Under the pieces are notes generated by a model, which did not search any database, had not been told where the DNA came from, and was given only the letters and a program-made list of their open reading frames with translations. Both the position numbers and the translations under genes were made by a program. A stretch of 64,000 nt of DNA from sequence record OM632671.1. One strand, written 5' to 3'. The number at the start of each line of letters is the position of its first letter. Within the stretch, counting starts at the first letter, position 1. This DNA comes from Escherichia phage BEU50. Below are positions 1 to 64,000 of this stretch, one piece after another.

Positions 1-882
1 TCTAAAATTGACTCATATAACAAAGTTATTAAGATGTATCATGATGGTGGTACATGTCCTACTTGTGCATCACAGTTGCACCAGGGTGATCCTATTGTCT
101 CTAAGATTACCGATAAGCTTCACGAATGTAATCACTCATTCGAGCAACTTACATGTCACAGAGATAATCTGAGTGTCCTAGTGGACGAATATAGAGCTAA
201 TGTTAAGACTAAACAGGACCTTGCATCTGATATTCGTACCAAGAAACAAGCAATGATTGCCACTATTGATAAAGCTAAGAAAGTTAAAGCTGCAATAGAA
301 CAAGCCTCGGCGGAATTTATCGACCATGCCGATGAGATAGCTTTGCTTCAAAAAGAACTTGATAAAATCATTAAAACAAAATCGGATATCGTTCTTGAAA
401 AATACCATCGCGGTATTATCACAGATATGTTAAAAGATTCTGGTATTAAAGGTGCTATCATTAAAAAATATGTGCCTCTGTTCAACAAGCAGATTAACCA
501 TTATCTTAAAATCATGGAAGCTGATTATGTGTTTTCTATTGACGAAGAATTCAATGAATCTATAAAATCACGTGGACGTGAAGAATTCAGTTATGCTTCG
601 TTTAGTCAAGGTGAAAAGGCACGTATCGATATCGCATTGTTGTTTACATGGCGAGATATCGCTGAAAAGGTCTCTGGCGTTAGAATCAATACATTAATTA
701 TGGACGAAGTCATGGATTCCGCGACTGATTCTGAAGGTATTAAAGCTATTTCAACAATTCTTAACTCTCTAACCGATGCAAACGTGTTTATAATTAGTCA
801 CAGAGACCATGACCCACAAGCTTATGGACAACATCTTCAAATGAGCAAAGTTGGACGATTTACTGTAATGAAAGCCTCTTAA
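1..882 (+). CDS. 46: Recombination endonuclease subunit gp46 (SbcC/Rad50-like), C-terminal part; 5' end lies outside the window
   Basis: Frame open from position 1; translation has the Rad50/SbcC-type signature region (FSQGEKARIDIALL ... LIMDEV); synteny directly upstream of 45.2/rpbA/45. Confidence 0.8.
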   Translation, partial: SKIDSYNKVIKMYHDGGTCPTCASQLHQGDPIVSKITDKLHECNHSFEQLTCHRDNLSVLVDEYRANVKTKQDLASDIRTKKQAMIATIDKAKKVKAAIEQASAEFIDHADEIALLQKELDKIIKTKSDIVLEKYHRGIITDMLKDSGIKGAIIKKYVPLFNKQINHYLKIMEADYVFSIDEEFNESIKSRGREEFSYASFSQGEKARIDIALLFTWRDIAEKVSGVRINTLIMDEVMDSATDSEGIKAISTILNSLTDANVFIISHRDHDPQAYGQHLQMSKVGRFTVMKAS

Positions 883-1595
883 TGAGGCTTATATTTACAA
901 TTATCGAAATGCCAACGATGCATATTAGCAGGGATCCCTATTTTATCGCAATGAGGACATTTAATTTTCTTGTCCTCTTTTTTCTTTCTGTTAGGATTTG
1001 ATTTACAGAATTTTATATGTGGCTTTAACGCCGATAACTTAGTAGTTAAGCCACAAAACGGGCAAGAATCTTCTTTCCAAATTTTCGTGGCCATGGTTTT
1101 AATTATTTTATCTTTTGTTTCTTGATCAAGTTTTACTATTTTAGGCGTTGGACCTTGTTTACAATTATCAAAATGCCAACGTCGCATGTTTCCTTCAGTT
1201 CCAGTTAAACCACAATGTGGACAGGTAATCTTTGGTTTATTTTTTGCAGACTCGGACATTTTCTTACGGGTTTCAGCAGTGAATTCTTTATTCTTTTGAA
1301 CTTCTTGATTCTTACGTCGAAGCCATCCAAATAATTTGTTTTTGCTTCTATCTGCTTTAGGAGATGATATGGTCATCATACGAGCGGCATATATTAAAGA
1401 GGCATTATCTGGATGGATTTTTACCAACAGTTGATGTGCCAAATAATGTTCTTCCGGTGTTAAGTCTACTAAGTTTAAAGCATCATCACTTCCACCTAAA
1501 CATTGTGGTATAATGTGATGACGTTCTGTATAACCATCTAAACTTCTTGATTTAGCATTGGTGATAAGCTTTTCGTATATTGAGTTATAATTCAT
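879..1595 (-). CDS. HNH homing endonuclease with three C-terminal zinc-ribbon repeats (Mob/I-TevIII-like)
   Basis: N-terminal HNH motif (TERHHIIPQCLGGSDDALNLVDLTPEEHYLAH); three CPHCG...RWHFDNCK repeats; opposite orientation to flanking early genes; paralogue of 35065..35862 and 61264..62073. Confidence 0.75.
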   Translation of the reverse strand: MNYNSIYEKLITNAKSRSLDGYTERHHIIPQCLGGSDDALNLVDLTPEEHYLAHQLLVKIHPDNASLIYAARMMTISSPKADRSKNKLFGWLRRKNQEVQKNKEFTAETRKKMSESAKNKPKITCPHCGLTGTEGNMRRWHFDNCKQGPTPKIVKLDQETKDKIIKTMATKIWKEDSCPFCGLTTKLSALKPHIKFCKSNPNRKKKEDKKIKCPHCDKIGIPANMHRWHFDNCKYKPH

Positions 1596-1640
1596 TTACT
1601 AAATCCTTATTTGATACAGCAACAGATAAATTGATAAACC

Positions 1641-1648
1641 TATTTATA
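1641..1648 (-). promoter_or_regulatory. T4-type late promoter TATAAATA (minus strand) about 45 nt upstream of the HNH gene
   Basis: Plus-strand TATTTATA is the reverse complement of the late-promoter octamer. Confidence 0.4.
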
Positions 1649-1672
1649 TTGCTTTAATCACGGAGATTTATA

Positions 1673-1864
1673 ATGGCGGAGTATTCAACCGGACAACATC
1701 TTCTCGTTGTCCCTGAAATTAAAAGATATGTTTTGACCAATACGTTTTCAGGTGAAGAACATATTGTTACTGAACAAATGCTCAAATCTGCTTTTAAAGA
1801 TGAGTATAATAAAATAATGTCTAATCGCAATTCCGCATGGACAGTTACCGACTTCTACGAATAA
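1673..1864 (+). CDS. Small early protein at the 45.2 position
   Basis: 63-aa ORF with ATG; position between 46 and rpbA as in T4. Confidence 0.4.
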   Translation: MAEYSTGQHLLVVPEIKRYVLTNTFSGEEHIVTEQMLKSAFKDEYNKIMSNRNSAWTVTDFYE

Positions 1865-1876
1865 GAGAGAAATAAT

Positions 1877-2293
1877 ATGTTTACTACTGCTAAAGGTTTC
1901 ACTGCTGCTGATCTGAAAGTTACTTCTATCCGTACTGACGCTAACCCACATAACCATAATCGTGTTCGTAAAGCATGGGTCCTGCATTGTGATGACGCAA
2001 GTGCTAAAAAACTCCAATCTTTGCCACAAGAAACTCGTTTTATGATTTATGGTTTTATTGATAACGATGTATCTGATATGTGGATTCATCTGATGCGTAA
2101 GCACTATAAAGATTCTATTGAAGCTGGCGGAAAAATCGTTCTTGATAAAGACGGTTCTGAGCGTCTGGAAGATTTCTATTGTGTTGATGCCGACGAACAA
2201 CTAATTGCAGCTGGCGAAATTGTTGCTTCTAAAATTCCAGAATATATTGAATCACTGCCTGAAGCTATTAAAAAGCAGATGGTTGCTGCATAA
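1877..2293 (+). CDS. rpbA: RpbA-like RNA polymerase-binding protein
   Basis: 138-aa ORF immediately upstream of gene 45 (T4 rpbA position); Shine-Dalgarno GAGAGAAA before ATG. Confidence 0.45.
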   Translation: MFTTAKGFTAADLKVTSIRTDANPHNHNRVRKAWVLHCDDASAKKLQSLPQETRFMIYGFIDNDVSDMWIHLMRKHYKDSIEAGGKIVLDKDGSERLEDFYCVDADEQLIAAGEIVASKIPEYIESLPEAIKKQMVAA

Positions 2294-2335
2294 TAAATTT
2301 GTTATAAACTTTGAATTGTCTTGAAAGGAAATAAA

Positions 2336-3022
2336 ATGAAACTGTCTAAAGATACTATCGCTATTCTGAAAAACTTTGCCTCTATTAACTCCGGCATTCT
2401 GCTTAGTCAAGGTAAATTTATTATGACTCGTGCAGTTAATGGCACCACTTATGCGGAAGCAAATATCTCCGATGAAATTGATTTTGACGTAGCACTTTAT
2501 GATTTGAATAGCTTCTTAAGCATTTTGAGTCTAGTGTCTGATGATGCTGAAATTTCAATGCACACTGATGGCAATATTAAAATTGCAGACACACGTTCCA
2601 CAGTTTATTGGCCTGCCGCTGACAAGAGCACCATTGTTTTTCCTAATAAGCCAATTCAATTCCCAGTGGCTTCTGTGATTACTGAAATTAAAGCCGAAGA
2701 CCTTCAACAATTGCTTCGAGTTTCACGTGGTCTTCAGATTGATACAATTGCTATTACAAATAAAGATGGTAAAATTGTTATCAACGGCTATAATAAAGTT
2801 GAAGATTCTGGACTAACTCGTCCTAAGTATTCTTTGACTCTTACCGATTATGATGGTTCTAACAACTTTAACTTCGTAATCAATATGGCTAATATGAAAA
2901 TCCAGCCAGGTAACTATAAAGTAATGTTGTGGGGAGCTGGTGATAAAGTTGCAGCTAAGTTTGAAAGCTCTCAAGTAAGTTATGTTATTGCGATGGAAGC
3001 CGATTCTACCCACGACTTCTAA
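2336..3022 (+). CDS. 45: Sliding clamp gp45
   Basis: Translation MKLSKDT...TRAVNGTTYAEANISD...STHDF matches T4-family gp45 from memory; the ORF track start at 2321 is an upstream TTG, ATG at 2336 follows the RBS AAAGGAA. Confidence 0.9.
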   Translation: MKLSKDTIAILKNFASINSGILLSQGKFIMTRAVNGTTYAEANISDEIDFDVALYDLNSFLSILSLVSDDAEISMHTDGNIKIADTRSTVYWPAADKSTIVFPNKPIQFPVASVITEIKAEDLQQLLRVSRGLQIDTIAITNKDGKIVINGYNKVEDSGLTRPKYSLTLTDYDGSNNFNFVINMANMKIQPGNYKVMLWGAGDKVAAKFESSQVSYVIAMEADSTHDF

Positions 3023-3097
3023 GTCAAAGCTTTACGTTTATTGTGATACGTTTATGGAGGAGAAATCCTCCAGTTTAATGATAATGAGGAAAATTAC

Positions 3098-4060
3098 ATG
3101 ATTACTATCAATTCCAAAGAACACATTCTAGAACAGAAATATCGTCCTTCTTCCATTGACGAATGTATTCTGCCTGCGTATGACCATGAAACATTCAAGT
3201 CTTTAGTATCTAAAGGAAAACTTCCTCATATTATTTTGCACTCTCCTTCTCCTGGTACAGGTAAAACAACCGTAGCAAAAGCATTATGTAACGATATCAA
3301 CGCTGAAATGATGTTCGTCAACGGTTCTGATTGTAAGATTGATTTTGTGCGTGGTCCGTTAACTGCATTCGCTCGTTCAGTCTCAATGGAAGGCAAGCCG
3401 AAAGTTATCGTTATCGATGAATTTGACCGTAGTGGCCTTGCTGAATCACAACGGCACCTTCGTACATTCATGGAAGAATTCTCTAGTAACTGTTCTATTA
3501 TTATTACTGCTAACAACATCGATGGAATTATTGAACCATTACGTAGTCGTTGTCGAGTTATCGAATTCGGACGTCCAACCGAAGAAGATAAAATCTCGAT
3601 GATGAAGAAAATGATTCATCGTATGGTTGAAATCTGTAAGAACGAAAATATCGAAATCGCTGATATGAAAGTTGTTGCAGCTCTGGTTAAAAAGAACTTC
3701 CCGGACTTTCGTCGTACAATTGGACAATTAGACCAGTACTCGTCTAAAGGTGTTCTCGATGCAGGTATTCTGTCTATCGTAACTAATGACCGTGGCACAG
3801 TCTCTGATGTTATCGAAGCAATGAAGAACAAAGATATCAAACAACTTCGTGCATTAGCTCCAAAATATGCTGCAGATTATTCATGGTTCATCGATAAATT
3901 AGTTTCAGAATGTTATGACCAAGTTGCACCTGGTAAAAGTATTATTTCGCTTTACGAAATTGCAGGCGAAAATAATAAGTTTCATGGACTAGCTAGTAAT
4001 ATTGAATTACATGTTATGTATATGCTTCTTCAATTGACTTGTGAACTGACTTGGAAATAA
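3098..4060 (+). CDS. 44: Clamp loader large subunit gp44 (AAA+)
   Basis: Walker [15 protein letters not shown] Walker B, SRC motif ([10 protein letters not shown]); synteny 45-44-62. Confidence 0.9.
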
Positions 4061-4061
4061 T

Positions 4062-4625
4062 ATGAACTTATTCGATGATGACGTCCGGCTTAACGAGCAC
4101 CAAATTGCATGGAAGTCTAATGACGCTGATGCGATTCAAAAATGTGCTGACATGTTTAAAGAAAAACCTGAGAATGAATTCTTTAAAATCATTAATGCTA
4201 TTAATGAAAAGAAATCTATGTCAATTGCTCAGGTCGACTACTCAAAATTTATGGTTGAGAACTCATTATCCCAGTTCCCGGAATGTATGCCAGCTGTTTA
4301 CATGATGAACTTAGTCGGTTCTGAATTAAGTGATGAAGCACACTTCAACTATATGATGGCGGCAATTCCGCGTGGTCGTCGATTCTCTAAATGGGCTAAA
4401 CTAGTTGAAGACACTTCAGAGTTACTAGTTATCAAACTGTTGATGAAACATTACACAATCAACATGAATGATGCTACCGAGTATAAGCGGCTCCTTGAAA
4501 AAAATAACAAGTTGCCAATAGTCCTTAAAGAACTGAAGGCCATGGTCACTGATGAGTTTCTCAAAGAAGTTACAAAAAATGTGAAAGAACAAAAACAATT
4601 TAAAAAATTAGCATTGGAATGGTAA
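4062..4625 (+). CDS. 62: Clamp loader small subunit gp62
   Basis: 187-aa ORF starting 1 nt after gp44 stop; T4 synteny. Confidence 0.75.
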
Positions 4626-4627
4626 AA

Positions 4628-4996
4628 ATGATCGAAATTAAATTGAAGAACCCTGAAGATTTTCTGAAAGTCAAAGAGACTTTGACCCGTATGGGCATCG
4701 CTAATAACAAGGATAAAGTCCTTTATCAGTCCTGTCATATACTCCAAAAGCAAGGTAAATATTACATCGTCCACTTTAAAGAAATGTTGCGTATGGATGG
4801 ACGACAAGTTGATATCGATGGTGAAGACTACCAACGACGTGATTCGATTGCTCAGTTGCTTGAAGACTGGGGCTTGATTGTTATTGAAGACTCTGCTCGT
4901 GAAGATCTGTTTGGCCTGACTAATAACTTCCGTGTTATCTCTTTTAAACAGAAAGATGACTGGACTTTGAAAGCAAAATATACAATTGGTAATTAA
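4628..4996 (+). CDS. regA: Translational repressor RegA
   Basis: MIEIKLKNPEDFLKVKETLTRMGIANNKDKVLYQSCHILQK... closely matches T4 RegA from memory; ATG at 4628 preferred over 4619. Confidence 0.85.
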   Translation: MIEIKLKNPEDFLKVKETLTRMGIANNKDKVLYQSCHILQKQGKYYIVHFKEMLRMDGRQVDIDGEDYQRRDSIAQLLEDWGLIVIEDSAREDLFGLTNNFRVISFKQKDDWTLKAKYTIGN

Positions 4997-5000
4997 AGCA

Positions 5001-5018
5001 ATGGGACTTCGGTCCCAT
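5001..5018 (+). other. Perfect RNA stem-loop ATGGGAC-UUCG-GUCCCAT between regA and gene 43 (no U tract)
   Basis: 7-bp stem with UUCG tetraloop; no downstream T run, so more likely a stability/processing or regulatory hairpin than a terminator. Confidence 0.35.
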
Positions 5019-5077
5019 TTGGAGTATAATAAGTTCATCAACAAACAAAAGACAATAACTCGTCTAAAGGAAATTAA

Positions 5078-7789
5078 ATGAAAGAATTTTACTTAACGGT
5101 TGAACAGATTGGTGATTCAATTTTTGAACGTTACATCGATTCTAATGGCCGTGAACGTACTCGTGAAGTAGAATATAAACCATCACTGTTTGCTCATTGT
5201 CCAGAAAGTCAGGCTACGAAATATTTCGATATCTACGGTAAACCGTGTACTCGTAAGTTGTTCGCTAATATGCGTGATGCCTCCCAATGGATTAAACGCA
5301 TGGAAGATATCGGACTTGAAGCACTTGGCATGGACGATTTCAAATTGGCGTATTTGTCTGACACTTATAACTATGAAATCAAATACGACCATACAAAAAT
5401 TCGTGTGGCTAACTTCGACATCGAAGTAACATCTCCGGATGGGTTCCCTGAGCCGTCACAAGCAAAACATCCTATTGATGCTATCACCCATTATGACTCA
5501 ATTGACGACAGGTTCTACGTATTTGATCTATTGAATTCTCCATATGGTAATGTGGAAGAATGGTCTATCGAAATTGCGGCTAAGCTTCAAGAACAAGGCG
5601 GTGATGAAGTTCCATCCGAAATTATCGACAAAATCGTTTATATGCCGTTCGATAACGAAAAAGAATTGTTGATGGAATATCTCAACTTCTGGCAACAGAA
5701 AACTCCTGTCATTTTGACTGGATGGAACGTTGAGTCATTTGATATTCCATATGTGTATAACCGAATCAAGAATATTTTTGGCGAATCTACTGCGAAACGT
5801 TTATCACCACATCGTAAAACTCGTGTTAAAGTTATCGAAAACATGTATGGTTCTCGTGAAATCATTACATTGTTCGGTATCTCTGTTCTTGATTACATTG
5901 ACCTTTACAAAAAATTCTCTTTTACCAATCAACCGTCGTATTCTCTGGATTACATTTCAGAATTTGAATTGAACGTTGGTAAACTGAAATATGACGGCCC
6001 TATTTCTAAGCTTCGTGAAAGCAATCACCAACGATATATTTCTTATAACATTATCGACGTGTATCGTGTATTGCAAATTGATGCTAAGCGTCAGTTCATC
6101 AACTTGAGCTTGGACATGGGTTATTATGCTAAGATACAGATTCAATCTGTGTTTAGCCCAATTAAAACATGGGATGCTATTATTTTTAATAGCCTTAAAG
6201 AGCAGAACAAGGTGATTCCACAAGGTCGTTCTCACCCAGTTCAACCTTACCCTGGTGCTTTTGTTAAGGAACCTATTCCAAATCGATACAAATATGTAAT
6301 GAGTTTCGACCTTACATCTCTGTATCCAAGTATTATTCGCCAAGTGAATATTAGCCCGGAAACAATAGCAGGAACGTTTAAAGTAGCTCCACTGCATGAT
6401 TATATTAACGCAATCGCTGAACGTCCTTCAGATGTGTACAGTTGCTCTCCTAACGGCATGATGTATTATAAAGACCGTGATGGTGTAGTTCCAACTGAAA
6501 TCACTAAGGTCTTTAATCAACGTAAAGAACATAAAGGTTACATGCTTGCAGCTCAACGTAATGGTGAAATAATTAAAGAGGCATTGCATAATCCTAATCT
6601 TTCTGTTGACGAACCATTAGATGTTGATTATCGTTTCGACTTCAGTGATGAGATTAAAGAAAAGATTAAAAAGTTGTCTGCTAAATCTCTTAATGAAATG
6701 TTGTTTAGAGCTCAACGTACTGAAGTTGCAGGTATGACTGCACAGATTAACCGTAAATTGCTCATCAACTCACTTTATGGTGCACTTGGCAACGTTTGGT
6801 TCCGTTATTATGATTTGCGTAATGCTACTGCAATCACAACATTTGGTCAAATGGCTTTACAGTGGATTGAACGTAAAGTTAATGAATATCTGAATGAAGT
6901 TTGTGGTACAGAAGGTGAAGCTTTCGTTCTATATGGTGATACAGACTCCATTTACGTATCTGCAGATAAAATTATTGATAAGGTTGGTGAATCTAAATTC
7001 CGTGATACCAACCATTGGGTAGACTTCTTAGATAAGTTCGCTCGTGAACGTATGGAACCTGCTATTGATAGAGGTTTCCGTGAAATGTGCGAATACATGA
7101 ACAATAAACAACACTTAATGTTCATGGACCGAGAAGCTATCGCTGGTCCTCCGCTCGGTTCTAAAGGTATTGGTGGATTTTGGACTGGTAAGAAACGTTA
7201 TGCATTAAACGTGTGGGATATGGAAGGAACCAGATACGCTGAACCTAAGCTTAAAATCATGGGTCTCGAAACACAGAAATCTTCGACTCCTAAAGCAGTA
7301 CAGAAAGCTCTTAAAGAATGTATTCGTCGTATGCTTCAAGAAGGTGAAGAATCATTACAAGAATATTTTAAAGAGTTTGAAAAAGAATTCCGTCAATTGA
7401 ATTATATTAGCATCGCGTCGGTATCTTCTGCGAATAACATTGCTAAATATGATGTAGGTGGATATCCAGGACCTAAATGCCCGTTCCATATTCGTGGAAT
7501 TCTGACGTATAACCGGGCTATCAAAGGTAATACCGATGCACCGCAAGTTGTAGAAGGTGAAAAAGTATATGTTCTGCCTTTACGTGAAGGAAACCCATTC
7601 GGTGATAAATGTATCGCATGGCCTTCTGGTACTGAAATCACAGATTTAATTAAAGACGATGTACTTCATTGGATGGACTACACTGTTCTCCTTGAGAAGA
7701 CATTTATTAAACCACTTGAAGGATTCACATCAGCAGCGAAACTCGATTACGAGAAGAAAGCATCTCTGTTCGATATGTTCGATTTTTGA
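5078..7789 (+). CDS. 43: DNA polymerase gp43 (family B), RB69-type, 903 aa
   Basis: Translation matches the RB69 polymerase sequence as I remember it (MKEFYLTVEQIGDSIFERYIDSNGRERTREVEYKPSLFAHC...), exonuclease motifs FDIE and YNIIDV, polymerase motifs SLYPS, YGDTDS. Confidence 0.95.
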   Translation: MKEFYLTVEQIGDSIFERYIDSNGRERTREVEYKPSLFAHCPESQATKYFDIYGKPCTRKLFANMRDASQWIKRMEDIGLEALGMDDFKLAYLSDTYNYEIKYDHTKIRVANFDIEVTSPDGFPEPSQAKHPIDAITHYDSIDDRFYVFDLLNSPYGNVEEWSIEIAAKLQEQGGDEVPSEIIDKIVYMPFDNEKELLMEYLNFWQQKTPVILTGWNVESFDIPYVYNRIKNIFGESTAKRLSPHRKTRVKVIENMYGSREIITLFGISVLDYIDLYKKFSFTNQPSYSLDYISEFELNVGKLKYDGPISKLRESNHQRYISYNIIDVYRVLQIDAKRQFINLSLDMGYYAKIQIQSVFSPIKTWDAIIFNSLKEQNKVIPQGRSHPVQPYPGAFVKEPIPNRYKYVMSFDLTSLYPSIIRQVNISPETIAGTFKVAPLHDYINAIAERPSDVYSCSPNGMMYYKDRDGVVPTEITKVFNQRKEHKGYMLAAQRNGEIIKEALHNPNLSVDEPLDVDYRFDFSDEIKEKIKKLSAKSLNEMLFRAQRTEVAGMTAQINRKLLINSLYGALGNVWFRYYDLRNATAITTFGQMALQWIERKVNEYLNEVCGTEGEAFVLYGDTDSIYVSADKIIDKVGESKFRDTNHWVDFLDKFARERMEPAIDRGFREMCEYMNNKQHLMFMDREAIAGPPLGSKGIGGFWTGKKRYALNVWDMEGTRYAEPKLKIMGLETQKSSTPKAVQKALKECIRRMLQEGEESLQEYFKEFEKEFRQLNYISIASVSSANNIAKYDVGGYPGPKCPFHIRGILTYNRAIKGNTDAPQVVEGEKVYVLPLREGNPFGDKCIAWPSGTEITDLIKDDVLHWMDYTVLLEKTFIKPLEGFTSAAKLDYEKKASLFDMFDF

Positions 7790-7829
7790 TATAATGTCAT
7801 GGACGGTAAACTAATTAAATGAGAGAAAT

Positions 7830-8465
7830 ATGAAAACTACTCCTATTACTATCGCTATTGACGCAATCATAAAACAAGCTTCTTCTTTGGCCGCTATGGC
7901 CAAAGTAATTAGTCAAAACCCTGCTCGTTATAATGCTATTCTAGAAACTCTTCGACGCCCGGGACTTAGTAATTATGAAAGCCGAGTAATTATTACAGGT
8001 GTTGGTAAGAATGCTAATATTGCAACTAAAGCTTCTGAGACATTTGCTTCACTCGGTATCCCGAGTATGTACTTGAACACTGGGCATTATTCTCACGGTG
8101 ATGCAGGATTCATTGCGCCTAATGATGTGTTGATTCATATTAGTCGTTCTGGTAAAACTGAAGAAATGATAGGCGTGGCTAAGCATCTTAAAATGATTCG
8201 ACCGAACGTCAAACAGATTCTGTTGCATTGTAACCCAGACATTCCACAAGAAAATGAAGCCCTTTTTGATTACTCTTTCTGTACAGGCATCGCAGTAGAG
8301 GTTGATGAGAATTCTCTGGCTCCGACTATGTCCACTACATTGTTGTTAGCGCTTATCGATACGTTTGCTATCAACCTTTCGTCTGAACGTGGATTTACCT
8401 CTAATGACTTCCTTAAGTTCCACCCTGGTGGTGCACTAGGTGCCATGTTACGAGGCGAACAATGA
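7830..8465 (+). CDS. SIS-domain sugar-phosphate isomerase, KdsD/GutQ-type arabinose-5-phosphate isomerase catalytic domain without CBS domains
   Basis: Motifs GVGKNANIATKASETFASLG, HGDAG, ISRSGKT, LAPTMSTT, HPGGALG align with the KdsD SIS domain (ATFASTG, HGDLG, ISNSGES, LAPTSSTT, HPGGALG) from memory. Confidence 0.7.
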   Translation: MKTTPITIAIDAIIKQASSLAAMAKVISQNPARYNAILETLRRPGLSNYESRVIITGVGKNANIATKASETFASLGIPSMYLNTGHYSHGDAGFIAPNDVLIHISRSGKTEEMIGVAKHLKMIRPNVKQILLHCNPDIPQENEALFDYSFCTGIAVEVDENSLAPTMSTTLLLALIDTFAINLSSERGFTSNDFLKFHPGGALGAMLRGEQ

Positions 8466-8605
8466 AAGCAATAACAATAGGACTTTTACTATTGATGCTT
8501 GTCATGACTATCTACTGGAGCTTAACGGCTCCAGTAATGATTCCAACACTTGTAATTGGATGGATTATGATTGGACTACAAGCAAAGTATGAATGCTTTA
8601 ACTAG
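8462..8605 (+). CDS. Small hydrophobic membrane protein (47 aa), start overlaps the isomerase stop (ATGA)
   Basis: MKAITIGLLLLMLVMTIYWSLTAPVMIPTLVIGWIMIGLQAKYECFN; below the ORF-track size cutoff. Confidence 0.3.
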   Translation: MKAITIGLLLLMLVMTIYWSLTAPVMIPTLVIGWIMIGLQAKYECFN

Positions 8606-8618
8606 AATAGTGTACAAT
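8594..8618 (+). promoter_or_regulatory. Possible MotA-dependent middle promoter (MotA box TGCTTTA, 12 nt, TACAAT)
   Basis: aTGCTTTAactagaatagtgTACAAT about 30 nt upstream of the 8647 start. Confidence 0.35.
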
Positions 8619-8646
8619 ACTCCTACTTACCAATGAGGACCACAAC

Positions 8647-10332
8647 ATGAAAAAAGCTGTTATTCTTGGTGCTGGACTGGCAACTCGTTTATATCCAATT
8701 ACTCACCATATTCCTAAGGTGCTTGTTAACTATAAACAAGACACTATTCTGAGCAATTTGTATACAATTTATTCTGACCTAGGCGCAGATGAAATTATTG
8801 TAGTAGTTCATTCAAAATTTGCTGAAACTGTTCGAGCTTATTGTGAGCAAGAAGGGTTCAATGTGACTATTCGTACAGTTGATGAAGCGTATGGTTCTGC
8901 TTATGCTCTTGCTAAATTACACAAAGATTTAGACGGCCATAATGTAATTGTTAACTGGTGTGATATTATTCCGGATTTTGGTTCATGGTCTTGGAATGTT
9001 AACGCAATCTATGTTAAGGGTGACGAATGTCGATATAATTTCGACGGTGAAAATATCACTAACGTAGGTTCAACAGGTGGTAATGTTGTAGGAATTTATC
9101 AGTTCAAAGACTGGGAATTCTATATGGGTTCTACTGATGAGGAAATTCATGAATACTGCAAAGGACGTGATTTCGTAGAATTCCTTTACGGCAGCGCATT
9201 CAATAAATCAGAGCTTATGAATCTAATTGATTTAGGTGATATGCCTAAACTTGAAAAAGCTCATGAAGTTCGTGAACTTAATCGTAGTTTTAATGCAGTT
9301 GAAATTGGTGAAGAAACTGTAACTAAATTCGCATTAACCGAACAGGGCCGAGCTCTTCAGAAAGATGAGATTTCGTGGTATTTGAAAGTGAAATCAGATT
9401 CAGTCCCTCAGTTAGTTTCTGTTAATGAAAATAACTTTGAAATGGAACGCATTAAAGGTAAGCCGGCATTTGAATATATTAAATCCAAATCAAGTCTTGC
9501 TCGTCCACAAATTGTTGATGCAATTTTAGATGCACTGAAATTCAGCACAGACACTTATTTTGTAAGTCCTGAAACTGTTCGTCGTGATTTCACTAAAGAA
9601 TTCTATACGAAAGTTATTGATCGTTGTGAAAGCATTCAACCATTGATTGATTCATTTGGTAAAATCACACATGTGAACTACACTAAGATTGGACGTCTGA
9701 AGCCAATGCTGAAACAAGCTTTAGAACACCTTATTCGTTATCATAACCGTTCTCAGGGACAGTACTCTGTTATTCATGGTGACCCGAACTTCAGTAATAC
9801 TATGATTACTGATAACGGCGAAGTCAAATTTATCGACCCTCGTGGATATTTTGGCGAAACCAAGATTTACGGGCCAAAATTGTACGATGAAGCTAAAGTG
9901 CTTTACGCTGTTTCAGGTTATGATGAATTCAATGCTAATCCGACCTGGGGACAGTTTACTATTGATGAAACAACTTGTAATGTGACTATTAACATCAATC
10001 CATTAGTTTACAAATATGGAAAGATGAGTTCGTTTAACGAGTATCATCATTTGGCAGTGGCAATTATCTGGATTGCATTAGGTGGTTATTTCAAGAATAA
10101 TCCACTTAAAGCGGTAGCCGCATATTATAAAGGTATGGAACTTCTGACTAAGCAATTACGTAACATGGGCCGTGTACTTCAGGACGGCTCTATTAGTTAT
10201 GACGTAGCAGAACCTGTAACGGCTACTCTGATTACAAAAAATCCTGGTAAATGGGTACTAACTGATAAAGAAACTGGTGTTTCCTATCGTCCAATCGGTG
10301 GCGATATCACTCATCAATGGGAACGAATTTGA
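8647..10332 (+). CDS. Bifunctional sugar-1-phosphate nucleotidyltransferase (N-terminal) / APH-fold anomeric sugar kinase (C-terminal)
   Basis: N-terminal MKKAVILGAGLATRLYPIT (RmlA/GlmU-type G-x-G-T-R-L motif); C-terminal HGDPNFSNTMITDNGEVKFIDPRGYFG (APH/choline-kinase Brenner motif HGDxxxxN and DxxG). Confidence 0.65.
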   Translation: MKKAVILGAGLATRLYPITHHIPKVLVNYKQDTILSNLYTIYSDLGADEIIVVVHSKFAETVRAYCEQEGFNVTIRTVDEAYGSAYALAKLHKDLDGHNVIVNWCDIIPDFGSWSWNVNAIYVKGDECRYNFDGENITNVGSTGGNVVGIYQFKDWEFYMGSTDEEIHEYCKGRDFVEFLYGSAFNKSELMNLIDLGDMPKLEKAHEVRELNRSFNAVEIGEETVTKFALTEQGRALQKDEISWYLKVKSDSVPQLVSVNENNFEMERIKGKPAFEYIKSKSSLARPQIVDAILDALKFSTDTYFVSPETVRRDFTKEFYTKVIDRCESIQPLIDSFGKITHVNYTKIGRLKPMLKQALEHLIRYHNRSQGQYSVIHGDPNFSNTMITDNGEVKFIDPRGYFGETKIYGPKLYDEAKVLYAVSGYDEFNANPTWGQFTIDETTCNVTININPLVYKYGKMSSFNEYHHLAVAIIWIALGGYFKNNPLKAVAAYYKGMELLTKQLRNMGRVLQDGSISYDVAEPVTATLITKNPGKWVLTDKETGVSYRPIGGDITHQWERI

Positions 10333-11078
10333 TACATTATCTCTACAAAACTACTAATCTTATAAACGGTAAAGTTTATTTAGGAATGCACTCGGCTGAA
10401 GAAGCCGAGCCTTTAGATTTATATAAAGGTTCTGGTAAATTATATAAAAAGGCTGAAAGGAAATACGGTAAGGAAAATTTTCTTAAAGAAATCATTTCCT
10501 ACCATAGCTCAAGAGAAGAATTAAAAATAGCTGAAAAGGCTCTAATAACATTAGACATAGTTAAAGACCCGAATTATTACAATCTTAAAACTGGTGGCGA
10601 AGGTGGTTCTGACGGGTTATCCCAAAGGTCCAAGGATAAAATTTCTAAGGCAAATAAAGGACGTTTAGTTGGTGATAAAAACCCAAGATGGGGTAAAACT
10701 TTGTCAGCTGAATCTATAGCTAGGGGTAAAGAAAAGCACAGGAGGTATGGTAAACCTGCATTACATGGTCTAAAGATTAATGTAGATGGCAAATATTATG
10801 AATCCTGTCGGGAAGCGGCTAAAGATTTGGGTATATCTTCTGCCACGATTCAAAAGAGAGTAAAATCGCCTAAATATCTTAATTATCGATATCAGGACGA
10901 AAGCAAAAATGCTCACAAGTCTCAAAAATTTGTTAAAATAAACGAAAATTACTATGAATCTCTTAGGATAGCTGAAAAGAAAACGGGTATTCCTAGAAAG
11001 CGTATAGCTGATAATATTAAAAATTCTATTGAAGGATATTGCTATGAAACCATTACATCTTTGCGTGGACGTCGATGA
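10317..11078 (+). CDS. GIY-YIG homing endonuclease (seg-like) with NUMOD-type DNA-binding repeats
   Basis: N-terminal YLYKTTNLINGKVYLGMH (GIY-YIG core); repeated KISKANKGR / GK-x-x-S-x-E motifs; overlaps neighbours at both ends as typical of free-standing HEGs. Confidence 0.65.
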   Translation: MGTNLIHYLYKTTNLINGKVYLGMHSAEEAEPLDLYKGSGKLYKKAERKYGKENFLKEIISYHSSREELKIAEKALITLDIVKDPNYYNLKTGGEGGSDGLSQRSKDKISKANKGRLVGDKNPRWGKTLSAESIARGKEKHRRYGKPALHGLKINVDGKYYESCREAAKDLGISSATIQKRVKSPKYLNYRYQDESKNAHKSQKFVKINENYYESLRIAEKKTGIPRKRIADNIKNSIEGYCYETITSLRGRR

Positions 11079-11418
11079 TTGTATAACAGAGTGGAATAAC
11101 AATCGTGATTACGTGAACTTCAAACCAGACGTCGAAATGGTGTCTGCCATTAATGCCCTGTATGAGGCAGGGCATACCATAACGCTTTACACTGCTCGCG
11201 GTATGAAGTCAGTAGGTCCTGGTCGTATAGCAATTGACATTCTCCCAAGTCTGATTCAGAACTTGGCAAACATTGGCTTGAAGTACCATAATTTGCTAAC
11301 ACATAAACCAGTATATGATTGGATTATCGACGACAAAGCTATGCGTCCTGACGAATTCAAAGCTCTTATGAATAAAGGCGAATTCGAAACATTTAAATCA
11401 TATAAACCGAATCTATAA
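11044..11418 (+). CDS. HAD-superfamily phosphatase (small, KdsC/GmhB-like)
   Basis: Motif I LCVDVDDCIT (DxDx[T/V]); about 125 aa; ATG at 11044 preferred over 11029. Confidence 0.55.
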   Translation: MKPLHLCVDVDDCITEWNNNRDYVNFKPDVEMVSAINALYEAGHTITLYTARGMKSVGPGRIAIDILPSLIQNLANIGLKYHNLLTHKPVYDWIIDDKAMRPDEFKALMNKGEFETFKSYKPNL

Positions 11419-11464
11419 TAATTTAAGTAAGACCTGCAAAAACCATCGCATCAATTAACGTGAG

Positions 11465-12637
11465 ATGCAAAAAAAAATGAATACTTTTAAAATCGGAACG
11501 AATTTTGATTTAGCTCTTCTTGATAAAATCGTAGAGCTCAATAAAACTTATCCTAATAGCTTGATAAACGAAGTATACGGCTCTACAAGAGAAATGGCTT
11601 TTGTAGCAGCCAGACCTGATTTTAGGCTTCCTGACGTTGACAAAAAGATGTTAGAAGATTACGTTAAACGTTGTAACGAATTAGGTATTTGCTTTAACTA
11701 TACACTCAACACGATAAATCCTGGTTCAAAAAGAGAACTAGTTGAGTGGAAGAAGAAAGCTATTCAGGATTATGTTCAGTATCTTTGGTCAATAGGCGTA
11801 TGGCGTATTACTATCGCTAACCCTGTTGTTATGGAAATTGTTCGTGAAGTCAATAAAGACATTGAGATTGAAGTTTCAACAATTCTACATGTCGATGCTG
11901 TAACTCAAATCAAATACTTGCATGACCAATATAATATCAAAAAGGTCTGCTGTGGAATTCATAAGAACCGTTCAGTTTCTTTCCTGAAGCGTGCAGCAGA
12001 GTTTTGCAATAAGAACAATATAATATTTGAAGTTCTTGTAAATGAGTTCTGTTCTAATGCTGGTAAAGGGTATACAACACATTGTAGCTATCGTGACTCT
12101 TGCTATATTTTCCATAGTACTGATGTTACAGCTGATGATGCTAAATCCTTAAACGGATATCCAATGCAGCACTGTATTAAAGCTCGTGATACAGACCCAT
12201 TTAACTGGTTGAGAACTCGTTTTGTTCGTCCTCAAGATTTGAAACTTTATAATGATATTGGTATCACTCAATTCAAAGTTTCAGGACGTACAGGTAGCAC
12301 AGACTACATTTTGAAAGTTCTTGAAGCATACGCTTCTGAAAAGTTTGAAGGTAATTTGTTAGAACTGTGGAAGCCTTTAGAGACTATTTTCACTCTTGAA
12401 AACGAAACTGAGTTTTCACATACGGTAAATATTGAAACCTCTTTGTTAGATGGCTTTTTAGAAAAAAGGTGGTTCAGACATCCAGATTTCGATTGTGCTA
12501 ATGAAATCTGCGGGACGACGTGTACATATTGTGAAAGATATTATAAACGTCAGTTATCTAAAAATGGGTTATCAGAAAATTCTATATCTATTATTGATAT
12601 AACTAACTCTGACGACGCTTTGAGGTACCCGGAATGA
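11465..12637 (+). CDS. Cys-rich protein with U32-family-like features (function unknown)
   Basis: EVLVNEFCSNAGKGYTTHCSYRDSC and FKVSGRTGSTDY resemble U32 family signatures (E-x-F...C...C and K-I-E-G-R-x-x-S-x-x-Y); C-terminal CANEICGTTCTYCERYY cysteine cluster; weak, from memory. Confidence 0.3.
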   Translation: MQKKMNTFKIGTNFDLALLDKIVELNKTYPNSLINEVYGSTREMAFVAARPDFRLPDVDKKMLEDYVKRCNELGICFNYTLNTINPGSKRELVEWKKKAIQDYVQYLWSIGVWRITIANPVVMEIVREVNKDIEIEVSTILHVDAVTQIKYLHDQYNIKKVCCGIHKNRSVSFLKRAAEFCNKNNIIFEVLVNEFCSNAGKGYTTHCSYRDSCYIFHSTDVTADDAKSLNGYPMQHCIKARDTDPFNWLRTRFVRPQDLKLYNDIGITQFKVSGRTGSTDYILKVLEAYASEKFEGNLLELWKPLETIFTLENETEFSHTVNIETSLLDGFLEKRWFRHPDFDCANEICGTTCTYCERYYKRQLSKNGLSENSISIIDITNSDDALRYPE

Positions 12638-12873
12638 TTTCTAGAAAAACTTTTAATTATAAACTTAATGAAGAGATTTTGACTATGAAACTGAACACCA
12701 ACGAACAAATTCTTAAAAAGGCCCTTATGGGCCTGTTTGAAACCAAAGCGGCTAAAGTGATTAAAGAACCTATTCAATTGGAATACTATGCTGATGCATT
12801 TCTTCATAGTGTTCTTGGAAGTATCGATGCTGAAGCTTTACGTTATATCAACATTGCCAAGAAATTCAAATAA
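12634..12873 (+). CDS. Hypothetical protein (79 aa)
   Basis: ORF with ATG overlapping upstream stop. Confidence 0.3.
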   Translation: MISRKTFNYKLNEEILTMKLNTNEQILKKALMGLFETKAAKVIKEPIQLEYYADAFLHSVLGSIDAEALRYINIAKKFK

Positions 12874-12896
12874 GCTTTACGAATTGAGTATATAAT
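12874..12896 (+). promoter_or_regulatory. Possible middle promoter for gene 42 (GCTTTA MotA-box-like, 11 nt, TATAAT)
   Basis: aaGCTTTAcgaattgagtaTATAAT 20 nt upstream of the gene 42 ATG. Confidence 0.35.
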
Positions 12897-12915
12897 AAAT
12901 TGTATTGAGGTAAAC

Positions 12916-13632
12916 ATGGGAAAACATAACACAATGAAATATATCAAAGCCGCAGATTTTCAAGCCGCATTTAAAGCAGTCAATCGTGAAATTTTAGAAA
13001 ACCCGGAATTCGTAACTGATTCTCGTATTGGGCGTTGTAATGAAATTGGGTCTATGACAGTAGTTGTTGACACTCCATCATCATTCAAAATGACCGACCC
13101 ACGTATTAACCGCATCTCTTATGAATATGCCGAAGACTTCTGGAAGTTTATGATTTCTGGTGGTACCAACGCAGAAGAAGCGTTTAAGGCATATCCTAAT
13201 GTCGCTAAATTTATTTCTAAACCAAAATCAGATGTTTTGCCGGCGAACTTCAACACTTTCTATGGTCCTCGCATTGCGGCCCAATTACCAGCTCTTCTAA
13301 AAGAACTTAAAGAGAAGCCTAACTCTCGAAGAGTTGTGTTCCAAATTCTAGAAAGTTCTGATCAGGCTTTGCTTGATTCAGACGAAACGCTTGAATATCC
13401 ATGTACTGACTCAGTGACTTATTATATTCGTGATGGTAAGCTTTATACCCACTGTCATATGCGTTCTCAGAACTGTGCTGTTGTTATGCAGTTGGATTTT
13501 TATCTCCAAGGAAAATTACTTCATTATATCGCTAACGAATGTGGTGTAGAAGTTGGTGATTATACTCATACCATGGTAAGTGCCCATGTGTTTGAACGTG
13601 ATTTTGATTATGTTAAAGGATTCCTTGACTAA
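12916..13632 (+). CDS. 42: dCMP hydroxymethylase gp42-like (thymidylate synthase fold)
   Basis: TS-fold motifs (RRVVFQILESSD, EYPCTDSVTYYIRDGKLYTHCHMRSQN, H..VFERD); T4 position between 43 and uvsX. Confidence 0.7.
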   Translation: MGKHNTMKYIKAADFQAAFKAVNREILENPEFVTDSRIGRCNEIGSMTVVVDTPSSFKMTDPRINRISYEYAEDFWKFMISGGTNAEEAFKAYPNVAKFISKPKSDVLPANFNTFYGPRIAAQLPALLKELKEKPNSRRVVFQILESSDQALLDSDETLEYPCTDSVTYYIRDGKLYTHCHMRSQNCAVVMQLDFYLQGKLLHYIANECGVEVGDYTHTMVSAHVFERDFDYVKGFLD

Positions 13633-14531
13633 TGGCTATTTTCCGCGTACCTATTTTGAGTATGCGGTCTTATGAAACTGGACAGTATGCCATCCTTAAG
13701 GATGGCAACTTCCAACTTCATTTGCACCGTGCTAATCCAGGTGATGTGATTACATATCCACGTAATGCATCCGATATTAAAGAATGTGAACGTCTTTTCC
13801 CAGAATTTAAGTTTGTTCCATTATGGTATAAAGATAACGCGTATAACACTCGTAAATATTTCTGGTCTGAAAATGAATTTGTGGTTGATTCATTAATCGC
13901 TTATTATGATTGTGATTTTCTAATCACAGATATCACTGGATACGACGGCGCTTTTGATGTAGAATTCAATTTCAATATCACTGCAGACCCTAATAAACCA
14001 CGTTTTTATATTGACGAATTCTTAAAAACCGACATGTTGTCGGTTAATCGTTCAATCCAAACAACTGTGTTGAATAAACGTCAAAAGGAAGTGCTGGTTA
14101 ACGCAGGTGCAGATGGTAATAAGATTATCATAACCCAGAAAGTTATACGTCCTTCCATCATGCAGCGTCTTGTAGGTGATTTAGCTCCTATTCATCTAGA
14201 TGGTATTTTTCATCCATTTCGAATTAGTGACCCGTGCTATCGGTTTGAACAAGTGGTTGAATGTGCAATTCAATTAGGCCAACCGCTTTATATAACCGAT
14301 CCAAATAATAGCTTCGACAGAAATAAGTATCCTGAAGAAGCGCTGATTCGAATTTTTAAACCAACTAAAACTGAGTACTATCAAATTCTTAAAGGACGTC
14401 CGAAGATTCAATATTTCGAAAATCCTGAAGAAGTATTCCATCCAGGTCTTGGTGAGTTCATCTACTTTAATGCTTTAATTTCTTCACCGTATAATATACC
14501 TAAATACGAAGATGTCGTAATCGAGGAATAA
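13632..14531 (+). CDS. Hypothetical protein (299 aa) at the locus where T4 encodes beta-glucosyltransferase
   Basis: ORF with ATG overlapping gene 42 stop; no confident family assignment; position-based suspicion of a DNA-modification role. Confidence 0.4.
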   Translation: MAIFRVPILSMRSYETGQYAILKDGNFQLHLHRANPGDVITYPRNASDIKECERLFPEFKFVPLWYKDNAYNTRKYFWSENEFVVDSLIAYYDCDFLITDITGYDGAFDVEFNFNITADPNKPRFYIDEFLKTDMLSVNRSIQTTVLNKRQKEVLVNAGADGNKIIITQKVIRPSIMQRLVGDLAPIHLDGIFHPFRISDPCYRFEQVVECAIQLGQPLYITDPNNSFDRNKYPEEALIRIFKPTKTEYYQILKGRPKIQYFENPEEVFHPGLGEFIYFNALISSPYNIPKYEDVVIEE

Positions 14532-14532
14532 A

Positions 14533-15081
14533 ATGGCTAAAATTATTTTAGTAGATGGCCCGGATAATGCTGGTAAAACAACTTTCATTAATGACATAAT
14601 GGAAATTAGTGAAAGATATGTAAAGATTGATTTCCCTAAACGAACAGTTGATGGACGTTTCGATGTTAAGTCTCGAAATGAAGTTGGCTGTTTCGAAACG
14701 ATGTTGAATTATTTAGACCCTACTAAGATTTATCTGTTAGACCGTGGATATATTAGTAACTGGGTTTACGGACGTATTCGACAAGATGCGGACTCTGTTC
14801 TTGACGTTTATGAACAGGATTATGTTCGTCTTTGCCAAAACCATGATGTGTTCACAATTATTTTAACACGTAACGAAATGACTGAAAGTTTTGAAGACGA
14901 CCTTATTACTTTGTCTTCATTCGGTTTTAATACAGTCATTTCACATTTTGAAGAGTTTGCAATTCATAACAAAATCCAAACGTATCAATTACTTAATCAT
15001 GATGGTGCTAACAAAGTTATAGGATTTAATGCAAGCGAACGTAATGTTTTGATTACAGAAATCATCAAATGGGCTCGTTAA
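14533..15081 (+). CDS. P-loop nucleotide/nucleoside kinase-like protein
   Basis: Walker A VDGPDNAGKTTF (thymidylate/dNMP kinase-like), 182 aa. Confidence 0.5.
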   Translation: MAKIILVDGPDNAGKTTFINDIMEISERYVKIDFPKRTVDGRFDVKSRNEVGCFETMLNYLDPTKIYLLDRGYISNWVYGRIRQDADSVLDVYEQDYVRLCQNHDVFTIILTRNEMTESFEDDLITLSSFGFNTVISHFEEFAIHNKIQTYQLLNHDGANKVIGFNASERNVLITEIIKWAR

Positions 15082-15179
15082 GAGCCATTTAAAGTTTTAA
15101 ATGCTGTATAACCCTTAGTATATAATCATCTTATCTTTTAAACATGAGTAAAATATAATGATGCCTATGGAAAAATACA

Positions 15180-16352
15180 ATGTCTGATTTAAAATCTCGT
15201 CTGATTAAAGCTTCTACTTCTAAAATGACTGCAGACTTGACTAAGTCTAAGCTGTTTAATAATCGTGATGAAGTCCCTACTCGTATTCCGATGTTGAATA
15301 TTGCATTAGGTGGTGCACTGAATGCAGGGTTGCAATCAGGCTTAACTATTTTTGCTGCTCCTTCTAAACACTTTAAAACGTTGTTTGGGCTGACTATGGT
15401 TGCAGCGTATATGAAGAAATATAAAGATGCAATCTGTTTGTTTTATGACTCAGAATTCGGTGCTTCAGAATCTTATTTTCGTTCAATGGGTGTTGATTTA
15501 GACCGTGTAGTTCATACTCCGATTCAATCTGTCGAACAACTTAAAGTCGATATGACTAATCAGCTTGACGCTATTGAACGCGGTGATAAAGTTATTATCT
15601 TTATTGACTCGATTGGTAATACTGCATCTAAGAAAGAAACCGAAGATGCATTGAACGAGAAAGTTGTAGGTGATATGTCTCGTGCTAAGGCACTTAAATC
15701 TCTGTTCCGCATTGTGACTCCTTATCTGACTATTAAAGATATTCCATGTGTTGCAATTAACCATACAGCAATGGAAATCGGCGGATTGTATCCTAAAGAG
15801 ATTATGGGCGGTGGTACAGGTATTCTTTATTCTGCCAACACGGTATTTTTTATCTCTAAACGTCAGGTTAAAGAAGGTACAGAATTGACCGGTTATGACT
15901 TCACGTTGAAAGCAGAAAAATCTCGCACAGTTAAAGAGAAATCTACTTTCCCGATCACGGTTAATTTTGATGGCGGTATTGACCCATTCAGTGGCTTGTT
16001 AGAAATGGCAACTGAAATTGGTTTTGTAGTTAAGCCTAAAGCCGGTTGGTATGCTCGCGAATTCCTTGACGAAGAAACAGGTGAAATGATTCGTGAAGAA
16101 AAATCATGGCGTGCTAAAGCTACTGATTGTGTAGAATTCTGGGGACCTTTGTTTAAACACAAACCTTTCCGAGATGCAATTGAAACTAAATATAAACTAG
16201 GTGCTATCTCTTCTATTAAAGAAGTTGATGACGCTGTTAATGACCTTATTAATTGCAAAGCAACAACTAAAGTTCCGGTTAAAACTTCTGATGCTCCGTC
16301 TGCAGCAGATATAGAAAACGACCTTGACGAAATGGAAGATTTCGATGAATAA
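15180..16352 (+). CDS. uvsX: RecA-like recombinase UvsX
   Basis: 390 aa; RecA core (FAAPSKHFKT P-loop, IFIDSIGN); T4 synteny. Confidence 0.9.
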   Translation: MSDLKSRLIKASTSKMTADLTKSKLFNNRDEVPTRIPMLNIALGGALNAGLQSGLTIFAAPSKHFKTLFGLTMVAAYMKKYKDAICLFYDSEFGASESYFRSMGVDLDRVVHTPIQSVEQLKVDMTNQLDAIERGDKVIIFIDSIGNTASKKETEDALNEKVVGDMSRAKALKSLFRIVTPYLTIKDIPCVAINHTAMEIGGLYPKEIMGGGTGILYSANTVFFISKRQVKEGTELTGYDFTLKAEKSRTVKEKSTFPITVNFDGGIDPFSGLLEMATEIGFVVKPKAGWYAREFLDEETGEMIREEKSWRAKATDCVEFWGPLFKHKPFRDAIETKYKLGAISSIKEVDDAVNDLINCKATTKVPVKTSDAPSAADIENDLDEMEDFDE

Positions 16353-16686
16353 TCTCGATGATTTAAATCTAGAAATCGTTGATGAATCCCCTTCTTCGGA
16401 AGGGGAAGACATTCGCAAAGAACGAGTGTTTAATGAATCTCTTAAAATTATCCGTTCAGCAATGGAAAATGTCATTCAAGAGATTCTGATTACACTTGAA
16501 GACGGTTCCCATCATATAGTCTATATTACAAAACTAGACTGGGTTGATGGTAAAATCGTAATGGACTTTGCAGTTCTTGACCAGGACAGAAAAGCAGAAC
16601 TTGCACCACATGTTGAAAAATGTGTTACAATGCAAGTACAACAAGCTTTTAATGAACGAACCAAGAAAAAATTTAAATTCTTTTAA
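16345..16686 (+). CDS. 40: gp40-like head vertex assembly protein
   Basis: ATG at 16345 overlaps uvsX stop; about 113 aa; T4 position between uvsX and 41. Confidence 0.4.
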   Translation: MNNLDDLNLEIVDESPSSEGEDIRKERVFNESLKIIRSAMENVIQEILITLEDGSHHIVYITKLDWVDGKIVMDFAVLDQDRKAELAPHVEKCVTMQVQQAFNERTKKKFKFF

Positions 16687-16695
16687 GGAGTTATC

Positions 16696-18138
16696 GTGGT
16701 AGAAATTATTTTGTCTCATCTAGTATACGACCAGGCTTATTTTTCTAAGGTCTGGCCTTATATGGATTCTGAGTATTTTGAGCGTGGACCGGCAAAAAAC
16801 GTCTTTAAAATTATAAAGAGCCACGTTAACGAATATAATGCAATGCCATCTATCAATGCATTAAAGGTGGCTTTAGATAACAGTTCTTTAACTGAAGCCG
16901 AATATAAAGGAACTTCAGACCTAATTGAAAAATTGGCTGATACTCCTGAAGACCACGAATGGTTGGTTAAAGAAACTGAGAAATATGTCCAGCAAAAAGC
17001 GATGTATAATGCTACATCCAAAATCATTGAGATTCAGTCTAATGCTGAACTACCTCCAGAACAACGTAACAAGAAAATGCCTGATGTAGGAGCTATTCCT
17101 GATATTATGCGTCAAGCACTTTCAATTTCGTTTGATAGTTATGTTGGACATGACTGGATGGAAGACTACGAAGCACGCTGGCTTTCTTATCTAAATAAAG
17201 CACGTAAGGTCCCGTTCAAATTAAACATTCTGAATAAAATCACTAAAGGTGGTGCTGAAACAGGTACACTAAACGTTTTAATGGCTGGTGTTAACGTTGG
17301 TAAATCTTTAGGCCTTTGTTCACTTGCTGCAGATTATCTTCAAACAGGTCATAATGTTCTTTATATTTCCATGGAAATGGCTGAAGAAGTTTGCGCTAAG
17401 CGTATAGATGCAAACATGCTTGACGTATCACTTGATGATATCGATGATGGTAACGTATCTTATGCTGAATATAAAGCCAAGATGGAAAAATGGCGTTCAA
17501 AATCCACATTAGGACGTTTAGTAGTTAAACAGTATCCTACTGGTGGAGCTAATGCTAATACATTTCGTGCATTGCTTAATGAGTTAAAACTTAAGAAGAA
17601 CTTTGTGCCATCTGTAATCATGGTTGATTACTTAGGTATTTGTGGGTCTTGTCGTATCAGAGTTTACACTGAAAATAGCTACACATTAGTTAAAGCTATC
17701 GCAGAAGAACTTCGTGCATTAGCAGTAGAATCTGAAACAGTTCTATGGACTGCAGCTCAAGTAGGACGTGCAGCATGGGATGCTTCGGATATGAACATGA
17801 GTGATATTGCAGAATCAGCAGGTTTACCAGCAACGGCAGATTTCATGTTGGCCGTAATTGAAACCGAAGAACTTGCACAAGCTGAACAACAACTTATCAA
17901 ACAAATCAAATCACGATATGGTGATAAGAATAAGTGGAATAAATTCCTGATGGGTGTACGTAAAGGCAACCAGAAATGGATTGAGATTGAGCAAGAAGGC
18001 ATGAACACACCTAACACAGTAAATGAAAACGCAGGTGCTCAGATGCGTCAGGCAGAGGTGAATCGTACGGAACGCGTAGGTAAAGCCAAAGCAACACGGG
18101 CTGACCTAGATAGCTTAGCCAATGAGTTAAAATTTTAA
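16696..18138 (+). CDS. 41: Replicative DnaB-like helicase gp41 (GTG start)
   Basis: Walker A GVNVGKS, DnaB-family core; RBS AAGGAG 6 nt upstream of GTG. Confidence 0.9.
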   Translation: MVEIILSHLVYDQAYFSKVWPYMDSEYFERGPAKNVFKIIKSHVNEYNAMPSINALKVALDNSSLTEAEYKGTSDLIEKLADTPEDHEWLVKETEKYVQQKAMYNATSKIIEIQSNAELPPEQRNKKMPDVGAIPDIMRQALSISFDSYVGHDWMEDYEARWLSYLNKARKVPFKLNILNKITKGGAETGTLNVLMAGVNVGKSLGLCSLAADYLQTGHNVLYISMEMAEEVCAKRIDANMLDVSLDDIDDGNVSYAEYKAKMEKWRSKSTLGRLVVKQYPTGGANANTFRALLNELKLKKNFVPSVIMVDYLGICGSCRIRVYTENSYTLVKAIAEELRALAVESETVLWTAAQVGRAAWDASDMNMSDIAESAGLPATADFMLAVIETEELAQAEQQLIKQIKSRYGDKNKWNKFLMGVRKGNQKWIEIEQEGMNTPNTVNENAGAQMRQAEVNRTERVGKAKATRADLDSLANELKF

Positions 18139-18144
18139 TAAAAA

Positions 18145-18163
18145 GGAGACTTCGGTCTCCTTT
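18145..18163 (+). terminator. Stem-loop GGAGAC-UUCG-GUCUCC followed by UUU after gene 41
   Basis: 6-bp GC-rich stem, UUCG tetraloop, short U run. Confidence 0.5.
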
Positions 18164-18167
18164 CGGG

Positions 18168-18197
18168 GTTTACATCTTCCTCTAGGCATGATATGAT
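18168..18197 (+). promoter_or_regulatory. Early promoter (GTTTACA, 18 nt, TATGAT)
   Basis: Matches the recurrent GTTTAC-N18-TAnnnT pattern seen before many early genes here. Confidence 0.4.
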
Positions 18198-18226
18198 GTA
18201 CTTACACCAACCAAGAGGAAAACATT

Positions 18227-18601
18227 ATGAATATGTCTCAAGCAATTTTTACTGCAATCACCGAAAACACAACTGTTGAAGTAGTTTCTCCACTGGCAAC
18301 CTACGTTATTCTTGCTCCTAAAACTATTGTATCTCGTATGGAAAACATGGGCAAACGTATCGTACAAATAGTTGGAGCCGGAAATCAAAAACTTGATTAT
18401 CTACGAACCATCAAAGCTTATGAACATTTCCAACTCGAAAAAGGTTCTCCTATCCAGGTAGAACTCGTAAATGGTGATATCGTTCGAGCAATGTTCCATC
18501 ATTTCTATGCATTGAATGACCCATCTAAAGCGGTTCGTTTAATTGCATACGATGCAAACCAAAACGAAATCAACGCAGATATATCTAAATTACGTTTTTA
18601 A
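18227..18601 (+). CDS. Hypothetical protein (124 aa)
   Basis: ORF with RBS AAGAGGA before ATG. Confidence 0.4.
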   Translation: MNMSQAIFTAITENTTVEVVSPLATYVILAPKTIVSRMENMGKRIVQIVGAGNQKLDYLRTIKAYEHFQLEKGSPIQVELVNGDIVRAMFHHFYALNDPSKAVRLIAYDANQNEINADISKLRF

Positions 18602-18656
18602 GTTTACTTCTCCAGTAGTTGTGTTATTATAGATCTATCAACTACTGGAGAACAAA

Positions 18657-18974
18657 ATGAAAACCATCGATTGTAAAGCAGAATTTAAGATTTTTTATCA
18701 CGGTTCAAGTAGTTCAGCTAACATCGAAAACATGCTTTGTCCTCCTGAGGAAACAGGAGTTCTGTCTGAAACTGGACGTAAGAAAAACTTGGATCGTGTA
18801 TTCTTTACTGAAGATATCGGTTTAGCAAAGATTTATGCAGGACGAGCAGCACGCTCTTATGGAGGTGAACCACGTCTCTACCGAGTAATTTCTCCGGTAG
18901 ATGTAGTTCAAATGAATGATACTAAAGGCGCTACAGTTTATCACGCTGAATGGGCATTTTGCGAGGAAATATGA
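18657..18974 (+). CDS. Hypothetical protein (105 aa)
   Basis: ORF with ATG; no confident family. Confidence 0.4.
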   Translation: MKTIDCKAEFKIFYHGSSSSANIENMLCPPEETGVLSETGRKKNLDRVFFTEDIGLAKIYAGRAARSYGGEPRLYRVISPVDVVQMNDTKGATVYHAEWAFCEEI

Positions 18975-19172
18975 GCAAATTAACTAAAGTTACTTTTATC
19001 GGTTGGTTTAAAAGCGGTGAGATGTTCACTAAAGATATGATGTTATCAGGTGATCGCGAAGAAATCGAGTGGGTTACGGTACAACTTGCTGAAGTGAACA
19101 AAGCATTAGTTAAAGCATTTGTTAATGACGAGAAAGTTTTCGAAGCAGATTTTCGATAATTTTAAAATAACT

Positions 19173-19202
19173 GTTTACAAGCCCCACATACTGTGTTACT
19201 AT
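19173..19202 (+). promoter_or_regulatory. Early promoter (GTTTAC, 18 nt, TACTAT)
   Basis: Consensus-like elements about 30 nt upstream of the 19231 start. Confidence 0.4.
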
Positions 19203-19230
19203 CTTTCTATCAACTACAGAGGAAATTGAA

Positions 19231-19599
19231 ATGAAAAAATTAATCGCTTTAGCAATGGTATTCGGATTAACCGGATGTGGTGCCCATGGCTTTATCCCTA
19301 ATAACGTTGGCCAACTGATTTACAATCCGAATGTTAAACAGTACGACCAACCTAAAGTTGAAGTGGAAGACCCGGTTACTGTAGGTAATCGAATGATTCA
19401 AGCTGATGCCCATGCTCAACGTTATCGTGACTCTGATACTGTAGCATTGTCAAAAGAACAACGCGTTAAAGAACATTGCTTACAGGCTACTGAAATCGCA
19501 TTCATTCGCTATGTTGAAACAACTGGTAAAGAGCCTACCCAGAAACAAATAGCGAATAACTACGTCCAGTGTATTGAACGTTTAAACAAATTTAATTAA
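19231..19599 (+). CDS. Putative lipoprotein (122 aa)
   Basis: Signal peptide with lipobox MKKLIALAMVFGLTGCG. Confidence 0.45.
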   Translation: MKKLIALAMVFGLTGCGAHGFIPNNVGQLIYNPNVKQYDQPKVEVEDPVTVGNRMIQADAHAQRYRDSDTVALSKEQRVKEHCLQATEIAFIRYVETTGKEPTQKQIANNYVQCIERLNKFN

Positions 19600-19602
19600 T
19601 TG

Positions 19603-19632
19603 GTTTACACCAAAGTTAAAACAAGATACTAT
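19603..19632 (+). promoter_or_regulatory. Early promoter (GTTTAC, 18 nt, TACTAT)
   Basis: Upstream of the 19661 start. Confidence 0.4.
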
Positions 19633-19660
19633 AAACATAACAAATCAAGAGGAAATTAAC

Positions 19661-19909
19661 ATGGAATTATTCGTAGCTAGTTCAGTAGCAGTTTTAATCG
19701 CAGGTATTGGTTCAATCATCATTTACATGTTGCCTTGGGTAATCGCACTTATTCGTGGCACAAAAGGCACAACAGCAATCTTCTTTGTATCTTTACTCTT
19801 TAACTGGACGATGGTTGGTTGGATTGGAACTTTAATTTGGTCTATCGTTGCCGAAAAGAAATCTGCTCAGCAGCCTCAACAAGTAATTATTATTCGCGAA
19901 AAAGAATAA
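19661..19909 (+). CDS. Superinfection immunity (Imm)-family small membrane protein
   Basis: Two TM segments and motif YMLPWVIALIRG...NWTMVGWIGTLIWSIV resembling the Imm family pattern (LPxxIA..R ... GWT.IGW..A.IW). Confidence 0.45.
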   Translation: MELFVASSVAVLIAGIGSIIIYMLPWVIALIRGTKGTTAIFFVSLLFNWTMVGWIGTLIWSIVAEKKSAQQPQQVIIIREKE

Positions 19910-19913
19910 ACTT

Positions 19914-19943
19914 GTTTACATTATAGATGGACTATAGTATAGT
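19914..19943 (+). promoter_or_regulatory. Early promoter (GTTTACA, 18 nt, TATAGT)
   Basis: Upstream of the 19973 start. Confidence 0.4.
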
Positions 19944-19972
19944 AGTCCTATCAAATCAACTAAGGAGTTAAA

Positions 19973-20266
19973 ATGAAAAAGTTATCATTGGCAGCAATCT
20001 TACTTGCAGTATCATGTGCACCGGCTCCAGTTACGGCAGGTTATGATAAAGACCTCTGTGAGTGGTCAATGACTGCAAATCAAGAAGATGTTGAACAACA
20101 AATCTTCTCTGATATCATGAACATCACTAAACGAGACCGTCCTAATATGGTTAATAAAGTTGTTGAACAACTTAAGTCTGGCGGTATCATGCAGTACAAC
20201 TATGTTTTGTATTGTGACCCTAATTTCGATAACAAAGATATCGTAACCGAAATCACAGGTGAATAA
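19973..20266 (+). CDS. Periplasmic Sp (spackle)-like protein, 97 aa with signal peptide
   Basis: Signal peptide MKKLSLAAILLAVSCAPAPVTA; size and GYDKDLCEW...YNYVLYCD content fit what I recall of T4 Sp. Confidence 0.45.
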   Translation: MKKLSLAAILLAVSCAPAPVTAGYDKDLCEWSMTANQEDVEQQIFSDIMNITKRDRPNMVNKVVEQLKSGGIMQYNYVLYCDPNFDNKDIVTEITGE

Positions 20267-20918
20267 TATGATTTATTATATGCACAAAAATGCGCCATTT
20301 AAATATGGTAAATTTCCTAATGCACAATGTTATAATATAACGCCGAATGAAAATAATAACGGATACCATCTCGGTGTAATTTTTGTAATTGTTAAAGATA
20401 ACGAAATCGTTGCCTGGGCAGATTTTAAAGGTACAACATATGACGTTAATCCTGTGCCTTTCACATATTACAATATAATGGATTTGGCATATGATTATAA
20501 TTGGTTTAATCATGACACGTTGGCTCATATTGAAGGTGTAGGATTTGACATCTCTTATTCTAGTTATTCATTATGTCCTATGAGCCGAGCTCACGGTAAA
20601 GATGCATCATATCTTTCAATTCGGAAACGTGTAAACTTCAAACGTAGTACAGAGTATGTTGGTGGACTCTTTGTTAAAGATAATAAAATAACCCGTATTA
20701 GTTATCCTCTAAGTGTAGGCCAAAAAGATGTTGATGTTGATTTGGACTTAACTGAAAATAACATTAATCGTATTGCTTCTGTATATTTTGATATCGATGA
20801 AAAAATTGTAGTGTGTGGATATGAATTACCACCTGAAGAAAAGGCTGAAGCAATTGAAGTCGAATTAGAAATTTCTGTTGATGACCAAATATTTAATGCA
20901 TTTATGAATCGAGGTTAA
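20259..20918 (+). CDS. Hypothetical protein (about 215 aa)
   Basis: ORF; true start may be an internal ATG shortly after 20259. Confidence 0.4.
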   Translation: MNNMIYYMHKNAPFKYGKFPNAQCYNITPNENNNGYHLGVIFVIVKDNEIVAWADFKGTTYDVNPVPFTYYNIMDLAYDYNWFNHDTLAHIEGVGFDISYSSYSLCPMSRAHGKDASYLSIRKRVNFKRSTEYVGGLFVKDNKITRISYPLSVGQKDVDVDLDLTENNINRIASVYFDIDEKIVVCGYELPPEEKAEAIEVELEISVDDQIFNAFMNRG

Positions 20919-20919
20919 A

Positions 20920-21117
20920 ATGACTACTGCAATTTGCACTGGTTCTAAAATTAGTGTTTTTACAAGTTTTGAAGATTATGAAGTTGTTTCAAAACACCAA
21001 TGCCATATTAGCGTAAAAGCTAATGACGGTGTAATTTGGAATATTCCACAGTATGAAGGCACTACATATGAAGTCACAGATATAAATGGTGACAAAGCGA
21101 TCTTTGTAATTGATTAA
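20920..21117 (+). CDS. Hypothetical protein (65 aa)
   Basis: ORF starting 2 nt after the previous stop. Confidence 0.3.
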   Translation: MTTAICTGSKISVFTSFEDYEVVSKHQCHISVKANDGVIWNIPQYEGTTYEVTDINGDKAIFVID

Positions 21118-21604
21118 ATATACTCAGGAGGTACCTATGGGTATTATTAACACTGCAATAGATTCTGTTTATGCATATAAGTTTATTCGACTAATGCAAA
21201 AACCTTTTACCGAATGGAAAGCATACGAAGCCAAAATCATCGATGAACGTGGAAGTGTTCTTAAACGTCCTTCTACTCCCGAAGAAAAAGCGGCGTATAC
21301 ACCTTTTCATGCTTCAGTTCGTTCAATGAAGCGAATGATGAGCACTGTTCCGGGTCTTAATGGAATGGCCTCAATGATGTCTGCCTGGAGTGCTGTAGCT
21401 TCACGCTATAACATTACGGAAGAACAACAGAAAGAAATATTTAAAGAACTCCCTTTATTTGAGGATATGGTTGCTGGTGATTCAGGCGGCAGTCCTCAAG
21501 CTATTGCATCAGGAACAACTACAGGTGCAGTCGTAAATAAAGGTCCAGACCAAATTCCTTCCAAGAAAAGAAAGCGAATTAAAGTAAATATTAATAAGTT
21601 GTGA
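21110..21604 (+). CDS. Hypothetical protein (about 155-164 aa)
   Basis: ORF; RBS AGGAGG precedes the internal ATG at 21137. Confidence 0.35.
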   Translation: MIKYTQEVPMGIINTAIDSVYAYKFIRLMQKPFTEWKAYEAKIIDERGSVLKRPSTPEEKAAYTPFHASVRSMKRMMSTVPGLNGMASMMSAWSAVASRYNITEEQQKEIFKELPLFEDMVAGDSGGSPQAIASGTTTGAVVNKGPDQIPSKKRKRIKVNINKL

Positions 21605-21645
21605 TATGATGGCCTTAAATTAATTTAAGGCCTCTGGAGAATACT

Positions 21646-22668
21646 ATGGCTGAATGGATAGATAATGAATTTGCTTATCGTGCGTTTTCTCACCTCCCTC
21701 GTTTTAGACAAATCAATAATTCAAGCACATTTAAATTAACGTTTCGTTGTCCAGTTTGTGGCGACTCTCAGACAGATGCAATGAAAGCTCGCGGTTGGTA
21801 TTATGGCGGTACTCCTGGTAATGTACATTGCTATAACTGTCAATACCACAATACAATTTCCGGATACTTAAAAGAGTATGATGAAGAGCTTTATCGCGAA
21901 TATCTAATGGAAGTTCGTAAAGAAAAAGCTAGAATGGAACCAAAGATTGAAAAGGTTCCTGAAGCTAAGCCAGAGCCAGAGAAAAAGACTATAAATTCTT
22001 TGCCGTCTTGTTCTCGTCTGGACAAGTTGCCTGAAGAGCATCCTATTGTGAAATATGTTAAGTCTCGGTGTATTCCTAAAGAATCATGGAACAGATTATG
22101 GTTCACATTAGAATGGCCCAAATTGGTCAACAAGATTCAACCTGGTACGTATAAGAAAGAGATTCCAGAACCACGTTTAGTGATTCCTATTTTTAATAAA
22201 GATGGGAAGGCCGAGTCATTCCAAGGACGTGCACTTCGTAAAGATGCTCCTCAGAAATATATCACTATTAAAGCGTTTGAGTCTGCAACAAAAATTTATG
22301 GTGTTGAACGTGTTAAGGAAGGAGACGTCTGGGTAATGGAAGGCCCTATTGATAGTTTATTCATACCCAATGCAATCGCTATTACAGGCGGCTCAATAGA
22401 TTTAGATGTGGTACCATTTAAAGAACGTCGGGTATGGGTAATGGATAATGAACCTAGGCATCCGGATACTATAGCTCGCATGAAGCGATTAGTTGATGCA
22501 GGCGAACGTGTCATGTTCTGGGATCGAGCTCCATGGAGATCAAAGGATGTGAATGATATGGTAATGAAAGAAAATGCAACACCACAAGAAATTTTAGAAT
22601 ATATGAAACAGAATATTTCAAGTGGGTTGCATGCTAAAATGAGATTATCTCGTTATTCGAAGATTTAA
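21646..22668 (+). CDS. 61: DNA primase gp61
   Basis: Zinc ribbon FRCPVCGDSQTDAMKARGWYYGG...CYNCQYH, TOPRIM-like EGPIDSL, matches T4 gp61 from memory. Confidence 0.9.
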   Translation: MAEWIDNEFAYRAFSHLPRFRQINNSSTFKLTFRCPVCGDSQTDAMKARGWYYGGTPGNVHCYNCQYHNTISGYLKEYDEELYREYLMEVRKEKARMEPKIEKVPEAKPEPEKKTINSLPSCSRLDKLPEEHPIVKYVKSRCIPKESWNRLWFTLEWPKLVNKIQPGTYKKEIPEPRLVIPIFNKDGKAESFQGRALRKDAPQKYITIKAFESATKIYGVERVKEGDVWVMEGPIDSLFIPNAIAITGGSIDLDVVPFKERRVWVMDNEPRHPDTIARMKRLVDAGERVMFWDRAPWRSKDVNDMVMKENATPQEILEYMKQNISSGLHAKMRLSRYSKI

Positions 22669-22853
22669 ACAAGCCCTATAATAGCAAAGGCCAAATCAAC
22701 TACAGTATCCAATGGAACAGAAGGAACTATAATACCATGGGCAACTAACAATGGTGCAATCCCGAAGTTCCATGAAATAATGCCACCTACAACTATTGCA
22801 GTTTTCTTTTTATTGCCTTTAATAGCGTTGATTAACGATGGAAGTTTAAACAT
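22665..22853 (-). CDS. Small membrane protein (62 aa) encoded antisense to the early-gene direction
   Basis: Minus-strand ORF with strong RBS (TAAGGAG, 6 nt, ATG); hydrophobic; occupies the intergenic space between 61 and 56. Confidence 0.35.
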   Translation of the reverse strand: MFKLPSLINAIKGNKKKTAIVVGGIISWNFGIAPLLVAHGIIVPSVPLDTVVDLAFAIIGLV

Positions 22854-22941
22854 AATATCTCCTTAGTTACCTATTATTTATTACGCTTTATAAAATTAAT
22901 GTTAGAATTAACTCTCTTATACTGAATTGAAAGGAAAAATA

Positions 22942-23463
22942 ATGGCACACTTTAACGAATGTTCACAACTTATTTCTGGTGTTGATAAAGCAGAAGAAGC
23001 TTATTTTAATGCTCTGATTCACGAAGATAAAGACCCACTGCAGGTAATGCTTGATATGCAGAAATCTTTACAGGTTCGTCTGGCAAATGACAAGCCTGAA
23101 CATAACAAACATCCTGATGAATTGGCCACTGCTGGTGATGTTGTTGATTGGCTGCGTAATCAGAAAGATTATATTGATGATGAATTCCGTGAACTGCTGA
23201 CTTCACTTGGTGGTATGAGCAATGGTGAGAAAACCGCTAGCTCTGTATGGAAGCCATGGAAAGCACAACATGCTGAATATCGAAATCGTCGTATCGATGA
23301 ACTGTCTCCTGAAGACCAGCTTGAAATTAAATTCGAGATGATTGATATCCTCCACTTTGTTCTGAATATGTTCCAAGGTCTGGGTCTTTCCGCTGAAGAA
23401 ATCTTTAAACTTTACTACTTGAAAAACCAACACAACTTTGAACGTCAGGATAATGGTTACTGA
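22942..23463 (+). CDS. 56: dCTP pyrophosphatase gp56-like (MazG-like)
   Basis: About 173 aa; T4 position near 61; motif content DELATAGDVVDWLRN...EFRELL...DILHFVLNMF. Confidence 0.6.
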   Translation: MAHFNECSQLISGVDKAEEAYFNALIHEDKDPLQVMLDMQKSLQVRLANDKPEHNKHPDELATAGDVVDWLRNQKDYIDDEFRELLTSLGGMSNGEKTASSVWKPWKAQHAEYRNRRIDELSPEDQLEIKFEMIDILHFVLNMFQGLGLSAEEIFKLYYLKNQHNFERQDNGY

Positions 23464-23469
23464 TTAAGT

Positions 23470-23477
23470 TATAAATA
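23470..23477 (+). promoter_or_regulatory. Late promoter TATAAATA for soc
   Basis: Exact octamer 32 nt upstream of the soc ATG. Confidence 0.55.
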
Positions 23478-23508
23478 CACCTGTAATTAAACAACAAAGG
23501 AGTTAATT

Positions 23509-23745
23509 ATGGGTGGTTACGTTAATATCAAAACCTTTACACATCCGGCTGGTGAAGGCAAAGAAGTTAAAGGTATGGAAGTTTCTGTACCGTTTGAGAT
23601 TTATTCAAACGAACATCGGATTGCAGATTCTCATTACCAAATCTTTCCATCAGAAAAGGCAGCTTATTCTGATGTCGTTTCTGATGCAGCAACTTGGAAA
23701 ACTAAGAACGCTGCAATGTTTACCCCTACACCAGTAAGTGGTTAA
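23509..23745 (+). CDS. soc: Small outer capsid protein Soc
   Basis: 78 aa; GYVNIKTF...HYQIFPSEKAAYS matches T4 Soc from memory; late promoter and terminator flank it. Confidence 0.65.
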   Translation: MGGYVNIKTFTHPAGEGKEVKGMEVSVPFEIYSNEHRIADSHYQIFPSEKAAYSDVVSDAATWKTKNAAMFTPTPVSG

Positions 23746-23753
23746 ATAATTTA

Positions 23754-23781
23754 AGGAATCCTTCGGGATTCCTTTTTTTTT
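23754..23781 (+). terminator. Intrinsic terminator (AAGGAAUCC-UUCG-GGAUUCCUU followed by U9)
   Basis: 9-bp stem, UUCG loop, long T run immediately after soc. Confidence 0.7.
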
Positions 23782-23790
23782 GTTTCTACA

Positions 23791-23820
23791 GTTTACATCC
23801 ACTAAAAACTGTGTTAAGAT
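23791..23820 (+). promoter_or_regulatory. Early promoter (GTTTACA, 18 nt, TAAGAT)
   Basis: Lies inside the ORF-track start at 23780, so the downstream gene more likely starts at ATG 23849. Confidence 0.35.
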
Positions 23821-23848
23821 ATTCTTACTTACTCAAGAGGAGAACAAT

Positions 23849-24076
23849 ATGTTAAATCGTTGGATTAAACCTAATAACACATTAGGTGCTTTGATTGCTC
23901 AAGAAGTTTCATTGAAATACGGTCTTGGATATTACGATGATGTAGTCGTACACTCATTCATGATGGATGGTGAAGACGTCAAATTTAATGCCGAAATCCG
24001 TTGGGATGATGGTGGTGTTCGTTTTGTTCGAGGAACAATTAATGCTTACGATACTGAAGAAGTTGTTTGCTGTTAA
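23849..24076 (+). CDS. Hypothetical protein (75 aa)
   Basis: ATG preceded by AAGAGGAG; shortened relative to ORF-track 23780. Confidence 0.35.
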   Translation: MLNRWIKPNNTLGALIAQEVSLKYGLGYYDDVVVHSFMMDGEDVKFNAEIRWDDGGVRFVRGTINAYDTEEVVCC

Positions 24077-24465
24077 ACCAGGCGAAGGTATGATGCCTAT
24101 TCCTGATACACATGAAAAGGCTTGGGAATACATTGGTGACGGCATGATAGAAGAAGTTGTTCGTCCAAAAACAAAACATGTTAATGCTTCAAGCTCTTCA
24201 AGTTATAATCATTCATACGTATCGTCTTGGCCTGGTGATTCTGGGTCAAGTTATTCTGATTGTGGTTCAAGCTCAGGGAGCTGCGAATGAACAAGATAGT
24301 TAAATGGTTTAAAAGCTGGGACGATGGTGTCGGTCCAGAAGATTGGCTGGATGTTCTTGAAGAGAATATGGCTAAAGAATTCCAGAAACATGAAGAAAAG
24401 CTCGTCGAAGATGAAGGCGAACGTATTGTAAAACTTTATATGGGTGAACCATCGAGGAAATTATA

Positions 24466-24930
24466 ATGGATGCTATGTTATTTAAAATGTATTTGCTTGA
24501 AGCCAAGTCATTTAAACATATACCAGTGGAAGATAAGACTCCACTAGAAATAGCTATTCTCATTAACAAAAGTCTAAATAATCCGCAATATATCGTAGAA
24601 GAATTCTGCAAATTGCAGATTCCTAAAGGTTACAAAATTCGTGTAGAGCGAGTTGGAGCTATTACTCATTCTAAAAATTCTCCGTTTAGTCTTGAAGAAG
24701 GCATAAAGGACTTAGGTTATGAATCTACGGAAAATGCCGTTTATGTGAATCCTGAAAAGCGTTTAGACTTGTTTGAAAAGCGAGACCATAAGTATTTTGC
24801 CAAAAAATACTTTATTACATCATTAGCAGATTTAATCCATTTGCAACGAGCTATTTGGAAATTTTTTAAGACAAAAGGTGTAGCGCTAGAAACATTCTCC
24901 GAGCAGCCTAGTTTTTATTTAGGTGAATAA
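24466..24930 (+). CDS. Hypothetical protein (154 aa)
   Basis: ORF with ATG overlapping upstream stop. Confidence 0.4.
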   Translation: MDAMLFKMYLLEAKSFKHIPVEDKTPLEIAILINKSLNNPQYIVEEFCKLQIPKGYKIRVERVGAITHSKNSPFSLEEGIKDLGYESTENAVYVNPEKRLDLFEKRDHKYFAKKYFITSLADLIHLQRAIWKFFKTKGVALETFSEQPSFYLGE

Positions 24931-25271
24931 TATGGACCTTATGAGTATGTTTGACGAGCCTGAAGTTGAGGCTCCTAAAGTGCATCGTAGTGAACTTGTT
25001 GATGAACTAGATAGTATTATACAACGACACGGCTTTAGTTTACCTGTTGAAGCCCTGAAAGACCTTGCCTCTTATTATGACGACCCTCCGCCATGGAGTC
25101 CTTGGAAATGAAAGAGAAATTTAAAGAGAAATTCTTACTAGAAATCAAGGAAAAAGACTTTGAGACATGGTATCGAATGGTGAAAGGGTTGACATTGCTT
25201 TTTAAAGCATCCTTATTCATGTTAGAACAACCTGGTCCTGATGGTCCTTTAGTAGGAAAGCTTAAAAAGTA

Positions 25272-25300
25272 GTTTACATTCCCTCCTCTCGTGTTATGAT
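25272..25300 (+). promoter_or_regulatory. Early promoter (GTTTACA, 17 nt, TATGAT)
   Basis: Upstream of the 25328 start. Confidence 0.4.
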
Positions 25301-25327
25301 AGGCTTATCTTTAAATGGAGGTCTATC

Positions 25328-25909
25328 ATGACATGTCAATCTGAACTTCAAGAACGTGAATACCTAACAAATCTGATTGATAGCAAATTCACCCGCCAAG
25401 AACAAAACATTCTCTGGGCTTGCACCGATTCTAAGGAAGACCCGGATTTCCACTATGAATTAGACCATCTTGTTCGTAAGCATATGACTTCTACAGTACC
25501 AGTAGAACTCTACCGTGGTGTAACTCCAGAAGAAGTAGAACGTCTTTCCCTTCTTTCTGTTGGATGCCATTGGTCTCCTGGACGAGTAACATCGTTCACA
25601 ACTGATTTCAGTACAGCTCGTCAATTCTCCGGGAGTTGGGAATATCAGACGTACACTATTCTTAGTCTCAGGAATGCTCCATTCATTTTTGATTACTACC
25701 AAAACATGATTAACATTGTACTTGCCGGAAAGAACCCTAAGCATGTTATGGAAGAAACTCGTATCGATGTCCTAGATATGATTGAATCTGAACAAGAGTA
25801 CATGGTCTCAGGCATCTCTCGATTTGAGATTGTGGAAATTGAAGACTTAGAATATGACCCTTTATCTCGATTATACAAAATCATTCATTTGAAAATGTTG
25901 AATTTTTAG
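25328..25909 (+). CDS. ADP-ribosyltransferase-like protein (ModB/ModA family paralogue 1)
   Basis: R-S-E type spacing: LYRG (Arg), TTDFSTARQFS, EQE; T4 position of modA/modB between soc and dda. Confidence 0.5.
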   Translation: MTCQSELQEREYLTNLIDSKFTRQEQNILWACTDSKEDPDFHYELDHLVRKHMTSTVPVELYRGVTPEEVERLSLLSVGCHWSPGRVTSFTTDFSTARQFSGSWEYQTYTILSLRNAPFIFDYYQNMINIVLAGKNPKHVMEETRIDVLDMIESEQEYMVSGISRFEIVEIEDLEYDPLSRLYKIIHLKMLNF

Positions 25910-25966
25910 TGTACAAACTCTTCCGATGATGATATTATACCTTTATCAACCACAGGAGAAACCTAA

Positions 25967-26575
25967 ATGTTTATGCCGTATAACGAGTGTGAAATTGAAG
26001 AAATGGTTCGTCGTGCTCAAAACCCCGAATATCAAGATGTATTGCAGTACGAAATTGATAGTCAATTCAACGATAATGAACAAAGCATCCTTTGGCAGTG
26101 TATGGAAAACAAGCCAGACTGTATTCAACAGGAGTTAAGTTCAATCGTTCGTAGAAATTGGACGTCTTCTGTTCCTGAGACAATGTATCGTGGAATCTCT
26201 AAGAAAACTATGGCCACACTTGATGATAAAGGCATTGGTAGTATTATTAAATTTGACAGAGTAATGAGCTTCAGCCCAGTGTTCGGTGTAGCACGTAACT
26301 TTGCTTCGTATAATTTTTACGGAACATTTAATATGTTCTGCATCAAAGATGCACCATTTGCTTTCAACTTCCGTGAACATATGCTTAACATGATTCTGGC
26401 CGCGCCATCTTGCGAGTTCAATGGAGCTTTCCCTGAAGCGACAAGACGGTCTAATGCTAGACTTATATCTGACGAATGTGAATTTATGCTCCCTATAGGG
26501 ACTACACTGCGTGTAGATTCTATTATTCAAGATGGACGTTATACAATCTGGAATCTATCTATTGTCAGTTACTGA
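25967..26575 (+). CDS. ADP-ribosyltransferase-like protein (ModB/ModA family paralogue 2)
   Basis: Paralogue of 25328..25909 (ILWxC, SxVP..xYRG, FxF/STS-like, ECE motif). Confidence 0.5.
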   Translation: MFMPYNECEIEEMVRRAQNPEYQDVLQYEIDSQFNDNEQSILWQCMENKPDCIQQELSSIVRRNWTSSVPETMYRGISKKTMATLDDKGIGSIIKFDRVMSFSPVFGVARNFASYNFYGTFNMFCIKDAPFAFNFREHMLNMILAAPSCEFNGAFPEATRRSNARLISDECEFMLPIGTTLRVDSIIQDGRYTIWNLSIVSY

Positions 26576-26650
26576 CTGAATTGGAATAACCGGATGGAAC
26601 TCAGAACCATTATAACACATAAAAAATTAAAGCATTTTACGAAAAAAGAG

Positions 26651-26678
26651 TGTACACTACCTGAGGGCATGATATTAT
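26651..26678 (+). promoter_or_regulatory. Early promoter-like element (TGTACA, 16 nt, TATTAT)
   Basis: Upstream of the 26728 start. Confidence 0.3.
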
Positions 26679-26727
26679 AAGCTTATCAGCTAAATGACCT
26701 AACGTCCGTAAGACAGAGGAAAATATT

Positions 26728-27474
26728 ATGTTATCAAATAATAAAATTAACAAAATCAATCGTCGTCTTGACCACACCAGAGCTTCTGCGAAGAGACGCT
26801 CTAAGGATTTTAACTTAGACTTTAATTACCTTAAAAACATTCTTGATCAAAAGGTCTGCGCTTACTCAGGTGAATCTTTTAATAACTCTGTTGAAGGTGA
26901 GAAATTATCCTTAGAACGTTTTAATAATGATATAGGCTACATTAAAGGTAATGTTATCCCAGTTAAGAAAAAATATAACACGGCTCGTTCTGATTTAACA
27001 TTAGAAGAACTTATTGGGAAACGTGATGCCATTGCAAGACGTATCGCTAATCCTTCTGTCAGTAAAGTAGAGAAACTTAATCTTGACGAGAAGAAATGGG
27101 CCCAAATTAAAAAGGTTTATGATACTATTTTAAAAATCCGAGCAAAACGTGAAAATCGTGTTAAGCATATGGCGAACATGATGAAAAATCAACCTTTATC
27201 TAACGAATCTAAACTTAGAATTGTTGCTTTGAAAGCACGCATTAATGGCTCACATCAAGCACTAGGCCATGAACTTACTAAACTCAACGTTCTTCTTAAA
27301 GGCTCTGACTGGAAAACTAAAACTAAATTAACTGACGCTGAATCGCTTTTCGATACATATGATAAAGTTATCCAAGGTCTGCAACGTTTTGAAAAGATTG
27401 GTTTCATTGGTAAATTAAAATTGAAACGTGGCTTACCACTTAGCGCATCATTATTCCAACTGATTAAAGGTTAA
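26728..27474 (+). CDS. Hypothetical protein (248 aa), possibly HNH-like nuclease-related
   Basis: Weak HNH-like segment CAYSGESF...ERFNNDIGYIKGNVIP; position of T4 srd. Confidence 0.35.
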   Translation: MLSNNKINKINRRLDHTRASAKRRSKDFNLDFNYLKNILDQKVCAYSGESFNNSVEGEKLSLERFNNDIGYIKGNVIPVKKKYNTARSDLTLEELIGKRDAIARRIANPSVSKVEKLNLDEKKWAQIKKVYDTILKIRAKRENRVKHMANMMKNQPLSNESKLRIVALKARINGSHQALGHELTKLNVLLKGSDWKTKTKLTDAESLFDTYDKVIQGLQRFEKIGFIGKLKLKRGLPLSASLFQLIKG

Positions 27475-27476
27475 TT

Positions 27477-27788
27477 ATGGTTTATGTATATGCAATAGTT
27501 TATCGAGATATGGAAGGATTTACTGTCCCGGTTCCACTTGATGAGCATCGTCCTGCAGTATTTTTTAGAAAGGATATTGCAGATAAAGTTTTCGATACTT
27601 TGAAAACACAGTATAAAACAGATTTAAAAATGGGAGTTCTAAGAATGGTCGAAACTCCGCGTAAGTTCTGGTTTAATAAGCTTGAAATGAAACACGTTAA
27701 ACTAGATGCGGAGACGCAAAGATTGTATCAACGAATCCTGGACACAGGCCGTATTGTTAGTATTCCAATTGCAGGGACTTTACGATGA
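27477..27788 (+). CDS. Hypothetical protein (103 aa) upstream of dda
   Basis: ORF; overlapping stop/start with dda. Confidence 0.35.
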   Translation: MVYVYAIVYRDMEGFTVPVPLDEHRPAVFFRKDIADKVFDTLKTQYKTDLKMGVLRMVETPRKFWFNKLEMKHVKLDAETQRLYQRILDTGRIVSIPIAGTLR

Positions 27789-29098
27789 CATTTGATGATT
27801 TGACTGAAGGTCAGAAAAACGCCTTCAACGTTGTTATGAACGCTATTAAAGAAAAGAAACATCACGTAACTATTAATGGGCCTGCTGGTACAGGTAAAAC
27901 AACCCTTACTAGATTCATCGTTGAAGCCCTTATTTCTTCTGGAGAATCAGGTATTATTTTAGCAGCCCCTACACATGCTGCTAAAAAGGTTCTAAGCAAA
28001 CTTGCTGGTCAAGAAGCATCGACTATTCATAGCATTCTTAAAATCAACCCAACTACATACGAAGAAAACGTATTGTTTGAACAGAAAAAGGTTCCCGACT
28101 TAGCCTTGTGCCGTGTACTGTTATTTGATGAAGCGTCAATGTGCGACCGTTCTCTGTTTAAAATAATGTTAGCTAGTATCCCTAAATGGTGTACAGTAAT
28201 TGGAATCGGCGACCGATGCCAGATTCGACCGGTAGACCCAGGCGAATCAACTGCGTATCTAAGTCCTTTCTTCACTCACAAAGACTTCGTGCAATGCAAC
28301 CTTACAGAAGTTAAACGTAGCAATGCACCAATTATTGATGTTGCGACTGATATTCGTAATGGCAAATGGATTTACGATAAAGTAGTTGATGGGCACGGTG
28401 TTCATGGATATACAGACCTTAAATCGTATATGATGAACTATTTTAACGTTGTTAAAACTCCTGAAGACCTTTTCGAAAATCGAATGATGGCATTCACAAA
28501 TAAGTCAGTGGACAAGTTAAATTCAATTATTCGCCGAAAACTTCTTGAAACAGAAAAACCATTTATTAAAGACGAAGTCATTGTTCTACAAGAGCCATTT
28601 ACTAAGACATATAAGCTAGATGGTAAAAATATGACCGAAATGCTTTTCAATAACGGGCAATTCGTTCGTATTCGAGATGCTGTAGAAACGTCTACATTCG
28701 TTAAAGCACGTGGTGTTTCAGGCGAATATATGATACGATACTGGAATCTTACAGTAGAAACATATGGGGATGATGAAGAATATATCCGCGAAGATATAAA
28801 GGTTATTTCTTCTGAAGAAGAGCTTTATAAATTCAATTTGTTTTTGGCTAAGACTGCAGAAACATACAAATTCTGGAATAAAGGTGGTAAAGCTCCATGG
28901 AGCGAATTCTGGGATGCTAAACGTATGTTCACTAAGGTGAAGGCACTACCTGTATCAACCTTCCATAAGGCCCAGGGTATGTCTGTTGACACGGCCTTTG
29001 TTTATACACCGTGTATCCATTATGCTGATTCAGAATTAGCTAAACAGTTATTGTATGTCGGCACGACTCGTGGTCGTTTTGACGTCCATTTTATTTGA
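27785..29098 (+). CDS. dda: SF1 DNA helicase Dda
   Basis: Walker A NGPAGTGKTT; 437 aa; RecD-like motifs; T4 synteny with dexA. Confidence 0.9.
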   Translation: MTFDDLTEGQKNAFNVVMNAIKEKKHHVTINGPAGTGKTTLTRFIVEALISSGESGIILAAPTHAAKKVLSKLAGQEASTIHSILKINPTTYEENVLFEQKKVPDLALCRVLLFDEASMCDRSLFKIMLASIPKWCTVIGIGDRCQIRPVDPGESTAYLSPFFTHKDFVQCNLTEVKRSNAPIIDVATDIRNGKWIYDKVVDGHGVHGYTDLKSYMMNYFNVVKTPEDLFENRMMAFTNKSVDKLNSIIRRKLLETEKPFIKDEVIVLQEPFTKTYKLDGKNMTEMLFNNGQFVRIRDAVETSTFVKARGVSGEYMIRYWNLTVETYGDDEEYIREDIKVISSEEELYKFNLFLAKTAETYKFWNKGGKAPWSEFWDAKRMFTKVKALPVSTFHKAQGMSVDTAFVYTPCIHYADSELAKQLLYVGTTRGRFDVHFI

Positions 29099-29107
29099 GA
29101 GAAAATT

Positions 29108-29785
29108 ATGAGCACTGATGTTATTATAGATTTTGAAACATTCGGCAATACATCAAAAGCGGCTGTTATTGACCTTGCGGTTATTGCATATAATTCCGAC
29201 CCTGAAGTTGTTGAATCATTTGAAGAACTTGTTCAACGAGGTAAGCGAATTAAATTTAATTTAGCTTCTCAGAAAGGGAAGCGAGTTTTCGCTAAATCCA
29301 CTATGAAATGGTGGAAAGAACAATCGGCTGAAGCGCGTAAAAACTTGGCTCCGTCTGAAGACGATGTCACTACGCTTGAAGGCATTAAAATCTTTTTAGA
29401 CTATTGCCGAGCTAATAAAGTTGACCAATGGAAATCACAGATGTGGTGCCGTGGTATGAGCTTTGACTTCCCGATCTTGGTCGATTTGATTCGTGACCTC
29501 TATCGTGATGAAGGTGTTCTTGAACCAGATATTGATACTGATAAATTAGAACCGGTTAAATTCTGGGCTCAACGCGATATTCGTACGGCAATCGAAGCTT
29601 ACTCTTTGACACGAGGATTAAGTATGTGTCCATTACCGATGGGTACGCTAAAAGGATTCGTTGCCCATGATAGTATTCATGATTGTGCTAAAGATATTTT
29701 GATGTTAAAATATGCTCAGCGTTATGCGCTTGGCCTTGAAGATGTACCTGAGAATCCTGACCCGTTAAGTGTAAAACAGCGATAA
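29108..29785 (+). CDS. dexA: 3'-5' exonuclease DexA
   Basis: DEDD-type N-terminus VIIDFETFG; 225 aa. Confidence 0.8.
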   Translation: MSTDVIIDFETFGNTSKAAVIDLAVIAYNSDPEVVESFEELVQRGKRIKFNLASQKGKRVFAKSTMKWWKEQSAEARKNLAPSEDDVTTLEGIKIFLDYCRANKVDQWKSQMWCRGMSFDFPILVDLIRDLYRDEGVLEPDIDTDKLEPVKFWAQRDIRTAIEAYSLTRGLSMCPLPMGTLKGFVAHDSIHDCAKDILMLKYAQRYALGLEDVPENPDPLSVKQR

Positions 29786-29789
29786 AACA

Positions 29790-29819
29790 GTTTACAACCA
29801 AGGACGGTTGGAGTATAAT
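29790..29819 (+). promoter_or_regulatory. Early promoter (GTTTACA, 18 nt, TATAAT)
   Basis: Upstream of paralogue 1 (29851). Confidence 0.4.
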
Positions 29820-29850
29820 CTTTCTATCTTAACCAAACAGGAAAAACATT

Positions 29851-30345
29851 ATGAATATCAATACTACGGCTACTTACATCCTGAAAGACGAAAAACAAAT
29901 CAACTGGTACGGTGCTTCAGTGAGAGCTTATGAAAAGTTTTGTGAAATTTTAGGTGCCACTCAAGGTAATAGTTTCACTATTGTTAACTTCATCAAACAA
30001 GCTGAAGGCCCTTGGTTATTCTTAGAAATTAAAAATTCATACGGTACAATTTCTACTACCGCCCTTCCAAGCACCGACTTTGAACTGTTGATTGAAGAAG
30101 TAGAACCCGGTAAAGACATCTGTATTGATATGGATATCGCTTGTATGTACGGTACTCTGATTAAGCCTATTGAGCCTACTGATTTGTTGTGTAAAGCTGT
30201 TTCAATTCGACGTCCGTTCGCAGGTCCAGTGAGTGGATGGGTAACTGATCAATGGATTGAAGACGGTGTTGAACTTCTGAACGTTGTTCATGCAGGTGAT
30301 TTTAGTGTAGTTCCACGTAGTGCTGTGGTTAATATCCTTAATTAA
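29851..30345 (+). CDS. Tandem paralogue 1 of a three-gene family (function unknown)
   Basis: Shares C-terminal block ...WV(T/S)DQWIEDGVELLNVVHAGDFSVVP... with the next two ORFs. Confidence 0.45.
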   Translation: MNINTTATYILKDEKQINWYGASVRAYEKFCEILGATQGNSFTIVNFIKQAEGPWLFLEIKNSYGTISTTALPSTDFELLIEEVEPGKDICIDMDIACMYGTLIKPIEPTDLLCKAVSIRRPFAGPVSGWVTDQWIEDGVELLNVVHAGDFSVVPRSAVVNILN

Positions 30346-30347
30346 TG

Positions 30348-30377
30348 TTGTACATCCAAGGATGGATGGAGTATAGT
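30348..30377 (+). promoter_or_regulatory. Early promoter-like element (TTGTACA, 18 nt, TATAGT)
   Basis: Upstream of paralogue 2. Confidence 0.35.
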
Positions 30378-30407
30378 GAATTCAATTTAAACAAAGAGAG
30401 AAAAATT

Positions 30408-30863
30408 ATGATTACTATTGGTGAAATTAAGCGTGTATCGTCTGCATCTCGTTCTAAAGCTGCAGGTCGTCTAGTTGAAGTGGTAGGACTTCGTACTAAT
30501 GGTACTGGTCGTGTTAAAGAAGTTAAAGTTCGAATCATTCCTAGTTCTGGAAAAACTGAAACTCAGTACGCTTACGTAAGTCCTAAATTTTTGGAAACTC
30601 CTGTGAGCGCTCATTTTGCTTCTACTGAACCTAATGCACAGTTCAAATGGGCCCTTTGCAAAGGTGTTGAATTCCAGACGGATAAAGAATTTGACTTCAT
30701 CGATGAATACGGTTATCCAAGCAAAACTGATACTATGTGTGGCTTCATTAGTGACCAATGGGTTGAAGATGGTGAAAAGTTATACAATATCGTATTCTTA
30801 GGTGACTTCCGAGTTGTTAAAGAATCTGAAATCACTCGCTATGTGTCTCCTCGTAAAGCTTAA
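30408..30863 (+). CDS. Tandem paralogue 2 of the three-gene family
   Basis: ISDQWVEDGEKLYNIVFLGDFRVV; ATG at 30408 preceded by AAAGAGAG. Confidence 0.45.
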   Translation: MITIGEIKRVSSASRSKAAGRLVEVVGLRTNGTGRVKEVKVRIIPSSGKTETQYAYVSPKFLETPVSAHFASTEPNAQFKWALCKGVEFQTDKEFDFIDEYGYPSKTDTMCGFISDQWVEDGEKLYNIVFLGDFRVVKESEITRYVSPRKA

Positions 30864-30872
30864 GGAATTATT

Positions 30873-31292
30873 ATGAATATTGTAAATCTCTCTACAGGTG
30901 ATTATGTATATGTATCCGTTGCTTCTCGCTCTAAAGTTGCCGGGAAGTTGGTTGAAGTTCTTTCTGTGAGTGATCCGGTTTTTGGACGTAACGAAGTTAA
31001 AGTTCGTGACGCTGATGGTAACATTGGTTATGTCTCAAGCCAATTCATTGAACCAGAAGAAAAAGCGTTCAAATGGGGACTATGCAGATCAGTTTCTGTT
31101 GAAAAAGACCATGAATTCACTATTGCTGCGGCAACTGATGGAACACCGTGGAAAACTAAGCAAATCGCTGGATTTATTAGCGACCGTTGGGTAGAAGATG
31201 GTGTTAAGCTTTATAACATCGTTTTCGCTGGACAGTTCATGGTAGTTCCTGAATTCCAAATTAAAAAATATAGCCCAGCTGCTTTCGCATAA
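30873..31292 (+). CDS. Tandem paralogue 3 of the three-gene family
   Basis: ISDRWVEDGVKLYNIVFAGQFMVV; N-terminal ...SRSKVAGKLVEV... shared with paralogue 2. Confidence 0.45.
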   Translation: MNIVNLSTGDYVYVSVASRSKVAGKLVEVLSVSDPVFGRNEVKVRDADGNIGYVSSQFIEPEEKAFKWGLCRSVSVEKDHEFTIAAATDGTPWKTKQIAGFISDRWVEDGVKLYNIVFAGQFMVVPEFQIKKYSPAAFA

Positions 31293-31296
31293 AGTT

Positions 31297-31325
31297 GTTT
31301 ACTTCTCCTCTGGTTTTGGTATTAT
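31297..31325 (+). promoter_or_regulatory. Early promoter (GTTTAC, 17 nt, TATTAT)
   Basis: Upstream of the 31352 start. Confidence 0.35.
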
Positions 31326-31351
31326 AACCATATCAACCAGAGGAGAATAAT

Positions 31352-31876
31352 ATGTTAGTTTACCGCGTAGAACGTAGTTTTTGTACTCAACGTGAATCAT
31401 TACCAGGAATTGCTATCGAAGACGGTAAAGCCGTCAGAATTTGGGAAACCTCTTGGAATAAAGAACCTCGCTCACCATACGGTTGGTCGGGCACCGACAA
31501 CTCTGAAGAAACATGGGAGTTCCTTGATAAACATGGAATAATCTCAGGTAATTTCTACCATCACGGCGACAACTATAACGTCCCTAATCGTCCTACAGTA
31601 AATGAAGACAAACTCCTTGAACAAAATATCTTAAGATACTATAGAATTGAGCACACATTTGAATTGAGTGAAGATTGGGCTCAAGGGTTCTATTTTGGAT
31701 TTGAAAGTGTTGACGCGGTTTATGCATGGTTTGATGACCAGGTGGATGTTGAACTCTTGAAAGCTAAAGGATACTACATCGCGGTCTATGAAGCACCTGA
31801 TTTCATCCTCGGAAGTTGTCAATTAATGTTCAGACGTTCATTGGCAGAACAAGTTGATTTTATTTTGCTAAAATGA
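31352..31876 (+). CDS. Hypothetical protein (174 aa)
   Basis: ORF with RBS AGAGGAGAA. Confidence 0.4.
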   Translation: MLVYRVERSFCTQRESLPGIAIEDGKAVRIWETSWNKEPRSPYGWSGTDNSEETWEFLDKHGIISGNFYHHGDNYNVPNRPTVNEDKLLEQNILRYYRIEHTFELSEDWAQGFYFGFESVDAVYAWFDDQVDVELLKAKGYYIAVYEAPDFILGSCQLMFRRSLAEQVDFILLK

Positions 31877-31933
31877 TGTACAACAACTATGGTCTATGAT
31901 ACTATAGACCTATCAAAACAAGAGGAGAATATT

Positions 31934-32161
31934 ATGAAACGTCAAATCATTAAAAACGTAACTACTGATTCAAACATCGATGAGTTTGAAGATGTTCTGT
32001 TTAATCCTGATTTAGTTGTTGTACAGAAAAACTGGACCGAATTTTTATGCTACACTGAAGTGGTTTACGTTTACGAAAAACTCGGCGATGAAATGCCTAT
32101 CTATGGTATCTTCCGTGAAATCACTGAAAACGGTACAACTTATTGGAAGGAAACTTACTAA
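31934..32161 (+). CDS. Hypothetical protein (75 aa)
   Basis: ATG at 31934 preceded by AAGAGGAGAA and a promoter-like element at 31877..31905. Confidence 0.3.
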
Positions 32162-32574
32162 TGGCTAATAAATTCCGCGTTAACTCATGGTACCAATTTA
32201 AAGATAAACGTGCCCAAGAAGAGTTTATTAAAGACCACACTGATAATGGGATTTATGCACGACGTCTTGGCATGGAACCATTTAAAGTATTAGATGTTGA
32301 CCATCTTGGTCGTCCTACTAAAATTGTGACATCTACTGGCATGGTTGGATACGCAACAGGCGGTGATATCCTTGATGAAAACTTTATCTGGCTCTCCACG
32401 AATGAAGCAGAGTTCTTTGACGAAGTTGGAAATCCATATCAAGAGTCTAAAGAGCAAGATTCTGGTGAACTTGACGAATTGTCTGAATTTCCGGTGATGA
32501 CGATTACTATCGAAAATAACGACCAGGCATGGTCTTTGTATCAAATGTTGAAAGCTCACTTTAAGGAACAATAA
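32161..32574 (+). CDS. Hypothetical protein (137 aa)
   Basis: ATG overlapping upstream stop. Confidence 0.35.
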
Positions 32575-32753
32575 TGCCGTTATACGACTATAAATGTCAA
32601 TCTGAAGATTGTGGTCATGAATATGAAAAAATTAAAAGAATTTCTGAACGAGAAAACGATGTTTGCCCTGAATGTCATCGTCTGTCTACTCGTCGGGTTT
32701 CTGCTCCTAAACATGTGAACGGTGGTTTTTACGACTTACTTAAGAAGGGTTAA
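32574..32753 (+). CDS. Small zinc-ribbon protein (59 aa)
   Basis: CQSEDCGH ... CPECH (two CxxC pairs); ATG overlaps upstream stop; below ORF-track cutoff. Confidence 0.35.
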   Translation: MPLYDYKCQSEDCGHEYEKIKRISERENDVCPECHRLSTRRVSAPKHVNGGFYDLLKKG

Positions 32754-32755
32754 TT

Positions 32756-33181
32756 ATGGCTTTTAAAGGTTTTGAAGTTGGTAAGAAATATCGTATTATC
32801 AAAGGACAAGAAGATAATTTCTTGAGAATTCTTAATACGACTGGTAAACGTCTTAATACTAATCTGCATACTACTTTATTGTCCAAAGATTTTATTGTGG
32901 AAGAGATGATTGGTTACGGTGTTTCGATGATTGCTGTAGAAGCCGTAGGCGATTATGGCCGAACTATTCATAGTATGCAAGGTGATATTCTGCTTTATGG
33001 TGCAGAATTTAAATTCTTTGAAGAAGTTCCGGAACCAGATACAGCTGTCGATTTCAAAAAAGGCTCTATAGAATTTGTTGATGGTTCGGTGATCGTATCA
33101 GGCGATGTGGTCATTACAGTTAAAAGTGAACAAGGGCGTTTAGCTGCAATTGATGCACTTCAGAAAATTAAATTTAAATAA
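32756..33181 (+). CDS. Hypothetical protein (141 aa)
   Basis: ORF directly upstream of gene 39; same length as T4 goF, not verified. Confidence 0.35.
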   Translation: MAFKGFEVGKKYRIIKGQEDNFLRILNTTGKRLNTNLHTTLLSKDFIVEEMIGYGVSMIAVEAVGDYGRTIHSMQGDILLYGAEFKFFEEVPEPDTAVDFKKGSIEFVDGSVIVSGDVVITVKSEQGRLAAIDALQKIKFK

Positions 33182-33199
33182 GGGCTTAGGCCCTTTTTG
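33181..33199 (+). terminator. Terminator-like hairpin (AGGGC-UUAG-GCCCU followed by UUUU)
   Basis: Short GC stem plus T run immediately after the 32756..33181 ORF. Confidence 0.4.
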
Positions 33200-33244
33200 C
33201 TTTAGATTTTGGATGATAGAATACCTTCATAACGAGGAGACAAC

Positions 33245-35065
33245 ATGATTAAAAATGAAATTAAGGTATTGTCAGATGTAGAACATATTAAGAAACGTAG
33301 TGGTATGTATATTGGTTCTTCTGCTAAAGAAGCACATGAGCGTTTTTTGTTTGGTAAATATCAACAAGTTGAATATGTTCCTGGTCTGGTTAAATTAATC
33401 GATGAGATTATTGACAACTCGGTTGATGAAGCTATTCGTACATCATTTAAGTTTGCAAATAAAATTGATGTGCAAATTAAAAATAATCAAGTTTCGGTGG
33501 AAGATAACGGACGTGGTATTCCTCAAGGTTTAGTTACCGACCAAACGGGTGAACAAATTCCTGGGCCTGTAGCAGCCTGGACTATTCCAAAGGCTGGTGG
33601 TAACTTTGGTGATGACTCTGAACGCAAGACTGGTGGTATGAACGGTGTAGGGAGTAGTTTAACTAATATCTTCTCTACGTTGTTTACAGGCATCACGTCA
33701 GATGGCGAAAATGAAATCACTGTTAACTGTTCAAACGGAATGGAAAACAAATCATGGTCTTCTAAGAAATCTAAAGGTAAAGGCACTAAAGTAATCTTCA
33801 CTCCTGATTTCTCTTCATTTGAAGAGCATAATTTATCTCAAATTTATTTAGATATTACTTTAGACAGACTTCAAACATTGGCAGTCGTTTATCCTGATAT
33901 CAAGTTCACATTTAATGGTAAAAAGGTTGATGGTAATTTTAAACGATTTGCTAAACAATTTGGTGAAGATAACATCATTCAAGAAAATGATAAAGTCTCT
34001 ATAGCATTCACAACATCACCAGATGGCTTCCGTCATTTAACTTATGTGAATAACATCCATACTAAAAATGGTGGCCATCATGTTGAATGTGTAATGGATG
34101 ATATCTGTGAACATCTTTTGCCGGGTATTAAAAAGAAATATAAGGGTATTGAAGTCACTAAAGCTCGTGTTAAAGAATGCCTCACAATGTTGATGTTTAT
34201 TAGAGACATGAGCAACATGCGTTTTGATTCTCAGACTAAAGAACGTTTAACGTCAACGTATGGTGATATTCGTAATCATATCCAATTAGATGCTAAGAAA
34301 ATTGCTCAGGCACTTCTTAAAAACGAAGCCTTGATTATGCCTATTGTTGAAGCAGCATTAGCTCGTAAATTGGCAGCAGAAAAGGCTGCAGAAACTAAAG
34401 CAGCTAAAAAGGCGACTAAAGCTAAGGTTCATAAGCATATTAAAGCTAACCAATGTGGTAAAGATGCAGATACGACATTGTTTTTAACAGAAGGTGATTC
34501 GGCAATTGGTTATCTCATTGATGTTCGTGACCGTGAACTACACGGCGGATTCCCATTACGTGGTAAGGTGATGAATAGCTGGGGTATGTCATATGCTGAT
34601 ATGATGAAGAACAAAGAGCTCTTTGATATCTGTGCTATCACAGGTCTTATTCTTGGTGAAAAGGCAGAGAATACGAACTATCGTAATATTGCAATTATGA
34701 CCGATGCCGATCATGACGGTCTTGGAAGTATCTATCCAGCTTTGCTTGCTTTCTTTAGTAATTGGCCTGAATTGTTTGAACAAGGACGTATTCGCTTTGT
34801 TAAAACGCCTGTAATTATTGCACAAATTGGCAAAACTCAAAAATGGTTTTATACTGTAGCTGAGTATGAAGAAGCTAAAGATACACTGCCTAAGCATAGT
34901 ATTCGATACATCAAGGGATTGGGCTCACTTCAGCGAGATGAATATAAAGAAATGATTCAAAACCCTGTGTACGACGTAGTTAAACTTCCTGAAAATTGGA
35001 AAGAACTATTTGAAATGCTCATGGGTAACGACCCTGAACTCCGTAAAGATTGGATGCTAGGATAA
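33245..35065 (+). CDS. 39: DNA topoisomerase II ATPase subunit, fused gp60+gp39 form (606 aa)
   Basis: GyrB-like GHKL ATPase N-terminus (LVKLIDEIIDNSVDEA), TOPRIM (LTEGDSA ... DADHDG); continuous ORF of the length of the fused 60+39 form. Confidence 0.9.
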   Translation: MIKNEIKVLSDVEHIKKRSGMYIGSSAKEAHERFLFGKYQQVEYVPGLVKLIDEIIDNSVDEAIRTSFKFANKIDVQIKNNQVSVEDNGRGIPQGLVTDQTGEQIPGPVAAWTIPKAGGNFGDDSERKTGGMNGVGSSLTNIFSTLFTGITSDGENEITVNCSNGMENKSWSSKKSKGKGTKVIFTPDFSSFEEHNLSQIYLDITLDRLQTLAVVYPDIKFTFNGKKVDGNFKRFAKQFGEDNIIQENDKVSIAFTTSPDGFRHLTYVNNIHTKNGGHHVECVMDDICEHLLPGIKKKYKGIEVTKARVKECLTMLMFIRDMSNMRFDSQTKERLTSTYGDIRNHIQLDAKKIAQALLKNEALIMPIVEAALARKLAAEKAAETKAAKKATKAKVHKHIKANQCGKDADTTLFLTEGDSAIGYLIDVRDRELHGGFPLRGKVMNSWGMSYADMMKNKELFDICAITGLILGEKAENTNYRNIAIMTDADHDGLGSIYPALLAFFSNWPELFEQGRIRFVKTPVIIAQIGKTQKWFYTVAEYEEAKDTLPKHSIRYIKGLGSLQRDEYKEMIQNPVYDVVKLPENWKELFEMLMGNDPELRKDWMLG

Positions 35066-35862
35066 TGAATTATCGTAAAATTTATGATAAACTTATCGCT
35101 GCGGCTAAAAACCGCAGCATTATTCCTAATTATACTGAGACACATCATATATTGCCAAAATCTATGGGTGGGAGTAATGATAAATCAAATCTAGTTAAAA
35201 TGACCCCTAGAGAGCATTTTATCGCCCATTTATTGCTTTATAAAATTCATAAGAACCGTTCTATGCTTATGGCTATTAGAGCTTTTTACATGGGAGCTAG
35301 AAATTCTAGAGATTATGATTGGCTTAAACAAGAATTCTCTAAAGAGCACTCTAGATTTATGAAAGAATGGATTGCTAAAAACGGCAACCCATTTAAAGGT
35401 AAAAAACATACTAAAGCAACAAGAGAATTAATGTCACATATTGCTTCACAACGTATAGGCGAATTAAATCCATTTTATGGTAAAACTCATACGCAAGAAG
35501 CAATAGATAAAATAATACAGGCCAACAAGTTATCTTGGGAGAATGGGCGAAAAGCACCTGTAAAAACAAAAGAACACCAGGATAAAATAACTAAATCAAG
35601 AATGGAAACATTTAAAACAAAAGGATTTAAACCATACACTCCTAGGTCGGAAGAAACTAAAGCTAAGACTAGAGAGTTGTATAAATCTAAATATGAAAGA
35701 AGGCCTATAAGAATCACAAGTGTAAAAACAGGTGAAACTATTGATTTTAACTATCTTTATGAATTAAGAGAGTATTTAGATATAGGGTCTTCTAATATAT
35801 TGAAAGCATTAAATAATCCTAACAGAACCTGCAAAGGTTATAAAATGTGTTGGATGTCCTAA
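35065..35862 (+). CDS. HNH homing endonuclease (MobA-like position)
   Basis: ETHHILPKSMGGSNDKSNLVKMTPREHFIAH; N-terminus MNYRKIYDKL parallels the other two HNH paralogues; ATG overlaps gene 39 stop. Confidence 0.7.
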   Translation: MNYRKIYDKLIAAAKNRSIIPNYTETHHILPKSMGGSNDKSNLVKMTPREHFIAHLLLYKIHKNRSMLMAIRAFYMGARNSRDYDWLKQEFSKEHSRFMKEWIAKNGNPFKGKKHTKATRELMSHIASQRIGELNPFYGKTHTQEAIDKIIQANKLSWENGRKAPVKTKEHQDKITKSRMETFKTKGFKPYTPRSEETKAKTRELYKSKYERRPIRITSVKTGETIDFNYLYELREYLDIGSSNILKALNNPNRTCKGYKMCWMS

Positions 35863-35885
35863 GCTCCTTCGGGAGCTTCATTTTA
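35861..35885 (+). terminator. Terminator-like hairpin (AAGCUCC-UUCG-GGAGCUU)
   Basis: 7-bp stem with UUCG loop immediately after the HNH gene; weak U tract. Confidence 0.4.
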
Positions 35886-35904
35886 ATTTTAATAAGGCTT
35901 AATT

Positions 35905-37005
35905 ATGAAAGTTATGTTTATCCCATCTCGTGCAGTCCCATTTAATCCTGACCGTGTACAAGGTGGTCTTGAAGCGGTTCATTTGAACGTGTTGAAATAT
36001 TTAGTTTCTATCGGTGCCGATATTGATTATATCGGCTTTGATAATGACACGTTTGGTGACTGGAAAGTTACACACCATCCTGTTGGTCATCTGACTAAAT
36101 TCAGTCTAGGTATGAGTTATACTATGGCTCGTAAGATTGTTGAACTAGCCGGCATCCATGAATACGATTTTGTTGTTACTATGGAACCGACTAAACTAAC
36201 CGTTCAGGCAATTAAAGACGCAGGTCTCTCTAAAGTTCATAAGAATTTTATGGCAACACCATTTGAACCAGTATCTCGTGGCATTGTTCAAATTTGGGAC
36301 CAGACTATTCAAATTCATAAGAATGGCGGTAAGAGTTATGCTCCTACTAAAGCCTTCCGTGAATTTGAACGCAAATATTGTTATATGACTTCAGGTCTGA
36401 CTGACAAAATCGATTATGATTATTGGCGAGCAAATCCGTTGTTTGAAGCCGAAGATTATCCGGTTATTTGTTTGACTGAAAAGCCAGAAGTTCTCCCGGC
36501 AACTGATTTGATTATTAGTGCTCAACGTTATGACACTAAGATGCGTCGCACTGATGTTGCTCTTGAAGCAATTAAAGCACTAGGCGAAAATGGTGTAGGA
36601 TACTGTCCTAGTAAATGGGCACCACCAGCTAAATATCCTGTTATTATTGATGCTCCACACAGTGAAATCATGGAACGTCTTAAAACAGCTAAAGCACTTA
36701 TTAATACGTGTCCTGACACAGGTACGGTAGAGAATAGTTCTATTGAAGCCATCTCTAAAGGTGTCCCTGTAATCCAGTTAGTTTTTAAGGATTATCCTCA
36801 TGCGACATTTGAATACGACCCAGATACTGTGCGTGTAGAAATTGATTCCTCTACTCCTAAGAAAGAAGTAGTTGCGCTTTACACAAAAGCTGTATTAGAA
36901 TTCACTGACACATACGAAGCTCGAGTTAAACGTGCTGAAGCAGTATGGAAGAAGTATAATCGAGATGCAGTTGTTGCGATGTGGGATAAAATCTTCACAG
37001 CGTAA
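35905..37005 (+). CDS. GT-B fold glycosyltransferase (candidate DNA hydroxymethylcytosine sugar transferase)
   Basis: C-terminal GT-B/GT4-like motif TGTVENSSIEAISKGVPVIQ (compare EGFG..LEAMA.G.PVI); located between topoisomerase and rIIA. Confidence 0.6.
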   Translation: MKVMFIPSRAVPFNPDRVQGGLEAVHLNVLKYLVSIGADIDYIGFDNDTFGDWKVTHHPVGHLTKFSLGMSYTMARKIVELAGIHEYDFVVTMEPTKLTVQAIKDAGLSKVHKNFMATPFEPVSRGIVQIWDQTIQIHKNGGKSYAPTKAFREFERKYCYMTSGLTDKIDYDYWRANPLFEAEDYPVICLTEKPEVLPATDLIISAQRYDTKMRRTDVALEAIKALGENGVGYCPSKWAPPAKYPVIIDAPHSEIMERLKTAKALINTCPDTGTVENSSIEAISKGVPVIQLVFKDYPHATFEYDPDTVRVEIDSSTPKKEVVALYTKAVLEFTDTYEARVKRAEAVWKKYNRDAVVAMWDKIFTA

Positions 37006-37020
37006 ATCCTGAATAGCCTG

Positions 37021-37071
37021 AGGCACTATTACACATAAGATGATAGATTATATGGTCTTTAGTAATAGTGC
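37021..37071. repeat. Inverted repeat GGCACTATTAC / GTAATAGTGCC separated by 29 nt
   Basis: 11-bp perfect inverted repeat in the intergenic region after the glycosyltransferase gene. Confidence 0.5.
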
Positions 37072-37097
37072 CCTAGGAATCTACTGAAGAGAATATT

Positions 37098-37298
37098 ATG
37101 AGAACATATAACGTGGACTTGGAACTTTTTGATAAAGCAGTGCTCCGGGAATTCCGGCTTATCCAAAGATTTTTTGATATCGAATCAGCAGAGTCCTTTA
37201 AAGAACGCTTTAAAGAAATTCGATATAAAATACAAACCGATACAGCTACTAAAGAAGAACTTCTTGAAGTAGCAGAAATTTTTAAACGTAACTTGTGA
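37098..37298 (+). CDS. Small protein (66 aa) at the rIIA.1 position
   Basis: ORF with RBS GAAGAGAA. Confidence 0.3.
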   Translation: MRTYNVDLELFDKAVLREFRLIQRFFDIESAESFKERFKEIRYKIQTDTATKEELLEVAEIFKRNL

Positions 37299-37310
37299 TG
37301 AGAGAAAAAC

Positions 37311-39368
37311 ATGATTATCGAAACGGCTAAAGAAACGATTATTGGTTCTGGTGGTAAGAGCACAGCATTCACTATTCAAGGCAATAGCAAAGTTTATAAG
37401 ATTTTGTCTAATGACCTTTATACAAACAAAGAATTGGCTTGTGTACGTGAATTAATCACAAACTGTATCGATGGACAAATTCTTAATGGTTGCACTGATA
37501 AGTTTATTGTTCAGGCTCCAGGTCGTTTAGACCCACGTTTTGTAGTTCGAGACTTTGGTCCTGGTATGAGTGATTTCACCATTCGAGGTAATGACGAAGA
37601 GCCAGGAATCTATAACTCATATTTTGCTTCAACTAAAACATCGAGTAATGATTTCATTGGTGGATTCGGACTCGGCTCTAAAGCTCCATTAGCATATACT
37701 GATACGTTTAACATTACTTCTTATCATAATGGTGAAGTTCGTGGTTATGTAATTTATCAAGATGACAGTGGTCCACAAATTAAGCCAACCTTTGTAGATA
37801 AGATGGGCCCTGATGACCGTACGGGTGTAGAAGTAGTTGTGCCTGTTAACCCGGAAGATTTTGAAAAGTTCGCATCTGAAATTGCGTATGTTATGCGTCC
37901 TCTCGGCGATATTGCAGAAGTTCGTGGTGTTAAAGATATCAAATACTTCCCGGAATTCGATGATGTTTATTTAGCCAAGGAAGCTCCATGGGGTGAACGT
38001 GGTAATATCATGGCTGTTTATGGTGGTATTGTATATCCAATCGGAAGTGTTATTAAAGAACAAACATGGATGATGACGCGATGCACTACAGCTTATATCA
38101 AATTCCCTATGGGTGAACTAGATGTAGCCCCGTCTCGTGAAGCATTGTCATTTGATAAACGTACAGTAGCAAATATTCATAAACGTGTTGCAGAAATTGA
38201 TGCAAAATTATTTGCTGAAGATTCTAAGAAATGGATTGATTGTGAATATCCACGTCATGTATTCCGTGAAATCGATTCTCTTGGTTACTCTGCTCGTAAA
38301 TACATGGAAAAAGCCGGTTCTAATATTGAATCACTGAAATATTCTAAAGAACAACTAACTTATTCTGAGTTGTACAAACGTTTTAAAATGGGACCTGAAT
38401 GGTGCAACCTTGGCGTTGTATATGATATCGTTTCAGATCCACGACTTCGTCGTATTCGTGAAAGCGGAAGCTCGTCTGCAACTATTTCAATTAATAGCCT
38501 GCTAGGTATTAGTCGTAAGCATATTGATATTGTTATTGACGATGTGAAAGGCCGCGTACCAATGATGCGTGCTCTGAACGATGCTTTGACTTCCACCGAT
38601 GCATCAACACTCGTTGATAAGGTTCCTTCCGGACGGGGTAGTAGCGTATTATTCATTAACCCGGAAGATGAAGTTGCAATGAAACTTCTGGAACGATTAA
38701 AGGTTATTTTCGCTGGTGATAGCCTTAAATTTTATAAGACCTCTGAAATTCTTGCATTAGTTAAACCATGGATTGAAGTTAAAGAACGTTCATCGCAGCC
38801 TCGTCCTAAATCCCCAAGTGCTCATCGGTTCTTTAAGAATGAAAACGATGTTTGGGTATCAGAAGATCTCTTTATTCCGGCCGGTAAAGCTGATGAGATT
38901 CAAGGTTATGTTGTAATTCGTAATCGTTCTAACGCTGAATGTCTTGACGCAGATAAAGGTTGGTTGAACTATGATTCTAATTTCTTGACTCGTATTGCTG
39001 ATTTGTCAGGTATTAAAGAGTTCACTGTAGTCCGTCCACAGATTGCTAAGAAAGTTCGTAAACTTGGTGAAGTAGAATGCTTGTTCGAAAAATCAATTAA
39101 TGACTATATTACGCTAATTGATAAAGTGGATTATGATGAGTATGTATCACCAAGTCGTAGAGCACAGCCTTATTTGAATCATATTACTCGTAACGAAGAG
39201 CTTAACTTCCTTAGTAAGTATTTTAGCTCTAAGAACAAAGAAATCAGTAAAGACTTTGCAAAACTCTCAACAGTAAATAATCGCTGGGGATGGAATCGAT
39301 TCGCAGGTGCTGATAACAGAGACCTGAACAGGAAGTTAGAATTGTGCTTAAAGAGGACTCTTTTGTAG
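37311..39368 (+). CDS. rIIA: rIIA-like protein (GHKL ATPase fold), possibly C-terminally truncated at a breakpoint
   Basis: N-terminal MIIETAKET...[15 protein letters not shown] (GHKL motif I-like), GGFGLGSK (G-loop); 685 aa versus about 725 aa recalled for T4 rIIA; no rIIB follows. Confidence 0.55.
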
Positions 39369-39619
39369 ACCCAGAAATTTTCTACGGTTTGCGTGCCCGT
39401 GAAATTGAAATTGAGCCACAACCTACAGTTAAAATTGAAGGTGGTCAACACCTGAACGTTAACGTTCTGCGTCGTGAAACTCTGGAAGATGCAGTTAAGC
39501 ATCCGGAAAAATATCCGCAATTGACTATCCGTGTATCCGGTTATGCAGTTCGCTTTAACTCTCTGACTCCGGAACAGCAGCGCGACGTTATCGCTCGTAC
39601 CTTTACCGAGAGTTTGTAA
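39344..39619 (+). CDS. GrcA/YfiD-like autonomous glycyl-radical domain (3' portion of gene; N-terminal part not present upstream)
   Basis: C-terminal about 60 aa ...[60 protein letters not shown] is near-identical to E. coli GrcA as I recall it, including the glycyl-radical motif RVSGYAV; host-like GC-rich codons. Confidence 0.6.
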
Positions 39620-39840
39620 TGGCAAAGATAATTATTGAAGGTTCTGAAGATGTGCTAAATGCTTTCGCCGAGTGGTTTAGTAATTCAGGTGAACAACAAT
39701 TTAATGAAGCGTGGAATATGGGTGATATTGATGGAATTTATCCTACGACAGAAATTTCTGTTCAGGGATATGGCATTCATGAACCTATTCGTTTAGTTGA
39801 ATACGATTTATGTACTGGCGAGGAAGTCAAATATGATTGA
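39619..39840 (+). CDS. Hypothetical protein (73 aa)
   Basis: ATG overlapping upstream stop. Confidence 0.3.
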   Translation: MAKIIIEGSEDVLNAFAEWFSNSGEQQFNEAWNMGDIDGIYPTTEISVQGYGIHEPIRLVEYDLCTGEEVKYD

Positions 39841-40099
39841 AGATATTAAGGGTTATAAACCACATACCGACGAAAAAATCGGTAAAGTAAATGCTATTAA
39901 AGACGCTGAAGTTCGTTTAGGACTTATCTTTGATGCTTTATACGATGAATTTTGGGAAGCATTTGATAGCTGTGAAGATGATGAACTCGCGAAGAATTAC
40001 GCCGAAAGCCTCGATCAGTTAACTATTGCTAAAACGAAACTCAAAGAAGCAAGTATGTGGGCTTGCCGTGCTGTGTTCCAACCAGAGGAAAAATACTAA
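39833..40099 (+). CDS. Hypothetical protein (88 aa)
   Basis: ATGA start/stop overlap with previous ORF. Confidence 0.3.
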
Positions 40100-40377
40100 T
40101 GGCTCAATTAAGCGCAGGGTTTGGTTATGAGTATTATACTGCCCCTCGTCGTGTATCTGTTGCTCCTAAGAAAATTCAAAGTCTTGATGATTTCCAGGAA
40201 GTAGTCCGTAACGCTTTCCAGGACTATGCACGCTATCTTAAAGAAGATTCACAGGACTGTCTCGAAGAAGATGAAATTGCTTACTATACGCAGCGTCTTG
40301 AACAGCTCAAAAATCTACATGAGGTTCGTGCCGAAGTTTCAAAGTCTATGAATAAATTGATTAGATTTAAAGAATAA
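40099..40377 (+). CDS. Hypothetical protein (92 aa)
   Basis: ATG overlapping upstream stop. Confidence 0.3.
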
Positions 40378-40379
40378 CT

Positions 40380-40409
40380 GTTTACTTTTCCTCTTGACTG
40401 TGGTATAAT
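40380..40409 (+). promoter_or_regulatory. Early promoter (GTTTAC, 18 nt, TATAAT)
   Basis: Upstream of regB. Confidence 0.4.
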
Positions 40410-40436
40410 TTTTCTATCAGTTAAGAGGAGAATAAC

Positions 40437-40898
40437 ATGACTATCAACACAGAAGTTTTTATCCGTCGAAATAAGCTTCGTCGTCACTTTGAGTCGGAGT
40501 TTCGTCAAATTAACAATGAGATTCGTGAGGCATCAAAAGCAGCAGGGGTCTCATCGTTTCATCTAAAATATTCTCAGCATCTTCTTGATCGTGCAATTCA
40601 ACGGGAGATTGATGAGACATATGTTTTTGAATTATTCCACAAAATAAAAGACCATGTTTTAGAAGTTAATGAATTCCTGAGTATGCCTCCGCGTCCTGAC
40701 ATTGATGAGGATTTTATTGATGGGGTTGAATACCGTCCTGGACGTTTAGAAATCACAGATGGAAATCTTTGGCTTGGATTTACAGTTTGTAAACCTAATG
40801 CGAAGTTCAAAGACCCGTCGCTTCAATGCAGGATGGCAATTATCAATAGTCGTCGTTTACCAGGAAAGGCTTCTAAAGCAGTAATTAAAACTCAATGA
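40437..40898 (+). CDS. regB: Endoribonuclease RegB-like (153 aa)
   Basis: Length and sequence fit T4 RegB as I recall it; position upstream of tk. Confidence 0.6.
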   Translation: MTINTEVFIRRNKLRRHFESEFRQINNEIREASKAAGVSSFHLKYSQHLLDRAIQREIDETYVFELFHKIKDHVLEVNEFLSMPPRPDIDEDFIDGVEYRPGRLEITDGNLWLGFTVCKPNAKFKDPSLQCRMAIINSRRLPGKASKAVIKTQ

Positions 40899-40905
40899 GG
40901 TAAGC

Positions 40906-41451
40906 ATGAGAAAAGCACTACTCGCTGGTCTATTGGCCATTTCAATGATGGCACATAGCTCCGAGCATACTTTCAGTAATGTCCAACTCGATAACATGCG
41001 TTACGCGTATCAATTCGGGGAACAATTTTCTAAGGATGGAAAATATAAAACACACAAAAACATCCACAAGAGCGGATTGGGTCATATAATGGCTGCTATT
41101 TTGTGGCAAGAAAGCTCTGCCGGAGTTAATTTAAAATCTAAACCAAAGCATCACGCCTACGGAATGTTCCAAAATTATTTGCCTACTATGCGAGCGAGAG
41201 TTAAGGAACTTGGTTATAATATGACCGATGCTGAAATAAAAAGAATGTTGAATAAACGATCCAATTCAGCTTCCTGGGCGTACATTGAACTTTCTTATTG
41301 GTTAAATATACATAAGGGCGATATAAGAAAAGCAATATCCTCTTATAATTCGGGATGGAATGTTAAAGCAGGTTCTAAATATGCTTCTGAAGTCCTAGAA
41401 AAGGCTAATTACCTTAAAAATAATAAACTTTTGGAAATAGTAAATGACTAA
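40906..41451 (+). CDS. Secreted lytic transglycosylase-like protein (SLT-like motifs)
   Basis: Signal peptide MRKALLAGLLAISMMAHS; ILWQESSAG ... AYGMFQ ... SYNSGW resemble SLT family E-S / GLMQ / AYNAG motifs. Confidence 0.45.
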   Translation: MRKALLAGLLAISMMAHSSEHTFSNVQLDNMRYAYQFGEQFSKDGKYKTHKNIHKSGLGHIMAAILWQESSAGVNLKSKPKHHAYGMFQNYLPTMRARVKELGYNMTDAEIKRMLNKRSNSASWAYIELSYWLNIHKGDIRKAISSYNSGWNVKAGSKYASEVLEKANYLKNNKLLEIVND

Positions 41452-41785
41452 AATTTTGGTTTTATGTATAGGATTAATTTCATTTTCTGCGTTAGCAGAT
41501 ACATCATATACTGAAATTAGAGAGTATGTAAACCGTACTGCAGCGGATTATTGCGGGAAAAATAAAGCATGCCAAGCTGAATTTGCGCAGAAATTAATAT
41601 ATGCATATAAAGACGGAGAAAGAGATAAATCAAGCAGATACAAAAATGATACATTGTTAAAACGATATGCTAAAAAGTGGAATACCTTAGAATGTTCAGT
41701 TGCGGAGGAGAAAGATAAAGCCGCTTGTCATTCAATGGTTGACCGTTTAGTAGATTCTTATAATCGAGGATTGAGTACTAGATGA
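41444..41785 (+). CDS. Secreted small protein with four Cys (113 aa)
   Basis: Signal peptide MTKILVLCIGLISFSALA. Confidence 0.35.
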   Translation: MTKILVLCIGLISFSALADTSYTEIREYVNRTAADYCGKNKACQAEFAQKLIYAYKDGERDKSSRYKNDTLLKRYAKKWNTLECSVAEEKDKAACHSMVDRLVDSYNRGLSTR

Positions 41786-42261
41786 TTGTAAAATATATCA
41801 AGGGCGATATTGTCGCCCTATTTCTTCAAGGTAATATTATTGCGCACGGGTGCAATTGCTTCCACACAATGGGCTCTGGCGTAGCAGGTCAATTAGCAAG
41901 AGCCTATCCCAAAATTTTAGAAATAGATAAAACCACTACCGAGTACGGTTCTCGTGATAAATTAGGCGATATGTCTATTGTTTTTAAACATAGTCCTACG
42001 GGATTTGGTATATGCTATAACCTGTATACACAATACGAACCGGGTCCTAATCTTGATTATGGTGCTTTAGTAAACTGCATGATAGAATTAAATCTACAGG
42101 CAGAAACCCTTTTGTTTAAACCAGTAATTTACATTCCACGCATAGGTTGCGGTATTGCTGGTGGTGATTGGGATAAGGTTTCTAAATTAATCGACATGTT
42201 TACTCCTGATATTGATTTAATAGTGGTGGATTATGAAAGTACATTACCCGCATCCGTTTGA
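41782..42261 (+). CDS. Macro-domain-like protein (ADP-ribose binding/processing)
   Basis: GDIVALFLQGNIIAHGCNCFHTMGSGVAGQLARAYP resembles the macro-domain N-terminal signature (GDIT...VNAAN..L.GGGV.GAI); later PRIGCGIAGGDWDKV. Confidence 0.5.
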   Translation: MIVKYIKGDIVALFLQGNIIAHGCNCFHTMGSGVAGQLARAYPKILEIDKTTTEYGSRDKLGDMSIVFKHSPTGFGICYNLYTQYEPGPNLDYGALVNCMIELNLQAETLLFKPVIYIPRIGCGIAGGDWDKVSKLIDMFTPDIDLIVVDYESTLPASV

Positions 42262-43009
42262 TCCTAAAAACAAAGTGGAAATTATTCGTCAATGGGAACG
42301 CATTTGCCGTACTAAATGCCCAATTAATAGTCCACATGATGTAGATAAAGACTATATTGGAACATTCGTTGAATATACCTTTATTGATAGGAAAGGTCGT
42401 AAACAACATGTAGAAGAATATTGTTTAAAGGTTACATGGTTATGAGCCAAACTAGTATTCTTAAAAATGCCCATTGTGAAAAGTGTAAGTGGCCGATTGT
42501 TTTTGCTTTATGTAATGATGAAATGGCTTGTGATTTCGATTATTGGTGCTATTGTTCTAATAAAGGATGCATCAATCATAAAGGTGAAGGATTTTATTCA
42601 GGATTTTATCCTTATCCTGATTTCGTTAAAGAAGGTAAACCGAAATGAATAGTTTTGAGTTACAATATGAAGTGTTACGTGAGCTTGATAATTTAATTGA
42701 ACTCGCTGTCAATAAAGGTTTTGCCATTGGAATCGGTCAAAAAGATACTGGTCATTTAACTATGGAAATATTTAAGCAAAAGCGAATTATTTTAAAACTC
42801 CTGGAAATTAATATATGAGTCTGAGTAAAGAATAAAAAGATAAATTGTTTGAGCTTATCCATGAACTTCTAGATGAGCATGCAGAAGCAAACACCTTTTA
42901 TGATGAATACGGCCCGCTATCTCCCGAACAGCAAGAAGAATTTGCTGATCGGTTTGATAAGAAAGAAAACGAATTAATAGCTTATGTGAATATGCTTTAA
43001 GAAGGTGAT

Positions 43010-43591
43010 ATGGCGAGTTTAATTTTTACTTACGCAGCAATGAATGCTGGAAAATCTGCTTCTCTTTTGACTGCTGCACATAATTATAAAGAACGCGGAA
43101 TGAGTGTATTAGTTCTTAAGCCTGCTATTGATACTCGCGATTCTGTCTGTGAAGTCGTTTCTCGCATTGGAATTAAGCAGGAAGCGAATATTATTACAGA
43201 TGATATGGATATTTTCGAGTTCTATAAATGGGCTGAAGCACAAAAAGATATTCATTGCGTATTTGTAGATGAAGCTCAGTTTTTAAAAACTGAACAGGTG
43301 CATCAATTAAGTCGAATTGTTGATACATATAATGTTCCTGTTATGGCTTATGGATTAAGGACTGATTTCGCTGGAAAATTGTTTGAAGGTTCTAAAGAAC
43401 TTTTAGCGATTGCAGATAAACTTATTGAACTAAAGGCAGTTTGTCATTGCGGCAAAAAAGCGATTATGACAGCTCGATTAATGGAAGATGGAACACCAGT
43501 TAAAGAAGGTAATCAAATCTGTATTGGTGATGAAATTTATGTTTCTTTGTGTAGAAAACATTGGAACGAATTAACTAAAAAGCTCGGTTAG
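43010..43591 (+). CDS. tk: Thymidine kinase
   Basis: Walker A AAMNAGKSASLL, DEAQF, C-terminal zinc-binding CHCG...C..H; 193 aa. Confidence 0.9.
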   Translation: MASLIFTYAAMNAGKSASLLTAAHNYKERGMSVLVLKPAIDTRDSVCEVVSRIGIKQEANIITDDMDIFEFYKWAEAQKDIHCVFVDEAQFLKTEQVHQLSRIVDTYNVPVMAYGLRTDFAGKLFEGSKELLAIADKLIELKAVCHCGKKAIMTARLMEDGTPVKEGNQICIGDEIYVSLCRKHWNELTKKLG

Positions 43592-43600
43592 TGCAAAAGT

Positions 43601-43608
43601 TATAAATA
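43601..43608 (+). promoter_or_regulatory. Late promoter TATAAATA
   Basis: Exact octamer 26 nt upstream of the 43634 ATG. Confidence 0.4.
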
Positions 43609-43633
43609 GGTTTATCTAACTAAAGGGGTATAT

Positions 43634-43846
43634 ATGCTACAATTAACTGAAAAGCAACTTCGCAATCTTACTGTTCTTCAATTAGATGAAATTCGTAGGG
43701 AAGTTGGAAATATCATTTCAGCTTTGCGTCGAGAAGTATCACTCAACCAATCTCCGGCAGACTATACTAGATTGCGAAATTTTGAAAAATACCTTGATAA
43801 AGTTAAGGCCGTGCATCGGCATAAAGTAAATACAGGACAAAAATGA
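43634..43846 (+). CDS. Hypothetical protein (70 aa)
   Basis: ORF with RBS AAAGGGG. Confidence 0.3.
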
Positions 43847-43858
43847 TAGGAGGCCTTT

Positions 43859-44152
43859 ATGGCCTTAAAAGCAACGGCACTATTTGCCATGCTAGGATTA
43901 GCGTTTGCTTTATCTCCATCGATTGAAGCGAATGTCGATCCTCATTTTGATAAATTTATGGAATCTGGTATTAGACACGTTTATATGCTTTTTGAAAATA
44001 AAAGCGTAGAATCATCTGAACAGTTCTATAGTTTTATGCGAACGACTTATAAAAATGACCCGTGCTCTTCTGATTTTGAATGTATAGAGCGAGGCGCGGA
44101 GATGGCACAATCATACGCTAGAATTATGAACATTAAATTGGAGACTGAATGA
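43859..44152 (+). CDS. Secreted hypothetical protein (97 aa)
   Basis: Signal peptide MALKATALFAMLGLAFALSPSIEA. Confidence 0.35.
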   Translation: MALKATALFAMLGLAFALSPSIEANVDPHFDKFMESGIRHVYMLFENKSVESSEQFYSFMRTTYKNDPCSSDFECIERGAEMAQSYARIMNIKLETE

Positions 44153-44535
44153 AATTCAGCGACTTTTCACAAAGTGGAAAACCTTCAAAGGCAGATGAAT
44201 ACTTAGGTTTATTAATGGCTGCACAAGCTTATTTTCATTCTGCGCATTTTGAAACTAAAAGTTATGCTAGACACAAAGCATACGATTTTATTTTCTCCGA
44301 GTTGCCAGATTTGATTGATAAATTTGGTGAGCAATATTTGGGGTATTCTGGTAGAAAATACACACCTTCAATTCCAGATGCTAGTAAACTTCCTACCGAC
44401 ACAATTAAAATGATTGATCGCATACTAGACCAATCTAACAGCATTTATAAAGAAATGCCTCCAGCCATTCAAAGCACGATAGATGATATCACTGGGATGT
44501 TTTATCAGAGTAAATATCTTCTTTCCCTCGAATAA
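44149..44535 (+). CDS. Hypothetical protein (128 aa)
   Basis: ORF with ATGA overlap. Confidence 0.35.
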
Positions 44536-44539
44536 CGTT

Positions 44540-44563
44540 AGTCTCCTTCGGGAGACTTTTTTC
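44540..44563 (+). terminator. Intrinsic terminator (AGUCUCC-UUCG-GGAGACU followed by U6)
   Basis: 7-bp stem, UUCG loop, T6. Confidence 0.7.
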
Positions 44564-44572
44564 ATTTTACCG

Positions 44573-44602
44573 GTTTACTTTCCATTTGAGCTGTGATACT
44601 AT
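44573..44602 (+). promoter_or_regulatory. Early promoter (GTTTAC, 18 nt, TACTAT)
   Basis: Immediately after the terminator, upstream of the 44631 ATG. Confidence 0.4.
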
Positions 44603-44630
44603 ACAACCATCGGATAAAGAGGAGAACATC

Positions 44631-44819
44631 ATGAAAATTGAAGCACTTAATCAAGAAGGAAATATCTACGTCATCATTAATGGTGATTTTTTCGTCGACA
44701 TGGATGAAGTTACCAGTGAAGAACTTGTAGAACTTCTTAAGAAACGTTATAATATGTGTGATGAAGTTGCAACTCACATGGCGTGTGCAATATTCTCTCT
44801 TTCATATGTGGTGGAATAA
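44631..44819 (+). CDS. Hypothetical protein (62 aa)
   Basis: ATG preceded by AAGAGGAGAA. Confidence 0.3.
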
Positions 44820-45022
44820 TGAAAACTGAAAAGCAAGCGGATAAAATTAAGGAATTAGTGGCTTCAATTCGTAAAGCAGATGAAGAGCTGATTGACTTTG
44901 CTTGGTATTCATCGGGTATTTCGAATAAAGGCATTAAAGACTTTGAAACTAAAGTTGATAATGCTTTAGAAGCGTTAGATATGTTTCTTGATGAAATTAT
45001 CGATCATAATACGAGAGTTTAA
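44819..45022 (+). CDS. Hypothetical protein (67 aa), starts MKTEKQ within a 26-nt repeat
   Basis: ATG embedded in GGTGGAATAATGAAAACTGAAAAGCA. Confidence 0.3.
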   Translation: MKTEKQADKIKELVASIRKADEELIDFAWYSSGISNKGIKDFETKVDNALEALDMFLDEIIDHNTRV

Positions 45023-45024
45023 GT

Positions 45025-45219
45025 ATGCTAACACGTGAACAGTTTGAAAAAATCATTAAATTAGCACGTGATGTTGAAATAGATTCATATCAATTAGCAG
45101 TTGAGCATTGTGAAGGATATTCATACGATGGTATAGAATCAGCTAAAAGGGATTTGGATAAATCTAAAGCTAAGTTAGTCCAATATCTTGAAATGATTAG
45201 GTGGAATAATGAAAACTGA
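45025..45219 (+). CDS. Hypothetical protein (64 aa)
   Basis: ORF following 44819..45022. Confidence 0.3.
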   Translation: MLTREQFEKIIKLARDVEIDSYQLAVEHCEGYSYDGIESAKRDLDKSKAKLVQYLEMIRWNNEN

Positions 45220-45382
45220 AAAGCAGATGTTTTTAATGAAACTAATTGAAGAATATGCTAATGCAGTTTCTGACTATGAGCGTTCTTCTCGGGAAAGAGG
45301 TACAGCTTTCGCCAAAGAAGAAATGAAAATCATGGTTGATGCTCACACAAAGCTTCAGAATTTTATTGAAAACAACATTTAA
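45209..45382 (+). CDS. Hypothetical protein (57 aa), starts MKTEKQ within the second copy of the 26-nt repeat
   Basis: ATG embedded in second copy of GGTGGAATAATGAAAACTGAAAAGCA. Confidence 0.3.
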   Translation: MKTEKQMFLMKLIEEYANAVSDYERSSRERGTAFAKEEMKIMVDAHTKLQNFIENNI

Positions 45383-45870
45383 CGGTTTACAAGTTGGCAA
45401 GGTTATGGTATAGTAATCTTGTCAACTGTCAAGGAGAAGAGAATGAAAGTTTTGTTTGTTGTGTATGTAATGATTCAATATAATTACCCAATGTTTACTT
45501 ATAATCTGGTGAACAACATTATTGATATTATTCAAAGGAGTATGTAATTGTGAGTGAGTCGAAGAGAATCAATATGAAACGATTAGTATTAGAAGTTAGT
45601 CCGCTTTTTGGTGAATTGGCTATAGAAAAAGTAAATAACATGTATCGTTTGACGCAAGAAGACGATATGCTATATTTTACGCCTAGTGAAATCATTCATT
45701 TAACCCAAATTGAATATCCTTATACTGATAAAATAGTAAGTATCAATGATGAGCACAAAATTCATTGCTCGTTTGATTGAAGTTGAAGCCCAAATTGCAG
45801 AACACACCAAATTGTTAAAAGCTCTTAATGCAAAAGCAAATGGTTTACGTAATGCTATTGAGGTATTGAA

Positions 45871-46185
45871 ATGAAAAAGCGTCTATTAGAAGACATTGCA
45901 GCTTCAAGTAATTCCAGTTTAATTAAAATTATTATGGCCGGTGAAGAAGACGATCTGGAAATGCGTGGAAAGATTTATGGTTGTGATGATTATAGCAGCC
46001 CTATTAATTGGGATTCTGTAATGGTCATGGTTGAACGTCGCGAAAGGGCTTCTAAAAACGTTCCTAATTGCCCTGAATGTGGAACTGAACAGGTGCAATT
46101 AGTCCATTGGCAGACTAATAATCTTCGTTATAAATGTCGCCATTGTAAACACCGATTTGACCGAGAAGAAAATGACAAAGCGTAA
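45871..46185 (+). CDS. Small zinc-ribbon protein (104 aa)
   Basis: CPECG ... CRHCKH. Confidence 0.35.
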
Positions 46186-46415
46186 AGAATATATGGAGAC
46201 CGCCGAAAAGGCAGTCCGTGAATTAGCAATAGCTTATTATAATGAACACGGTAAATTTCCTGATAGATACAGCGTGCTTAAATCTGCTTTAACTCGTTCA
46301 TATAAAAATATGCTATCAGAAGTAAGTGATATTATATACAAACATAAAGAACAAACGGGCCAAAGTCTTGATTACGACGAGACTTTTAAACAAGTACTAG
46401 GAATTAAGGAATAAT

Positions 46416-46679
46416 ATGTTTAAAGTATATGGTTATGATAGCAACATCCATAAATGTGTGTATTGCGATAATGCAAAACGTCTTTTGACCGTGAAGAAAC
46501 AGCCGTTTGAATTTATCAACATTATGCCGGAAAAAGGTGTTTTTGATGATGAGAAAATCGCTGAGCTTCTGACTAAACTAGGTCGTGATACTCAAATCGG
46601 CTTAACAATGCCTCAGGTATTTGCTCCTGATGGAAGTCATATTGGTGGATTTGACCAATTGCGGGAATACTTTAAATGA
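46416..46679 (+). CDS. nrdC: Glutaredoxin/thioredoxin NrdC
   Basis: 87 aa; active-site CVYC; matches T4 NrdC from memory. Confidence 0.8.
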   Translation: MFKVYGYDSNIHKCVYCDNAKRLLTVKKQPFEFINIMPEKGVFDDEKIAELLTKLGRDTQIGLTMPQVFAPDGSHIGGFDQLREYFK

Positions 46680-47168
46680 TTCTCGAAGGAACTGATTATA
46701 TCCATGATTACCGCGGAAGCGCGGTATATGTAGGTGATGAAGTTGCAGTTTACTACGGGTATGGAACTTTGATGACAGCCAAGGTTATTCAAATTAAAAA
46801 TAATCGTGCTAAACTCGAAGTTTATTATTCTAACGGCGAAAAGTCTATTTCTAAGTGGAAATACGGCGATTGTATGGTCAAACTGGGGTAAATATGATTT
46901 ACGATATTAGTGCAGCAAGAGCTCCATCAATGGTTGCTATTCCAGCTGAAGAATTAGATCGTCTTCATAAAATTGAAGAACTTCTGTGGGAAATTGAATC
47001 TGATTTGCCATCAGGATTAGAATCCTGGATTGATTATGAAGAACTTAATAAGCTTCGGGGTTAAACCCTGGTGGGCGGCTAGATGGGAAACTGTAGAGCC
47101 AGAGCCGGAAGAACCGGTTTACACTGATGAAGAAACAGTATATAATGAACCAACGATAAATGACTTAA

Positions 47169-47672
47169 TTGATATGGAGATGGGACATGATTACAGTAGA
47201 TAAGTGGTTTAGAATTAATCGTGTTGATACAGGGCTATGTAATTACTGGCCGGAACTTAGTGCAGGTACTGTCTTTAAAGTTCGTGAACTTGCAAAAGAA
47301 TGTGAAGATGATATAGAACCTGATACTGGAATTATTGAAATTGAACTTTCTGATGGAAAGATTATTAACATCTATGATAAGCCAATTACGTATTGGTGCT
47401 TGTGGAATACTGAATCCGTTGAAAATGGCGAAATTGAAGAAGTTGTAGAGAGAACTAGCCAAGATGCTCAGAAGCCTAAAGCCGCTTTTCAAGGTGAACG
47501 TATTTCATACGCATTAGCTAAATTAGCTGCACAAGAAAATAACGATGGTTATGAAGGAAATTTAATGCAAGCTGCCGCAGAGTACATTGAATGGCTTGAA
47601 ACTCAAATTTCTTTTTCTGACCAAATGATTCGGCAATATAAGCGATTGCATCAAATGTTTTACAATACTTGA
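47169..47672 (+). CDS. Hypothetical protein (about 160 aa)
   Basis: ORF; its C-terminus (MIRQYKRLHQMFYNT) is repeated downstream. Confidence 0.35.
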   Translation: MIWRWDMITVDKWFRINRVDTGLCNYWPELSAGTVFKVRELAKECEDDIEPDTGIIEIELSDGKIINIYDKPITYWCLWNTESVENGEIEEVVERTSQDAQKPKAAFQGERISYALAKLAAQENNDGYEGNLMQAAAEYIEWLETQISFSDQMIRQYKRLHQMFYNT

Positions 47673-47925
47673 AAAAACTCAAAATTCTTTTTCTGACAAG
47701 GCATTTTAATGAAAACCGAATTGGTTTATACTGAAAAGTTAAATGGCGGTAAGGTTTGGAAACTTTTTATTAAAGGACATTCTACGGACCCTCATATGAC
47801 CACTTGCGTAGGAACCTATTCTCGTCCTACTAAAAAGATGATTCGACAGTATAAACGATTGCATCGAATGTTTTACAATACTTAAATAATAAATACCCTT
47901 ATCTATTTAAGGTAAGGGTTTTATT

Positions 47926-48399
47926 ATGTTATTGACTGGCAAATTATACAAAGAAGAAAAACAAAAATTTTATAATGTACAAAACGGTAAATGCTTAATT
48001 TGCCAACGAGAACTAAATCCTGATGTTCAAGCTAATCACCTTGACCATGACCATGAATTAAATGGACCAAAAGCAGGAAAGGTACGTGGATTGCTTTGTA
48101 ATCTCTGCAATGCTGCAGAAGGTCAAATGAAGCACAAATTTAATCGTTCTGGCTTAAAGGGTCAAGGTGTTGATTATCTTGAATGGTTAGAAAATTTACT
48201 TACTTATTTAAAATCCGATTACACCCAAAATAATATTCACCCTAACTTTGTTGGAGATAAATCAAAGGAATTTTCTCGTTTAGGAAAAGAGGAAATGATG
48301 GCCGAGATGCTTCAAAGTGGATTTGAATATAATGAATCTGACACCAAAACACAATTAATAGCTTCATTTAAGAAGCAGCTTAGAAAGAGTTTAAAATGA
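47926..48399 (+). CDS. 49: Endonuclease VII (gp49) Holliday junction resolvase
   Basis: 157 aa; GKCLICQREL...HLDHDHELNGPKAGKVRGLLCNLCN matches T4 endo VII from memory. Confidence 0.9.
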   Translation: MLLTGKLYKEEKQKFYNVQNGKCLICQRELNPDVQANHLDHDHELNGPKAGKVRGLLCNLCNAAEGQMKHKFNRSGLKGQGVDYLEWLENLLTYLKSDYTQNNIHPNFVGDKSKEFSRLGKEEMMAEMLQSGFEYNESDTKTQLIASFKKQLRKSLK

Positions 48400-49217
48400 A
48401 TGTAGTATATAAACTATCATTTATTAATAGAATTAATGCTAAAACCCCACCATATTATTACATTGGAAGTAAAACCAATTGCACTTTTGATGGAACGAAT
48501 ATTATTGATAAAAATGGTAAATTTTATTATTCGTCTTCGTCATCTTCTGAATTTCAAAAAGCCTTATTGAAAGAAACGCCGAAAGTTGAAATATTATATT
48601 TTCAATTAGTCGGAGATGAACAAATAACTAGCATTGAAGCTGAATTTCAAAAGAATATAGAAAAAGATGTATGGAATAAAGAGTATTTTAATTTAGCATA
48701 TGCTGATGGCAAATTTACGACATATGGTATTTCTCCTTCTAAAGAAACTAGAGAAAAGCAATCAATAACCATGATTAAAAGAAATCGTAATAAAGGCAAA
48801 AATCATGGATTTTATGGAAAGCATCATACTAATTTAGCTAGAAAGAAAATATCAGAAGCTTCTAAAAAATACTGGAAAGAAAATCCACATCGTGGATTTT
48901 CGCATACAAAGGAAGCTAAAATTAAAATTGGAATTTCATCTTCTATCAGGCATAAAGGAAGTGGAAATCCGATGTATGGTGTAAAACCTTGGAAAACTCC
49001 GAGCGCAATTAAATCTGGTACTTGTATATTATGGTTAAAATACGCAGAAATTTTATATGATTATTTAAGTCCAGATTTTAAAAGTAAATCATCTATTTTT
49101 GCGGATTTAAACTTACCGAAATTTAGAATTGATAATTTCATCAAAAGGTTTAAAATGGGTTGGAACCCATATTTAGACGAAGAATTTCAAAAGGATAAAT
49201 TAGAATTATGTCTTTAG
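48396..49217 (+). CDS. GIY-YIG homing endonuclease with NUMOD repeats, free-standing between 49 and nrdD
   Basis: N-terminal YKLSFINRINAKTPPYYYIGSK (GIY-YIG-like), repeated G..HTxxAxxKIS motifs. Confidence 0.6.
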   Translation: MNVVYKLSFINRINAKTPPYYYIGSKTNCTFDGTNIIDKNGKFYYSSSSSSEFQKALLKETPKVEILYFQLVGDEQITSIEAEFQKNIEKDVWNKEYFNLAYADGKFTTYGISPSKETREKQSITMIKRNRNKGKNHGFYGKHHTNLARKKISEASKKYWKENPHRGFSHTKEAKIKIGISSSIRHKGSGNPMYGVKPWKTPSAIKSGTCILWLKYAEILYDYLSPDFKSKSSIFADLNLPKFRIDNFIKRFKMGWNPYLDEEFQKDKLELCL

Positions 49218-50200
49218 AAAAAGATGTTTTAAATTTTATTTCAAATAAAGATAAAGAATTAAATACAGAAAACGCCAACAAAGATTCTCGCGTCTTTCCA
49301 ACAAAAAGAGATTTAATGGCCGGTATTGTTTCTAAACATATCGCTTGTCGTATTCTTCCAAGTCATATTGTAAATGCCCATAATGTTGGATTAATTCATT
49401 TTCATGATTTAGATTACAGTATATCATTGCCTTTTACTAATTGCTGTTTAGTAGATTTAAAAGGAATGCTTGAGAACGGGTTTAAGCTCGGTAATGCACA
49501 GATTGAAACTCCTAAATCAATCGGTGTTGCTACTGCAATTATGGCACAAATTACTGCACAGGTTGCTTCTCACCAATATGGCGGAACTACATTTGCTAAT
49601 GTCGATAAAGTACTTTCTCCTTATGTTAAACGCACCTATGCAAAACATATCGAAGACGCAGAAAAATGGCAAATCGCCGATGCGTTAAATTATGCTCAAT
49701 CTAAAACAGAAAAAGACGTATACGATGCATTCCAAGCTTATGAATATGAAGTAAATACTCTCTTTAGTTCAAACGGACAGACTCCTTTTGTAACAATTAC
49801 ATTTGGTACAGGAACTGACTGGACTGAACGAATGATTCAGAAAGCAATTCTGAAAAATCGTATTAAAGGTCTTGGTCGTGATGGGATAACTCCTATTTTC
49901 CCTAAGCTTGTTATGTTTGTTGAAGAAGGTGTTAATCTTTATAAAGACGATCCGAACTATGATATTAAGCAGCTTGCTCTAGAGTGTGCAAGCAAAAGAA
50001 TGTATCCTGATATTATTTCAGCTAAGAACAATAAAGCTATCACTGGTTCATCTGTTCCTGTTTCTCCAATGGGTTGCCGTAGTTTCTTGGGCGTATGGAA
50101 AGATTCGACTGGTAATGAAATTCTTGATGGACGTAATAATCTTGGCGTTGTAACACTGAATCTTCCTCGCATCGCGTTAGATTCTTATATTGGAACACAG
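49208..50200 (+). CDS. nrdD: Anaerobic ribonucleotide reductase NrdD, N-terminal about 330 codons only (truncated at a breakpoint)
   Basis: [72 protein letters not shown] match class III RNR; the glycyl-radical C-terminal half is absent and the ORF tail runs antisense into gene 37. Confidence 0.7.
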
Positions 50201-50205
50201 TTCAA

Positions 50206-50340
50206 TCCTGAGTCATCTTTTGTGAAAATTGTTTTATCTTTTAAGTTTATAGCCAATTCACCTTCGGCTAATACTGAAGCAGCAGGACGTTGACCTGCAG
50301 TTTTGCTTCTTTTAAATTGTATTTGTTTTAAAGTAGCCAT
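50206..50340 (-). other. 37: 5' fragment of long tail fibre distal subunit gene 37 (first 45 codons only)
   Basis: Minus-strand [45 protein letters not shown] matches the gp37 N-terminus, then diverges and stops after 6 more codons. Confidence 0.6.
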
Positions 50341-50348
50341 AAGTCCTC

Positions 50349-50999
50349 TTAATAATAGCCGAAATCTTGAACAGAATCCTTAATTACGATTTGGTCAAAT
50401 CGTGGAACGTGTGAAGGTTGAGATGCAGGATTCTGTGAAAAAAGGTTTGGCGCAGTTAAATTTCCTGTCATAGTGTCTCCAGAGCGTAATACCCTAGAGT
50501 TTGCATTTGCTGTAACAGTATTTATTGCTCCATCAACATAATCTTTACGAGTAGCATCTGATGCTGCGGAAGGAGTAGATGTAACAGTTACAGATGGAGC
50601 CGTTACAGCTTTGGTAAATGTTGTCAAACCTTCTGGCGTAATAGTAATTTGTCCAGTAGTGATTTCACTACCTGCTGGTCTAAAACTAATACCGCCAGAA
50701 GAGCCACCAACTACAAGAGTATTACCAGTGCCGCCACCAGAACGAATTCGGATGGGGGTTTCATTATTACTTAATTGAAGATAACTATTTACACCATAAT
50801 TAATAGTAACTGGGCCTGTGTAAGTACCACCAGTAGATTTAGAAACGAAATCATTATCAGCTGCCTGTGGTTTATTATATTCTGAATATATTTTAAATGA
50901 TTTGTAGAGTACATCGTCACCGGCTGAATTCAACGGAAAATTTCCTTGATGCCAAATGACAGATCCACCTACAGTTGAACCTCCTTTTAAATCAGCCAT
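50349..50999 (-). CDS. 36: Long tail fibre hinge protein gp36
   Basis: 216 aa; synteny 34-35-36-37 on the minus strand. Confidence 0.8.
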
Positions 51000-51022
51000 A
51001 GTATGCCCATTTATTTTAATAT

Positions 51023-51030
51023 TATTTATA
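51023..51030 (-). promoter_or_regulatory. Late promoter TATAAATA (minus strand) for gene 36
   Basis: Plus-strand TATTTATA about 24 nt upstream of the gp36 start. Confidence 0.5.
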
Positions 51031-51039
51031 AAGAAAAAA

Positions 51040-51055
51040 GGAGCCCGGCGGCTCC
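51040..51055 (-). terminator. Minus-strand terminator hairpin (GGAGCC-GCCG-GGCUCC followed by U6) between genes 35 and 36
   Basis: Reverse complement reads GGGAGCCGCCGGGCTCCTTTTTT. Confidence 0.5.
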
Positions 51056-51061
51056 CTCAGT

Positions 51062-52177
51062 TTAAACTTCTCTAAATTCCTGTCCAAACACTTTACCAGT
51101 TTTAGACGATGCCTGTGTAGGAAGTACCATTATATCTGGAGGTGAAGCCGATTCACAGACATAATTAACGCGAATACCATTGACGCCAAATTCGGCAGGT
51201 TTTGAAATGCCGCCATTTCTTGATACTTCAGAAAAGCTTAAATTTCTCATACCGCCTTGACCCGCTTGGGCGGTTCTCTGTGTGTATATCGTAAATCCTA
51301 CTGCATTTTCAGGAACAACTACATAATCTTCTTTTAATTCCCAAGACCCAGCTTGCCCAGTAAACTCAGCTTGGGTCGAGGAAATATATCCATTTGATGC
51401 ATCATAAAAACGAATAGATATATTTGCAGTTCCAAGATCAAGTAAATCAGCATCAGCATATAGTTGTGCTTTAAGATAAAGAACATCACCAGGAATTAAA
51501 TTGTAGTCAGAAAGTTTACTTATAGCAGCTGAAGTTGGTAAACGCGCAATTTCATTATTAGTTCCACCAACCGCAGACATAAATTGCTCAACGCTTTCGT
51601 ATGTTCTTTTAGGAAATCCTGTAGCTCCGACGTCTTCTAAACTATCAAATACAACATCTAAAATAGTTTGATAATCATCTGTGCTTTTTCTATTACTTAG
51701 TTTAACATGCTCTAATGCAATAGCTCTTTTAGAAGAAGTATAAAAAGCAGCATATGACACGTCAAATCTTGACAATACTGAATCTGATGGAAAAACTGAA
51801 GTTCCTGCTCCCCTTAACCAAGATACCACTTCAGGAGGAAAATTAACCTTTCCGCTAGTTAATATAGCAACAAGTCTATTGTTTGACAAAGAATTCATGA
51901 AACTGACAAAAGTGGTAGATGTTGTATTGTTTGAAGCAGAAAAAGCATATGACTTACTATCAACTAATGCTCCCGTAGAAGGGTCAAAAACTCTTAAATG
52001 AAGACCTGCACTAAATGTTTGATTTCCAACGGGATTATCCTGAAATTTAACATATGGTCCCGCAGTAGAAAGCGGGCAAGAACCCGCTATGCTTATTTTA
52101 TATCTTACTGAATTGCTTTCCGATAAAAATGGCGTTTGGACATATCCTTGTCCAAACTCTGCCATAAATTTTTCCAT
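51062..52177 (-). CDS. 35: Long tail fibre protein gp35
   Basis: 371 aa; synteny. Confidence 0.8.
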   Translation of the reverse strand: MEKFMAEFGQGYVQTPFLSESNSVRYKISIAGSCPLSTAGPYVKFQDNPVGNQTFSAGLHLRVFDPSTGALVDSKSYAFSASNNTTSTTFVSFMNSLSNNRLVAILTSGKVNFPPEVVSWLRGAGTSVFPSDSVLSRFDVSYAAFYTSSKRAIALEHVKLSNRKSTDDYQTILDVVFDSLEDVGATGFPKRTYESVEQFMSAVGGTNNEIARLPTSAAISKLSDYNLIPGDVLYLKAQLYADADLLDLGTANISIRFYDASNGYISSTQAEFTGQAGSWELKEDYVVVPENAVGFTIYTQRTAQAGQGGMRNLSFSEVSRNGGISKPAEFGVNGIRVNYVCESASPPDIMVLPTQASSKTGKVFGQEFREV

Positions 52178-52185
52178 AATACCTC

Positions 52186-55100
52186 TTATTCAACCCATTC
52201 AAATTTAACAGTTTTATTCACTGGGTCAGGAATAATGCGAACATTACCAATTCGTAAGAAATCACGAATAGTAAGATTACCTATTATTCCATTATCAGAT
52301 GGGATTGCTCCTATATCCGAAGGTTGAGGAGGATTACCTCCATCGAATACCTGAACAAAACTTGACCAAGAGTTTTTGGTTTTCTGCCATGTACGTGTCC
52401 AGCGAGTGGTACGTGCTTCTGGGGTCGTTGGATAAGTAATCCAATCTTGGTAAAGTGAATCAAGTGTGTTACCAAACTGAGTCAATGTACCAGGAGATTT
52501 AACTTCTTCACCGCGTTCTAAATATGGAAGTCCAGTCACTTCATTAGTTTTTTCAACCATTTTAAAATAACCCGGGAACTGGTTATAAGTGGCTGAATCA
52601 TTAATATCGATTGACCAGAATCCTACAGTATCAGATGTTGGCGCACGGGTATATAAATCAGATGTTTTAACACCTTGAGAACGAATTCTCGAGTTAACAG
52701 TTAAACCGCCTGAACTTATAGTAGCACCTTTTGCAATGATTAAGCTTTCACCAATCGTTACTTGGCCAGATGCATTATTAATAGATAAAGGACGTAATCC
52801 ATTAAATCCGCCAGTTTGATCACCCGATGCAGTAAGCATAAAATTCGTTACTGACCCATCATTGCGAACAATGAAACCATAATTTCCGTTAATAGCACGG
52901 AAAGCATTTGCGCTTCGAGAAATAATTTCACCAGTTGCAGTGACTGAATTACCAAATGTTGCTACACCATTTGCATTCAATGTTCCTGAAGCATTAACAT
53001 TTATCGGTGTTACTGTACCGTTGATATTAAATGTTATATTTCCAGCTTTATTACGCTGAGAATAAAAATGACTAGACGTTTCATCACTAACTTCAAATAC
53101 GGTAGAACGTGTTGTGTCTGATTCCCCACTAAATTGATTTCCCCACACTCTGACTGTCATCGTTTGAGCCGGGTTTGTTCCAGTTTGAGGTCCTTTCTCA
53201 AAAATCAATCGAGTTGCCGTTCCAGTATTAGAAATAGTTAATGTACTATTTGCTGAAACTGATCCACCGAATGTAGCAGTACTAGATGATACAAGAGGGG
53301 CACTCAGATTCGTTTGTTGGGTTAAGGTTAGTGAACCATTAACTGTTTGTGCAATGTCCCTACGAATGAACTGGAGCGAATCTAGACCATCTAATAAATT
53401 ACTATCTACAGCTTTTGCTTTTAATGGCAAATAATTTGCTAATACGCGATTTAATTCATATGGTGATACTGCATAACCATTTTTCTCATATGATTCTAAT
53501 GGTTGTGTTGAACCTACCGTATCATTACCAACGAATGTAATTGAACCAGATGAAGTTTTAACAAACCCTCTTATCAGAGTAGTTGCTGCCCAAGTTGGTT
53601 CACTCTGCACAATCCATTTTAAATTTTTTGGAGATACAGCAGTATTTGCTGATGTTCCAGTCACAGTTTCAGACTGAGTTGCAACTTTAATAACACCTTC
53701 CTGTGCTTCAGTAGATTTAGTACCTAAAAGCTTTTTAGGAGTTATTAAAACATTATCTAATGTTCCTGCAGCAGCTTCAACTTGTGTAGCTACACGAAGT
53801 GTACCACGCTGTGTCTCATTTGCTTCAAGAATATTAAGTGTATAATGGTCCCAGAGAGTTCCTGATTCAACTAATCCAGATAGAGCAACAACAGAAGTAC
53901 GATCAGTACTATTAAATCTAGTTTTAATTTTTAATGGTGTAGAGATGCGAGTATCGTCGACGCCTGCGTCGAATTCAACTTGCGTAGCAATTTCAGCTAT
54001 ACCACTTAAACTTTCAGTTGCTCTACGGTCATTTAAAGTTTTAGGAGTGACTGCACGAGTATAGTCAGTTCCTGTGTTAACTTCACTTTGCGTAGCAATT
54101 TCAATTAAACCAATTCTTCCATCAGTTGATGTCTTTTTATGTAACGTTTCTGGCGTTACAACCGCATTTGCCCATCCTTCTTGGCTTTGTCCAGCAATTA
54201 CTTCACTTTCAACTGCTAAAATTACTGCGCCTTGTTGCGTTGGAGTAGCTTTATACTGATCCAAAGCTTTAGGTGAAACAACTAAATTATTAGTGTTTTT
54301 ATTATAAACATTCGTACCATTTAATTCACGGCTAGAAGCTGGAGTAGCTCCTGCAGTAGATACATAAGTTACAATACCAGATAATGATTCAGAACCTTGG
54401 CGAGCTTGAAGCTTTTTAGGAGTGATGATTGTAGTATCATCAGTACCTGTATTAGTTTCCTGCTGCGTAGCAATTTCAGCGACACCTCTACGAGTTTCTG
54501 TAGCAGTTCTTTCATTCAGCTTTTTAGGAGTGATGATAAGGTCATCTGCAAAAGAGAATGTGGTGTTCTGATTCACTTGAGCAGTAGTTGCTATTCTTGC
54601 AATACCTCTGCGAGTTTCTGTAGCAGTACGATTAGCTAACGTTTCTGGAGTAATTGCTAATTCTTTTTGTGGAGAATTTTCTAAATCAGCATTTGCTTGA
54701 GCTTGCGTAGCTAAAGCAATTACGCCTAATCTTGCTCTAGTAGAAGCATTTAAAGAGTCTACTCTTTCTACAGTTGGAACGTTTTGCTGTACAACCCAGC
54801 ATTTTCCATCAGAATCTTCTATATAAGCAAGTTGTAAAACTGGAACATAATTAGTTTCACCGTTAAAAACTAATTCTTGAACTGTTACCCATTCAGCTTC
54901 AGGCGGATATTCTGAACGTTTTGGGAATTGCAGCAATTGAACTGAGGAAGCAATTTTATCTTCACCTGCAGCTTTGATTTTAACTGTTTGTCCTTTTCTC
55001 ATGTAATTCATGGAAATTTTAACAGTATCACCAACAGAAATATCAGTCGGAAGCTGAAGTTCAATTGTTTGGGTTGTTCCATTATTCGCGCCAAATACCA

Positions 55101-56055
55101 TGACTTCTTCATTTGGACGAATATTAGAATTAGTTGTTATAATGCGTAAACGTGCTTTACTATCCCCGTCAAACAATCTCCACAATTTCTCATTATCATC
55201 AAACATCAAGAAACCGTCAATCGATGTACGGCCTTCAATGGAATGAGTTCCAACTTCTTGCACTGACGTTGTTTCATCATATGTCGTAACAATTGTATGA
55301 TAAAGTGGATTTAATTTATCTAAATCAACGAAATTAATGATATCTCCATGATTGGCAAATCTTGGAAGCTTAACATTAATCGGCGCGGCAGAAGTAAATC
55401 TACGTACGATAAAATCATTAGATTGTGCTTGATATGCAGTCGATGGAGTAACAATCGCAGCTTCTCTGCTATAATCAGCAATATACATTTGCCACAAACG
55501 ATTATTAAAAATGAATACCATCTGTGACTTTGGATGAGTCATTAAAACTGAACGTACCTGTTCACCTCTAAAATTGACAATACTCTGATTTGAAGAATTT
55601 ATTTTAACCTGATTTATGCCAGGTTTTCCACCGATATCTTGAATTATTACGGTTTCTCCATCAAGCGGAGAAGGTGGTAAAGTAAACTCAATGTCATTGC
55701 CAACTGATGTATCTACTGAAATTGCTTCTCCGGATTTTAATTGATATGGTCCAGATGATACGGTTGTATATACAGCATCAGTACGTAATGCTTTCCAACG
55801 AATTCTATTAAAATTTCCAGCAGGTTTTGGAATATTATCCGTTGCTGCCCAAAAACGATTATTATAAATGATTACAAAATCTTTTAAATATCCACGAGTT
55901 GGATCATATTGCTGAACTGTGTTTTCTTGAATTAAGTAATCAACGTTAACACCGTCAGTTCCTACGGTACGATCAGCTAAAGCTACGTTGATTATTTTAT
56001 CGCCACCTGCGTCCAGACCATCTTCTGCTCTGAACTTTCTTTTAATCTCGGCCAT
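52186..56055 (-). CDS. 34: Long tail fibre proximal subunit gp34
   Basis: 1289 aa, same length as T4 gp34; fibrous repeat-rich sequence. Confidence 0.9.
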   Translation of the reverse strand: MAEIKRKFRAEDGLDAGGDKIINVALADRTVGTDGVNVDYLIQENTVQQYDPTRGYLKDFVIIYNNRFWAATDNIPKPAGNFNRIRWKALRTDAVYTTVSSGPYQLKSGEAISVDTSVGNDIEFTLPPSPLDGETVIIQDIGGKPGINQVKINSSNQSIVNFRGEQVRSVLMTHPKSQMVFIFNNRLWQMYIADYSREAAIVTPSTAYQAQSNDFIVRRFTSAAPINVKLPRFANHGDIINFVDLDKLNPLYHTIVTTYDETTSVQEVGTHSIEGRTSIDGFLMFDDNEKLWRLFDGDSKARLRIITTNSNIRPNEEVMVFGANNGTTQTIELQLPTDISVGDTVKISMNYMRKGQTVKIKAAGEDKIASSVQLLQFPKRSEYPPEAEWVTVQELVFNGETNYVPVLQLAYIEDSDGKCWVVQQNVPTVERVDSLNASTRARLGVIALATQAQANADLENSPQKELAITPETLANRTATETRRGIARIATTAQVNQNTTFSFADDLIITPKKLNERTATETRRGVAEIATQQETNTGTDDTTIITPKKLQARQGSESLSGIVTYVSTAGATPASSRELNGTNVYNKNTNNLVVSPKALDQYKATPTQQGAVILAVESEVIAGQSQEGWANAVVTPETLHKKTSTDGRIGLIEIATQSEVNTGTDYTRAVTPKTLNDRRATESLSGIAEIATQVEFDAGVDDTRISTPLKIKTRFNSTDRTSVVALSGLVESGTLWDHYTLNILEANETQRGTLRVATQVEAAAGTLDNVLITPKKLLGTKSTEAQEGVIKVATQSETVTGTSANTAVSPKNLKWIVQSEPTWAATTLIRGFVKTSSGSITFVGNDTVGSTQPLESYEKNGYAVSPYELNRVLANYLPLKAKAVDSNLLDGLDSLQFIRRDIAQTVNGSLTLTQQTNLSAPLVSSSTATFGGSVSANSTLTISNTGTATRLIFEKGPQTGTNPAQTMTVRVWGNQFSGESDTTRSTVFEVSDETSSHFYSQRNKAGNITFNINGTVTPINVNASGTLNANGVATFGNSVTATGEIISRSANAFRAINGNYGFIVRNDGSVTNFMLTASGDQTGGFNGLRPLSINNASGQVTIGESLIIAKGATISSGGLTVNSRIRSQGVKTSDLYTRAPTSDTVGFWSIDINDSATYNQFPGYFKMVEKTNEVTGLPYLERGEEVKSPGTLTQFGNTLDSLYQDWITYPTTPEARTTRWTRTWQKTKNSWSSFVQVFDGGNPPQPSDIGAIPSDNGIIGNLTIRDFLRIGNVRIIPDPVNKTVKFEWVE

Positions 56056-56089
56056 TCTCCCGGGCTCCTATTGTGTTTTCAATAATAAG

Positions 56090-56097
56090 TATTTATA
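56090..56097 (-). promoter_or_regulatory. Late promoter TATAAATA (minus strand) for gene 34
   Basis: Plus-strand TATTTATA 35 nt upstream of the gp34 start. Confidence 0.45.
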
Positions 56098-56100
56098 CTT

Positions 56101-56130
56101 GTTTACTTTAAGATTTAGATAGTATATAAT
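56101..56130 (+). promoter_or_regulatory. Early promoter for rnh (GTTTAC, 16-18 nt, TATATAAT), divergent from the gene 34 late promoter
   Basis: Consensus-like elements 30 nt upstream of the rnh ATG. Confidence 0.4.
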
Positions 56131-56159
56131 AGAAATCTCACTAATTGAACGAGGTTCAT

Positions 56160-57077
56160 ATGGATTTAGAAATGATGTTGGATGAAGATTACAAAGAAGG
56201 AATTTGCTTAATTGACTTTAGTCAGATTGCGCTTTCAACTGCTCTGGTAAACTTCCCAGATAAAGAAAAAATTAATTTATCAATGGTTCGTCATTTGATA
56301 TTGAACTCAATTAAGTTTAATGTCAAAAAAGCAAAAACGCTTGGATACACTAAAATTGTGCTGTGTATTGATAACGCGAAATCTGGATACTGGCGTCGTG
56401 ATTTTGCTTATTATTATAAGAAAAACCGTGGAAAAGCACGAGAAGAATCTACTTGGGACTGGGAAGGTTATTTTGAATCCAGCCATAAAGTTATAGATGA
56501 ATTGAAAGCTTATATGCCATACATTGTTATGGATATTGATAAGTATGAAGCAGATGACCACATTGCTGTTCTTGTTAAAAAGTTCTCTTTAGAAGGACAT
56601 AAGATTTTAATCATTTCATCGGATGGTGACTTTACACAGCTTCACAAATATCCAAATGTTAAGCAATGGTCACCGATGCATAAGAAATGGGTTAAAATTA
56701 AAAGCGGTTCTGCTGAAATTGACTGTATGACTAAAATCCTTAAAGGCGACAAAAAGGATAACGTTGCTTCAGTTAAAGTACGATCTGACTTTTGGTTTAC
56801 CAAAGTTGAAGGTGAACGGACTCCTTCAATGAAAACTTCAATCGTTGAAGCTATTGCTAATGATCGTGAGCAAGCTAAGGTGCTTCTCACAGAATCTGAA
56901 TATAATCGTTATAAAGAAAATTTAGTTCTAATTGATTTTGATTATATTCCTGATAATATTGCTTCAAACATTGTGAATTACTATAATTCATATAAATTAC
57001 CACCGCGTGGCAAAATTTATTCATATTTTGTAAAAGCGGGTCTTTCTAAATTAACTAATAGCATTAATGAATTTTGA
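56160..57077 (+). CDS. rnh: RNase H / 5'-3' flap exonuclease (rnh)
   Basis: MDLEMMLDEDYKEGICLIDFSQIA... matches T4 RNase H from memory; ATG at 56160 preferred over 56145. Confidence 0.9.
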   Translation: MDLEMMLDEDYKEGICLIDFSQIALSTALVNFPDKEKINLSMVRHLILNSIKFNVKKAKTLGYTKIVLCIDNAKSGYWRRDFAYYYKKNRGKAREESTWDWEGYFESSHKVIDELKAYMPYIVMDIDKYEADDHIAVLVKKFSLEGHKILIISSDGDFTQLHKYPNVKQWSPMHKKWVKIKSGSAEIDCMTKILKGDKKDNVASVKVRSDFWFTKVEGERTPSMKTSIVEAIANDREQAKVLLTESEYNRYKENLVLIDFDYIPDNIASNIVNYYNSYKLPPRGKIYSYFVKAGLSKLTNSINEF

Positions 57078-57085
57078 GGTGAATA

Positions 57086-57355
57086 ATGGCTAAAAAAGAA
57101 ATGGTTGAATTTGATGAAGCTATCCATGGCGAAGACTTGGCTAAATTTATTAAAGAAGCATCTGATCATAAACTGAAAATTTCCGGTTATAATGAACTGA
57201 TTAAAGATATTCGAATTCGTGCTAAAGATGAACTTGGCGTTGATGGTAAGATGTTTAATCGTCTATTAGCTTTGTATCATAAAGATAACCGTGATGTGTT
57301 TGAAGCTGAAACTGAAGAGGTAGTTGAACTTTATGACACAGTTTTCTCTAAATGA
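57086..57355 (+). CDS. dsbA: DsbA-like late transcription enhancer protein
   Basis: 89 aa; T4 position between rnh and 33. Confidence 0.5.
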   Translation: MAKKEMVEFDEAIHGEDLAKFIKEASDHKLKISGYNELIKDIRIRAKDELGVDGKMFNRLLALYHKDNRDVFEAETEEVVELYDTVFSK

Positions 57356-57671
57356 CATTCGTCCGGTCGATGAGACCGGTCTTTCAGAAAAAGAACTTTC
57401 AATTAAGAAAGAAAAGGATGAAATAGCAAAGCTTCTTGATCGTCAAGAAAATGGATTTATTATTGAAAAAATGGTAGAAGAGTTTGGAATGAGTTATCTT
57501 GAAGCTACAACAGCATTCTTAGAAGAAAATTCTATTCCTGAAACTCAATTTGCTAAATTTATTCCTTCGGGTATAATTGAAAAAATTCAGTCAGAAGCTA
57601 TTGACGAAAATCTTTTACGTCCTTCTGTTGTTCGTTGTGAAAAAACTAATACATTAGATTTTCTACTATGA
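57324..57671 (+). CDS. 33: Late transcription co-activator gp33-like
   Basis: About 112 aa; position immediately upstream of the gene 59 start; start may be ATG 57333. Confidence 0.5.
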   Translation: MNFMTQFSLNDIRPVDETGLSEKELSIKKEKDEIAKLLDRQENGFIIEKMVEEFGMSYLEATTAFLEENSIPETQFAKFIPSGIIEKIQSEAIDENLLRPSVVRCEKTNTLDFLL

Positions 57672-57727
57672 TTAAACTCCGCATGCCTGCTGGTGGTGAA
57701 AGATACATTGATGGTAAATCAGTTTAG
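57668..57727 (+). other. 59: 5' fragment of helicase loader gene 59 (first 19 codons then stop)
   Basis: [19 protein letters not shown] matches the gp59 N-terminus as recalled, followed immediately by TAG TGA. Confidence 0.55.
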
Positions 57728-57810
57728 TGAGTATTTTGATAATAAAATTTCTACAGTTAAAACTTCTTCTGATTGTTACTATGATATTACTGTTTTGACG
57801 GAAAAACAAT

Positions 57811-58137
57811 ATGTTGAATTATCACCGCGCGGGCCGTCTATGCCGGGTAGTGAATAAATATAAATCCGACTTTGATGTTAATATTCACCGTGGTACATTT
57901 TGGGGAAATTACGTCGGTAAAGATGCTGGCAGCCGGGAGGCTGCCATTGAATTATTCAAAAAAGATTTTATACGTCGAATTAAATCCGGAGAAATAACTA
58001 AAGCACATTTAGAGCCTTTACGTGGAATGAGGCTAGGATGCACATGTAAACCAAAGCCGTGTCATGGTGATATAATAGCTCATATAGTTAACCGACTGTT
58101 TAAAGACGATTTTCAAGTTGAGGACTTATGCAATTAA
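57811..58137 (+). CDS. Hypothetical Cys/His-rich protein (108 aa, DUF4326-like pattern)
   Basis: RGTFWGNY ... [18 protein letters not shown] pattern; overlaps nrdA start by 10 nt. Confidence 0.35.
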
Positions 58138-60392
58138 TTAATGTTATCAAAAGTAGTGGTGTTTCTCAGAGCTTTGACCCGCAAAAAATTATTAAAGTTT
58201 TATCTTGGGCAGCTGAAGGAACATCAGTAGATCCTTATGAATTATATGAAAATATTAAATCTTATCTCCGTGATGGAATGACAACTGATGATATTCAGAC
58301 TATTGTCATTAAGGCCGCTGCGAATTCTATTTCGGTTGAAGAGCCTGATTATCAATATGTAGCTGCACGCTGTTTAATGTTCGCTCTTCGTAAGCATGTT
58401 TATGGGCAGTATGAACCACGTTCATTTATTGACCATATTTCTTACTGCGTAAATGAAGGTAAATATGACCCTGAATTATTGTCAAAATATTCAGCAGAAG
58501 AAATTACATTTTTAGAATCAAAAATTAAGCACGAGCGGGATATGGAATTTACTTATTCCGGGGCGATGCAATTAAAAGAAAAATATCTAGTCAAAGATAA
58601 AACCACCGGTCAAATTTATGAAACTCCGCAGTTTGCATTTATGACTATTGGAATGGCATTGCATCAAGATGAACCTGTTGATAGACTAAAACACGTTATC
58701 CGTTTTTATGAAGCAGTATCCACTCGACAGATTTCATTGCCAACTCCTATTATGGCTGGTTGCCGTACTCCGACTCGACAGTTTAGTTCATGTGTTGTTA
58801 TTGAGGCAGGAGATTCATTGAAGTCTATCAATAAGGCTTCTGCTTCAATTGTTGAATATATCTCTAAACGCGCTGGAATTGGTATTAACGTTGGTATGAT
58901 TCGTGCCGAAGGTTCTAAGATTGGCATGGGTGAAGTACGCCATACTGGTGTTATTCCTTTTTGGAAACATTTTCAGACTGCAGTTAAATCATGTTCACAG
59001 GGTGGAATTCGTGGCGGCGCTGCTACTGCTTATTATCCTATTTGGCATTTGGAAGTTGAAAATCTTCTCGTTTTGAAAAATAACAAAGGCGTAGAAGAAA
59101 ACCGCATTCGTCATATGGATTATGGTGTTCAACTGAATGATTTGATGATGGAACGTTTTGGAAAGAACGATTACATTACTTTGTTCAGTCCCCATGAAAT
59201 GGGTGGAGAGCTTTATTATTCTTATTTTAAAGACCAAGACCGTTTCCGTGAATTATACGAAGCAGCAGAAAAAGACCCTAATATTCGTAAAAAGCGTATT
59301 AAAGCCCGTGAACTATTTGAATTGCTCATGACTGAACGTTCAGGAACAGCAAGGATTTATGTACAGTTCATTGATAATACGAATAACTATACTCCGTTTA
59401 TTCGTGAAAAGGCACCTATTCGTCAGAGTAACTTGTGCTGTGAAATTGCTATTCCAACAAATGATGTGAATAGTCCTGATGCTGAAATTGGATTGTGTAC
59501 TCTCTCTGCATTCGTACTAGATAATTTTGACTGGCAAGACCAAGATAAAATTAATGAATTGGCAGAAGTTCAAGTTCGTGCTCTTGATAATCTTTTGGAT
59601 TACCAAGGATATCCAGTTCCTGAAGCAGAAAAAGCTAAAAAGCGTCGTAACCTTGGCGTAGGTGTTACCAACTATGCAGCTTGGCTGGCAAGTAACTTTG
59701 CTTCTTATGAAGATGCTAACGATTTAACACATGAACTATTTGAGAGATTACAGTATGGACTCATTAAAGCATCCATTAAGCTCGCCAAAGAAAAAGGACC
59801 TTGCGAATATTATTCAGACACTCGTTGGTCTCGAGGCGAATTACCTATCGACTGGTACAATAAAAAGATTGACCAAATCGCAGCTCCAAAATACGTTTGT
59901 GACTGGTCGTCGCTGCGGGAAGACCTCAAGCTCTTTGGCATCCGTAATAGCACATTATCAGCACTTATGCCATGTGAGTCATCTTCCCAAGTTTCTAACA
60001 GTACAAACGGTATCGAGCCTCCACGTGGACCGGTAAGTGTTAAAGAATCAAAAGAGGGTTCCTTTAATCAAGTCGTGCCCAATATTGAGCATAACATAGA
60101 CCTCTATGATTATACGTGGAAATTAGCTAAGAAAGGTAATAAACCTTATCTTACGCAGGTAGCTATTATGCTGAAATGGGTATGTCAATCAGCTTCAGCG
60201 AATACATACTATGACCCGCAAATTTTTCCAAAAGGAAAGGTTCCAATGTCAATAATGATTGATGACATGCTATATGGATGGTATTATGGCATTAAAAATT
60301 TCTATTATCATAATACCCGTGATGGTTCTGGTACTGATGATTATGAAATAGAAACTCCAAAAGCTGAAGATTGTTCATCCTGTAAATTATGA
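58128..60392 (+). CDS. nrdA: Aerobic ribonucleotide reductase large subunit NrdA
   Basis: 754 aa; class Ia active-site motifs (SNLCCEIA, catalytic Cys/Glu region, C-terminal CxxC tail ...CSSCKL). Confidence 0.9.
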   Translation: MQLINVIKSSGVSQSFDPQKIIKVLSWAAEGTSVDPYELYENIKSYLRDGMTTDDIQTIVIKAAANSISVEEPDYQYVAARCLMFALRKHVYGQYEPRSFIDHISYCVNEGKYDPELLSKYSAEEITFLESKIKHERDMEFTYSGAMQLKEKYLVKDKTTGQIYETPQFAFMTIGMALHQDEPVDRLKHVIRFYEAVSTRQISLPTPIMAGCRTPTRQFSSCVVIEAGDSLKSINKASASIVEYISKRAGIGINVGMIRAEGSKIGMGEVRHTGVIPFWKHFQTAVKSCSQGGIRGGAATAYYPIWHLEVENLLVLKNNKGVEENRIRHMDYGVQLNDLMMERFGKNDYITLFSPHEMGGELYYSYFKDQDRFRELYEAAEKDPNIRKKRIKARELFELLMTERSGTARIYVQFIDNTNNYTPFIREKAPIRQSNLCCEIAIPTNDVNSPDAEIGLCTLSAFVLDNFDWQDQDKINELAEVQVRALDNLLDYQGYPVPEAEKAKKRRNLGVGVTNYAAWLASNFASYEDANDLTHELFERLQYGLIKASIKLAKEKGPCEYYSDTRWSRGELPIDWYNKKIDQIAAPKYVCDWSSLREDLKLFGIRNSTLSALMPCESSSQVSNSTNGIEPPRGPVSVKESKEGSFNQVVPNIEHNIDLYDYTWKLAKKGNKPYLTQVAIMLKWVCQSASANTYYDPQIFPKGKVPMSIMIDDMLYGWYYGIKNFYYHNTRDGSGTDDYEIETPKAEDCSSCKL

Positions 60393-60443
60393 TATAATTT
60401 GACTCATGGACGAGTCACTATCTATTAACTAAGTGGAAAATTT

Positions 60444-61100
60444 ATGAGCACAGTTTTTAATACAAACCCAGTTGATGTTTTAAAAGAACCTATGTTTTTT
60501 GGTTCAGGTCTTGGTATTGCGCGTTATGATATTCAACGCCATAAAGTTTTTGAAGATTTGACCGAAAAGCAATTGTCATTTTTCTGGCGTCCTGAAGAAG
60601 TAAACTTAATGATGGATGCTGCACAGTTTAATAAGCTTCCTCAGTATCAGCAAAATATTTTTACTAATAACCTGAAGTATCAATCACTTTTGGATAGCAT
60701 TCAGGGTCGTGCGCCATCTGCTGTACTTATGTCATTAATTTCAGACCCGAGTCTTGATACATGGGTTGCTACATGGACTTTTAGTGAAACTATTCACAGC
60801 CGTTCATATACACATATCATGCGAAATCTTTATACTGATCCATCGAAGGTATTTGATGAGATTGTATTAGATGAAGCTATTATGAAACGTGCTGAATCTA
60901 TCGGTCGCTATTATGATGATGTTCTGATTAAAACCCGTGAATGGGAAAATGCTAAAGAATTTGTAGAACTAGCTAAAGAATCTCCTGATGCTGTCTTTCG
61001 TTTAAACCGAGCTATTAAACAAGAAGCCGAAGCTAAACGTGCTTTAATGAAATCTCTTTACCTCTGTTTGCACGTTATTAATGCCTTAGAAGCATTCGTT
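60444..61100 (+). CDS. nrdB: Ribonucleotide reductase small subunit NrdB, exon 1 (3' boundary approximate)
   Basis: R2 di-iron motifs (WATWTFSETIHSRSY, LYLCLHVINALEA); reading frame then enters the intron and stops at 61133. Confidence 0.75.
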
Positions 61101-61228
61101 TTTATGTATCTTTTGCGTAAAATGCGCCTTTAAACGGTAACGTTTATCGAAAACTCCTTTAATTGCTGGAAAGTCCTTTATAGGAAAACTAGCAGCCAAG
61201 GTTTTGCTTGCACCTTTAATTAGTATAA

Positions 61229-61236
61229 TATAAATA
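61229..61236 (+). promoter_or_regulatory. Late promoter TATAAATA inside the intron, upstream of the endonuclease ORF
   Basis: Exact octamer 27 nt upstream of the ORF start. Confidence 0.45.
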
Positions 61237-61263
61237 TGGTTATACTTTTAAGAGGATGCACAA

Positions 61264-62073
61264 TTGAACTATAGAAAAATTTGGATAGATGCTAACGGAC
61301 CTATACCTAAAGATTCTGATGGAAGAACATACGAAATCCATCATAAAGACGGTAACCGTGAAAATAATGATTTAGATAATTTGATGTGCCTTTCTATACA
61401 GGAACATTATGATATACATTTAGCTCAAAAAGATTACCAGGCTTGTCATGCTATAAAGCTTAGAATGAAATATTCTCCTGAAGAAATTTCTGAATTAGCT
61501 TCTAAAGCCGCAAAATCTAGAGAAATCCAGATTTTTAATATCCCTGAAGTACGAGCTAAAAATATTGCCTCTATTAAATCTAAGATAGAAAATGGTACAT
61601 TTCATCTTTTAGATGGTGAAATACAGCGTAAATCTAATTTAAATAGAGTTGCATTAGGTATACATAATTTTCAACAAGCTGAGCATATTGCAAAAGTTAA
61701 AGAACGCAATATTGCAGCTATAAAAGAAGGTACTCATGTATTTTGCGGTGGTAAAATGCAGTCAGAAACTCAATCAAAACGGGTAAATGACGGTTCACAT
61801 CATTTCTTATCAGAAGACCATAAGAAAAGAACATCAGCAAAAACATTAGAAATGGTTAAGAACGGGACCCATCCTGCACAAAAAGAAATCACATGTGATT
61901 TTTGTGGTCACATTGGTAAAGGTCCTGGATTTTATCTAAAACATAATGACAGATGTAAATTAAATCCAAATAGAATTCAATTGAATTGTCCATATTGTGA
62001 TAAGAAAGATTTATCACCATCAACATATAAACGATGGCACGGCGACAATTGCAAAACAAGGTTCAACGACTAG
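61264..62073 (+). CDS. Intron-encoded HNH homing endonuclease (I-TevIII-like), TTG start
   Basis: HNH motif YEIHHKDGNRENNDLDNLMCLSIQEHYDIH; C-terminal zinc ribbons CDFCGH ... CPYCDK ... WHGDNC; no in-frame ATG, start is TTG after RBS AAGAGGA. Confidence 0.75.
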   Translation: MNYRKIWIDANGPIPKDSDGRTYEIHHKDGNRENNDLDNLMCLSIQEHYDIHLAQKDYQACHAIKLRMKYSPEEISELASKAAKSREIQIFNIPEVRAKNIASIKSKIENGTFHLLDGEIQRKSNLNRVALGIHNFQQAEHIAKVKERNIAAIKEGTHVFCGGKMQSETQSKRVNDGSHHFLSEDHKKRTSAKTLEMVKNGTHPAQKEITCDFCGHIGKGPGFYLKHNDRCKLNPNRIQLNCPYCDKKDLSPSTYKRWHGDNCKTRFND

Positions 62074-62192
62074 TCTTCGGACGTAGGGTCAAGCGACTCG
62101 AAATGGGGAGAATCCCTCCGGGATTGTGATATAGTCTGGACTGCATGGTAACATGCAGCAGTTCATAAGAGAACGGGTTGAGAATTAGCGAG

Positions 62193-62711
62193 CTCAATCG
62201 AACATACGGTACCTTTAACTTCCATAAAAATATGGAAATTATGGAAGGTAATGCAAAGATTATGAAGTTCATTGCTCGTGACGAACAACTCCACCTCAAG
62301 GGTACTCAGTACATTATCCGTCAACTTCAATCTGGTACTGATGGTGATGAGTGGGTTCAAATTGCTAAAGAATGTGAACAAGAAGCAGTTGACATTTTTA
62401 TGGAAGTAAATAGTCAAGAGAAGGAATGGGCTGCACACCTCTTTAAAGACGGTACATGTCCAGGTATCAATACGCAGAGTATGTGTGCTTTTGTTGATTA
62501 CTTGACTGTGTCTCGTATGAAACAGTGTGGTTTGCCATGCCCAATCACTGATGCTCCGACCAAGCATCCGTATCCTTGGATTCGTGAATATCTGAACTCT
62601 GATTTAGTTCAAGCCGCTCCTCAGGAAGTTGAAATCAGTTCTTATCTTGTCGCACAAATTGATAATGATGTAGACCAAAATGTAATCAATTCATACAAAA
62701 AATATTTCTAA
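62193..62711 (+). CDS. nrdB: NrdB exon 2 (5' boundary approximate)
   Basis: FNFHKNMEIMEGNAKIMKFIARDEQLHL continues the R2 sequence (compare E. coli [28 protein letters not shown]). Confidence 0.75.
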   Translation, partial: LNRTYGTFNFHKNMEIMEGNAKIMKFIARDEQLHLKGTQYIIRQLQSGTDGDEWVQIAKECEQEAVDIFMEVNSQEKEWAAHLFKDGTCPGINTQSMCAFVDYLTVSRMKQCGLPCPITDAPTKHPYPWIREYLNSDLVQAAPQEVEISSYLVAQIDNDVDQNVINSYKKYF

Positions 62712-62715
62712 GGAC

Positions 62716-62737
62716 GGGACTTCGGTCCCACTTTATT
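62716..62737 (+). terminator. Stem-loop GGGAC-UUCG-GUCCC after nrdB
   Basis: Same hairpin core as at 5001..5018; followed by ACUUUAUU. Confidence 0.4.
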
Positions 62738-63148
62738 ATGAAAGATATTGCCGCCGAATATTCCTTTATTAAATATACAGAATTGGAGCTATTAGAAGAT
62801 GCAACAATTAAAACAGTTGATGTCCCTAATAAGAAAAATGTCATATACGCTATTGCTATAGATGACGAACTTGTGTATATTGGTAAAACCAAGAATTTAA
62901 AGAAACGCATTAACTATTATCGAACAGCCATAAATCGAAAAGACCAGACTTCAGATTCAAGAAAATCACTTATGATTTTGGATGCCTTAATGCAAGGCAA
63001 AAAGGTTGAATTCTGGGCCCGCCAATGTTTTGACCTTTCAGTCACCAACGAACTTGGTTCAATGACCATCGCAACAATGGACCTTGAAGAACCACTTTTT
63101 ATCAAAAAGTTCAACCCGCCTTGGAATATCCAACATAAGAAAAAGTAG
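62738..63148 (+). CDS. denA: Endonuclease II (DenA), GIY-YIG family
   Basis: 136 aa; VIYAIAIDDELVYIGKTKNLKKRINYY; T4 position between nrdB and rnlA. Confidence 0.65.
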   Translation: MKDIAAEYSFIKYTELELLEDATIKTVDVPNKKNVIYAIAIDDELVYIGKTKNLKKRINYYRTAINRKDQTSDSRKSLMILDALMQGKKVEFWARQCFDLSVTNELGSMTIATMDLEEPLFIKKFNPPWNIQHKKK

Positions 63149-63177
63149 TTTACATACCACAAGGATTGTGGTACAAT
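63148..63177 (+). promoter_or_regulatory. Early promoter (GTTTACA, 18 nt, TACAAT) for rnlA
   Basis: Upstream of the rnlA ATG. Confidence 0.4.
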
Positions 63178-63195
63178 TTAAAAAAAACTAACTGA

Positions 63196-64000
<805 letters not shown>

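Follow-up and report, generated by a model that had tools for sequence, protein, structure and literature searches.

An Escherichia-like grcA tract in a T4-type vs.6 gene that is cut at a probably artefactual join in the sequence of Escherichia phage BEU50

The locus

The window, i.e., the whole stretch of 64,000 nucleotides from Escherichia phage BEU50 that was analysed (record OM632671.1), contains at 39344-39619 a small open reading frame (ORF) of the glycyl-radical type. The features at this position are as follows (a prime marks a gene that is truncated at a join):

37311-39368, plus strand: rIIA' of Mosigvirus type, last 178 nt missing; continues into vs.6 DNA in another frame, up to the stop codon TAG at 39366-39368
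39330-39346, plus strand: putative start of vs.6', consisting of AGGAAG (39330-39335), an 8-nt spacer and GTG (39344-39346); the sole plausible translation start
39344-39619, plus strand: vs.6', GrcA-like ORF, GTG to TAA (39617-39619), 91 codons, equivalent to codons 31-120 of T4-type vs.6 (Y06I); ATG absent
39346-39348, no strand: join J1; Mosigvirus-like rIIA ends at 39346 and T4-like vs.6 begins at 39348, which is its nt 92; no microhomology in pairwise alignments with a20 and T4T
39348-39434, plus strand: phage-type 5' part of vs.6', 87/89 nt as in T4 vs.6, about 50% identical to grcA, GC content 38-39%; not host-like DNA
39435-39619, plus strand: host-derived tract, i.e., grcA DNA of E. 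coli with the codons of the structured domain (GrcA residues ~67-127) and the stop codon
39539-39541, plus strand: GGT codon of the radical glycine in the motif RVSGYAV; corresponds to Gly102 in GrcA and Gly734 in PflB and is residue 66 in the 91-aa ORF
39619-39840, plus strand: vs.5 ortholog; as in T4, its ATG shares bases with the stop codon of vs.6 (TAATG)

The location of the ORF between the rIIA' stop and the vs.5 start indicates that it encodes a stand-alone small protein and not the tail of a large glycyl-radical enzyme. The first-pass annotation had proposed a spare part of the GrcA/YfiD type, and the profile searches and the search against sequences of known structures agreed with this assignment. 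The ORF matched Pfam Gly_radical (PF01228; E = 1.5e-18), TIGR04365 (autonomous glycyl radical cofactor GrcA; 146.8 bits, profile positions 46-126 of 126), PHROG 1209 (163 bits, profile positions 31-121 of 121) and the sequence of the E. coli GrcA NMR structure (PDB 6OWR; E = 5.9e-40). The NCBIfam equivalog cut-off for GrcA of 170 bits was reached neither by the window ORF nor by full-length T4 Vs.6 (153.3 bits), because the N-terminal half is divergent or missing. The near-identity to E. coli GrcA that had been noted for the last 60 or so residues turned out to be complete, as all of the last 60 residues, including RVSGYAV, are those of GrcA 68-127. The radical glycine, whose absence had been named as evidence against the assignment, is present. 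The N-terminal region is incomplete, with some 29-30 residues ahead of the structured domain versus 60-67 in GrcA. The start that had been placed at 39369 is out of frame; the reading frame opens at the GTG at 39344, and T4-homologous DNA begins at 39348.

Starting at 39348, the window shows 97.5% identity to T4 DNA and, over 39348-40700, 97-98% DNA identity to hundreds of Tequatrovirus genomes, in which the locus is annotated as vs.6, as autonomous glycyl radical cofactor (GrcA) or as pyruvate formate-lyase. The predicted product equals residues 32-120 of T4 Vs.6 save for a single substitution (H46R, T4 numbering), and the downstream order vs.5, vs.4, vs.3, regB is kept, collinear with T4T 63817 to 60700. 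The remark that a T4 homologue has been studied was therefore correct as far as the characterization of Y06I is concerned but understated the relationship: the ORF is not merely similar to vs.6 but is the ortholog of that very gene in the same downstream context. Thus, the gene is already known, and this copy adds no new biology.

The intact vs.6 gene comprises 363 nt (120 aa) in T4T, KMB40, a20 and Maryam. It was listed in 2006 as conserved in six of six T4-like genomes and as matching Gly_radical (PMC1524935). By tblastn, homologues of vs.6 were identified in 1,591 phage records, among them Straboviridae, T5-like phages and jumbo phages, and in other phages the GrcA-like proteins are likewise built of two parts, the C-terminal domain being conserved. 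In Morganella phage vB_Mm5 (locus L093, 37-690), the GrcA-like domain is annotated at the C-terminus of a 217-aa ORF with an N-terminal extension of about 90 residues, which represents either a fusion or a gene call that reaches too far. The vs.4 ortholog (39833-40099, plus strand), located two genes beyond vs.6 in the downstream direction, matched the Pfam Acb2/Tad1 hairpin family (E = 1.4e-19), a family of anti-CBASS cyclic-nucleotide sponges.

Three blunt joins within the window

Comparison with reference genomes divided the window into four pieces:

1-39346: piece 1, collinear with Mosigvirus a20 (99.1% identity over 1-25000 and 98.2% over 30000-39346, gene 39 to rIIA)
39348-50206: piece 2, T4T 63817 down to 44341, vs.6' to nrdD'
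50206-57726: piece 3, T4T 156689 down to 149151, with 37', 36, 35, 34, rnh, dsbA, 33 and 59'
57727 onward: piece 4, T4T 143095 downward, with nrdA.2', nrdA and nrdB

The pieces of about 39.3, 10.9, 7.5 and 6.3 kb make up the 64-kb window, and pieces 2-4 are Tequatrovirus-like and occur in non-syntenic order. The three joins, at 39347 (rIIA'/vs.6'), 50206 (nrdD'/37') and 57726 (59'/nrdA.2'), are blunt, lie in mid-gene and fall within 25 kb, and neither microhomology nor common restriction sites were found at any of the three. Essential genes, namely 32, 37, 38, 52, t, motA and asiA, are missing at the joins. This arrangement most likely arose when contigs from a mixed sample of a Mosigvirus and a Tequatrovirus were concatenated or misassembled. 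The first-pass annotation had made a genuine observation on the cofactor gene but had missed both its truncation at J1 and the composite nature of the window. Within piece 1, the large subunit of the topoisomerase is encoded at 33245-35862 (plus strand) as a protein of the fused 39+60 type with 606 aa, directly followed by a 270-aa ORF for a NUMOD3 homing endonuclease, as in a20.

At J1, bases 1-91 of the 363-nt vs.6 gene (about 30 codons) are absent, and with them the ATG, the native ribosome-binding site and, further upstream, the neighbouring genes vs.7 and vs.8. In their place stands the Mosigvirus-type rIIA, the match of which stops 178 nt short of the end of the 2,214-nt rIIA gene of a20 and covers positions 1-672 of 725 in the PHROG 612 RIIA profile. 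In KMB40, T4T, a20 and Maryam, in contrast to the window, vs.6 is intact with vs.7 and vs.8 upstream; Maryam, with a complete 363-nt gene, is the closest relative. Two further candidate products at this position were rejected. An rIIA-vs.6 fusion protein would require a common frame, but the two frames differ and rIIA' terminates at 39366-39368, and an antisense ORF (39179-39625, 148 aa) spans the join and does not represent a conserved gene. Over 38600-40200, promoter-like sequences and terminators did not occur in excess over shuffled sequence.

The AGGAAG motif and the GTG that precede the remaining vs.6 codons consist entirely of rIIA sequence and therefore form a fortuitous start. As both are located exactly at the join, a real recombinant could still produce a protein of 91 aa. 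A genuinely recombined or rearranged T-even genome, in which an N-terminally shortened spare part of 91 aa is made from the rIIA-created GTG at 39344, accordingly has to be weighed against an artefact. The in-frame GTG with AGGAAG 8 nt upstream and the retention of the complete structured domain together with 29 residues of the N-terminal region are compatible with such a genome, and vs.6' would then be the counterpart in nature of truncYfiD (YfiD residues 61-127), a laboratory construct that still supports pyruvate formate-lyase (PFL) activity (PMC8683613). Like truncYfiD (Andorfer et al., 2021), the window ORF, if translated, would be an N-terminally shortened protein with the whole structured domain; the differences are some 29 additional phage-type residues at its N-terminus and its origin from a probably artefactual join instead of from design.

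The joins themselves argue against a real rearrangement. Three blunt mid-gene joins within 25 kb would have removed essential genes (32, 37, 38, motA and asiA) and linked the DNA of two genera. Illegitimate recombination in T4 normally proceeds via short homologies, and these are absent here. In addition, the join was present in no other sequence searched: a sequence spanning J1 was absent from 50,697 phage records (megablast and blastn), no exact 34-mer or 23-mer across J1 occurred in viral, genome or metagenome contig collections, and the exact junction proteins (the 685-aa rIIA', nrdD' and the 91-aa ORF) are not on record. We therefore regard a real recombinant as unlikely, with roughly one chance in eight. 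If J1 is an artefact, as we favour, the truncation of vs.6 is not biological and the real phage would possess an ordinary 120-aa protein. Accordingly, the truncated ORFs at the joins (rIIA', vs.6', nrdD', 37' and 59') should not be taken as biology, and as the window is composite, inferences from gene neighbourhood, such as a link to nrdD, are unsafe.

The structured domain is encoded by Escherichia-like DNA

A nucleotide alignment to host grcA, which had been proposed as a check, gave a clear result: in 5,426 of 5,426 complete E. coli genomes, grcA is 96.2% identical to the 185 nt at 39435-39619 (blastn, E = 9e-79). Of the final 180 nt of coding sequence, 173 match E. coli grcA in the window, 176 in Mosigvirus a20 and 178 in T4. 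Every difference is synonymous, so that among the last 60 codons two differ from E. coli in T4, four in a20 and seven in the window, the window tract thus having five more synonymous differences than that of T4. The edges of the tract are sharp. When T4 and E. coli were compared in 30-nt bins counted back from the stop codon, identity was 93, 100, 100, 100, 100 and 100%, then 53, 50 and 40%; T4 hence carries pure E. coli grcA sequence up to the last two codons. At the 5' edge, exactly 180 nt ahead of the stop codon, identity falls to about 50%, and at the stop codon the homology to E. coli likewise ends. The value of about 50% for the 5' part of vs.6' is no better than that of unrelated sequence. 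The same mosaic of a phage-type 5' part and a 180-nt E. coli-type 3' part is present in T4 vs.6.

The host-like composition of the tract that the first-pass annotation had stated was confirmed in part. GC content is 47.0% over the 185 nt versus a window mean of 36.6% (sd 3.8), and only 0.14% of 185-nt windows are as GC-rich. Codons that are rare in the phage are used repeatedly, namely CTG four times (phage fraction 0.09), CCG three times (0.17) and CGC twice (0.09). However, a CAI-type index calculated against the phage's own ORFs placed the tract merely at the 11th percentile and not as a strong outlier, so that the codon-usage signal is modest; T4-preferred codons such as CGT, GGT, GTT and GAA coincide with codons of highly expressed E. 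coli genes. GC content and the use of CTG, CCG and CGC are the clearer host signals. In several places, the window copy has shifted toward phage codons (CAG to CAA, CTG to TTG and ACC to ACT).

As the window is a questionable composite in other respects, contamination, i.e., E. coli reads assembled into the phage contig, could in principle account for a host-like tract. This is refuted by the presence of the same mosaic in the T4 reference as well as in over 500 independent T-even genomes and by synonymous changes of the phage lineage in the window copy that are not seen in E. coli. Moreover, the E. coli homology is bounded precisely by the EGGQ codons and the stop codon, beyond which phage DNA continues in frame on either side. 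We consider contamination practically excluded.

Compared with E. coli GrcA (YfiD, 127 aa, 6OWR), the window gene thus shares the last 60 residues, radical glycine included, and 96% of the DNA in this part, whereas in its N-terminal region the DNA is unrelated and the protein only weakly similar. Furthermore, the window gene is phage-encoded and lacks the ung-grcA chromosomal context.

Timing and recurrence of the exchange

The protein sequence of GrcA is extremely conserved, with 97-100% identity over the last 60 residues across Enterobacterales. An ancient capture that was kept unchanged by strong purifying selection, acting also on codons, would be in line with this conservation and would make a recent exchange with Escherichia unnecessary. 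The nucleotide comparisons do not fit such a scenario. In Klebsiella phage 150040 (Slopekvirus) and in Enterobacter phage EC-F1 (Pseudotevenvirus), the 60 encoded residues are those of E. coli, yet 29 of the 60 codons differ, all synonymously; selection at the protein level therefore does not explain the DNA identity of the tract. Between bacteria, the same 60 codons differ at 13 positions for E. coli and Citrobacter and at 26 for E. coli and Salmonella (24 synonymous, two not), and over the 180 nt the difference from E. coli ranges from 7% (Citrobacter) to 16-17% (Salmonella, Yersinia), corresponding to 83-93% identity between E. coli and other genera. The phage tracts, in turn, are specifically nearest to Escherichia grcA (96-99% nucleotide identity), with 90-92% for the next genus. 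Between Mosigvirus a20 and the Tequatrovirus-like part of the window, the flanks of vs.6 share only 71-79% DNA identity, but the tract is 98% identical between a20 and T4, indicating that the exchange was either repeated or spread between phages. The ancient-capture explanation is largely refuted by the synonymous-codon comparison and appears highly improbable.

The pattern instead suggests that the tract was exchanged with grcA of the Escherichia lineage after the split of Escherichia and Citrobacter, and sequence patterns likewise point to the probable direction and mechanism, the simplest candidate for the latter being gene conversion or homologous recombination inside the conserved core. 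The 5' half of vs.6 is an old form, specific to phages, of the N-terminal region that is disordered in GrcA. The recent host origin that had been claimed for the gene hence applies to the 3' 180 nt, with two to seven synonymous differences in 60 codons, but not to the 5' part with its identity of about 50% to grcA.

The near-identity to E. coli is not a general property of phage GrcA-like genes. The 3' tracts of other groups (Jiaodavirus, Slopekvirus, Pseudotevenvirus, Krischvirus, Tequintavirus, Asteriusvirus and T4-like Aeromonas phages) are 66-86% identical to E. coli grcA, and even in E. coli-infecting phages of the Krischvirus, T5-like and Asteriusvirus groups the value is 66-75%. The near-identity is therefore specific to the Tequatrovirus and Mosigvirus lineages.

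A different donor is indicated for Jiaodavirus. The copies of Klebsiella phage Roth20 and Salmonella phage PSE-D1 carry the LLDAVEH signature of Salmonella/Klebsiella-type GrcA. When 80 species representatives were compared as donors, the 180-nt tract was 88-91% identical to grcA of Enterobacteriaceae other than E. coli, with 87-100% in the five 30-nt bins that precede the final bin and 90-93% identity to Salmonella/Klebsiella-type donors across most of its length. As in T4, the boundary lies 180 nt ahead of the stop codon, where identity drops to about 45%. These sequence comparisons suggest a second, independent host-derived replacement. We consider it somewhat more probable than the contrary that the structured domain of T-even vs.6 has repeatedly been overwritten by grcA of the current host via homologous recombination while the N-terminal half was inherited vertically. 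One such event would have involved Escherichia (Tequatrovirus, Mosigvirus and the window) and another a Salmonella/Klebsiella-type donor (Jiaodavirus).

Putative function and partner enzyme

T4 Y06I and E. coli YfiD are described as the two experimentally validated spare parts for oxygen-cleaved PFL (Wagner et al., 2001, as cited in PMC8683613). Radical-bearing PflB is cleaved by oxygen at Gly734, the cleaved enzyme is bound by YfiD or Y06I, and the glycyl radical is then installed by the activase PflA (PMC8683613). The missing strand, the radical loop and the helix are supplied by the C-terminal domain (YfiD 61-127), which is the structured domain; residues 1-60 of YfiD are disordered and aid binding (PMC8683613). 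The host-identical tract of vs.6 would coincide with this structured domain, and the binding of oxygen-cleaved PflB and the receipt of the radical from PflA are functions of the domain that the window ORF shares with E. coli GrcA.

By analogy with the T4 and E. coli proteins, host PflA would place the radical on the glycine of RVSGYAV (codon 39539-39541), and the C-terminal domain of about 60 residues would replace the piece that PFL loses upon cleavage at Gly734. In this way, the supply of acetyl-CoA and formate by fermentation in the infected cell may be kept running under microaerobic conditions. In YfiD, loss of residues 1-60 lowered radical installation four-fold and rendered binding too weak to measure, while the complex, once formed, was catalytically normal (PMC8683613). 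By the same analogy, the 91-aa ORF, if made at all, might be a weakened but potentially competent spare part.

An alternative partner is the phage's own glycyl-radical enzyme NrdD in place of host PFL, as the first-pass annotation had found the proximity of the gene to nrdD notable. The window contains a single nrdD sequence and no nrdG:

49208-50293, plus strand: nrdD', large subunit of the anaerobic ribonucleotide reductase, cut at the second join (J2, 50206); the C-terminal glycyl-radical part is missing

The match of nrdD' to Pfam NRDD covers positions 1-293 of 562. As nrdD' lies 9.6 kb downstream of vs.6' and is cut by the second join, the proximity is not meaningful, and in T4 the two genes are 17 kb apart. 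The nrdD' sequence is intron-less, i.e., the T4 group I intron with I-TevII (T4T 44802-45836) is absent, and a 273-aa ORF for a NUMOD3 homing endonuclease (48396-49217, plus strand) lies between gene 49 and nrdD, extending over the start of the latter.

A role of vs.6 in nucleotide metabolism was proposed by Nolan et al. (2006; PMC1524935). In jumbo Escherichia phage UE-S1 (locus L097, 298-657), a GrcA-like gene is located directly 3' of nrdD, and in Aeromonas phage AsFcp_4 (locus L098, 301-684) between nrdG and nrdC/nrdH. These arrangements indicate a link to anaerobic ribonucleotide reductase genes in other phage groups but not in those of T4 type. For the window ORF, the domain itself speaks against NrdD as the partner, as it does not resemble NrdD but is identical to that of GrcA and shares 70-80% identity with the PflB C-terminus. 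In addition, T4 Y06I is reported to reconstitute PFL (Wagner et al., 2001, via PMC8683613), and the distance between the genes in T4 and the remote, truncated nrdD' of the window lend no support. NrdD is thus a very unlikely partner, and host PFL remains the preferred one.

Implications for T-even phages

Taken together, we are confident, though not certain, that the ORF represents the final three-quarters (nt 92-363) of vs.6, a Tevenvirinae cofactor gene of the GrcA/YfiD type with a 3' tract from Escherichia, which is cut at a probably artefactual join. A published description of the nucleotide-level mosaic or of gene conversion in vs.6 was not found in the searchable literature; a BLAST search readily reveals the mosaic, and workers in the field may already be aware of it. 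What is mildly new is limited to the gene conversion from host to phage, which is confined to one domain and apparently recurrent.

The sharp mosaic provides a clean, quantifiable case of recent DNA flow from host to phage that is confined to a conserved domain. If the exchange is recurrent, the tract may be a possible marker of host association in T-even phages. If repeated overwriting holds true, host-templated gene conversion would keep an auxiliary metabolic gene of the phage matched to its enzyme partners in the host.

Follow-up and report, generated by a model that had tools for sequence, protein, structure and literature searches.

The genes vs.1 and vs, located at positions 40906-41451 and 41444-41785 of a stretch of 64,000 nucleotides from Escherichia phage BEU50 (OM632671.1; this whole stretch is referred to as the window), are probably early, coupled genes of which the first encodes an exported GH23/SLT enzyme that would act in limited remodelling of host murein, and the second a Sec-exported four-helix bundle. 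This picture was built on observed gene identity, conservation, motifs, predicted folds and signal-peptide layout, and it is from these that we infer export, cleavage, disulfides, enzymatic activity and a physiological role.

The window is a genome segment of a T4-like phage (Tequatrovirus) showing 99.5% DNA identity to sequenced relatives. Over bases 40400-42300 it shares 99.5% identity with Shigella phage SHFML-11 and other T4 relatives, and at least 80% of these bases are covered in 498 phage records. The interval under study consists of exactly two + strand ORFs, 40906-41451 (181 amino acids) and 41444-41785 (113 amino acids). The former is T4 vs.1 and the latter T4 vs, as judged by family match and synteny, and both are thus already known as long-catalogued T4 early genes. 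The vs.1 coding sequence (40906-41451, +) was assigned to PHROG 600 (5.6e-69), and its 181-residue precursor is a predicted periplasmic family-1 (GH23/SLT) lytic transglycosylase on the basis of this match, Pfam SLT, and an AF2 model searched with Foldseek. It is the same gene as in T4: the protein is 98.9-100% identical to Tequatrovirus entries and occupies the same position between regB and vs, with no substantive difference. The vs coding sequence (41444-41785, +), with a precursor of 113 residues annotated as 'valyl-tRNA synthetase modifier', was assigned to PHROG 1256 (5.2e-40) and PF26829. It too is the same gene as in T4; the 95 residues of the mature protein are identical to those of T4 Vs, and the only difference is an insertion of two amino acids (Ser-Ala) inside the signal peptide of T4 Vs that the window copy does not have.

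The genes are tightly packed. Upstream lies regB, the T4 sequence-specific endoribonuclease gene (40437-40898, +; Pfam REGB_T4 1.4e-68), the stop codon of which is overlapped by the GAGG Shine-Dalgarno sequence of vs.1 (40897-40900). The start of vs lies inside the end of vs.1, giving an overlap of 8 nt (ATGACTAA), and the vs stop in turn overlaps the start (ATGA) of tk.4, which encodes a macro-domain protein (41782-42261, +; Pfam Macro 1.3e-7). A sequence-only reading of the window had described two adjacent ORFs here, and these prove to be real, conserved genes on the + strand with exactly the limits it gave. Chance ORFs are ruled out because homologs of Vs.1 and Vs were found by tblastn in 2013 and 795 phage records, respectively, and because Mosigvirus, Dhakavirus, Gaprivervirus, Mosugukvirus and a Klebsiella T4-like phage all retain the gene order regB - vs.1 - vs - tk.4. 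The records with Vs.1 are from Straboviridae of many hosts, Ackermannviridae and Ounavirinae, while every record with Vs is from a phage of Enterobacterales.

A pattern match identified a promoter-like site of the sigma-70 or T4 early type, TTTACT-17-TGnTATAAT, at 40381-40409 (+), 28 nt upstream of regB. Going by its sequence, this site is the likely driver of regB, vs.1 and vs. Neither a MotA-box pattern nor a late TATAAATA box was found between the site and vs, and the early-region location claimed in the sequence-only reading is consistent with this arrangement. The three genes regB, vs.1 and vs would be transcribed together from the early promoter, and translation of vs.1 and vs would be coupled. 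A hairpin at 41801-41819, downstream of vs, falls within the coding part of tk.4, which is conserved, and phage PM2 lacks it. It is not claimed to be a terminator.

Both Vs.1 and Vs look exported, judging from their N-termini. A rule-based layout was used, in which a signal peptide has an n-region with K or R, an uncharged hydrophobic h-region of 7-15 residues, small residues at positions -3 and -1, and no Pro at +1. In Vs.1 the predicted signal peptide covers residues 1-18 (40906-40959, +), with MRK as n-region, ALLAGLLAISMMA as h-region and a cleavage site after AHS and before SE. That of Vs likewise covers residues 1-18 (41444-41497, +) and consists of MTK, ILVLCIGLISFSALA and a cleavage site after ALA and before DT. 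The same three-part layout was found in 61 of the 62 Vs.1 homolog clusters and in 36 of the 38 Vs clusters, the exceptions having N-termini that are apparently truncated, and the signal peptides which the sequence-only reading had assigned to both ORFs are therefore present by this rule and kept in nearly all homologs. In the Vs.1 and Vs homologs an AXA-type site comes after a hydrophobic core of 9-15 residues. Residues 1-18 of Vs.1 have a mean pairwise identity of 0.35, versus 0.62 in the remainder, and the corresponding values for Vs are 0.33 and 0.59; the indels of the homologs of both proteins are concentrated in the signal-peptide segment. AF2 confidence (pLDDT) over this segment is 56-61 for Vs.1, rising above 90 after it, and 49-53 for Vs.

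Applied to the whole window, the rule passes 7 of the 137 ATG-initiated ORFs of at least 60 amino acids, Vs.1 and Vs included. Two others of these seven, Spackle (19973-20266) and RI (43859-44152), are exported T4 proteins and served as positive controls; the rest are a lipobox-bearing ORF (19231-19599) and two probable false positives. RI, once thought to be a signal-anchor-release (SAR) protein, is described in a passage of PMC8385771 as having a cleavable signal peptide. A signal peptide was found in each of the Vs.1 homologs of Cba120, M7, phiAS4 and RB43, and also in a chromosomal Vs.1 homolog of Helicobacter canis.

The Pfam SLT family (PF01464), whose gathering score is 21.3, is matched by Vs.1 at 23.4 bits (E 4.8e-5). 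Among the 62 homolog clusters, 55 match SLT at E <= 0.01, the best of them at 1.3e-7. The protein contains the complete motif set of the family-1 lytic transglycosylases: E69-S70, G86-x-F-Q89, Y147-N-x-G150 and Y159...V163. Blackburn and Clarke (in 2001) are said to have defined the family-1 motifs II, III and IV as G-L/M-x-Q, A/S-Y-N-x-G and Y...V/I, respectively. Motif I (41110-41115, +), located in the sequence WQESSAG, holds the predicted catalytic glutamate at the C-terminal end of a helix spanning residues 59-70, as indicated by its invariance, by hhalign on Slt70 and by the AF2 helix. Motif II, G86-M-F-Q89 (41161-41172, +), is equivalent to GLMQ of Slt70 by conservation and hhalign; motif III, Y147-N-S-G150 (41344-41355, +), lies in invariant columns and follows the A/S-Y-N-x-G pattern; motif IV, Y159...V163, is encoded at 41380-41394 (+). 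The nine residues E69, S70, G86, Q89, Y147, N148, G150, Y159 and V163 are invariant in the 62 homolog clusters, and all nine remain so in an alignment to which phiAS4, RB43, Cba120 and Erwinia phage M7 were added, so that three families are covered (Straboviridae, Ackermannviridae and Ounavirinae). The SLT-like motifs E-S, GMFQ and YNSG, which the sequence-only reading had noticed in the first ORF, are thus present and invariant at both levels.

A profile-sequence comparison with hhalign placed Vs.1 GHIMAAILWQESS...YGMFQNY on Slt70 SYAMA-IARQESA...SGLMQIM, with a score that is not significant by itself (E 0.36). In this alignment E69-S70 of Vs.1, in WQES/GMFQ, falls on E505-S506 of the Slt70 precursor, in RQES/GLMQ; precursor residue E505 is presumably E478 of the mature enzyme, the catalytic residue. 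The AF2 model of Vs.1 (pLDDT 88, pTM 0.81) has a helix 59-70 that stops at the E-S motif. The best Foldseek matches of this model in the PDB were MltD, goose-type lysozyme, GH23 chitinase, Slt70/Slt, Cj0843 and the phi6 P5 lysin, and nearly all of the top 30 are GH23 proteins, with probabilities up to 1.00, E values of ~1e-2 and TM scores of 0.42-0.54. Across the 62 clusters there is no invariant Asp or Glu between E69 and Q89, the next invariant acidic residue being E128. The lack of a second conserved carboxylate after the Glu makes Vs.1 more like a transglycosylase than a goose-type lysozyme. When PDB sequences were searched with single sequences and with profiles, nothing usable emerged for Vs.1 or Vs, and NCBIfam gave zero matches for either protein. 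On sequence grounds an exported enzyme of the SLT type is plausible and well supported. The similarity to SLT has been published before for six vs.1 orthologs (Nolan et al. 2006, PMC1524935), and an earlier PSI-BLAST similarity of T4 vs.1 to SLT (Miller 2003) is cited in a passage of the same paper. Several T4-like GenBank records already carry the label 'transglycosylase SLT domain-containing protein' for Vs.1. The literature search returned no paper giving a tested function or experimental characterisation of vs.1.

Slt70 and MltD share with Vs.1 the motifs E-S, G-(L/M)-x-Q, (A/S)-Y-N-x-G and Y...V, the position of the Glu at a helix end, a similar fold and a Sec signal. Unlike these enzymes, Vs.1 is a bare catalytic domain of ~160 residues that lacks superhelical, LysM and lipid anchor modules. 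An additional N-terminal helix and a segment peculiar to its family (residues 25-58) also set it apart, and sequence identity to Slt70 and MltD is 13-18%. VirB1, P19, IpgF and EtgA, small specialised lytic transglycosylases that serve secretion and conjugation systems, consist of a signal peptide and a single SLT domain of 150-200 amino acids, and are presumed to make local, non-lethal gaps in the murein. Vs.1 has the same architecture as these proteins but differs in that no trans-envelope machine adjoins it: the neighbours of vs.1 are regB, vs, the macro-domain gene, tk (43010-43591), pnk and nrd genes, and none of them belongs to a secretion, conjugation or flagellar apparatus. A tblastn search of 72,556 plasmids with Vs.1 gave no match, and a close link to the conjugation-type transglycosylases was rejected for this reason.

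The primary product of vs.1 would be a precursor carrying a cleavable Sec signal peptide, and the protein would reach the periplasm as a basic species of ~18.8 kDa. There it would act as a single-domain GH23/SLT enzyme with E69 as lone acid/base catalyst. Like Slt70 and MltD of the host, it would cut the host's murein at the MurNAc-beta-1,4-GlcNAc bond, with formation of a 1,6-anhydro-MurNAc end. Because such export would be independent of the holin and early, while infected cells stay intact, the action of Vs.1 is expected to be limited remodelling, not lysis. Mutants of T4 in e, the lysozyme gene, fail to lyse normally, which argues that Vs.1 is no strong murein hydrolase in vivo. None of the genomes compared has vs.1 within a lysis cassette or structural module. 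Our best guess is that during infection Vs.1 may serve an accessory loosening or turnover of the sacculus. Neither the present analysis nor the literature searched yielded anything showing the roles suggested in the sequence-only reading, that is peptidoglycan remodelling or exclusion of competitors (superinfection exclusion) by Vs.1. Homologs of Vs.1 occur in ~2000 phage genomes of three families; few accessory genes of large virulent myoviruses are conserved so widely, and Vs.1 would be a third murein-active enzyme beside the endolysin and the tail lysozyme. An explanation of why a lytic transglycosylase is exported within minutes of infection would improve our understanding of phage control over the host envelope.

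Vs, too, would carry a Sec signal peptide on synthesis, and its mature part of 95 residues would be extracytoplasmic. In the AF2 model mature Vs (41498-41782, +) is a four-helix bundle with helices 20-37, 41-61, 68-84 and 89-110, for which pLDDT is mostly >90. Residues 1-113 include five Cys, one of which is located in the signal peptide and is variable, while the four of the mature part are invariant in the alignment columns of the 38 clusters: C37 (41552-41554), C43 (41570-41572), C84 (41693-41695) and C95 (41726-41728), all on the + strand. They are found at the turns between helices 1 and 2 and between helices 3 and 4, as pairs CX5-6C and CX9-10C, and according to the model these pairs probably staple both helical hairpins as disulfides. 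Foldseek searches with the Vs model returned no PDB match with E < 1, only generic helical bundles, and in BFVD E values below 0.1 were obtained for Vs-family proteins alone. Similarity to the known inhibitor families (Ivy, PliC/MliC, PliG and Spackle) was considered and rejected, there being no likeness in fold or sequence in these searches (PDB E < 1, BFVD).

Precomputed annotation assigns PF26829 (ValRS_modifier) to all Vs homologs. An exhaustive profile search with the Vs alignment against 1.84 billion representatives retrieved only 8 proteins, with no cellular relative among them; the two distant homologs inspected (E ~1e-4) are encoded on contigs of T4-like phages, directly after a vs.1 homolog. 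One of these two, P0119, carries a lipobox LSGC (ALSGC) in place of the signal peptide, and the other has an ordinary signal peptide. Export of Vs would appear from these sequences to be kept even where the type of signal changes. Of the sequence-only description of the second ORF as a Cys-containing periplasmic protein, the Cys part stands, with four invariant residues, and the export signature is present; what it missed is the identity of the protein as the annotated ValRS modifier Vs.

This identity raises a conflict, since ValRS is a cytoplasmic enzyme and the export signature of Vs does not agree with the annotated function. The vs product binds host ValRS according to Muller and Marchin (1975/1977), as cited in a passage of PMC8076793. 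In a recent preprint (10.1101/2025.11.20.689424) vs ranks as the T4 gene with the strongest fitness effect in M9; its knock-out impairs T4 only in M9-glucose minimal medium, and the role of ValRS modification is called 'not known'. As the defect of the knock-out is specific to minimal medium, a translation-related role fits at least as well as a role in the envelope. It could be that Vs is, as annotated, a cytoplasmic ValRS-binding peptide with a hydrophobic N-terminus that is unused or inefficient for export, and with its four Cys binding a metal, e.g. Zn, at one end of the bundle. This we regard as unlikely, though deserving serious consideration. The binding of ValRS is the textbook function, as cited in PMC8076793; a defect confined to M9-glucose is plausible for a factor related to aminoacylation; the occurrence of Vs in phages of Enterobacterales only is what would be expected of a binder specific for a host protein; and a Cys4 site is geometrically possible, both Cys-bearing loops being at the same end of the up-down bundle in the AF2 model. 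However, the signal-peptide layout is retained in 36 of the 38 clusters despite sequence drift, the two exceptions being apparently truncated, and a lipoprotein signal is substituted in one distant homolog. Acidic or neutral residues, which are compatible with translocation, follow the predicted cleavage site, and the spacings CX5C and CX10C are atypical of zinc knuckles. Furthermore, full-length N-His Vs was found to be insoluble (PMC8076793), as expected for a protein with an uncleaved signal peptide.

The signal peptide, the lipobox variant and the four invariant Cys, as read from the sequences, would argue against ValRS binding by Vs without disproving it. The literature search found no paper that pairs 'valyl-tRNA synthetase modifier' with 'signal peptide'. 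It is conceivable, though rather unlikely in this full form, that Vs is an exported, disulfide-stapled four-helix bundle working in the periplasm, possibly with the co-translated Vs.1, and that either the vs locus was assigned to the wrong small ORF among the crowded genes here or the effect on ValRS comes from a minor unexported fraction. The conflict over the localisation of Vs offers a cheap, testable check on a gene-function assignment that is 50 years old.

Vs.1 and Vs might form a periplasmic pair in which the small helical Vs restrains, targets or protects Vs.1, comparable to Spackle and the gp5 lysozyme. Wherever Vs exists, vs.1 adjoins vs with overlapping or abutting stop and start, even in the case of a distant Vs homolog (profile E ~1e-4), and export signals are found on both proteins. 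Spackle (gp61.3), which is encoded in the same stretch, provides a precedent: it is a periplasmic inhibitor of a murein hydrolase, the gp5 lysozyme (PMC7677548). Vs resembles Spackle in being a small early product of T4 that carries a signal peptide, yet it has no fold or sequence match to it, and the Vs model is structurally unlike any solved protein. Moreover, Vs.1 occurs in 2013 phage records against 795 for Vs, and in the Aeromonas T4-likes, RB43, Ackermannviridae and Ounavirinae it is found without a Vs homolog or an exported small neighbour. No Vs-like or exported small protein was seen among the genes that follow vs.1 in Cba120, Erwinia phage M7, phiAS4 and RB43, which makes an obligate pair of enzyme and partner unlikely, and the pair hypothesis as a whole is considered distinctly unlikely.

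Vs.1 itself might be a SAR-type auxiliary endolysin, tethered in an inactive state to the inner membrane until depolarisation by the holin, whereupon it would aid lysis. The h-region ALLAGLLAISMMA is rich in Ala, Gly and Ser, and early export without lysis demands some restraint on activity. Against this, the h-regions of 9-15 residues with AXA-type sites are too short for a membrane-spanning domain, SAR domains having ~16-20 residues or more and no signal peptidase site; vs.1 has never been found in a lysis cassette; and RI, formerly placed in the SAR class, has a cleavable signal peptide according to the PMC8385771 passage. This makes a SAR endolysin very improbable. That Vs.1 is a catalytically dead, murein-binding protein keeping the SLT fold is hardly credible: the SLT profile match is weak and the solved lytic transglycosylases yielded no sequence match, but three phage families and the Helicobacter homolog all retain the catalytic Glu and the four family-1 motifs without change, as expected of an active enzyme.

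As to the genomic surroundings, vs.1 is surrounded by early accessory genes, including two anti-defence factors. One is vs.4, an Acb2-type gene at 39797-40099 that was recognized in a Pfam search. The other is tk.4, which in T4 has been reported to be the anti-DarTG2 factor AdfM (preprint 10.1101/2025.11.20.689424).

The Vs protein, annotated as a modifier of the cytoplasmic host enzyme valyl-tRNA synthetase (ORF 41444-41785), carries a conserved predicted Sec signal peptide, and four of its Cys residues are invariant. In P0119, a distant syntenic homologue of Vs (4001-4327 of L013, a locus outside the window), the Sec signal peptide is replaced by a lipobox. Judged from sequence, a cytoplasmic target of Vs conflicts with the predicted signal peptide, the four invariant Cys residues and the lipobox of the homologue.

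Genes neighbouring vs.1 and vs are anti-defence genes. One of them, vs.4 (39797-40099), gave a hit to the Acb2/Tad1 hairpin domain at 1.4e-19; the other, tk.4 (41782-42261), encodes a macro-domain protein that a 2025 preprint reports to be the anti-DarTG2 factor AdfM.

Scanning of the genome collection with Vs.1, the predicted exported lytic transglycosylase encoded upstream of vs, yielded only Helicobacter loci and one weak match in an archaeal MAG (L025, E 1e-4). A Vs.1-type domain is found in a 290-aa, apparently secreted protein encoded on the chromosomes of enterohepatic Helicobacter (L015-L024). The Helicobacter canis representative (L018, 2405-3277; NZ_VXKE01000010.1) matches PHROG 600 (9.4e-35). 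The tail of the 290-aa protein is rich in Pro, Gln and Lys. In H. canis the gene adjoins a 747-aa ORF, which we take to be glyS.

A G+C-rich hairpin (GGGCGA-loop-TCGCCC, 41801-41819) is located 16 nt past the vs stop, within the first codons of tk.4, and is followed by a T-rich run. In its 66-nt context a value of -14.3 kcal/mol was obtained (z = -2.1). The hairpin is kept in T4, Mosigvirus, Dhakavirus and Gaprivervirus and is absent from phage PM2. It codes for the conserved KGDIVAL of tk.4, and coding constraint alone may therefore explain its conservation. The tk.4 start differs between records (41782 versus 41869); the 'phosphatase' of the SHFML-11 RefSeq record starts 87 nt downstream of the ATG overlapping the vs stop.

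A short ORF at 39344-39619 (longest ORF call, putative GTG start) has a glycyl-radical C-terminus, RVSGYAVRF, and its copies in relatives are annotated as GrcA-like (T4 vs.6). Furthermore, a 122-aa ORF on the plus strand (19231-19599), matching PHROG 1754 (unknown function), precedes spackle (19973-20266) by ~370 nt. Its N-terminus, MKKLIALAMVFGLTGC, is a lipoprotein-type signal with lipobox LTGC.

Follow-up and report, generated by a model that had tools for sequence, protein, structure and literature searches.

A T-even tk.4/adfM ortholog encoding a stand-alone macrodomain that probably reverses DNA ADP-ribosylation by DarT2

The gene described here, which lies within the 64-kb stretch of phage DNA that was analysed (the window), is the tk.4/adfM ortholog of a Tequatrovirus, and it codes for a stand-alone, antitoxin-like macrodomain enzyme. 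We consider it probable, with a likelihood of roughly 70%, that the product (Tk.4) reverses the action of the DarT2 toxin by hydrolysing ADPr-thymidine on single-stranded DNA through a mechanism that uses a Gln, an Asn and a water molecule. DarT toxins, which ADP-ribosylate DNA, provide a widespread defence against phages, and the erasers carried by phages decide their host range. Neither the gene nor its fold is new, and the anti-DarTG2 role of the T4 ortholog is likewise known already. What is modestly new is the Gln-type active site found across the Tk.4 family, the distinctness of this family from the AdfM protein of phage PhiKZ, and the fact that the commonest allele differs from the one that has been tested.

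The ORF begins with an ATG codon, and its span in the ORF listing, with the stop codon counted in, agrees in both coordinates and protein length with that given in an earlier note on this DNA (Table 1). The two motifs quoted in that note are likewise present in the translation, as GDIV...AHGCNCFHTMGSGVAGQL at residues 8-38 and PRIGCGIAGGDWD at residues 119-131. A match to the Pfam Macro family (PF01661; E=1.3e-7, 32 bits compared with a gathering score of 22, profile positions 2-117/118), another to PHROG 335 (E=1.2e-71), and the recovery by tblastn of homologs in 2,789 of 50,697 phage records together rule out a chance ORF. A protein identical to that of the window is encoded by >100 deposited genomes, and the labels attached to identical or near-identical genes read ‘macro domain protein’, ‘phosphatase’ or ‘RNase III inhibitor’.

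The surrounding genes are arranged in the order regB, vs.1, vs, tk.4, tk.3, a zinc-binding ORF, tk, rI.1 and rI, and the 4 kb around tk.4 show 99.3% identity to Shigella phage SHFML-11; for many other Tequatroviruses the value is ~98.7%. In T4, the gene located between vs and tk.3 is tk.4, annotated as ‘phosphatase; contains A1pp phosphatase motif’. Given that the window gene occupies the same slot, it is the positional ortholog of T4 tk.4. Its start codon overlaps the stop codon of vs, in a layout that is also annotated in T4 and in phage OE5505, and therefore translation of the two genes is probably coupled. At the other end, the last 29 nt of tk.4 overlap the start of tk.3, as is also annotated in OE5505, because the window protein is four residues longer than that of T4 (159 versus 155 aa).

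We judge that tk.4 is probably expressed from a transcription unit that extends from regB to rI.-1. The best sigma-70-like match upstream of regB possibly marks the start of this unit. Such sites are not enriched over shuffles in our promoter scan (18 found versus 21.8 expected), and thus early transcription of tk.4 is assumed solely from what is known of T4. A hairpin followed by a T-run, which corresponds to a terminator annotated in OE5505, is predicted to be the probable end of the unit. Two other observations concern this region. A perfect short hairpin (AGGGCGAT-ATT-GTCGCCCT; 41801-41819, + strand) spans codons 7-13 of tk.4, is present in T4 as well, and sits just ahead of the point where the window and T4 alleles diverge. 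We rejected it as a feature on finding that the 91-nt region folds no better than shuffles (z=-0.64). In addition, the vs.1 product, which is mostly labelled hypothetical in the records, begins with a hydrophobic stretch resembling a signal peptide and gives a weak match to the SLT lytic transglycosylase domain (PF01464, E=4.8e-5).

Table 1. Positions in the window of tk.4, its neighbours and the sequence features discussed in the text.
Feature	Position	Strand	Description
Sigma-70-like promoter match	40381..40409	+	TTTACT-17-TATAAT with TG; best match upstream of regB; possible start of the unit
regB	40437-40898		Upstream of tk.4
vs.1	40906-41451	+	181 aa
vs	41444-41785		Directly upstream of tk.4
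ATGA overlap	41782..41785	+	tk.4 start / vs stop; read from the sequence
tk.4 / adfM CDS	41782..42261	+	159 aa; single macrodomain
First 15 codons of tk.4	41782..41826	+	Left cassette edge; 91% nt identity to T4
Divergent allele cassette	41827..42232	+	57% nt identity to T4
Loop 1 / catalytic loop	41845..41886	+	H22-G-C-N25-C-F-H-T-M-G31-S-G33-V-A35; family alignment
Strand end	42019..42033	+	N80-L-Y-T-Q84; profile alignments
Phosphate-binding Gly-rich loop	42136..42171	+	P119-R-I-G122-C-G124-I-A126-G-G-D-W130; profile alignments
tk.3	42233-42445		Downstream of tk.4; product matches DUF7202
Zinc-binding ORF	42421-42648	+	75 aa, Cys-rich; Pfam Phage_zn_bind PF23895, E=5e-29
tk	43010-43591		Downstream of tk.4
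Terminator-like hairpin and T-run	44540..44557	+	After rI.-1; probable end of the unit

Sequence profiles, structure prediction and a fold search all confirm the macro domain that had been proposed in the earlier note. The AlphaFold2 model, for which 67 family members were used (mean pLDDT 93.8, pTM 0.89), exhibits six strands and five helices, which are predicted to form the alpha/beta/alpha sandwich with a six-stranded mixed sheet that is required of a macro domain. When this model was compared with the PDB by using Foldseek, matches with a probability of 1.0 and TM values of 0.69-0.76 were obtained to TARG1, Poa1p, BT1257, T. aquaticus DarG, M. tuberculosis DarG and SCO6735, and on this basis we place Tk.4 in the ALC1/TARG1/DarG-like macrodomain class. 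The family profile of Tk.4 matches BT1257 (E=8e-20), TARG1 (2e-16), SCO6735 (9e-16) and Poa1p (9e-15), and matches DarG at 1e-11 and 7.5e-10.

DarG is the sole PADLOC family to match Tk.4 (5.2e-7; model positions 3-144/329), and the top NCBIfam match is the DarG model NF048014 (1.5e-6; positions 2-142/338), for which the score of 27.7 bits compares with an equivalog cut-off of 250. In both cases the match is confined to the macro portion. No darT gene is located next to tk.4, whose neighbours are vs, vs.1 and regB upstream, and tk.3, the zinc-binding ORF and tk downstream. We considered Tk.4 as a DarG antitoxin and rejected this classification, given a score far under the equivalog cut-off, the presence of one domain, the lack of the catalytic Lys, and the lack of a darT neighbour.

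Across the 67 aligned family members, which range down to 38% identity, the residues H22, G23, N25, C26, G33, A35, D49 and G62 are invariant, as are N80, Y82, Q84, P119, G122, G124 and W130. Putative ADP-ribose-binding loops can be recognized in the sequence at G31-x-G33 and at G122-x-G124...G127-G128. Our residue map was made by aligning reference proteins to the Tk.4 family profile and then numbering them, and it is validated by the fact that it reproduces the published numbers for SCO6735 (H24, N27, K34, Q85, K89, G126, G128) and TARG1 (K84, D125). A MAFFT alignment of six divergent macrodomains misplaced the strand with the catalytic position and was discarded in favour of the family-profile alignment. 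Even the latter places PhiKZ gp104 two residues out of register near its P-T-K motif, and therefore its Lys type was assigned from the motif and not from the alignment.

According to this map, H22 and N25 of Tk.4 correspond to H24 and N27 of SCO6735, N25 also corresponds to N23 of PhiKZ AdfM, and G122 and G124 correspond to G126 and G128 of SCO6735. The SCO6735 and PhiKZ equivalents of loop 1 residues have been mutagenised (PMC9411070, PMC13309987). Residue Q84 falls where TARG1 has K84 and SCO6735 has Q85, and A126 stands at the position of TARG1 D125. Published work states that SCO6735 Q85, DarG K80 and TARG1 K84 are equivalent (PMC9411070), and our equation of Tk.4 Q84 with K80 of DarG (TaqDarG) rests on that statement, our own map having been made via TARG1 and SCO6735. 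A tblastn search of plasmids for a DarG sequence returned only stand-alone macro proteins. For yeast Poa1p, whose site residues are H23, S30 and F152, the alignment reads off H23 as H22 of Tk.4 and S30 as T29, with the Poa1p residues taken only from the names of mutants in the PDB.

The TARG1 dyad and the DarG lysine are thus both missing from Tk.4, and its site is instead of the SCO6735 type, in which a Gln takes the place of the DarG/TARG1 Lys and is held by an Asn (Q84 and N25, invariant in the 67 members). The lysines with which SCO6735 positions DNA are absent from both the window and the T4 proteins, where K34 is replaced by S32 and K89 by G88. The calculated pI is 5.0 for window Tk.4, 5.9 for T4 Tk.4 and 9.5 for SCO6735. 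Given that PhiKZ AdfM has just as low a pI (5.05) and is a proven DNA-ADPr hydrolase, charge alone is no argument against a DNA substrate for Tk.4.

The biological role is best established for T4. In the HIDEN-SEQ preprint of November 2025, which employed a saturated T4 transposon library on hosts with defence systems, tk.4 was the only gene to reach significance when the host carried DarTG2. T4 became DarTG2-sensitive once tk.4 had been cleanly knocked out, and the gene was renamed adfM, for anti-DarT factor Macrodomain (10.1101/2025.11.20.689424). The evidence in this preprint is genetic and includes no enzymology, and removal of ADPr from DNA by T4 AdfM was proposed on the basis of similarity to M. 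tuberculosis DarG (10.1101/2025.11.20.689424). A further factor had been predicted previously, in work showing that loss of both AdfA and AdfN leaves T4 resistant to DarTG2 (PMC11825919). Our literature search found no other paper on Tk.4-type proteins, and no biochemistry for any of them. The earlier note had suggested that the protein could reverse ADP-ribosylation, counter DarT-type modification of DNA, or act against defences that use ADP-ribose-derived signals. The second of these roles is supported by the published knockout of the T4 ortholog, and our analysis turned up nothing in favour of the first and third.

We infer both that the window allele acts as that of T4 does and that it does so by hydrolysis. 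In the mechanism we propose, Tk.4 would be made early in infection, a timing adopted from T4, and would bind the ADP-ribose that host DarT2 has placed on thymidines of single-stranded phage DNA. The Asn-held Gln would then position the distal ribose, an activated water would do the chemistry, as for the SCO6735 type, and the thymine-ribose bond would be hydrolysed. Replicable DNA would thereby be restored, and the phage could grow on DarTG2-carrying hosts. For SCO6735 itself, the mechanism proposed is that Gln85, held by Asn27, positions the distal ribose and that an activated water acts. Removal of ADPr from thymidine on DNA is abolished in the Q85A and Q85E variants and strongly reduced in N27S and G128E (PMC9411070). 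PhiKZ AdfM (gp104) strips DarT2-made ADP-ribose from DNA in vitro (PMC13309987, Cell Rep 2026), and thus the phage strategy of erasing DarT2-made ADPr from DNA exists.

The window and T4 proteins are 58% identical (E=1e-70) in an alignment that is gapless over all 155 T4 residues. They have in common H22, N25, Q84, G122, G124 and W130, as well as the locus between vs and tk.3, and they differ in the phosphate loop (GCGIAGGDW in the window versus GAGIGKGNW in T4). The tk.4 allele is a sharply bounded cassette within an otherwise near-identical backbone: alignment and segment identities give 95% nt identity to T4 for the flanking vs gene and 89% for tk.3, compared with the low value of the cassette itself (Table 1). 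In the phage collection, the window allele is found in 312 records at a protein identity of at least 90%, and the T4 allele in 224 records at this same level and in a further 158 at 80-90%. Beyond position 42446, and up to ~43000, the window is unrelated to T4 (35% identity) and carries the zinc-binding ORF where T4 has tk.2. This region is a second replaced cassette, directly next to that of tk.4.

A bounded, divergent cassette is a pattern that in our reading often accompanies a fast-evolving partner, and it would suit an alternative in which Tk.4 protects mainly by binding, either sequestering DarT2 or shielding ADP-ribosylated DNA, with no need for catalysis. The same alternative draws support from catalytically dead SCO6735 Q85A, which inhibits DarT directly, and more strongly than do dead DarG or dead TARG1 (PMC9411070). 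Part of the protection by Tk.4 could thus be non-enzymatic. As the main mode of action, binding nevertheless seems improbable to us, since H22, N25, Q84, G122 and G124 are invariant in the 67 members down to 38% identity, which argues for selection on catalysis, and since Tk.4 has no counterpart of the C-terminal domain with which DarG binds DarT.

We regard it as comparably improbable that the enzyme acts on a small molecule, as an ADP-ribose-1''-phosphate phosphatase or an O-acetyl-ADP-ribose deacetylase in the manner of yeast Poa1p. The GenBank label ‘phosphatase, A1pp motif’ implies this activity, but the label derives from homology only, and the sole T4 tk.4 phenotype that has been found is specific to DarTG2. 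We know of no pathway in T4 infection that makes ADPr-1''-phosphate. Side activities of this kind are common in vitro for this class of macrodomain, without being its biological role. Still further from our preferred reading, hydrolysis of ADPr-thymidine on DNA, is the destruction of ADPr-derived immune messengers (Thoeris gcADPR, His-ADPR) or of toxic NAD-derived products. This idea has no experimental link to Tk.4, whose nearest relatives in structure and sequence are DNA and protein de-ADP-ribosylases, not signal-binding macro domains, and it is disfavoured by the same DarTG2-specific phenotype of T4.

The earlier note had also remarked that the phage encodes ADP-ribosyltransferases. This is true of T-even phages generally, every one of which encodes enzymes of the Alt/ModA/ModB kind, but the modB/modA-like genes of the window belong to a separate Mosigvirus segment. 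The window is colinear with no single T-even genome. Positions 1-39347 are of Mosigvirus type (1-25000 are 99.1% identical to phages a20 and NRG-P0074, and 27000-39347 are 98.4% identical to a20), and they run from DNA polymerase through the modB-like and modA-like genes, srd, dda and topoisomerase to a cut rIIA. At 39347/39348, the end of rIIA is joined to the interior of a Tequatrovirus vs.6/grcA gene, and this junction is spanned by none of 735 matching records. Both genes are cut as a consequence: rIIA (37311-39368, + strand, 685 aa) appears truncated at its 3' end, and the grcA-like vs.6 (39344-39619, + strand) has apparently lost its 5' end, with the C-terminal glycyl-radical part left (...RVSGYAVRF...). 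Colinearity of the tk.4-carrying Tequatrovirus segment with T4 and OE5505 ends at ~45766, and a further break lies inside nrdD at 50206/50207, where no phage record spans the junction. The patchwork suggests that the window is a chimera of assembly, a concatenation of contigs or an unusual recombinant.

Given these breaks, the transferase genes of the window and tk.4 lie in different segments. The two ModB/ModA-like genes (25328-25909, 193 aa, and 25967-26575, 202 aa, both on the + strand) are adjacent and in the usual mrh-modB-modA-srd-dda order. Their products share 30-38% identity with the ModA and ModB proteins of T4. At the DNA level, the two genes match Mosigvirus NRG-P0074 at 100% identity, and there they are annotated ‘RNA polymerase ADP-ribosylase’. 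A Pfam search at E<=0.01 gave no match for either product, and T4 Alt and AdfN (30.3) have no match within the 64-kb window. The least credible alternative, that Tk.4 tunes host takeover by erasing the ADP-ribosylation or RNAylation carried out by the phage’s own Alt, ModA and ModB, gains from the presence of these enzymes in T-even phages and of the modB/modA-like genes at 25328-26575, and yet the residue modified by Alt, ModA and ModB is arginine, cleavage of Arg-ADPr is not known for macrodomains of the TARG1/DarG/SCO6735 class, and the transferase genes of the window are in a genome segment that is not contiguous with that of tk.4. Moreover, T4 can do without tk.4 on E. coli K-12 that lacks DarTG2 (10.1101/2025.11.20.689424).

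If the window gene acts as its orthology with adfM suggests, then phages carrying this allele should plate on DarTG2 hosts, a prediction that is useful for choosing or engineering therapeutic T-even phages. The allele of the window is the commonest T-even allele in the phage collection, whereas the allele that has been tested is that of T4. A broader proposal, which we consider doubtful but worth stating, is that T-even Tk.4/AdfM represents a mechanistically separate Gln-type lineage of phage DNA de-ADP-ribosylases that arose from stand-alone bacterial macrodomains of the SCO6735/BT1257 kind, not from DarG, and that its cassettes could reflect selection for differing substrates or partners. 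If this were true, Gln-type Tk.4 would be convergent with the Lys-type AdfM of PhiKZ, the exchanged cassettes could mirror a variety of DarT toxins, other nucleic-acid ADP-ribosyltransferases or escape from host countermeasures, and the specificity of the window allele might not be that of the T4 allele that was tested.

A bacterial (Pelagimonas) homolog with 40% identity to window Tk.4 is a stand-alone gene without a DarT neighbour, and this single locus tentatively fits an origin of Tk.4 from orphan macrodomains and not from DarG. Other, distant homologs reside within larger genes, including one (30% identity) inside an ‘ADP-ribosyltransferase’ gene of a Microbacterium phage and several (~30% identity) inside ‘SLOG family protein’ genes on Bacillus thuringiensis plasmids. 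These large genes may represent the fusion of a writer or sensor domain to an eraser.

Among the closest known proteins, SCO6735 from Streptomyces coelicolor (PDB 5e3b) and BT1257 from Bacteroides (2afc/2fg1) are stand-alone ALC1-like macrodomains; SCO6735 guards Streptomyces against DarT (PMC9411070). DarG (DarG2), the antitoxin of DarTG2 (PDB 5m3i, 5m31, 7omu), uses a catalytic Lys80 where Tk.4 has Gln, and it possesses a C-terminal DarT-binding domain, whereas Tk.4 consists of the macro part only. Human TARG1/OARD1 (PDB 4j5r) belongs to the same macro class as Tk.4 and shares with it the PRIGCG phosphate loop, but the catalytic dyad K84/D125 of TARG1 is Q84/A126 in Tk.4. TARG1 is also reported to be able to remove dT-ADPr from DNA (PMC8501950). 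Yeast Poa1p (6lfq), again of the same class, has the HxCNC N-terminal motif in common with Tk.4. Unlike the phage protein, both TARG1 and Poa1p are eukaryotic housekeeping enzymes.

A functional parallel is offered by PhiKZ gp104, which is also termed ‘AdfM’ and, like Tk.4, is a phage-encoded stand-alone macrodomain whose target system is DarTG2 (PMC13309987). This protein is imported into the phage nucleus (PMC13309987). The name AdfM was given independently to T4 Tk.4 and to gp104, and the paper on the latter makes no mention of T4 (PMC13309987). BLASTP aligns gp104 with window Tk.4 in only two short patches (E=0.001), and gp104 scores 33 bits against the Tk.4 family profile. It has the DarG-type P-T-K-D-N-W motif with a catalytic Lys, whereas Tk.4 has Gln. 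On the basis of this motif and such bare similarity, the two AdfM proteins represent two lineages that have different catalytic residues.

Follow-up and report, generated by a model that had tools for sequence, protein, structure and literature searches.

By sequence identity, the window analyzed here, a 64-kb stretch of Escherichia phage BEU50 (OM632671.1), is an early region of a Tequatrovirus (T4-like) genome; the locus under study is 90-98% identical to ~500 Tequatrovirus genomes over a 951-nt query. Early transcription follows the + strand of the window, and gene names were transferred from the RB51 and T4 annotations. All on this strand, the genes run in the order tk (43010-43591), rI.1 (between tk and rI), rI (43859-44152), rI.-1 (44149-44535), a terminator/promoter, mobD.5, mobD.4, mobD.3, mobD.2a, and a cassette with a promoter inside a stem. 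The composite terminator and T4-type early promoter (44540..44602, + strand) lies upstream of mobD.5 and consists of a hairpin (44540-44557) with a T-run, a GTTTAC element (44573-44578), and a -10 element ending at 44602. The first gene of the early transcription unit is mobD.5 (44631..44819, 62 aa, phrog_3024), which is read from an early promoter of its own and gives a RegB-insensitive transcript (PMC1702504). It is followed by mobD.4 (44819..45022, 67 aa), mobD.3 (45025..45219, 64 aa, N-terminus MLTREQ), and mobD.2a (45209..45382, 57 aa), whose start is overlapped by mobD.3 over 11 nt. The N-terminus of MobD.4 reads MKTEKQ in this phage, and MISIEQ, MISVEQ, MVSVEQ, or MTRIEQ in about 98% of relatives.

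The products of mobD.4, mobD.3, and mobD.2a all match the Pfam family DUF7438 above its gathering cut-off of 25 bits (56.3 bits, E 4e-15; 63.1 bits, E 3e-17; and 57.9 bits, E 1e-15, respectively), and the three genes are therefore taken as tandem paralogs. Aligned in register, the three N-termini read M-K/L/I-T/S-E/R/I-K/E-Q. The paralogy of MobD.4 and MobD.2a rests on the Pfam profile, because a BLASTP comparison of the two proteins finds a match limited to the six converted residues described below. RefSeq and other records give MobD.4 and MobD.3 a functional-sounding label, and name rI.-1 a "starvation-inducible transcriptional regulator"; since Pfam yields only DUF7438 for MobD.4 and MobD.3, their RefSeq label looks like a collision of gene names, not a function. 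The reference phage T4 (NC_000866) departs from the window at two points within these genes. Its mobD.4 lacks 21 nt, in frame, that the window and most relatives have (window 44908-44928), and a 1-nt deletion in its mobD.2a (window 45311) cuts the protein to 38 aa, compared with 57 aa elsewhere, so that T4 carries a degraded mobD.2a.

Two starts in this block are joined by a perfect direct repeat, GGTGGAATAATGAAAACTGAAAAGCA, which a sequence-only reading of the window had reported and which the present search confirmed as exactly two + strand copies at 44810-44835 and 45200-45225. No third copy was found in the window with up to 3 mismatches allowed, and 100 shuffles gave an expectation of 0 additional copies by chance. 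Among the exact direct repeats of the 64-kb window the 26-mer is the longest, the runner-up measuring 20 nt, and the longest repeat in 30 second-order Markov simulations was 15-20 nt. Reading of the open reading frames also upheld the claim that both copies carry a GGTGG and the ATG of an ORF starting MKTEKQ (44819-45022, 67 aa, and 45209-45382, 57 aa). The first copy (44810..44835, + strand) spans the end of mobD.5, the SD-like GGTGG, and codons 1-6 of mobD.4, and its TAA (44817-44819) is the mobD.5 stop, overlapping the mobD.4 ATG (TAATG). The second copy (45200..45225, + strand) spans the last codons of mobD.3 in another frame (RWNNEN*), the SD-like GGTGG, and codons 1-6 of mobD.2a. A stop had been assigned to each copy, which is correct as such for the first; in the second the TAA is out of frame, as mobD.3 reads AGG TGG AAT AAT GAA AAC TGA and ends at the TGA at 45217-45219, inside the repeat. 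Five other phages, each sequenced independently (SHFML-26, ASO78A, ESCO58, ph0021, and PsgM02F), contain this repeat in perfect form, and VEc20 has a 25/26 version; the repeat is thus not an assembly artefact, which the earlier reading had named as the refuting outcome.

Comparison with relatives separates the repeat into an old part and a young part. In T4, RB51, RB14, G2133, O157 typing phage 7, and three IMG/VR contigs, identity between the mobD.4 and mobD.2a starts extends only over GGTGGAATAATG(A), that is, over 12-13 nt, and mobD.4 continues after this core as ATTAGTATCGAA, ATTAGTATAGAG, ATTAGTGTAGAG, GTTAGTGTAGAG, or ACTAGAATTGAA, encoding MISIEQ, MISVEQ, MVSVEQ, or MTRIEQ. The 13-nt core at the mobD.5/mobD.4 junction, GGTGGAATAATGA (44810..44822, + strand), comprises the SD, the stop, the ATG, and one A, and is identical in 16/16 relatives inspected, including Gaprivervirus vB_EcoM_RZ. 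At the other gene, mobD.2a starts with AAAACTGAAAA(G/A)CAG (MKTEKQ) in every Tequatrovirus sequence inspected. Of the genomes in which a mobD.4 could be detected, that of vB_EcoM_RZ is the most distant (57% identity); its junction between the mobD.5 end and the core is the same as in the window, catatgtggtggaataATGATTACTTTAGAACAA, its MobD.4 begins MITLEQ, and no mobD.2a was found in it. With the core and MITLEQ present in this outgroup, the MISIEQ-type start with the core is read as ancestral and MKTEKQ at mobD.4 as derived. The alignments thus show a derived state at the recipient, mobD.4, and an ancestral state at the donor, mobD.2a.

The young part is a complex change from ATTAGT(A/G)TAGAG to AAAACTGAAAAG at the mobD.4 start. 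Between 44822 and 44833 the window differs from RB51, RB14, G2133, and T4 at 6, 6, 5, and 8 positions, respectively, each to the base of the paralog, against a background divergence of 2.5-4.4% from these four genomes over 1.4 kb. After window correction, a cluster of this kind would fall by chance on the bases of the paralog, at any place in the alignment, with a probability of ~5e-4 to 1e-9. The minimal converted tract is the 9 nt at 44823..44831 (+ strand), in which 5 (versus G2133), 6 (versus RB51 and RB14), or 8 (versus T4) substitutions all lead to the mobD.2a base, and the maximal tract is the full 26 nt of 44810-44835; the range of 9-26 nt follows because 44809 and 44836 are still of the mobD.4 type. 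The converted stretch ends precisely at these two positions, where donor and recipient next differ, and the patch proper comprises codons 2-5 of mobD.4. Donor and recipient match at 26/26 positions (44810-44835 versus 45200-45225), synonymous positions included, whereas G2133-type starts match at 21/26, with 13 identical nucleotides, 9 containing 5 mismatches, and then AGCA. The tract is accordingly flanked by identity on both sides, by the 13-nt core upstream and by AGCA (RB51/RB14/G2133-type) or CA (T4-type) downstream. Outside the patch, the body of mobD.4 is the RB51/RB14 haplotype.

The frequency of the converted allele was assessed with a 61-nt probe over the mobD.4 start, designed so that a megablast seed arises from the converted form only. 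The converted start occurs in 7/496 records, which represent 6 phages: VEc20, SHFML-26 (GenBank and RefSeq copies), ASO78A, ESCO58, ph0021, and PsgM02F. The remaining 489 records match the probe at 80-95% identity, 480 of them at 80-90%, and by this measure those 480 are unconverted. Two non-carriers that were inspected, G2133 (90.2%) and RB14 (88.5%), have ordinary MISVEQ/MVSVEQ alleles. In a large protein collection, three MKTEKQ alleles of MobD.4 are found on 2, 11, and 5 contigs, and MISIEQ alleles that are identical to two of them save for the patch are found on 64 and 18. Judged from these alleles, the MKTEKQ form of mobD.4 is rare and derived. Among its carriers the left flank (44767-44801) occurs in two haplotypes and the protein in three backgrounds, from which it follows that either a single event was spread by recombination or at least two independent events took place; the alignments are compatible with the one and with the other. 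One carrier is recorded as "Pseudomonas phage PsgM02F" (OR584013.1) with the host Pseudomonas coronafaciens, and its locus is ~97% identical to those of coliphage Tequatroviruses and has the same rare patch; on these sequence grounds the host assignment looks doubtful.

Ancestral state, donor, direction of transfer, and tract limits are all shown by the aligned genomes, and on this basis we consider it quite probable that the repeat is a 13-nt ancestral core that was made into a perfect 26-mer by templated overwriting of the mobD.4 start from mobD.2a. The molecular mechanism is inferred. In the ancestor, the starts of mobD.4 and mobD.2a had the 13-nt initiation core in common and, beyond it, were imperfectly similar. 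In the lineage of the window, a short tract of newly synthesized or repaired DNA at the start of mobD.4 would then have been templated by the mobD.2a start, 390 nt downstream, with the 13-nt core as upstream anchor and AGCA (4 nt, in an ancestor of the RB51/RB14/G2133 type) as downstream anchor. Codons 2-5 would thereby have been rewritten in frame and in register, from I-S-I/V-E to K-T-E-K, leaving the repeat perfect over 26 nt. One route to this outcome would be a replicative template switch, a concept of which a general account is given in PMC8604942: the primer end would dissociate, pair with the ectopic core, copy 9-13 nt, and return. Another would be a very short ectopic gene conversion during the recombination-dependent replication of T4. 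The return anchor is short, at 2-4 nt, and the sequences fit either a template switch or a heteroduplex-based conversion. The donor could equally have been the mobD.2a of a co-infecting phage instead of the resident copy. The event itself is of a known and ordinary kind.

The proposed overwriting bears directly on the earlier description of the repeat as a likely recombination scar. That wording holds insofar as 44823-44835 would be the footprint of templated copying over codons 2-5 of mobD.4; it fails for a scar left by a deletion, insertion, or duplication, as gene order and the 390-nt spacing are those of unpatched relatives. The other half of the description, that of a module-shuffling site, found no support. 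A working recombination substrate for the gain or loss of mobD.4 and mobD.3, or a scar from such an exchange, is conceivable on sequence logic: a crossover between the copies would excise both genes cleanly without damage to the stop of mobD.5 or the start of mobD.2a. In T4, deletions are known to end at short direct repeats, as in the classical rII deletions. The region is partly dispensable, a deletion from nrdC.11 to mobD.3 being viable in T4 (PMC9825161). Junctions of this kind were sought in 50,697 phage records with 41-nt megablast probes for which no normal genome could supply the 28-nt seed. The deletion-junction probe matched only the 7 patch-carrying records, at their normal copy 1, so that no genome in this set joins mobD.5 to mobD.2a through the repeat (a 390-bp deletion), and the probe for a duplication or a reverse conversion gave zero matches in the same records. 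An exact-pattern scan likewise found no converted or deleted junction in the IMG/VR and JGI metagenomes, among just 4 and 6 contigs with the locus, respectively. The comparison of related genomes for deletions or duplications between the copies, which the sequence-only reading had proposed as a check, thus returned none, and the 390-nt spacing was constant in all relatives compared. The window's own deletion of about 8.7 kb, described below, used another site. We therefore regard a shuffling site or its scar as highly improbable.

Other explanations concern the origin of the MKTEKQ start or its purpose. Tequatrovirus genomes are mosaic and the flank haplotypes around the patch vary among carriers, as expected had this start been imported by homologous recombination from a diverged, unsampled phage, its identity to mobD.2a then reflecting old shared ancestry. 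An import is nevertheless difficult to reconcile with a patch of 9-26 nt that has no linked flanking divergence and sits in an mobD.4 body of the RB51/RB14 haplotype, with agreement of all 26 nt, synonymous positions included, with the resident mobD.2a, or with the lack of any native MKTEKQ mobD.4 start (ATGAAAACTGAAAAGCAA) among 504 tblastn-positive records and the MITLEQ of the outgroup, and we consider it very unlikely. That the patch arose as a sequencing or assembly error, or from five to eight independent point mutations that happened to match the paralog, has a negligible probability given its recurrence in 6 phages that were sequenced independently and come from different countries, and given the chance values stated above. 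A selected cis-element, such as a common initiation region for equal translation or a shared target of a regulator (a RegA-like repressor, RegB/S1, or a small RNA), with the patch fixed for the co-regulation of mobD.4 with mobD.2a, would agree with the invariance of the 13-nt core across genera, and the patch does bring A-rich codons 2-5, AAA being often favorable as the second codon. The patch is, however, missing from about 98% of relatives, and folding predicts the same structure and accessibility for the initiation region of mobD.4 whether or not it is present (MFE -5.4 versus -5.9 to -7.0 kcal/mol; P(unpaired) 0.51 versus 0.47-0.55). No RegB/S1 site was recognized in the repeat (GGUGGAAUAAUGAA) either: the consensus is GGAGRAYARAA, the repeat reads GGAAUAAUGAA, and its sole GGA is followed by A, not by the G or U of a GGAG/GGAU with A-rich consensus, GGAA being very poorly cut by RegB (PMC1702504). 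A cis-element of this kind is hardly credible on this evidence. With predicted accessibility unchanged and the RegB/S1 site lacking, the patch is probably neutral. The opposite, namely that it arose more than once, as the two left-flank haplotypes and three protein backgrounds would allow, and was kept because the N-terminus or initiation region of MobD.2a alters the expression or function of MobD.4, or that the perfect repeat is a clean excision site that sheds mobD.4 and mobD.3 at appreciable frequency, appears very unlikely to us.

Sequences that do resemble published shuffling motifs lie close by. PeSLs have been described as motifs of modular shuffling (PMC2839356, PMC4122927), and a PeSL-like cassette is found downstream of mobD.2a (45385..45428, + strand), with a GTTTAC -35 element and then a 15-bp stem that encloses a TATAGT -10 element. 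A 38-nt copy of its first part (45385-45422) recurs at 87% identity elsewhere in SHFML-26, as does a 43-nt copy of the terminator/promoter upstream of mobD.5 (44543-44584) at 95% identity (record 81445-81487), between the annotation of a small capsid-protein gene and its neighbor. It was this 43-nt copy that produced an apparent second place for the 951-nt query in 108/501 records, and a duplication of the locus was ruled out. By its sequence, the element at 44543-44584 belongs to the PeSL type of repeat, as a composite of terminator and promoter. The repeats of this neighborhood that do fit the shuffling motifs are these two cassettes, which flank mobD.5-mobD.2a on either side, and not the 26-mer. 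At the 26-mer itself no strong sigma-70-like early promoter was detected, the only nearby hit being a weak 9/12 consensus match at 44819-44847 in a region no richer in such matches than shuffles; neither copy contains a stem-loop terminator, and the initiation region folds weakly (-5.4 kcal/mol). Among close relatives, no indels or replacements bounded by the repeat and no junction variants were seen. In the window at large, PeSL-like cassettes were noted at three places, 18602-18659, 31297-31354, and the 45385-45428 already mentioned, each with a GTTTAC -35 element, a 13-15-bp stem around the -10 element, an SD, and an ATG; their folding z-scores range from -4.5 to -6.2, and the first shares 76% identity with the second over 58 nt.

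A genuine loss of modules is also visible nearby. Relative to SHFML-26, the window has an 8.74-kb deletion (record 111892-120631) that runs from inside mobD.1 to inside nrdC.3, with its junction at 45762-45766, so that nrdC.2, nrdC.1, and nrdC come directly after mobD.2. What remains of mobD.1 is a truncated ORF, mobD.1' (45550-45780), and a fused ORF has newly arisen (45746-45874). The junction is an imperfect 5-nt microhomology, TCA(T/A)T, and its two halves are adjacent in 0/509 related phage records. Seen in these alignments, the deletion is the only large one in the window and the one real event of module loss near the locus, and it made no use of the 26-nt repeat.

Further repeats were noted in the window. 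A 52-nt direct repeat with 88% identity (47625-47676 and 47838-47889) spans, in two neighboring ORFs, the 3' end (…MIRQYKRLHQMFYNT*) and the bases after it, and this pair may represent further tandem paralogs with a homogenized end. Between 53678 and 54654 lies a family of four 68-nt direct repeats with 63-72% identity, which includes a 20-mer found exactly at both 54410 and 54518 as well as 17-mers, and looks like an internally repetitive gene. Another exact 20-mer, CTGGTACAGGTAAAACAACC, occurs at the distant sites 3252-3271 and 27885-27904; it reads GTGKTT and therefore probably reflects the P-loop codons of two ATPase genes, not a mobile repeat.

The repeat reveals no new system or function. 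Its value lies in a clean natural case of self-editing of a T4-like genome from a nearby imperfect repeat, in which donor, recipient, polarity, and tract limits can all be read, and in an event type that laboratory genetics of T4 predicts and that is rarely pointed out in wild genomes. It also calls for caution, as short perfect repeats at phage gene starts need not be module boundaries, and a multi-base difference between close phages can stem from a single event, a point of importance to phylogenetics and to estimates of mutation rates.

Set against known systems, the 26-mer resembles the PeSL shuffling cassettes in being a short repeated sequence where genes meet, in a hyperplastic part of a T4-like genome; unlike them, it lacks a promoter and a stem-loop, it is not scattered over the genome, and no indel among relatives is bounded by it. 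Its length makes it a potential end-point for a deletion of the kind known between short direct repeats in T4, but no deletion between the present copies was seen in about 500 genomes. Ectopic gene conversion between paralogs, or concerted evolution in tandem families, is likewise non-reciprocal, in register, and in frame, with an unaltered donor; the tract here is extremely short (9-26 nt), however, and the paralogs are otherwise unalignable as DNA, the homology available for pairing being the 13-nt initiation core only. Templated mutagenesis in T4 provides another parallel. Schultz and Drake (2008, Genetics 178:661) reportedly described mutations of this phage in which several bases are changed together on the template of an imperfect direct repeat, scored in an rI reporter, and in T4 experiments such mutagenesis is said to depend on the polymerase, gp32, gp41, and UvsX. 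Whereas those were laboratory mutations, the present case is a natural polymorphism at paralog starts 390 nt apart, inferred by comparative genomics only. In both, several close base changes appear at once and turn an imperfect repeat into one identical to a nearby donor, short flanking identities are available for the exit and return of a primer end, and the phages belong to the same group.

Follow-up and report, generated by a model that had tools for sequence, protein, structure and literature searches.

The locus described here lies in a 64,000-nt stretch of DNA from Escherichia phage BEU50 (OM632671.1), which as a whole is referred to below as the window. On its left is the intron-less 5' part of nrdD (49208..50206, + strand; 999 nt, 333 codons), the gene for the large subunit of class III ribonucleotide reductase, and on its right are the first 134 nt of gene 37 (50207..50340, - strand), which encode only the conserved N-terminus of the distal subunit of the long tail fibre. 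The two meet at 50206..50207 (junction B), where nrdD codon 333 abuts antisense nucleotide 134 of gene 37 in a blunt join with 0 nt shared. An open reading frame of 361 aa (49208..50293, + strand) runs across this point and comprises NrdD residues 1-333 followed by 28 codons read antisense through gene 37, with its stop at 50293; on the opposite strand, an ORF of 51 aa (50185..50340, - strand) consists of gp37 residues 1-45, the six residues LNCVPI and a stop codon. The initial annotation had described a breakpoint fusing the middle of nrdD to the start of gene 37, with gene 37 beginning correctly on the minus strand and diverging after 45 codons, and both points are borne out at base resolution. 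It had also let the nrdD match end at the residues NLPRIAL and give way to antisense gene 37; the succession stands, but the end point moves, as similarity to NrdD runs 9 residues further.

The NrdD fragment of the window is 97.9% identical to native NrdD, a protein of 605 aa that, in phage PTE-Eco15, matches positions 1-562 of the Pfam family NRDD (PF13597) and carries a Gly_radical domain (PF01228) at residues 481-586. By comparison, the 361-aa ORF covers positions 1-293 of the 562 in Pfam NRDD, such that the full-length fold is absent, and the Gly_radical domain is missing from it. The remainder of both genes, which the initial annotation had proposed should be sought, was found nowhere else in the window by tblastn with the two native proteins; only residues 1 to ~333 of NrdD were recovered, and the C-terminal half of that protein is absent throughout. 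In native contigs, the activase gene nrdG (Radical_SAM) is located 0-0.7 kb downstream of nrdD, whereas in the window this place is taken by antisense gene 37.

Between gene 49 and nrdD, the window contains an ORF of 273 aa for a homing endonuclease with a NUMOD3 motif (48396-49217, + strand), which overlaps each of its two neighbours by a few bases. This ORF occurs in neither T4 nor Shigella phage SHFML-26, but it is native in PTE-Eco15, and an identical protein is encoded by at least 13 public contigs, those read in an exact-protein look-up; thus, it is an ordinary free-standing mobile endonuclease. Genomic context was obtained for five of these 13 contigs. In all five, nrdD is complete, either as a 605-aa frame or split by an intron, and the match to the window ends exactly at 50206. 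Four of the five extend past nrdD, and the next frame in these is either an HNH (mobC-like) ORF or nrdG itself. Three of the five (L010, L012, and L013) reach far enough upstream to show a full nrdC.3, and in these the match to the window starts exactly at 45762; nrdC.4 is also full in native contigs. With respect to introns, nrdD is uninterrupted at window positions 49743-49746, precisely where T4 carries the I-TevII group I intron, and the gene is split at that same site around an ORF of 256-258 aa in three of the contigs (L011, L012, and L014), two of which (L011 and L014) give a weak GIY-YIG-type Pfam match for that ORF. An intron or homing event as the origin of junction B was considered and ruled out, since the site at which the intron inserts in nrdD is ~460 nt upstream of the junction.

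On the other side of junction B, the 45 retained residues of gp37 are 97.8% identical to gp37 of phage GADU22, which is 988 aa long, and gene 36 lies immediately upstream. The ~1,000-residue shaft and the C-terminal receptor-binding tip of gp37 are absent from the window, in which tblastn revealed no other part of the protein apart from a weak match (37.5%) inside gene 34, and gene 38 is likewise absent when the window is mapped onto T4. The exact 1,289-aa gp34 of the window has no entry in the public gene collection. With an NrdD fragment devoid of the Gly_radical domain and a gp37 reduced to 45 of ~988 residues, both truncations are confirmed, in keeping with the initial view that a tail-fibre gene of 45 codons could not function.

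To characterize the junction, window positions 49200-51200 were used as a megablast query against 50,697 phage records. All alignments split at 50206|50207, and all of the 30 matches listed end at query positions 1007|1008; among the 873 matching phage records, none spans the junction (a spanning record being one whose match covers >=80% of a junction-centred query). In base-level alignments with the closest native nrdD (PTE-Eco15) and the closest native gene 37 (GADU22), the nrdD match continues up to and including 50206 and the antisense gene 37 match begins at 50207, with an overlap of 0 nt between the two sides; accordingly, exactly 333 codons (999 nt) of nrdD and 134 nt of gene 37 are retained in the window. 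At the boundary, each of the two native sequences carries a G that is missing from the window. The exact 35-mer across junction B had 0 matches in IMG/VR, in the JGI metagenomes, or in the GTDB genomes (one per species), a query of 621 nt spanning the join matched nothing among E. coli complete genomes or PLSDB plasmids, and the exact proteins of the fusion ORFs at this junction and at a second one (junction A, below) are absent from the public gene collection. One rival reading is that a natively short NrdD and a natively short gp37 variant end or start here, an outcome that the initial annotation had set against its own proposal. The native genes, however, run through the boundary in every reference and metagenome contig examined (nrdD to 605 aa, gene 37 to 988 aa), and the NrdD fragment lacks its Gly_radical domain; we therefore dismiss this reading altogether.

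Junction B is one of four such points in the window, which is made up of five stretches set one after another: one piece of ~39 kb from a Mosigvirus and four excerpts of 4.4-7.5 kb from a Tequatrovirus. Block 1 (1..39346) is RB69-like, spans genes 46 through rIIA (+ strand), breaks off 178 nt short of the stop codon of rIIA, and forms a single collinear alignment of 39.4 kb with Escherichia phage a20 at 98.76% identity; against T4 (NC_000866, onto which the whole window was mapped), positions 1 to ~38,200 of the window correspond to 34,177>1,272 at an identity of only 68-77%. Block 2a (39347..45766) contains vs.6', then regB, tk, and rI, and finally mobD.1', corresponds to T4 63,828>57,624, and aligns as one piece with SHFML-26 (98.5%). 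Block 2b (45767..50206) comprises nrdC.3', nrdC.2, nrdC, pin, 49, the 273-aa endonuclease, and nrdD codons 1-333, with window positions 45,762-50,206 equivalent to T4 49,045>44,354. Block 3 (50207..57726) holds 37' and the tail-fibre genes 36 (50349-50999), 35 (51062-52177), and 34 (52186-56055), all on the - strand, followed on the + strand by rnh, dsbA, 33, and the first 59 nt of gene 59; it again forms a single alignment with SHFML-26 (98.8%) and corresponds to about T4 156,676>149,138. Block 4 (57727..64000; T4 143,081>136,676) carries nrdA.2', nrdA, nrdB with an intron-type endonuclease ORF, denA, and part of rnlA, and is contiguous in PV295201.1, in which the sole break relative to the window falls at junction C (below).

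The four Tequatrovirus blocks are mostly 84-98% identical to T4, with a drop to ~78% in the final 2 kb (nrdB to rnlA), and 97.7-98.8% identical to SHFML-26 in the main alignments, with lower values (85.7-92%) for the nrdB region and for the nrdD fragment. They are co-oriented and follow one another monotonically in SHFML-26 (127.0>120.6, 111.9>108.3, 53.6>46.1, and 39.6>32.8 kb), and for every block in the window, one or more native genomes contain the interior without a break. Identity to public records falls short of 100% in every block, indicating that the pieces are not mere copies of entries in the collections searched.

Several further features of the blocks were recorded in passing. Between pin and gene 49, an ORF of 58 aa (47709-47885) repeats the C-terminus of Pin at its own C-terminus (MIRQYKRLHRMFYNT), reflecting a duplication of ~50 nt (window 47675-47885); this ORF is probably native, as SHFML-26 also has a 58-aa ORF annotated at the same position. 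The nrdB gene (60444-62711) is apparently split around a full-length intron-type endonuclease ORF of 269 aa (61264-62073), and a split nrdB with a full-length endonuclease is also found in SHFML-26 and a20, whereas T4 has only the defective I-TevIII remnant. No group I intron reached the Rfam gathering threshold anywhere in the window, and a tRNA scan was likewise empty. In the Mosigvirus block, the region downstream of the DNA polymerase gene (7830-11078) encodes, according to the a20 annotation, an arabinose-5-phosphate isomerase and a phosphoheptose isomerase, and in addition a homing endonuclease; the isomerase genes are presumably tied to the known sugar-modified hydroxymethylcytosine of RB69-type phages.

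The five stretches are held together by four blunt-type joins (39346|39347, ~45762-45766, 50206|50207, and 57726|57727), all within 18.4 kb and every one of them intragenic, with genes cut on both sides. Junction A (39346..39347) connects the interior of Mosigvirus rIIA to the interior of Tequatrovirus vs.6 (grcA-like); it is blunt, matches from both sides stop at it, and it is spanned by 0 of 735 records. Junction D (45762..45766) leads from the interior of mobD.1 to the tail of nrdC.3, with ~8.7 kb of native sequence missing, and is spanned by none of 509 records. Junction C (57726..57727), also blunt, leads from the interior of gene 59 to the interior of nrdA.2, and 0/515 records span it; its gap amounts to 6,444 bp of native sequence, including most of 59, a seg-type endonuclease, 32, frd, and td. 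In base-level alignments, the exact overlap between the two sides is 0 nt at junctions A, B, and C and 1 nt at junction D (5 nt if one mismatch is allowed), and no microhomology or direct repeats were found at any of the four. Nor is there a linker, a run of N, or an adapter at any of them, and inspection by eye revealed no restriction or endonuclease site common to the four. The truncated and fused ORFs near the joins, such as the 685-aa rIIA' ORF at 37311-39368, are by-products of the seams.

These properties bear directly on two technical routes by which foreign pieces may come to adjoin each other. An assembler may misjoin contigs through a repeat or through sequence shared between co-assembled strains, and a mixture of two related phage genera is a typical setting for such graph chimeras. 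However, a misjoin of this kind requires the two sides to have in common a sequence no shorter than the k-mer or overlap length, while the joins share 0-1 nt and have non-homologous genes on their two sides; the longest exact matches to the Mosigvirus proxy near the segment ends measure 24, 16, and 12 nt, and none of them is terminal. We thus regard this route as extremely unlikely. A physical chimera formed in vitro, by ligation during library preparation or as a concatenated long read, and then kept as a contig, would typically display blunt, homology-free joins between pieces of a few kilobases, as are seen here. Such ligation should nonetheless yield random order and orientation, under which four pieces in a single orientation and in circular map order have a chance of ~(1/8)x(1/6), or roughly 2% by our own estimate, and neither adapter nor linker remains at the joins, making this origin improbable as well, if somewhat less so.

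The extent of what is missing must also be considered. Relative to SHFML-26, the gap at junction B is ~54.7 kb (~56.6 kb in T4 terms), and in T4 it contains the 3' half of nrdD, nrdG, 55, 47, 46, 45, 44, 62, 43, 42, uvsX, 41, 61, 39, 60, rIIA, rIIB, 52, motA, asiA, t, 38, and nearly all of 37; taken together, the missing intervals between the Tequatrovirus blocks include 43, 41, 32, and most of 37. As T4 genetics has established, a phage without the genes missing at junctions B and C is unable to replicate or assemble alone. In the native Tequatrovirus nrdD-nrdG and 36-37-38 loci (T4, PTE-Eco15, GADU22, and SHFML-26), the parts retained in the window are 97-99% identical and have the same neighbours, with 49 and a homing endonuclease upstream of nrdD and 36-35-34 beside gene 37, but the two loci lie ~55 kb apart with both genes complete, whereas in the window they abut and both are cut.

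A real deletion of ~55 kb from nrdD to gene 37, one of several in an existing defective Tequatrovirus, could in principle account for this arrangement, having arisen by illegitimate recombination and being propagated by a helper such as a co-occurring Mosigvirus. Junctions D, B, and C are all of the deletion type, the single orientation and monotonic order of the four Tequatrovirus blocks are what true deletions would also give (and in that respect a counterpoint to an artefact), and the genes lost at junction B overlap with those supplied by the Mosigvirus block. T4 mutants with deletions formed in vivo by illegitimate recombination, for example rII deletions, resemble the window in that internal sequence is lost, order and orientation are kept, and two truncated genes are fused. 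However, viable T4 deletions remove non-essential DNA, whereas the window loses ~55 kb of largely essential genes with endpoints that share 0 nt. Three deletions in 25 kb would take out many essential genes, and no short direct repeats are present at any endpoint, although T4 deletions reportedly usually end in such repeats. Moreover, junction A is an inter-genus, non-homologous join rather than a deletion, the Mosigvirus block is out of map order, and the window contains two genera, with no single parental genome bearing the essential genes to be seen. Junction B was also found nowhere else in the 35-mer and fusion protein searches, and we know of no helper-dependent defective T4 genomes of a comparable kind. 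A genuine deletion is consequently highly improbable. A related proposal is that the window is a faithful read-out of multiply deleted, helper-dependent DNA derived from a Tequatrovirus, possibly joined to or co-packaged with a Mosigvirus, that arose by homology-independent end joining in a mixed infection. Such DNA would make a T4-type counterpart to defective interfering genomes; we consider it exceedingly doubtful that the window records DNA of this sort.

The explanation that best accommodates these observations is that the nrdD|gene 37 junction is very probably a seam in a composite sequence and not a biological structure, a judgement drawn from sequence comparisons. It is favoured because four unsupported, blunt, intragenic joins fall within 18.4 kb, essential genes are lost, and the native context is intact elsewhere, and also because junction A joins two genera at non-homologous loci. 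More broadly, the whole 64-kb window almost certainly combines two phage genera and hides four seams, as judged from the alignments; it displays several non-native joins that no independent genome supports, and its pieces come from different source genomes. The initial annotation had left the choice between an assembly or composite artefact and a deletion in a defective genome; that pair of options is supported, and the evidence favours the composite artefact.

Such a composite most probably arose from a fragmentary or mixed-phage assembly in which contigs would have been lined up along a reference and then fused with no gap characters between them, or, by an alternative route, from a consensus in which uncovered regions would have been dropped. 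An adjoining record or contig of a second phage would then have followed. The single orientation and monotonic order of the Tequatrovirus blocks suggest one or the other of these routes, and the end of the Mosigvirus block suggests the terminus of a record or contig, given that T4-type records conventionally begin at the stop codon of rIIA and block 1 breaks off only 178 nt away from it. As a further counterpoint to an artefact, none of the segment ends falls within a stretch that the Mosigvirus proxy shares. Were the junction a seam of this kind, the truncated NrdD and the 45-residue gp37 stub would be its function-less by-products.

A comparable non-native jump has a public precedent in Escherichia phage vB_EcoM_Maryam (PQ799574.1), a T4-like record of 113 kb labelled as a 'complete genome', although T4-type genomes are much longer at ~168 kb. 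Like the window, this record (L015) is collinear with T4 over tens of kilobases (79,980>32,548) and then jumps abruptly, flipping to T4 163,619>167,221 at ~45,988-46,394. The single jump examined in Maryam inverts the orientation, whereas the window has four co-oriented joins and a second genus. Other public T4-like records that look defective are PV290051.1 and PV654520.1; vB_EcoT_BCU-2 (47 kb) has matches at the same coordinates as Maryam, and 'Pseudomonas phage vB_PSGBLB0006' (142 kb) matches T4-type DNA at 100% identity over 427 nt.

Junction B reveals no new gene, element, or mechanism, and its importance is one of data hygiene: any findings from the window on adjacency, operons, truncation, or 'missing' essential genes near 39.3, 45.8, 50.2, and 57.7 kb are suspect. 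To our knowledge, no helper-dependent defective genomes have been described in T-even phages; if the joins were physically real, the window would be evidence for such genomes in this group.
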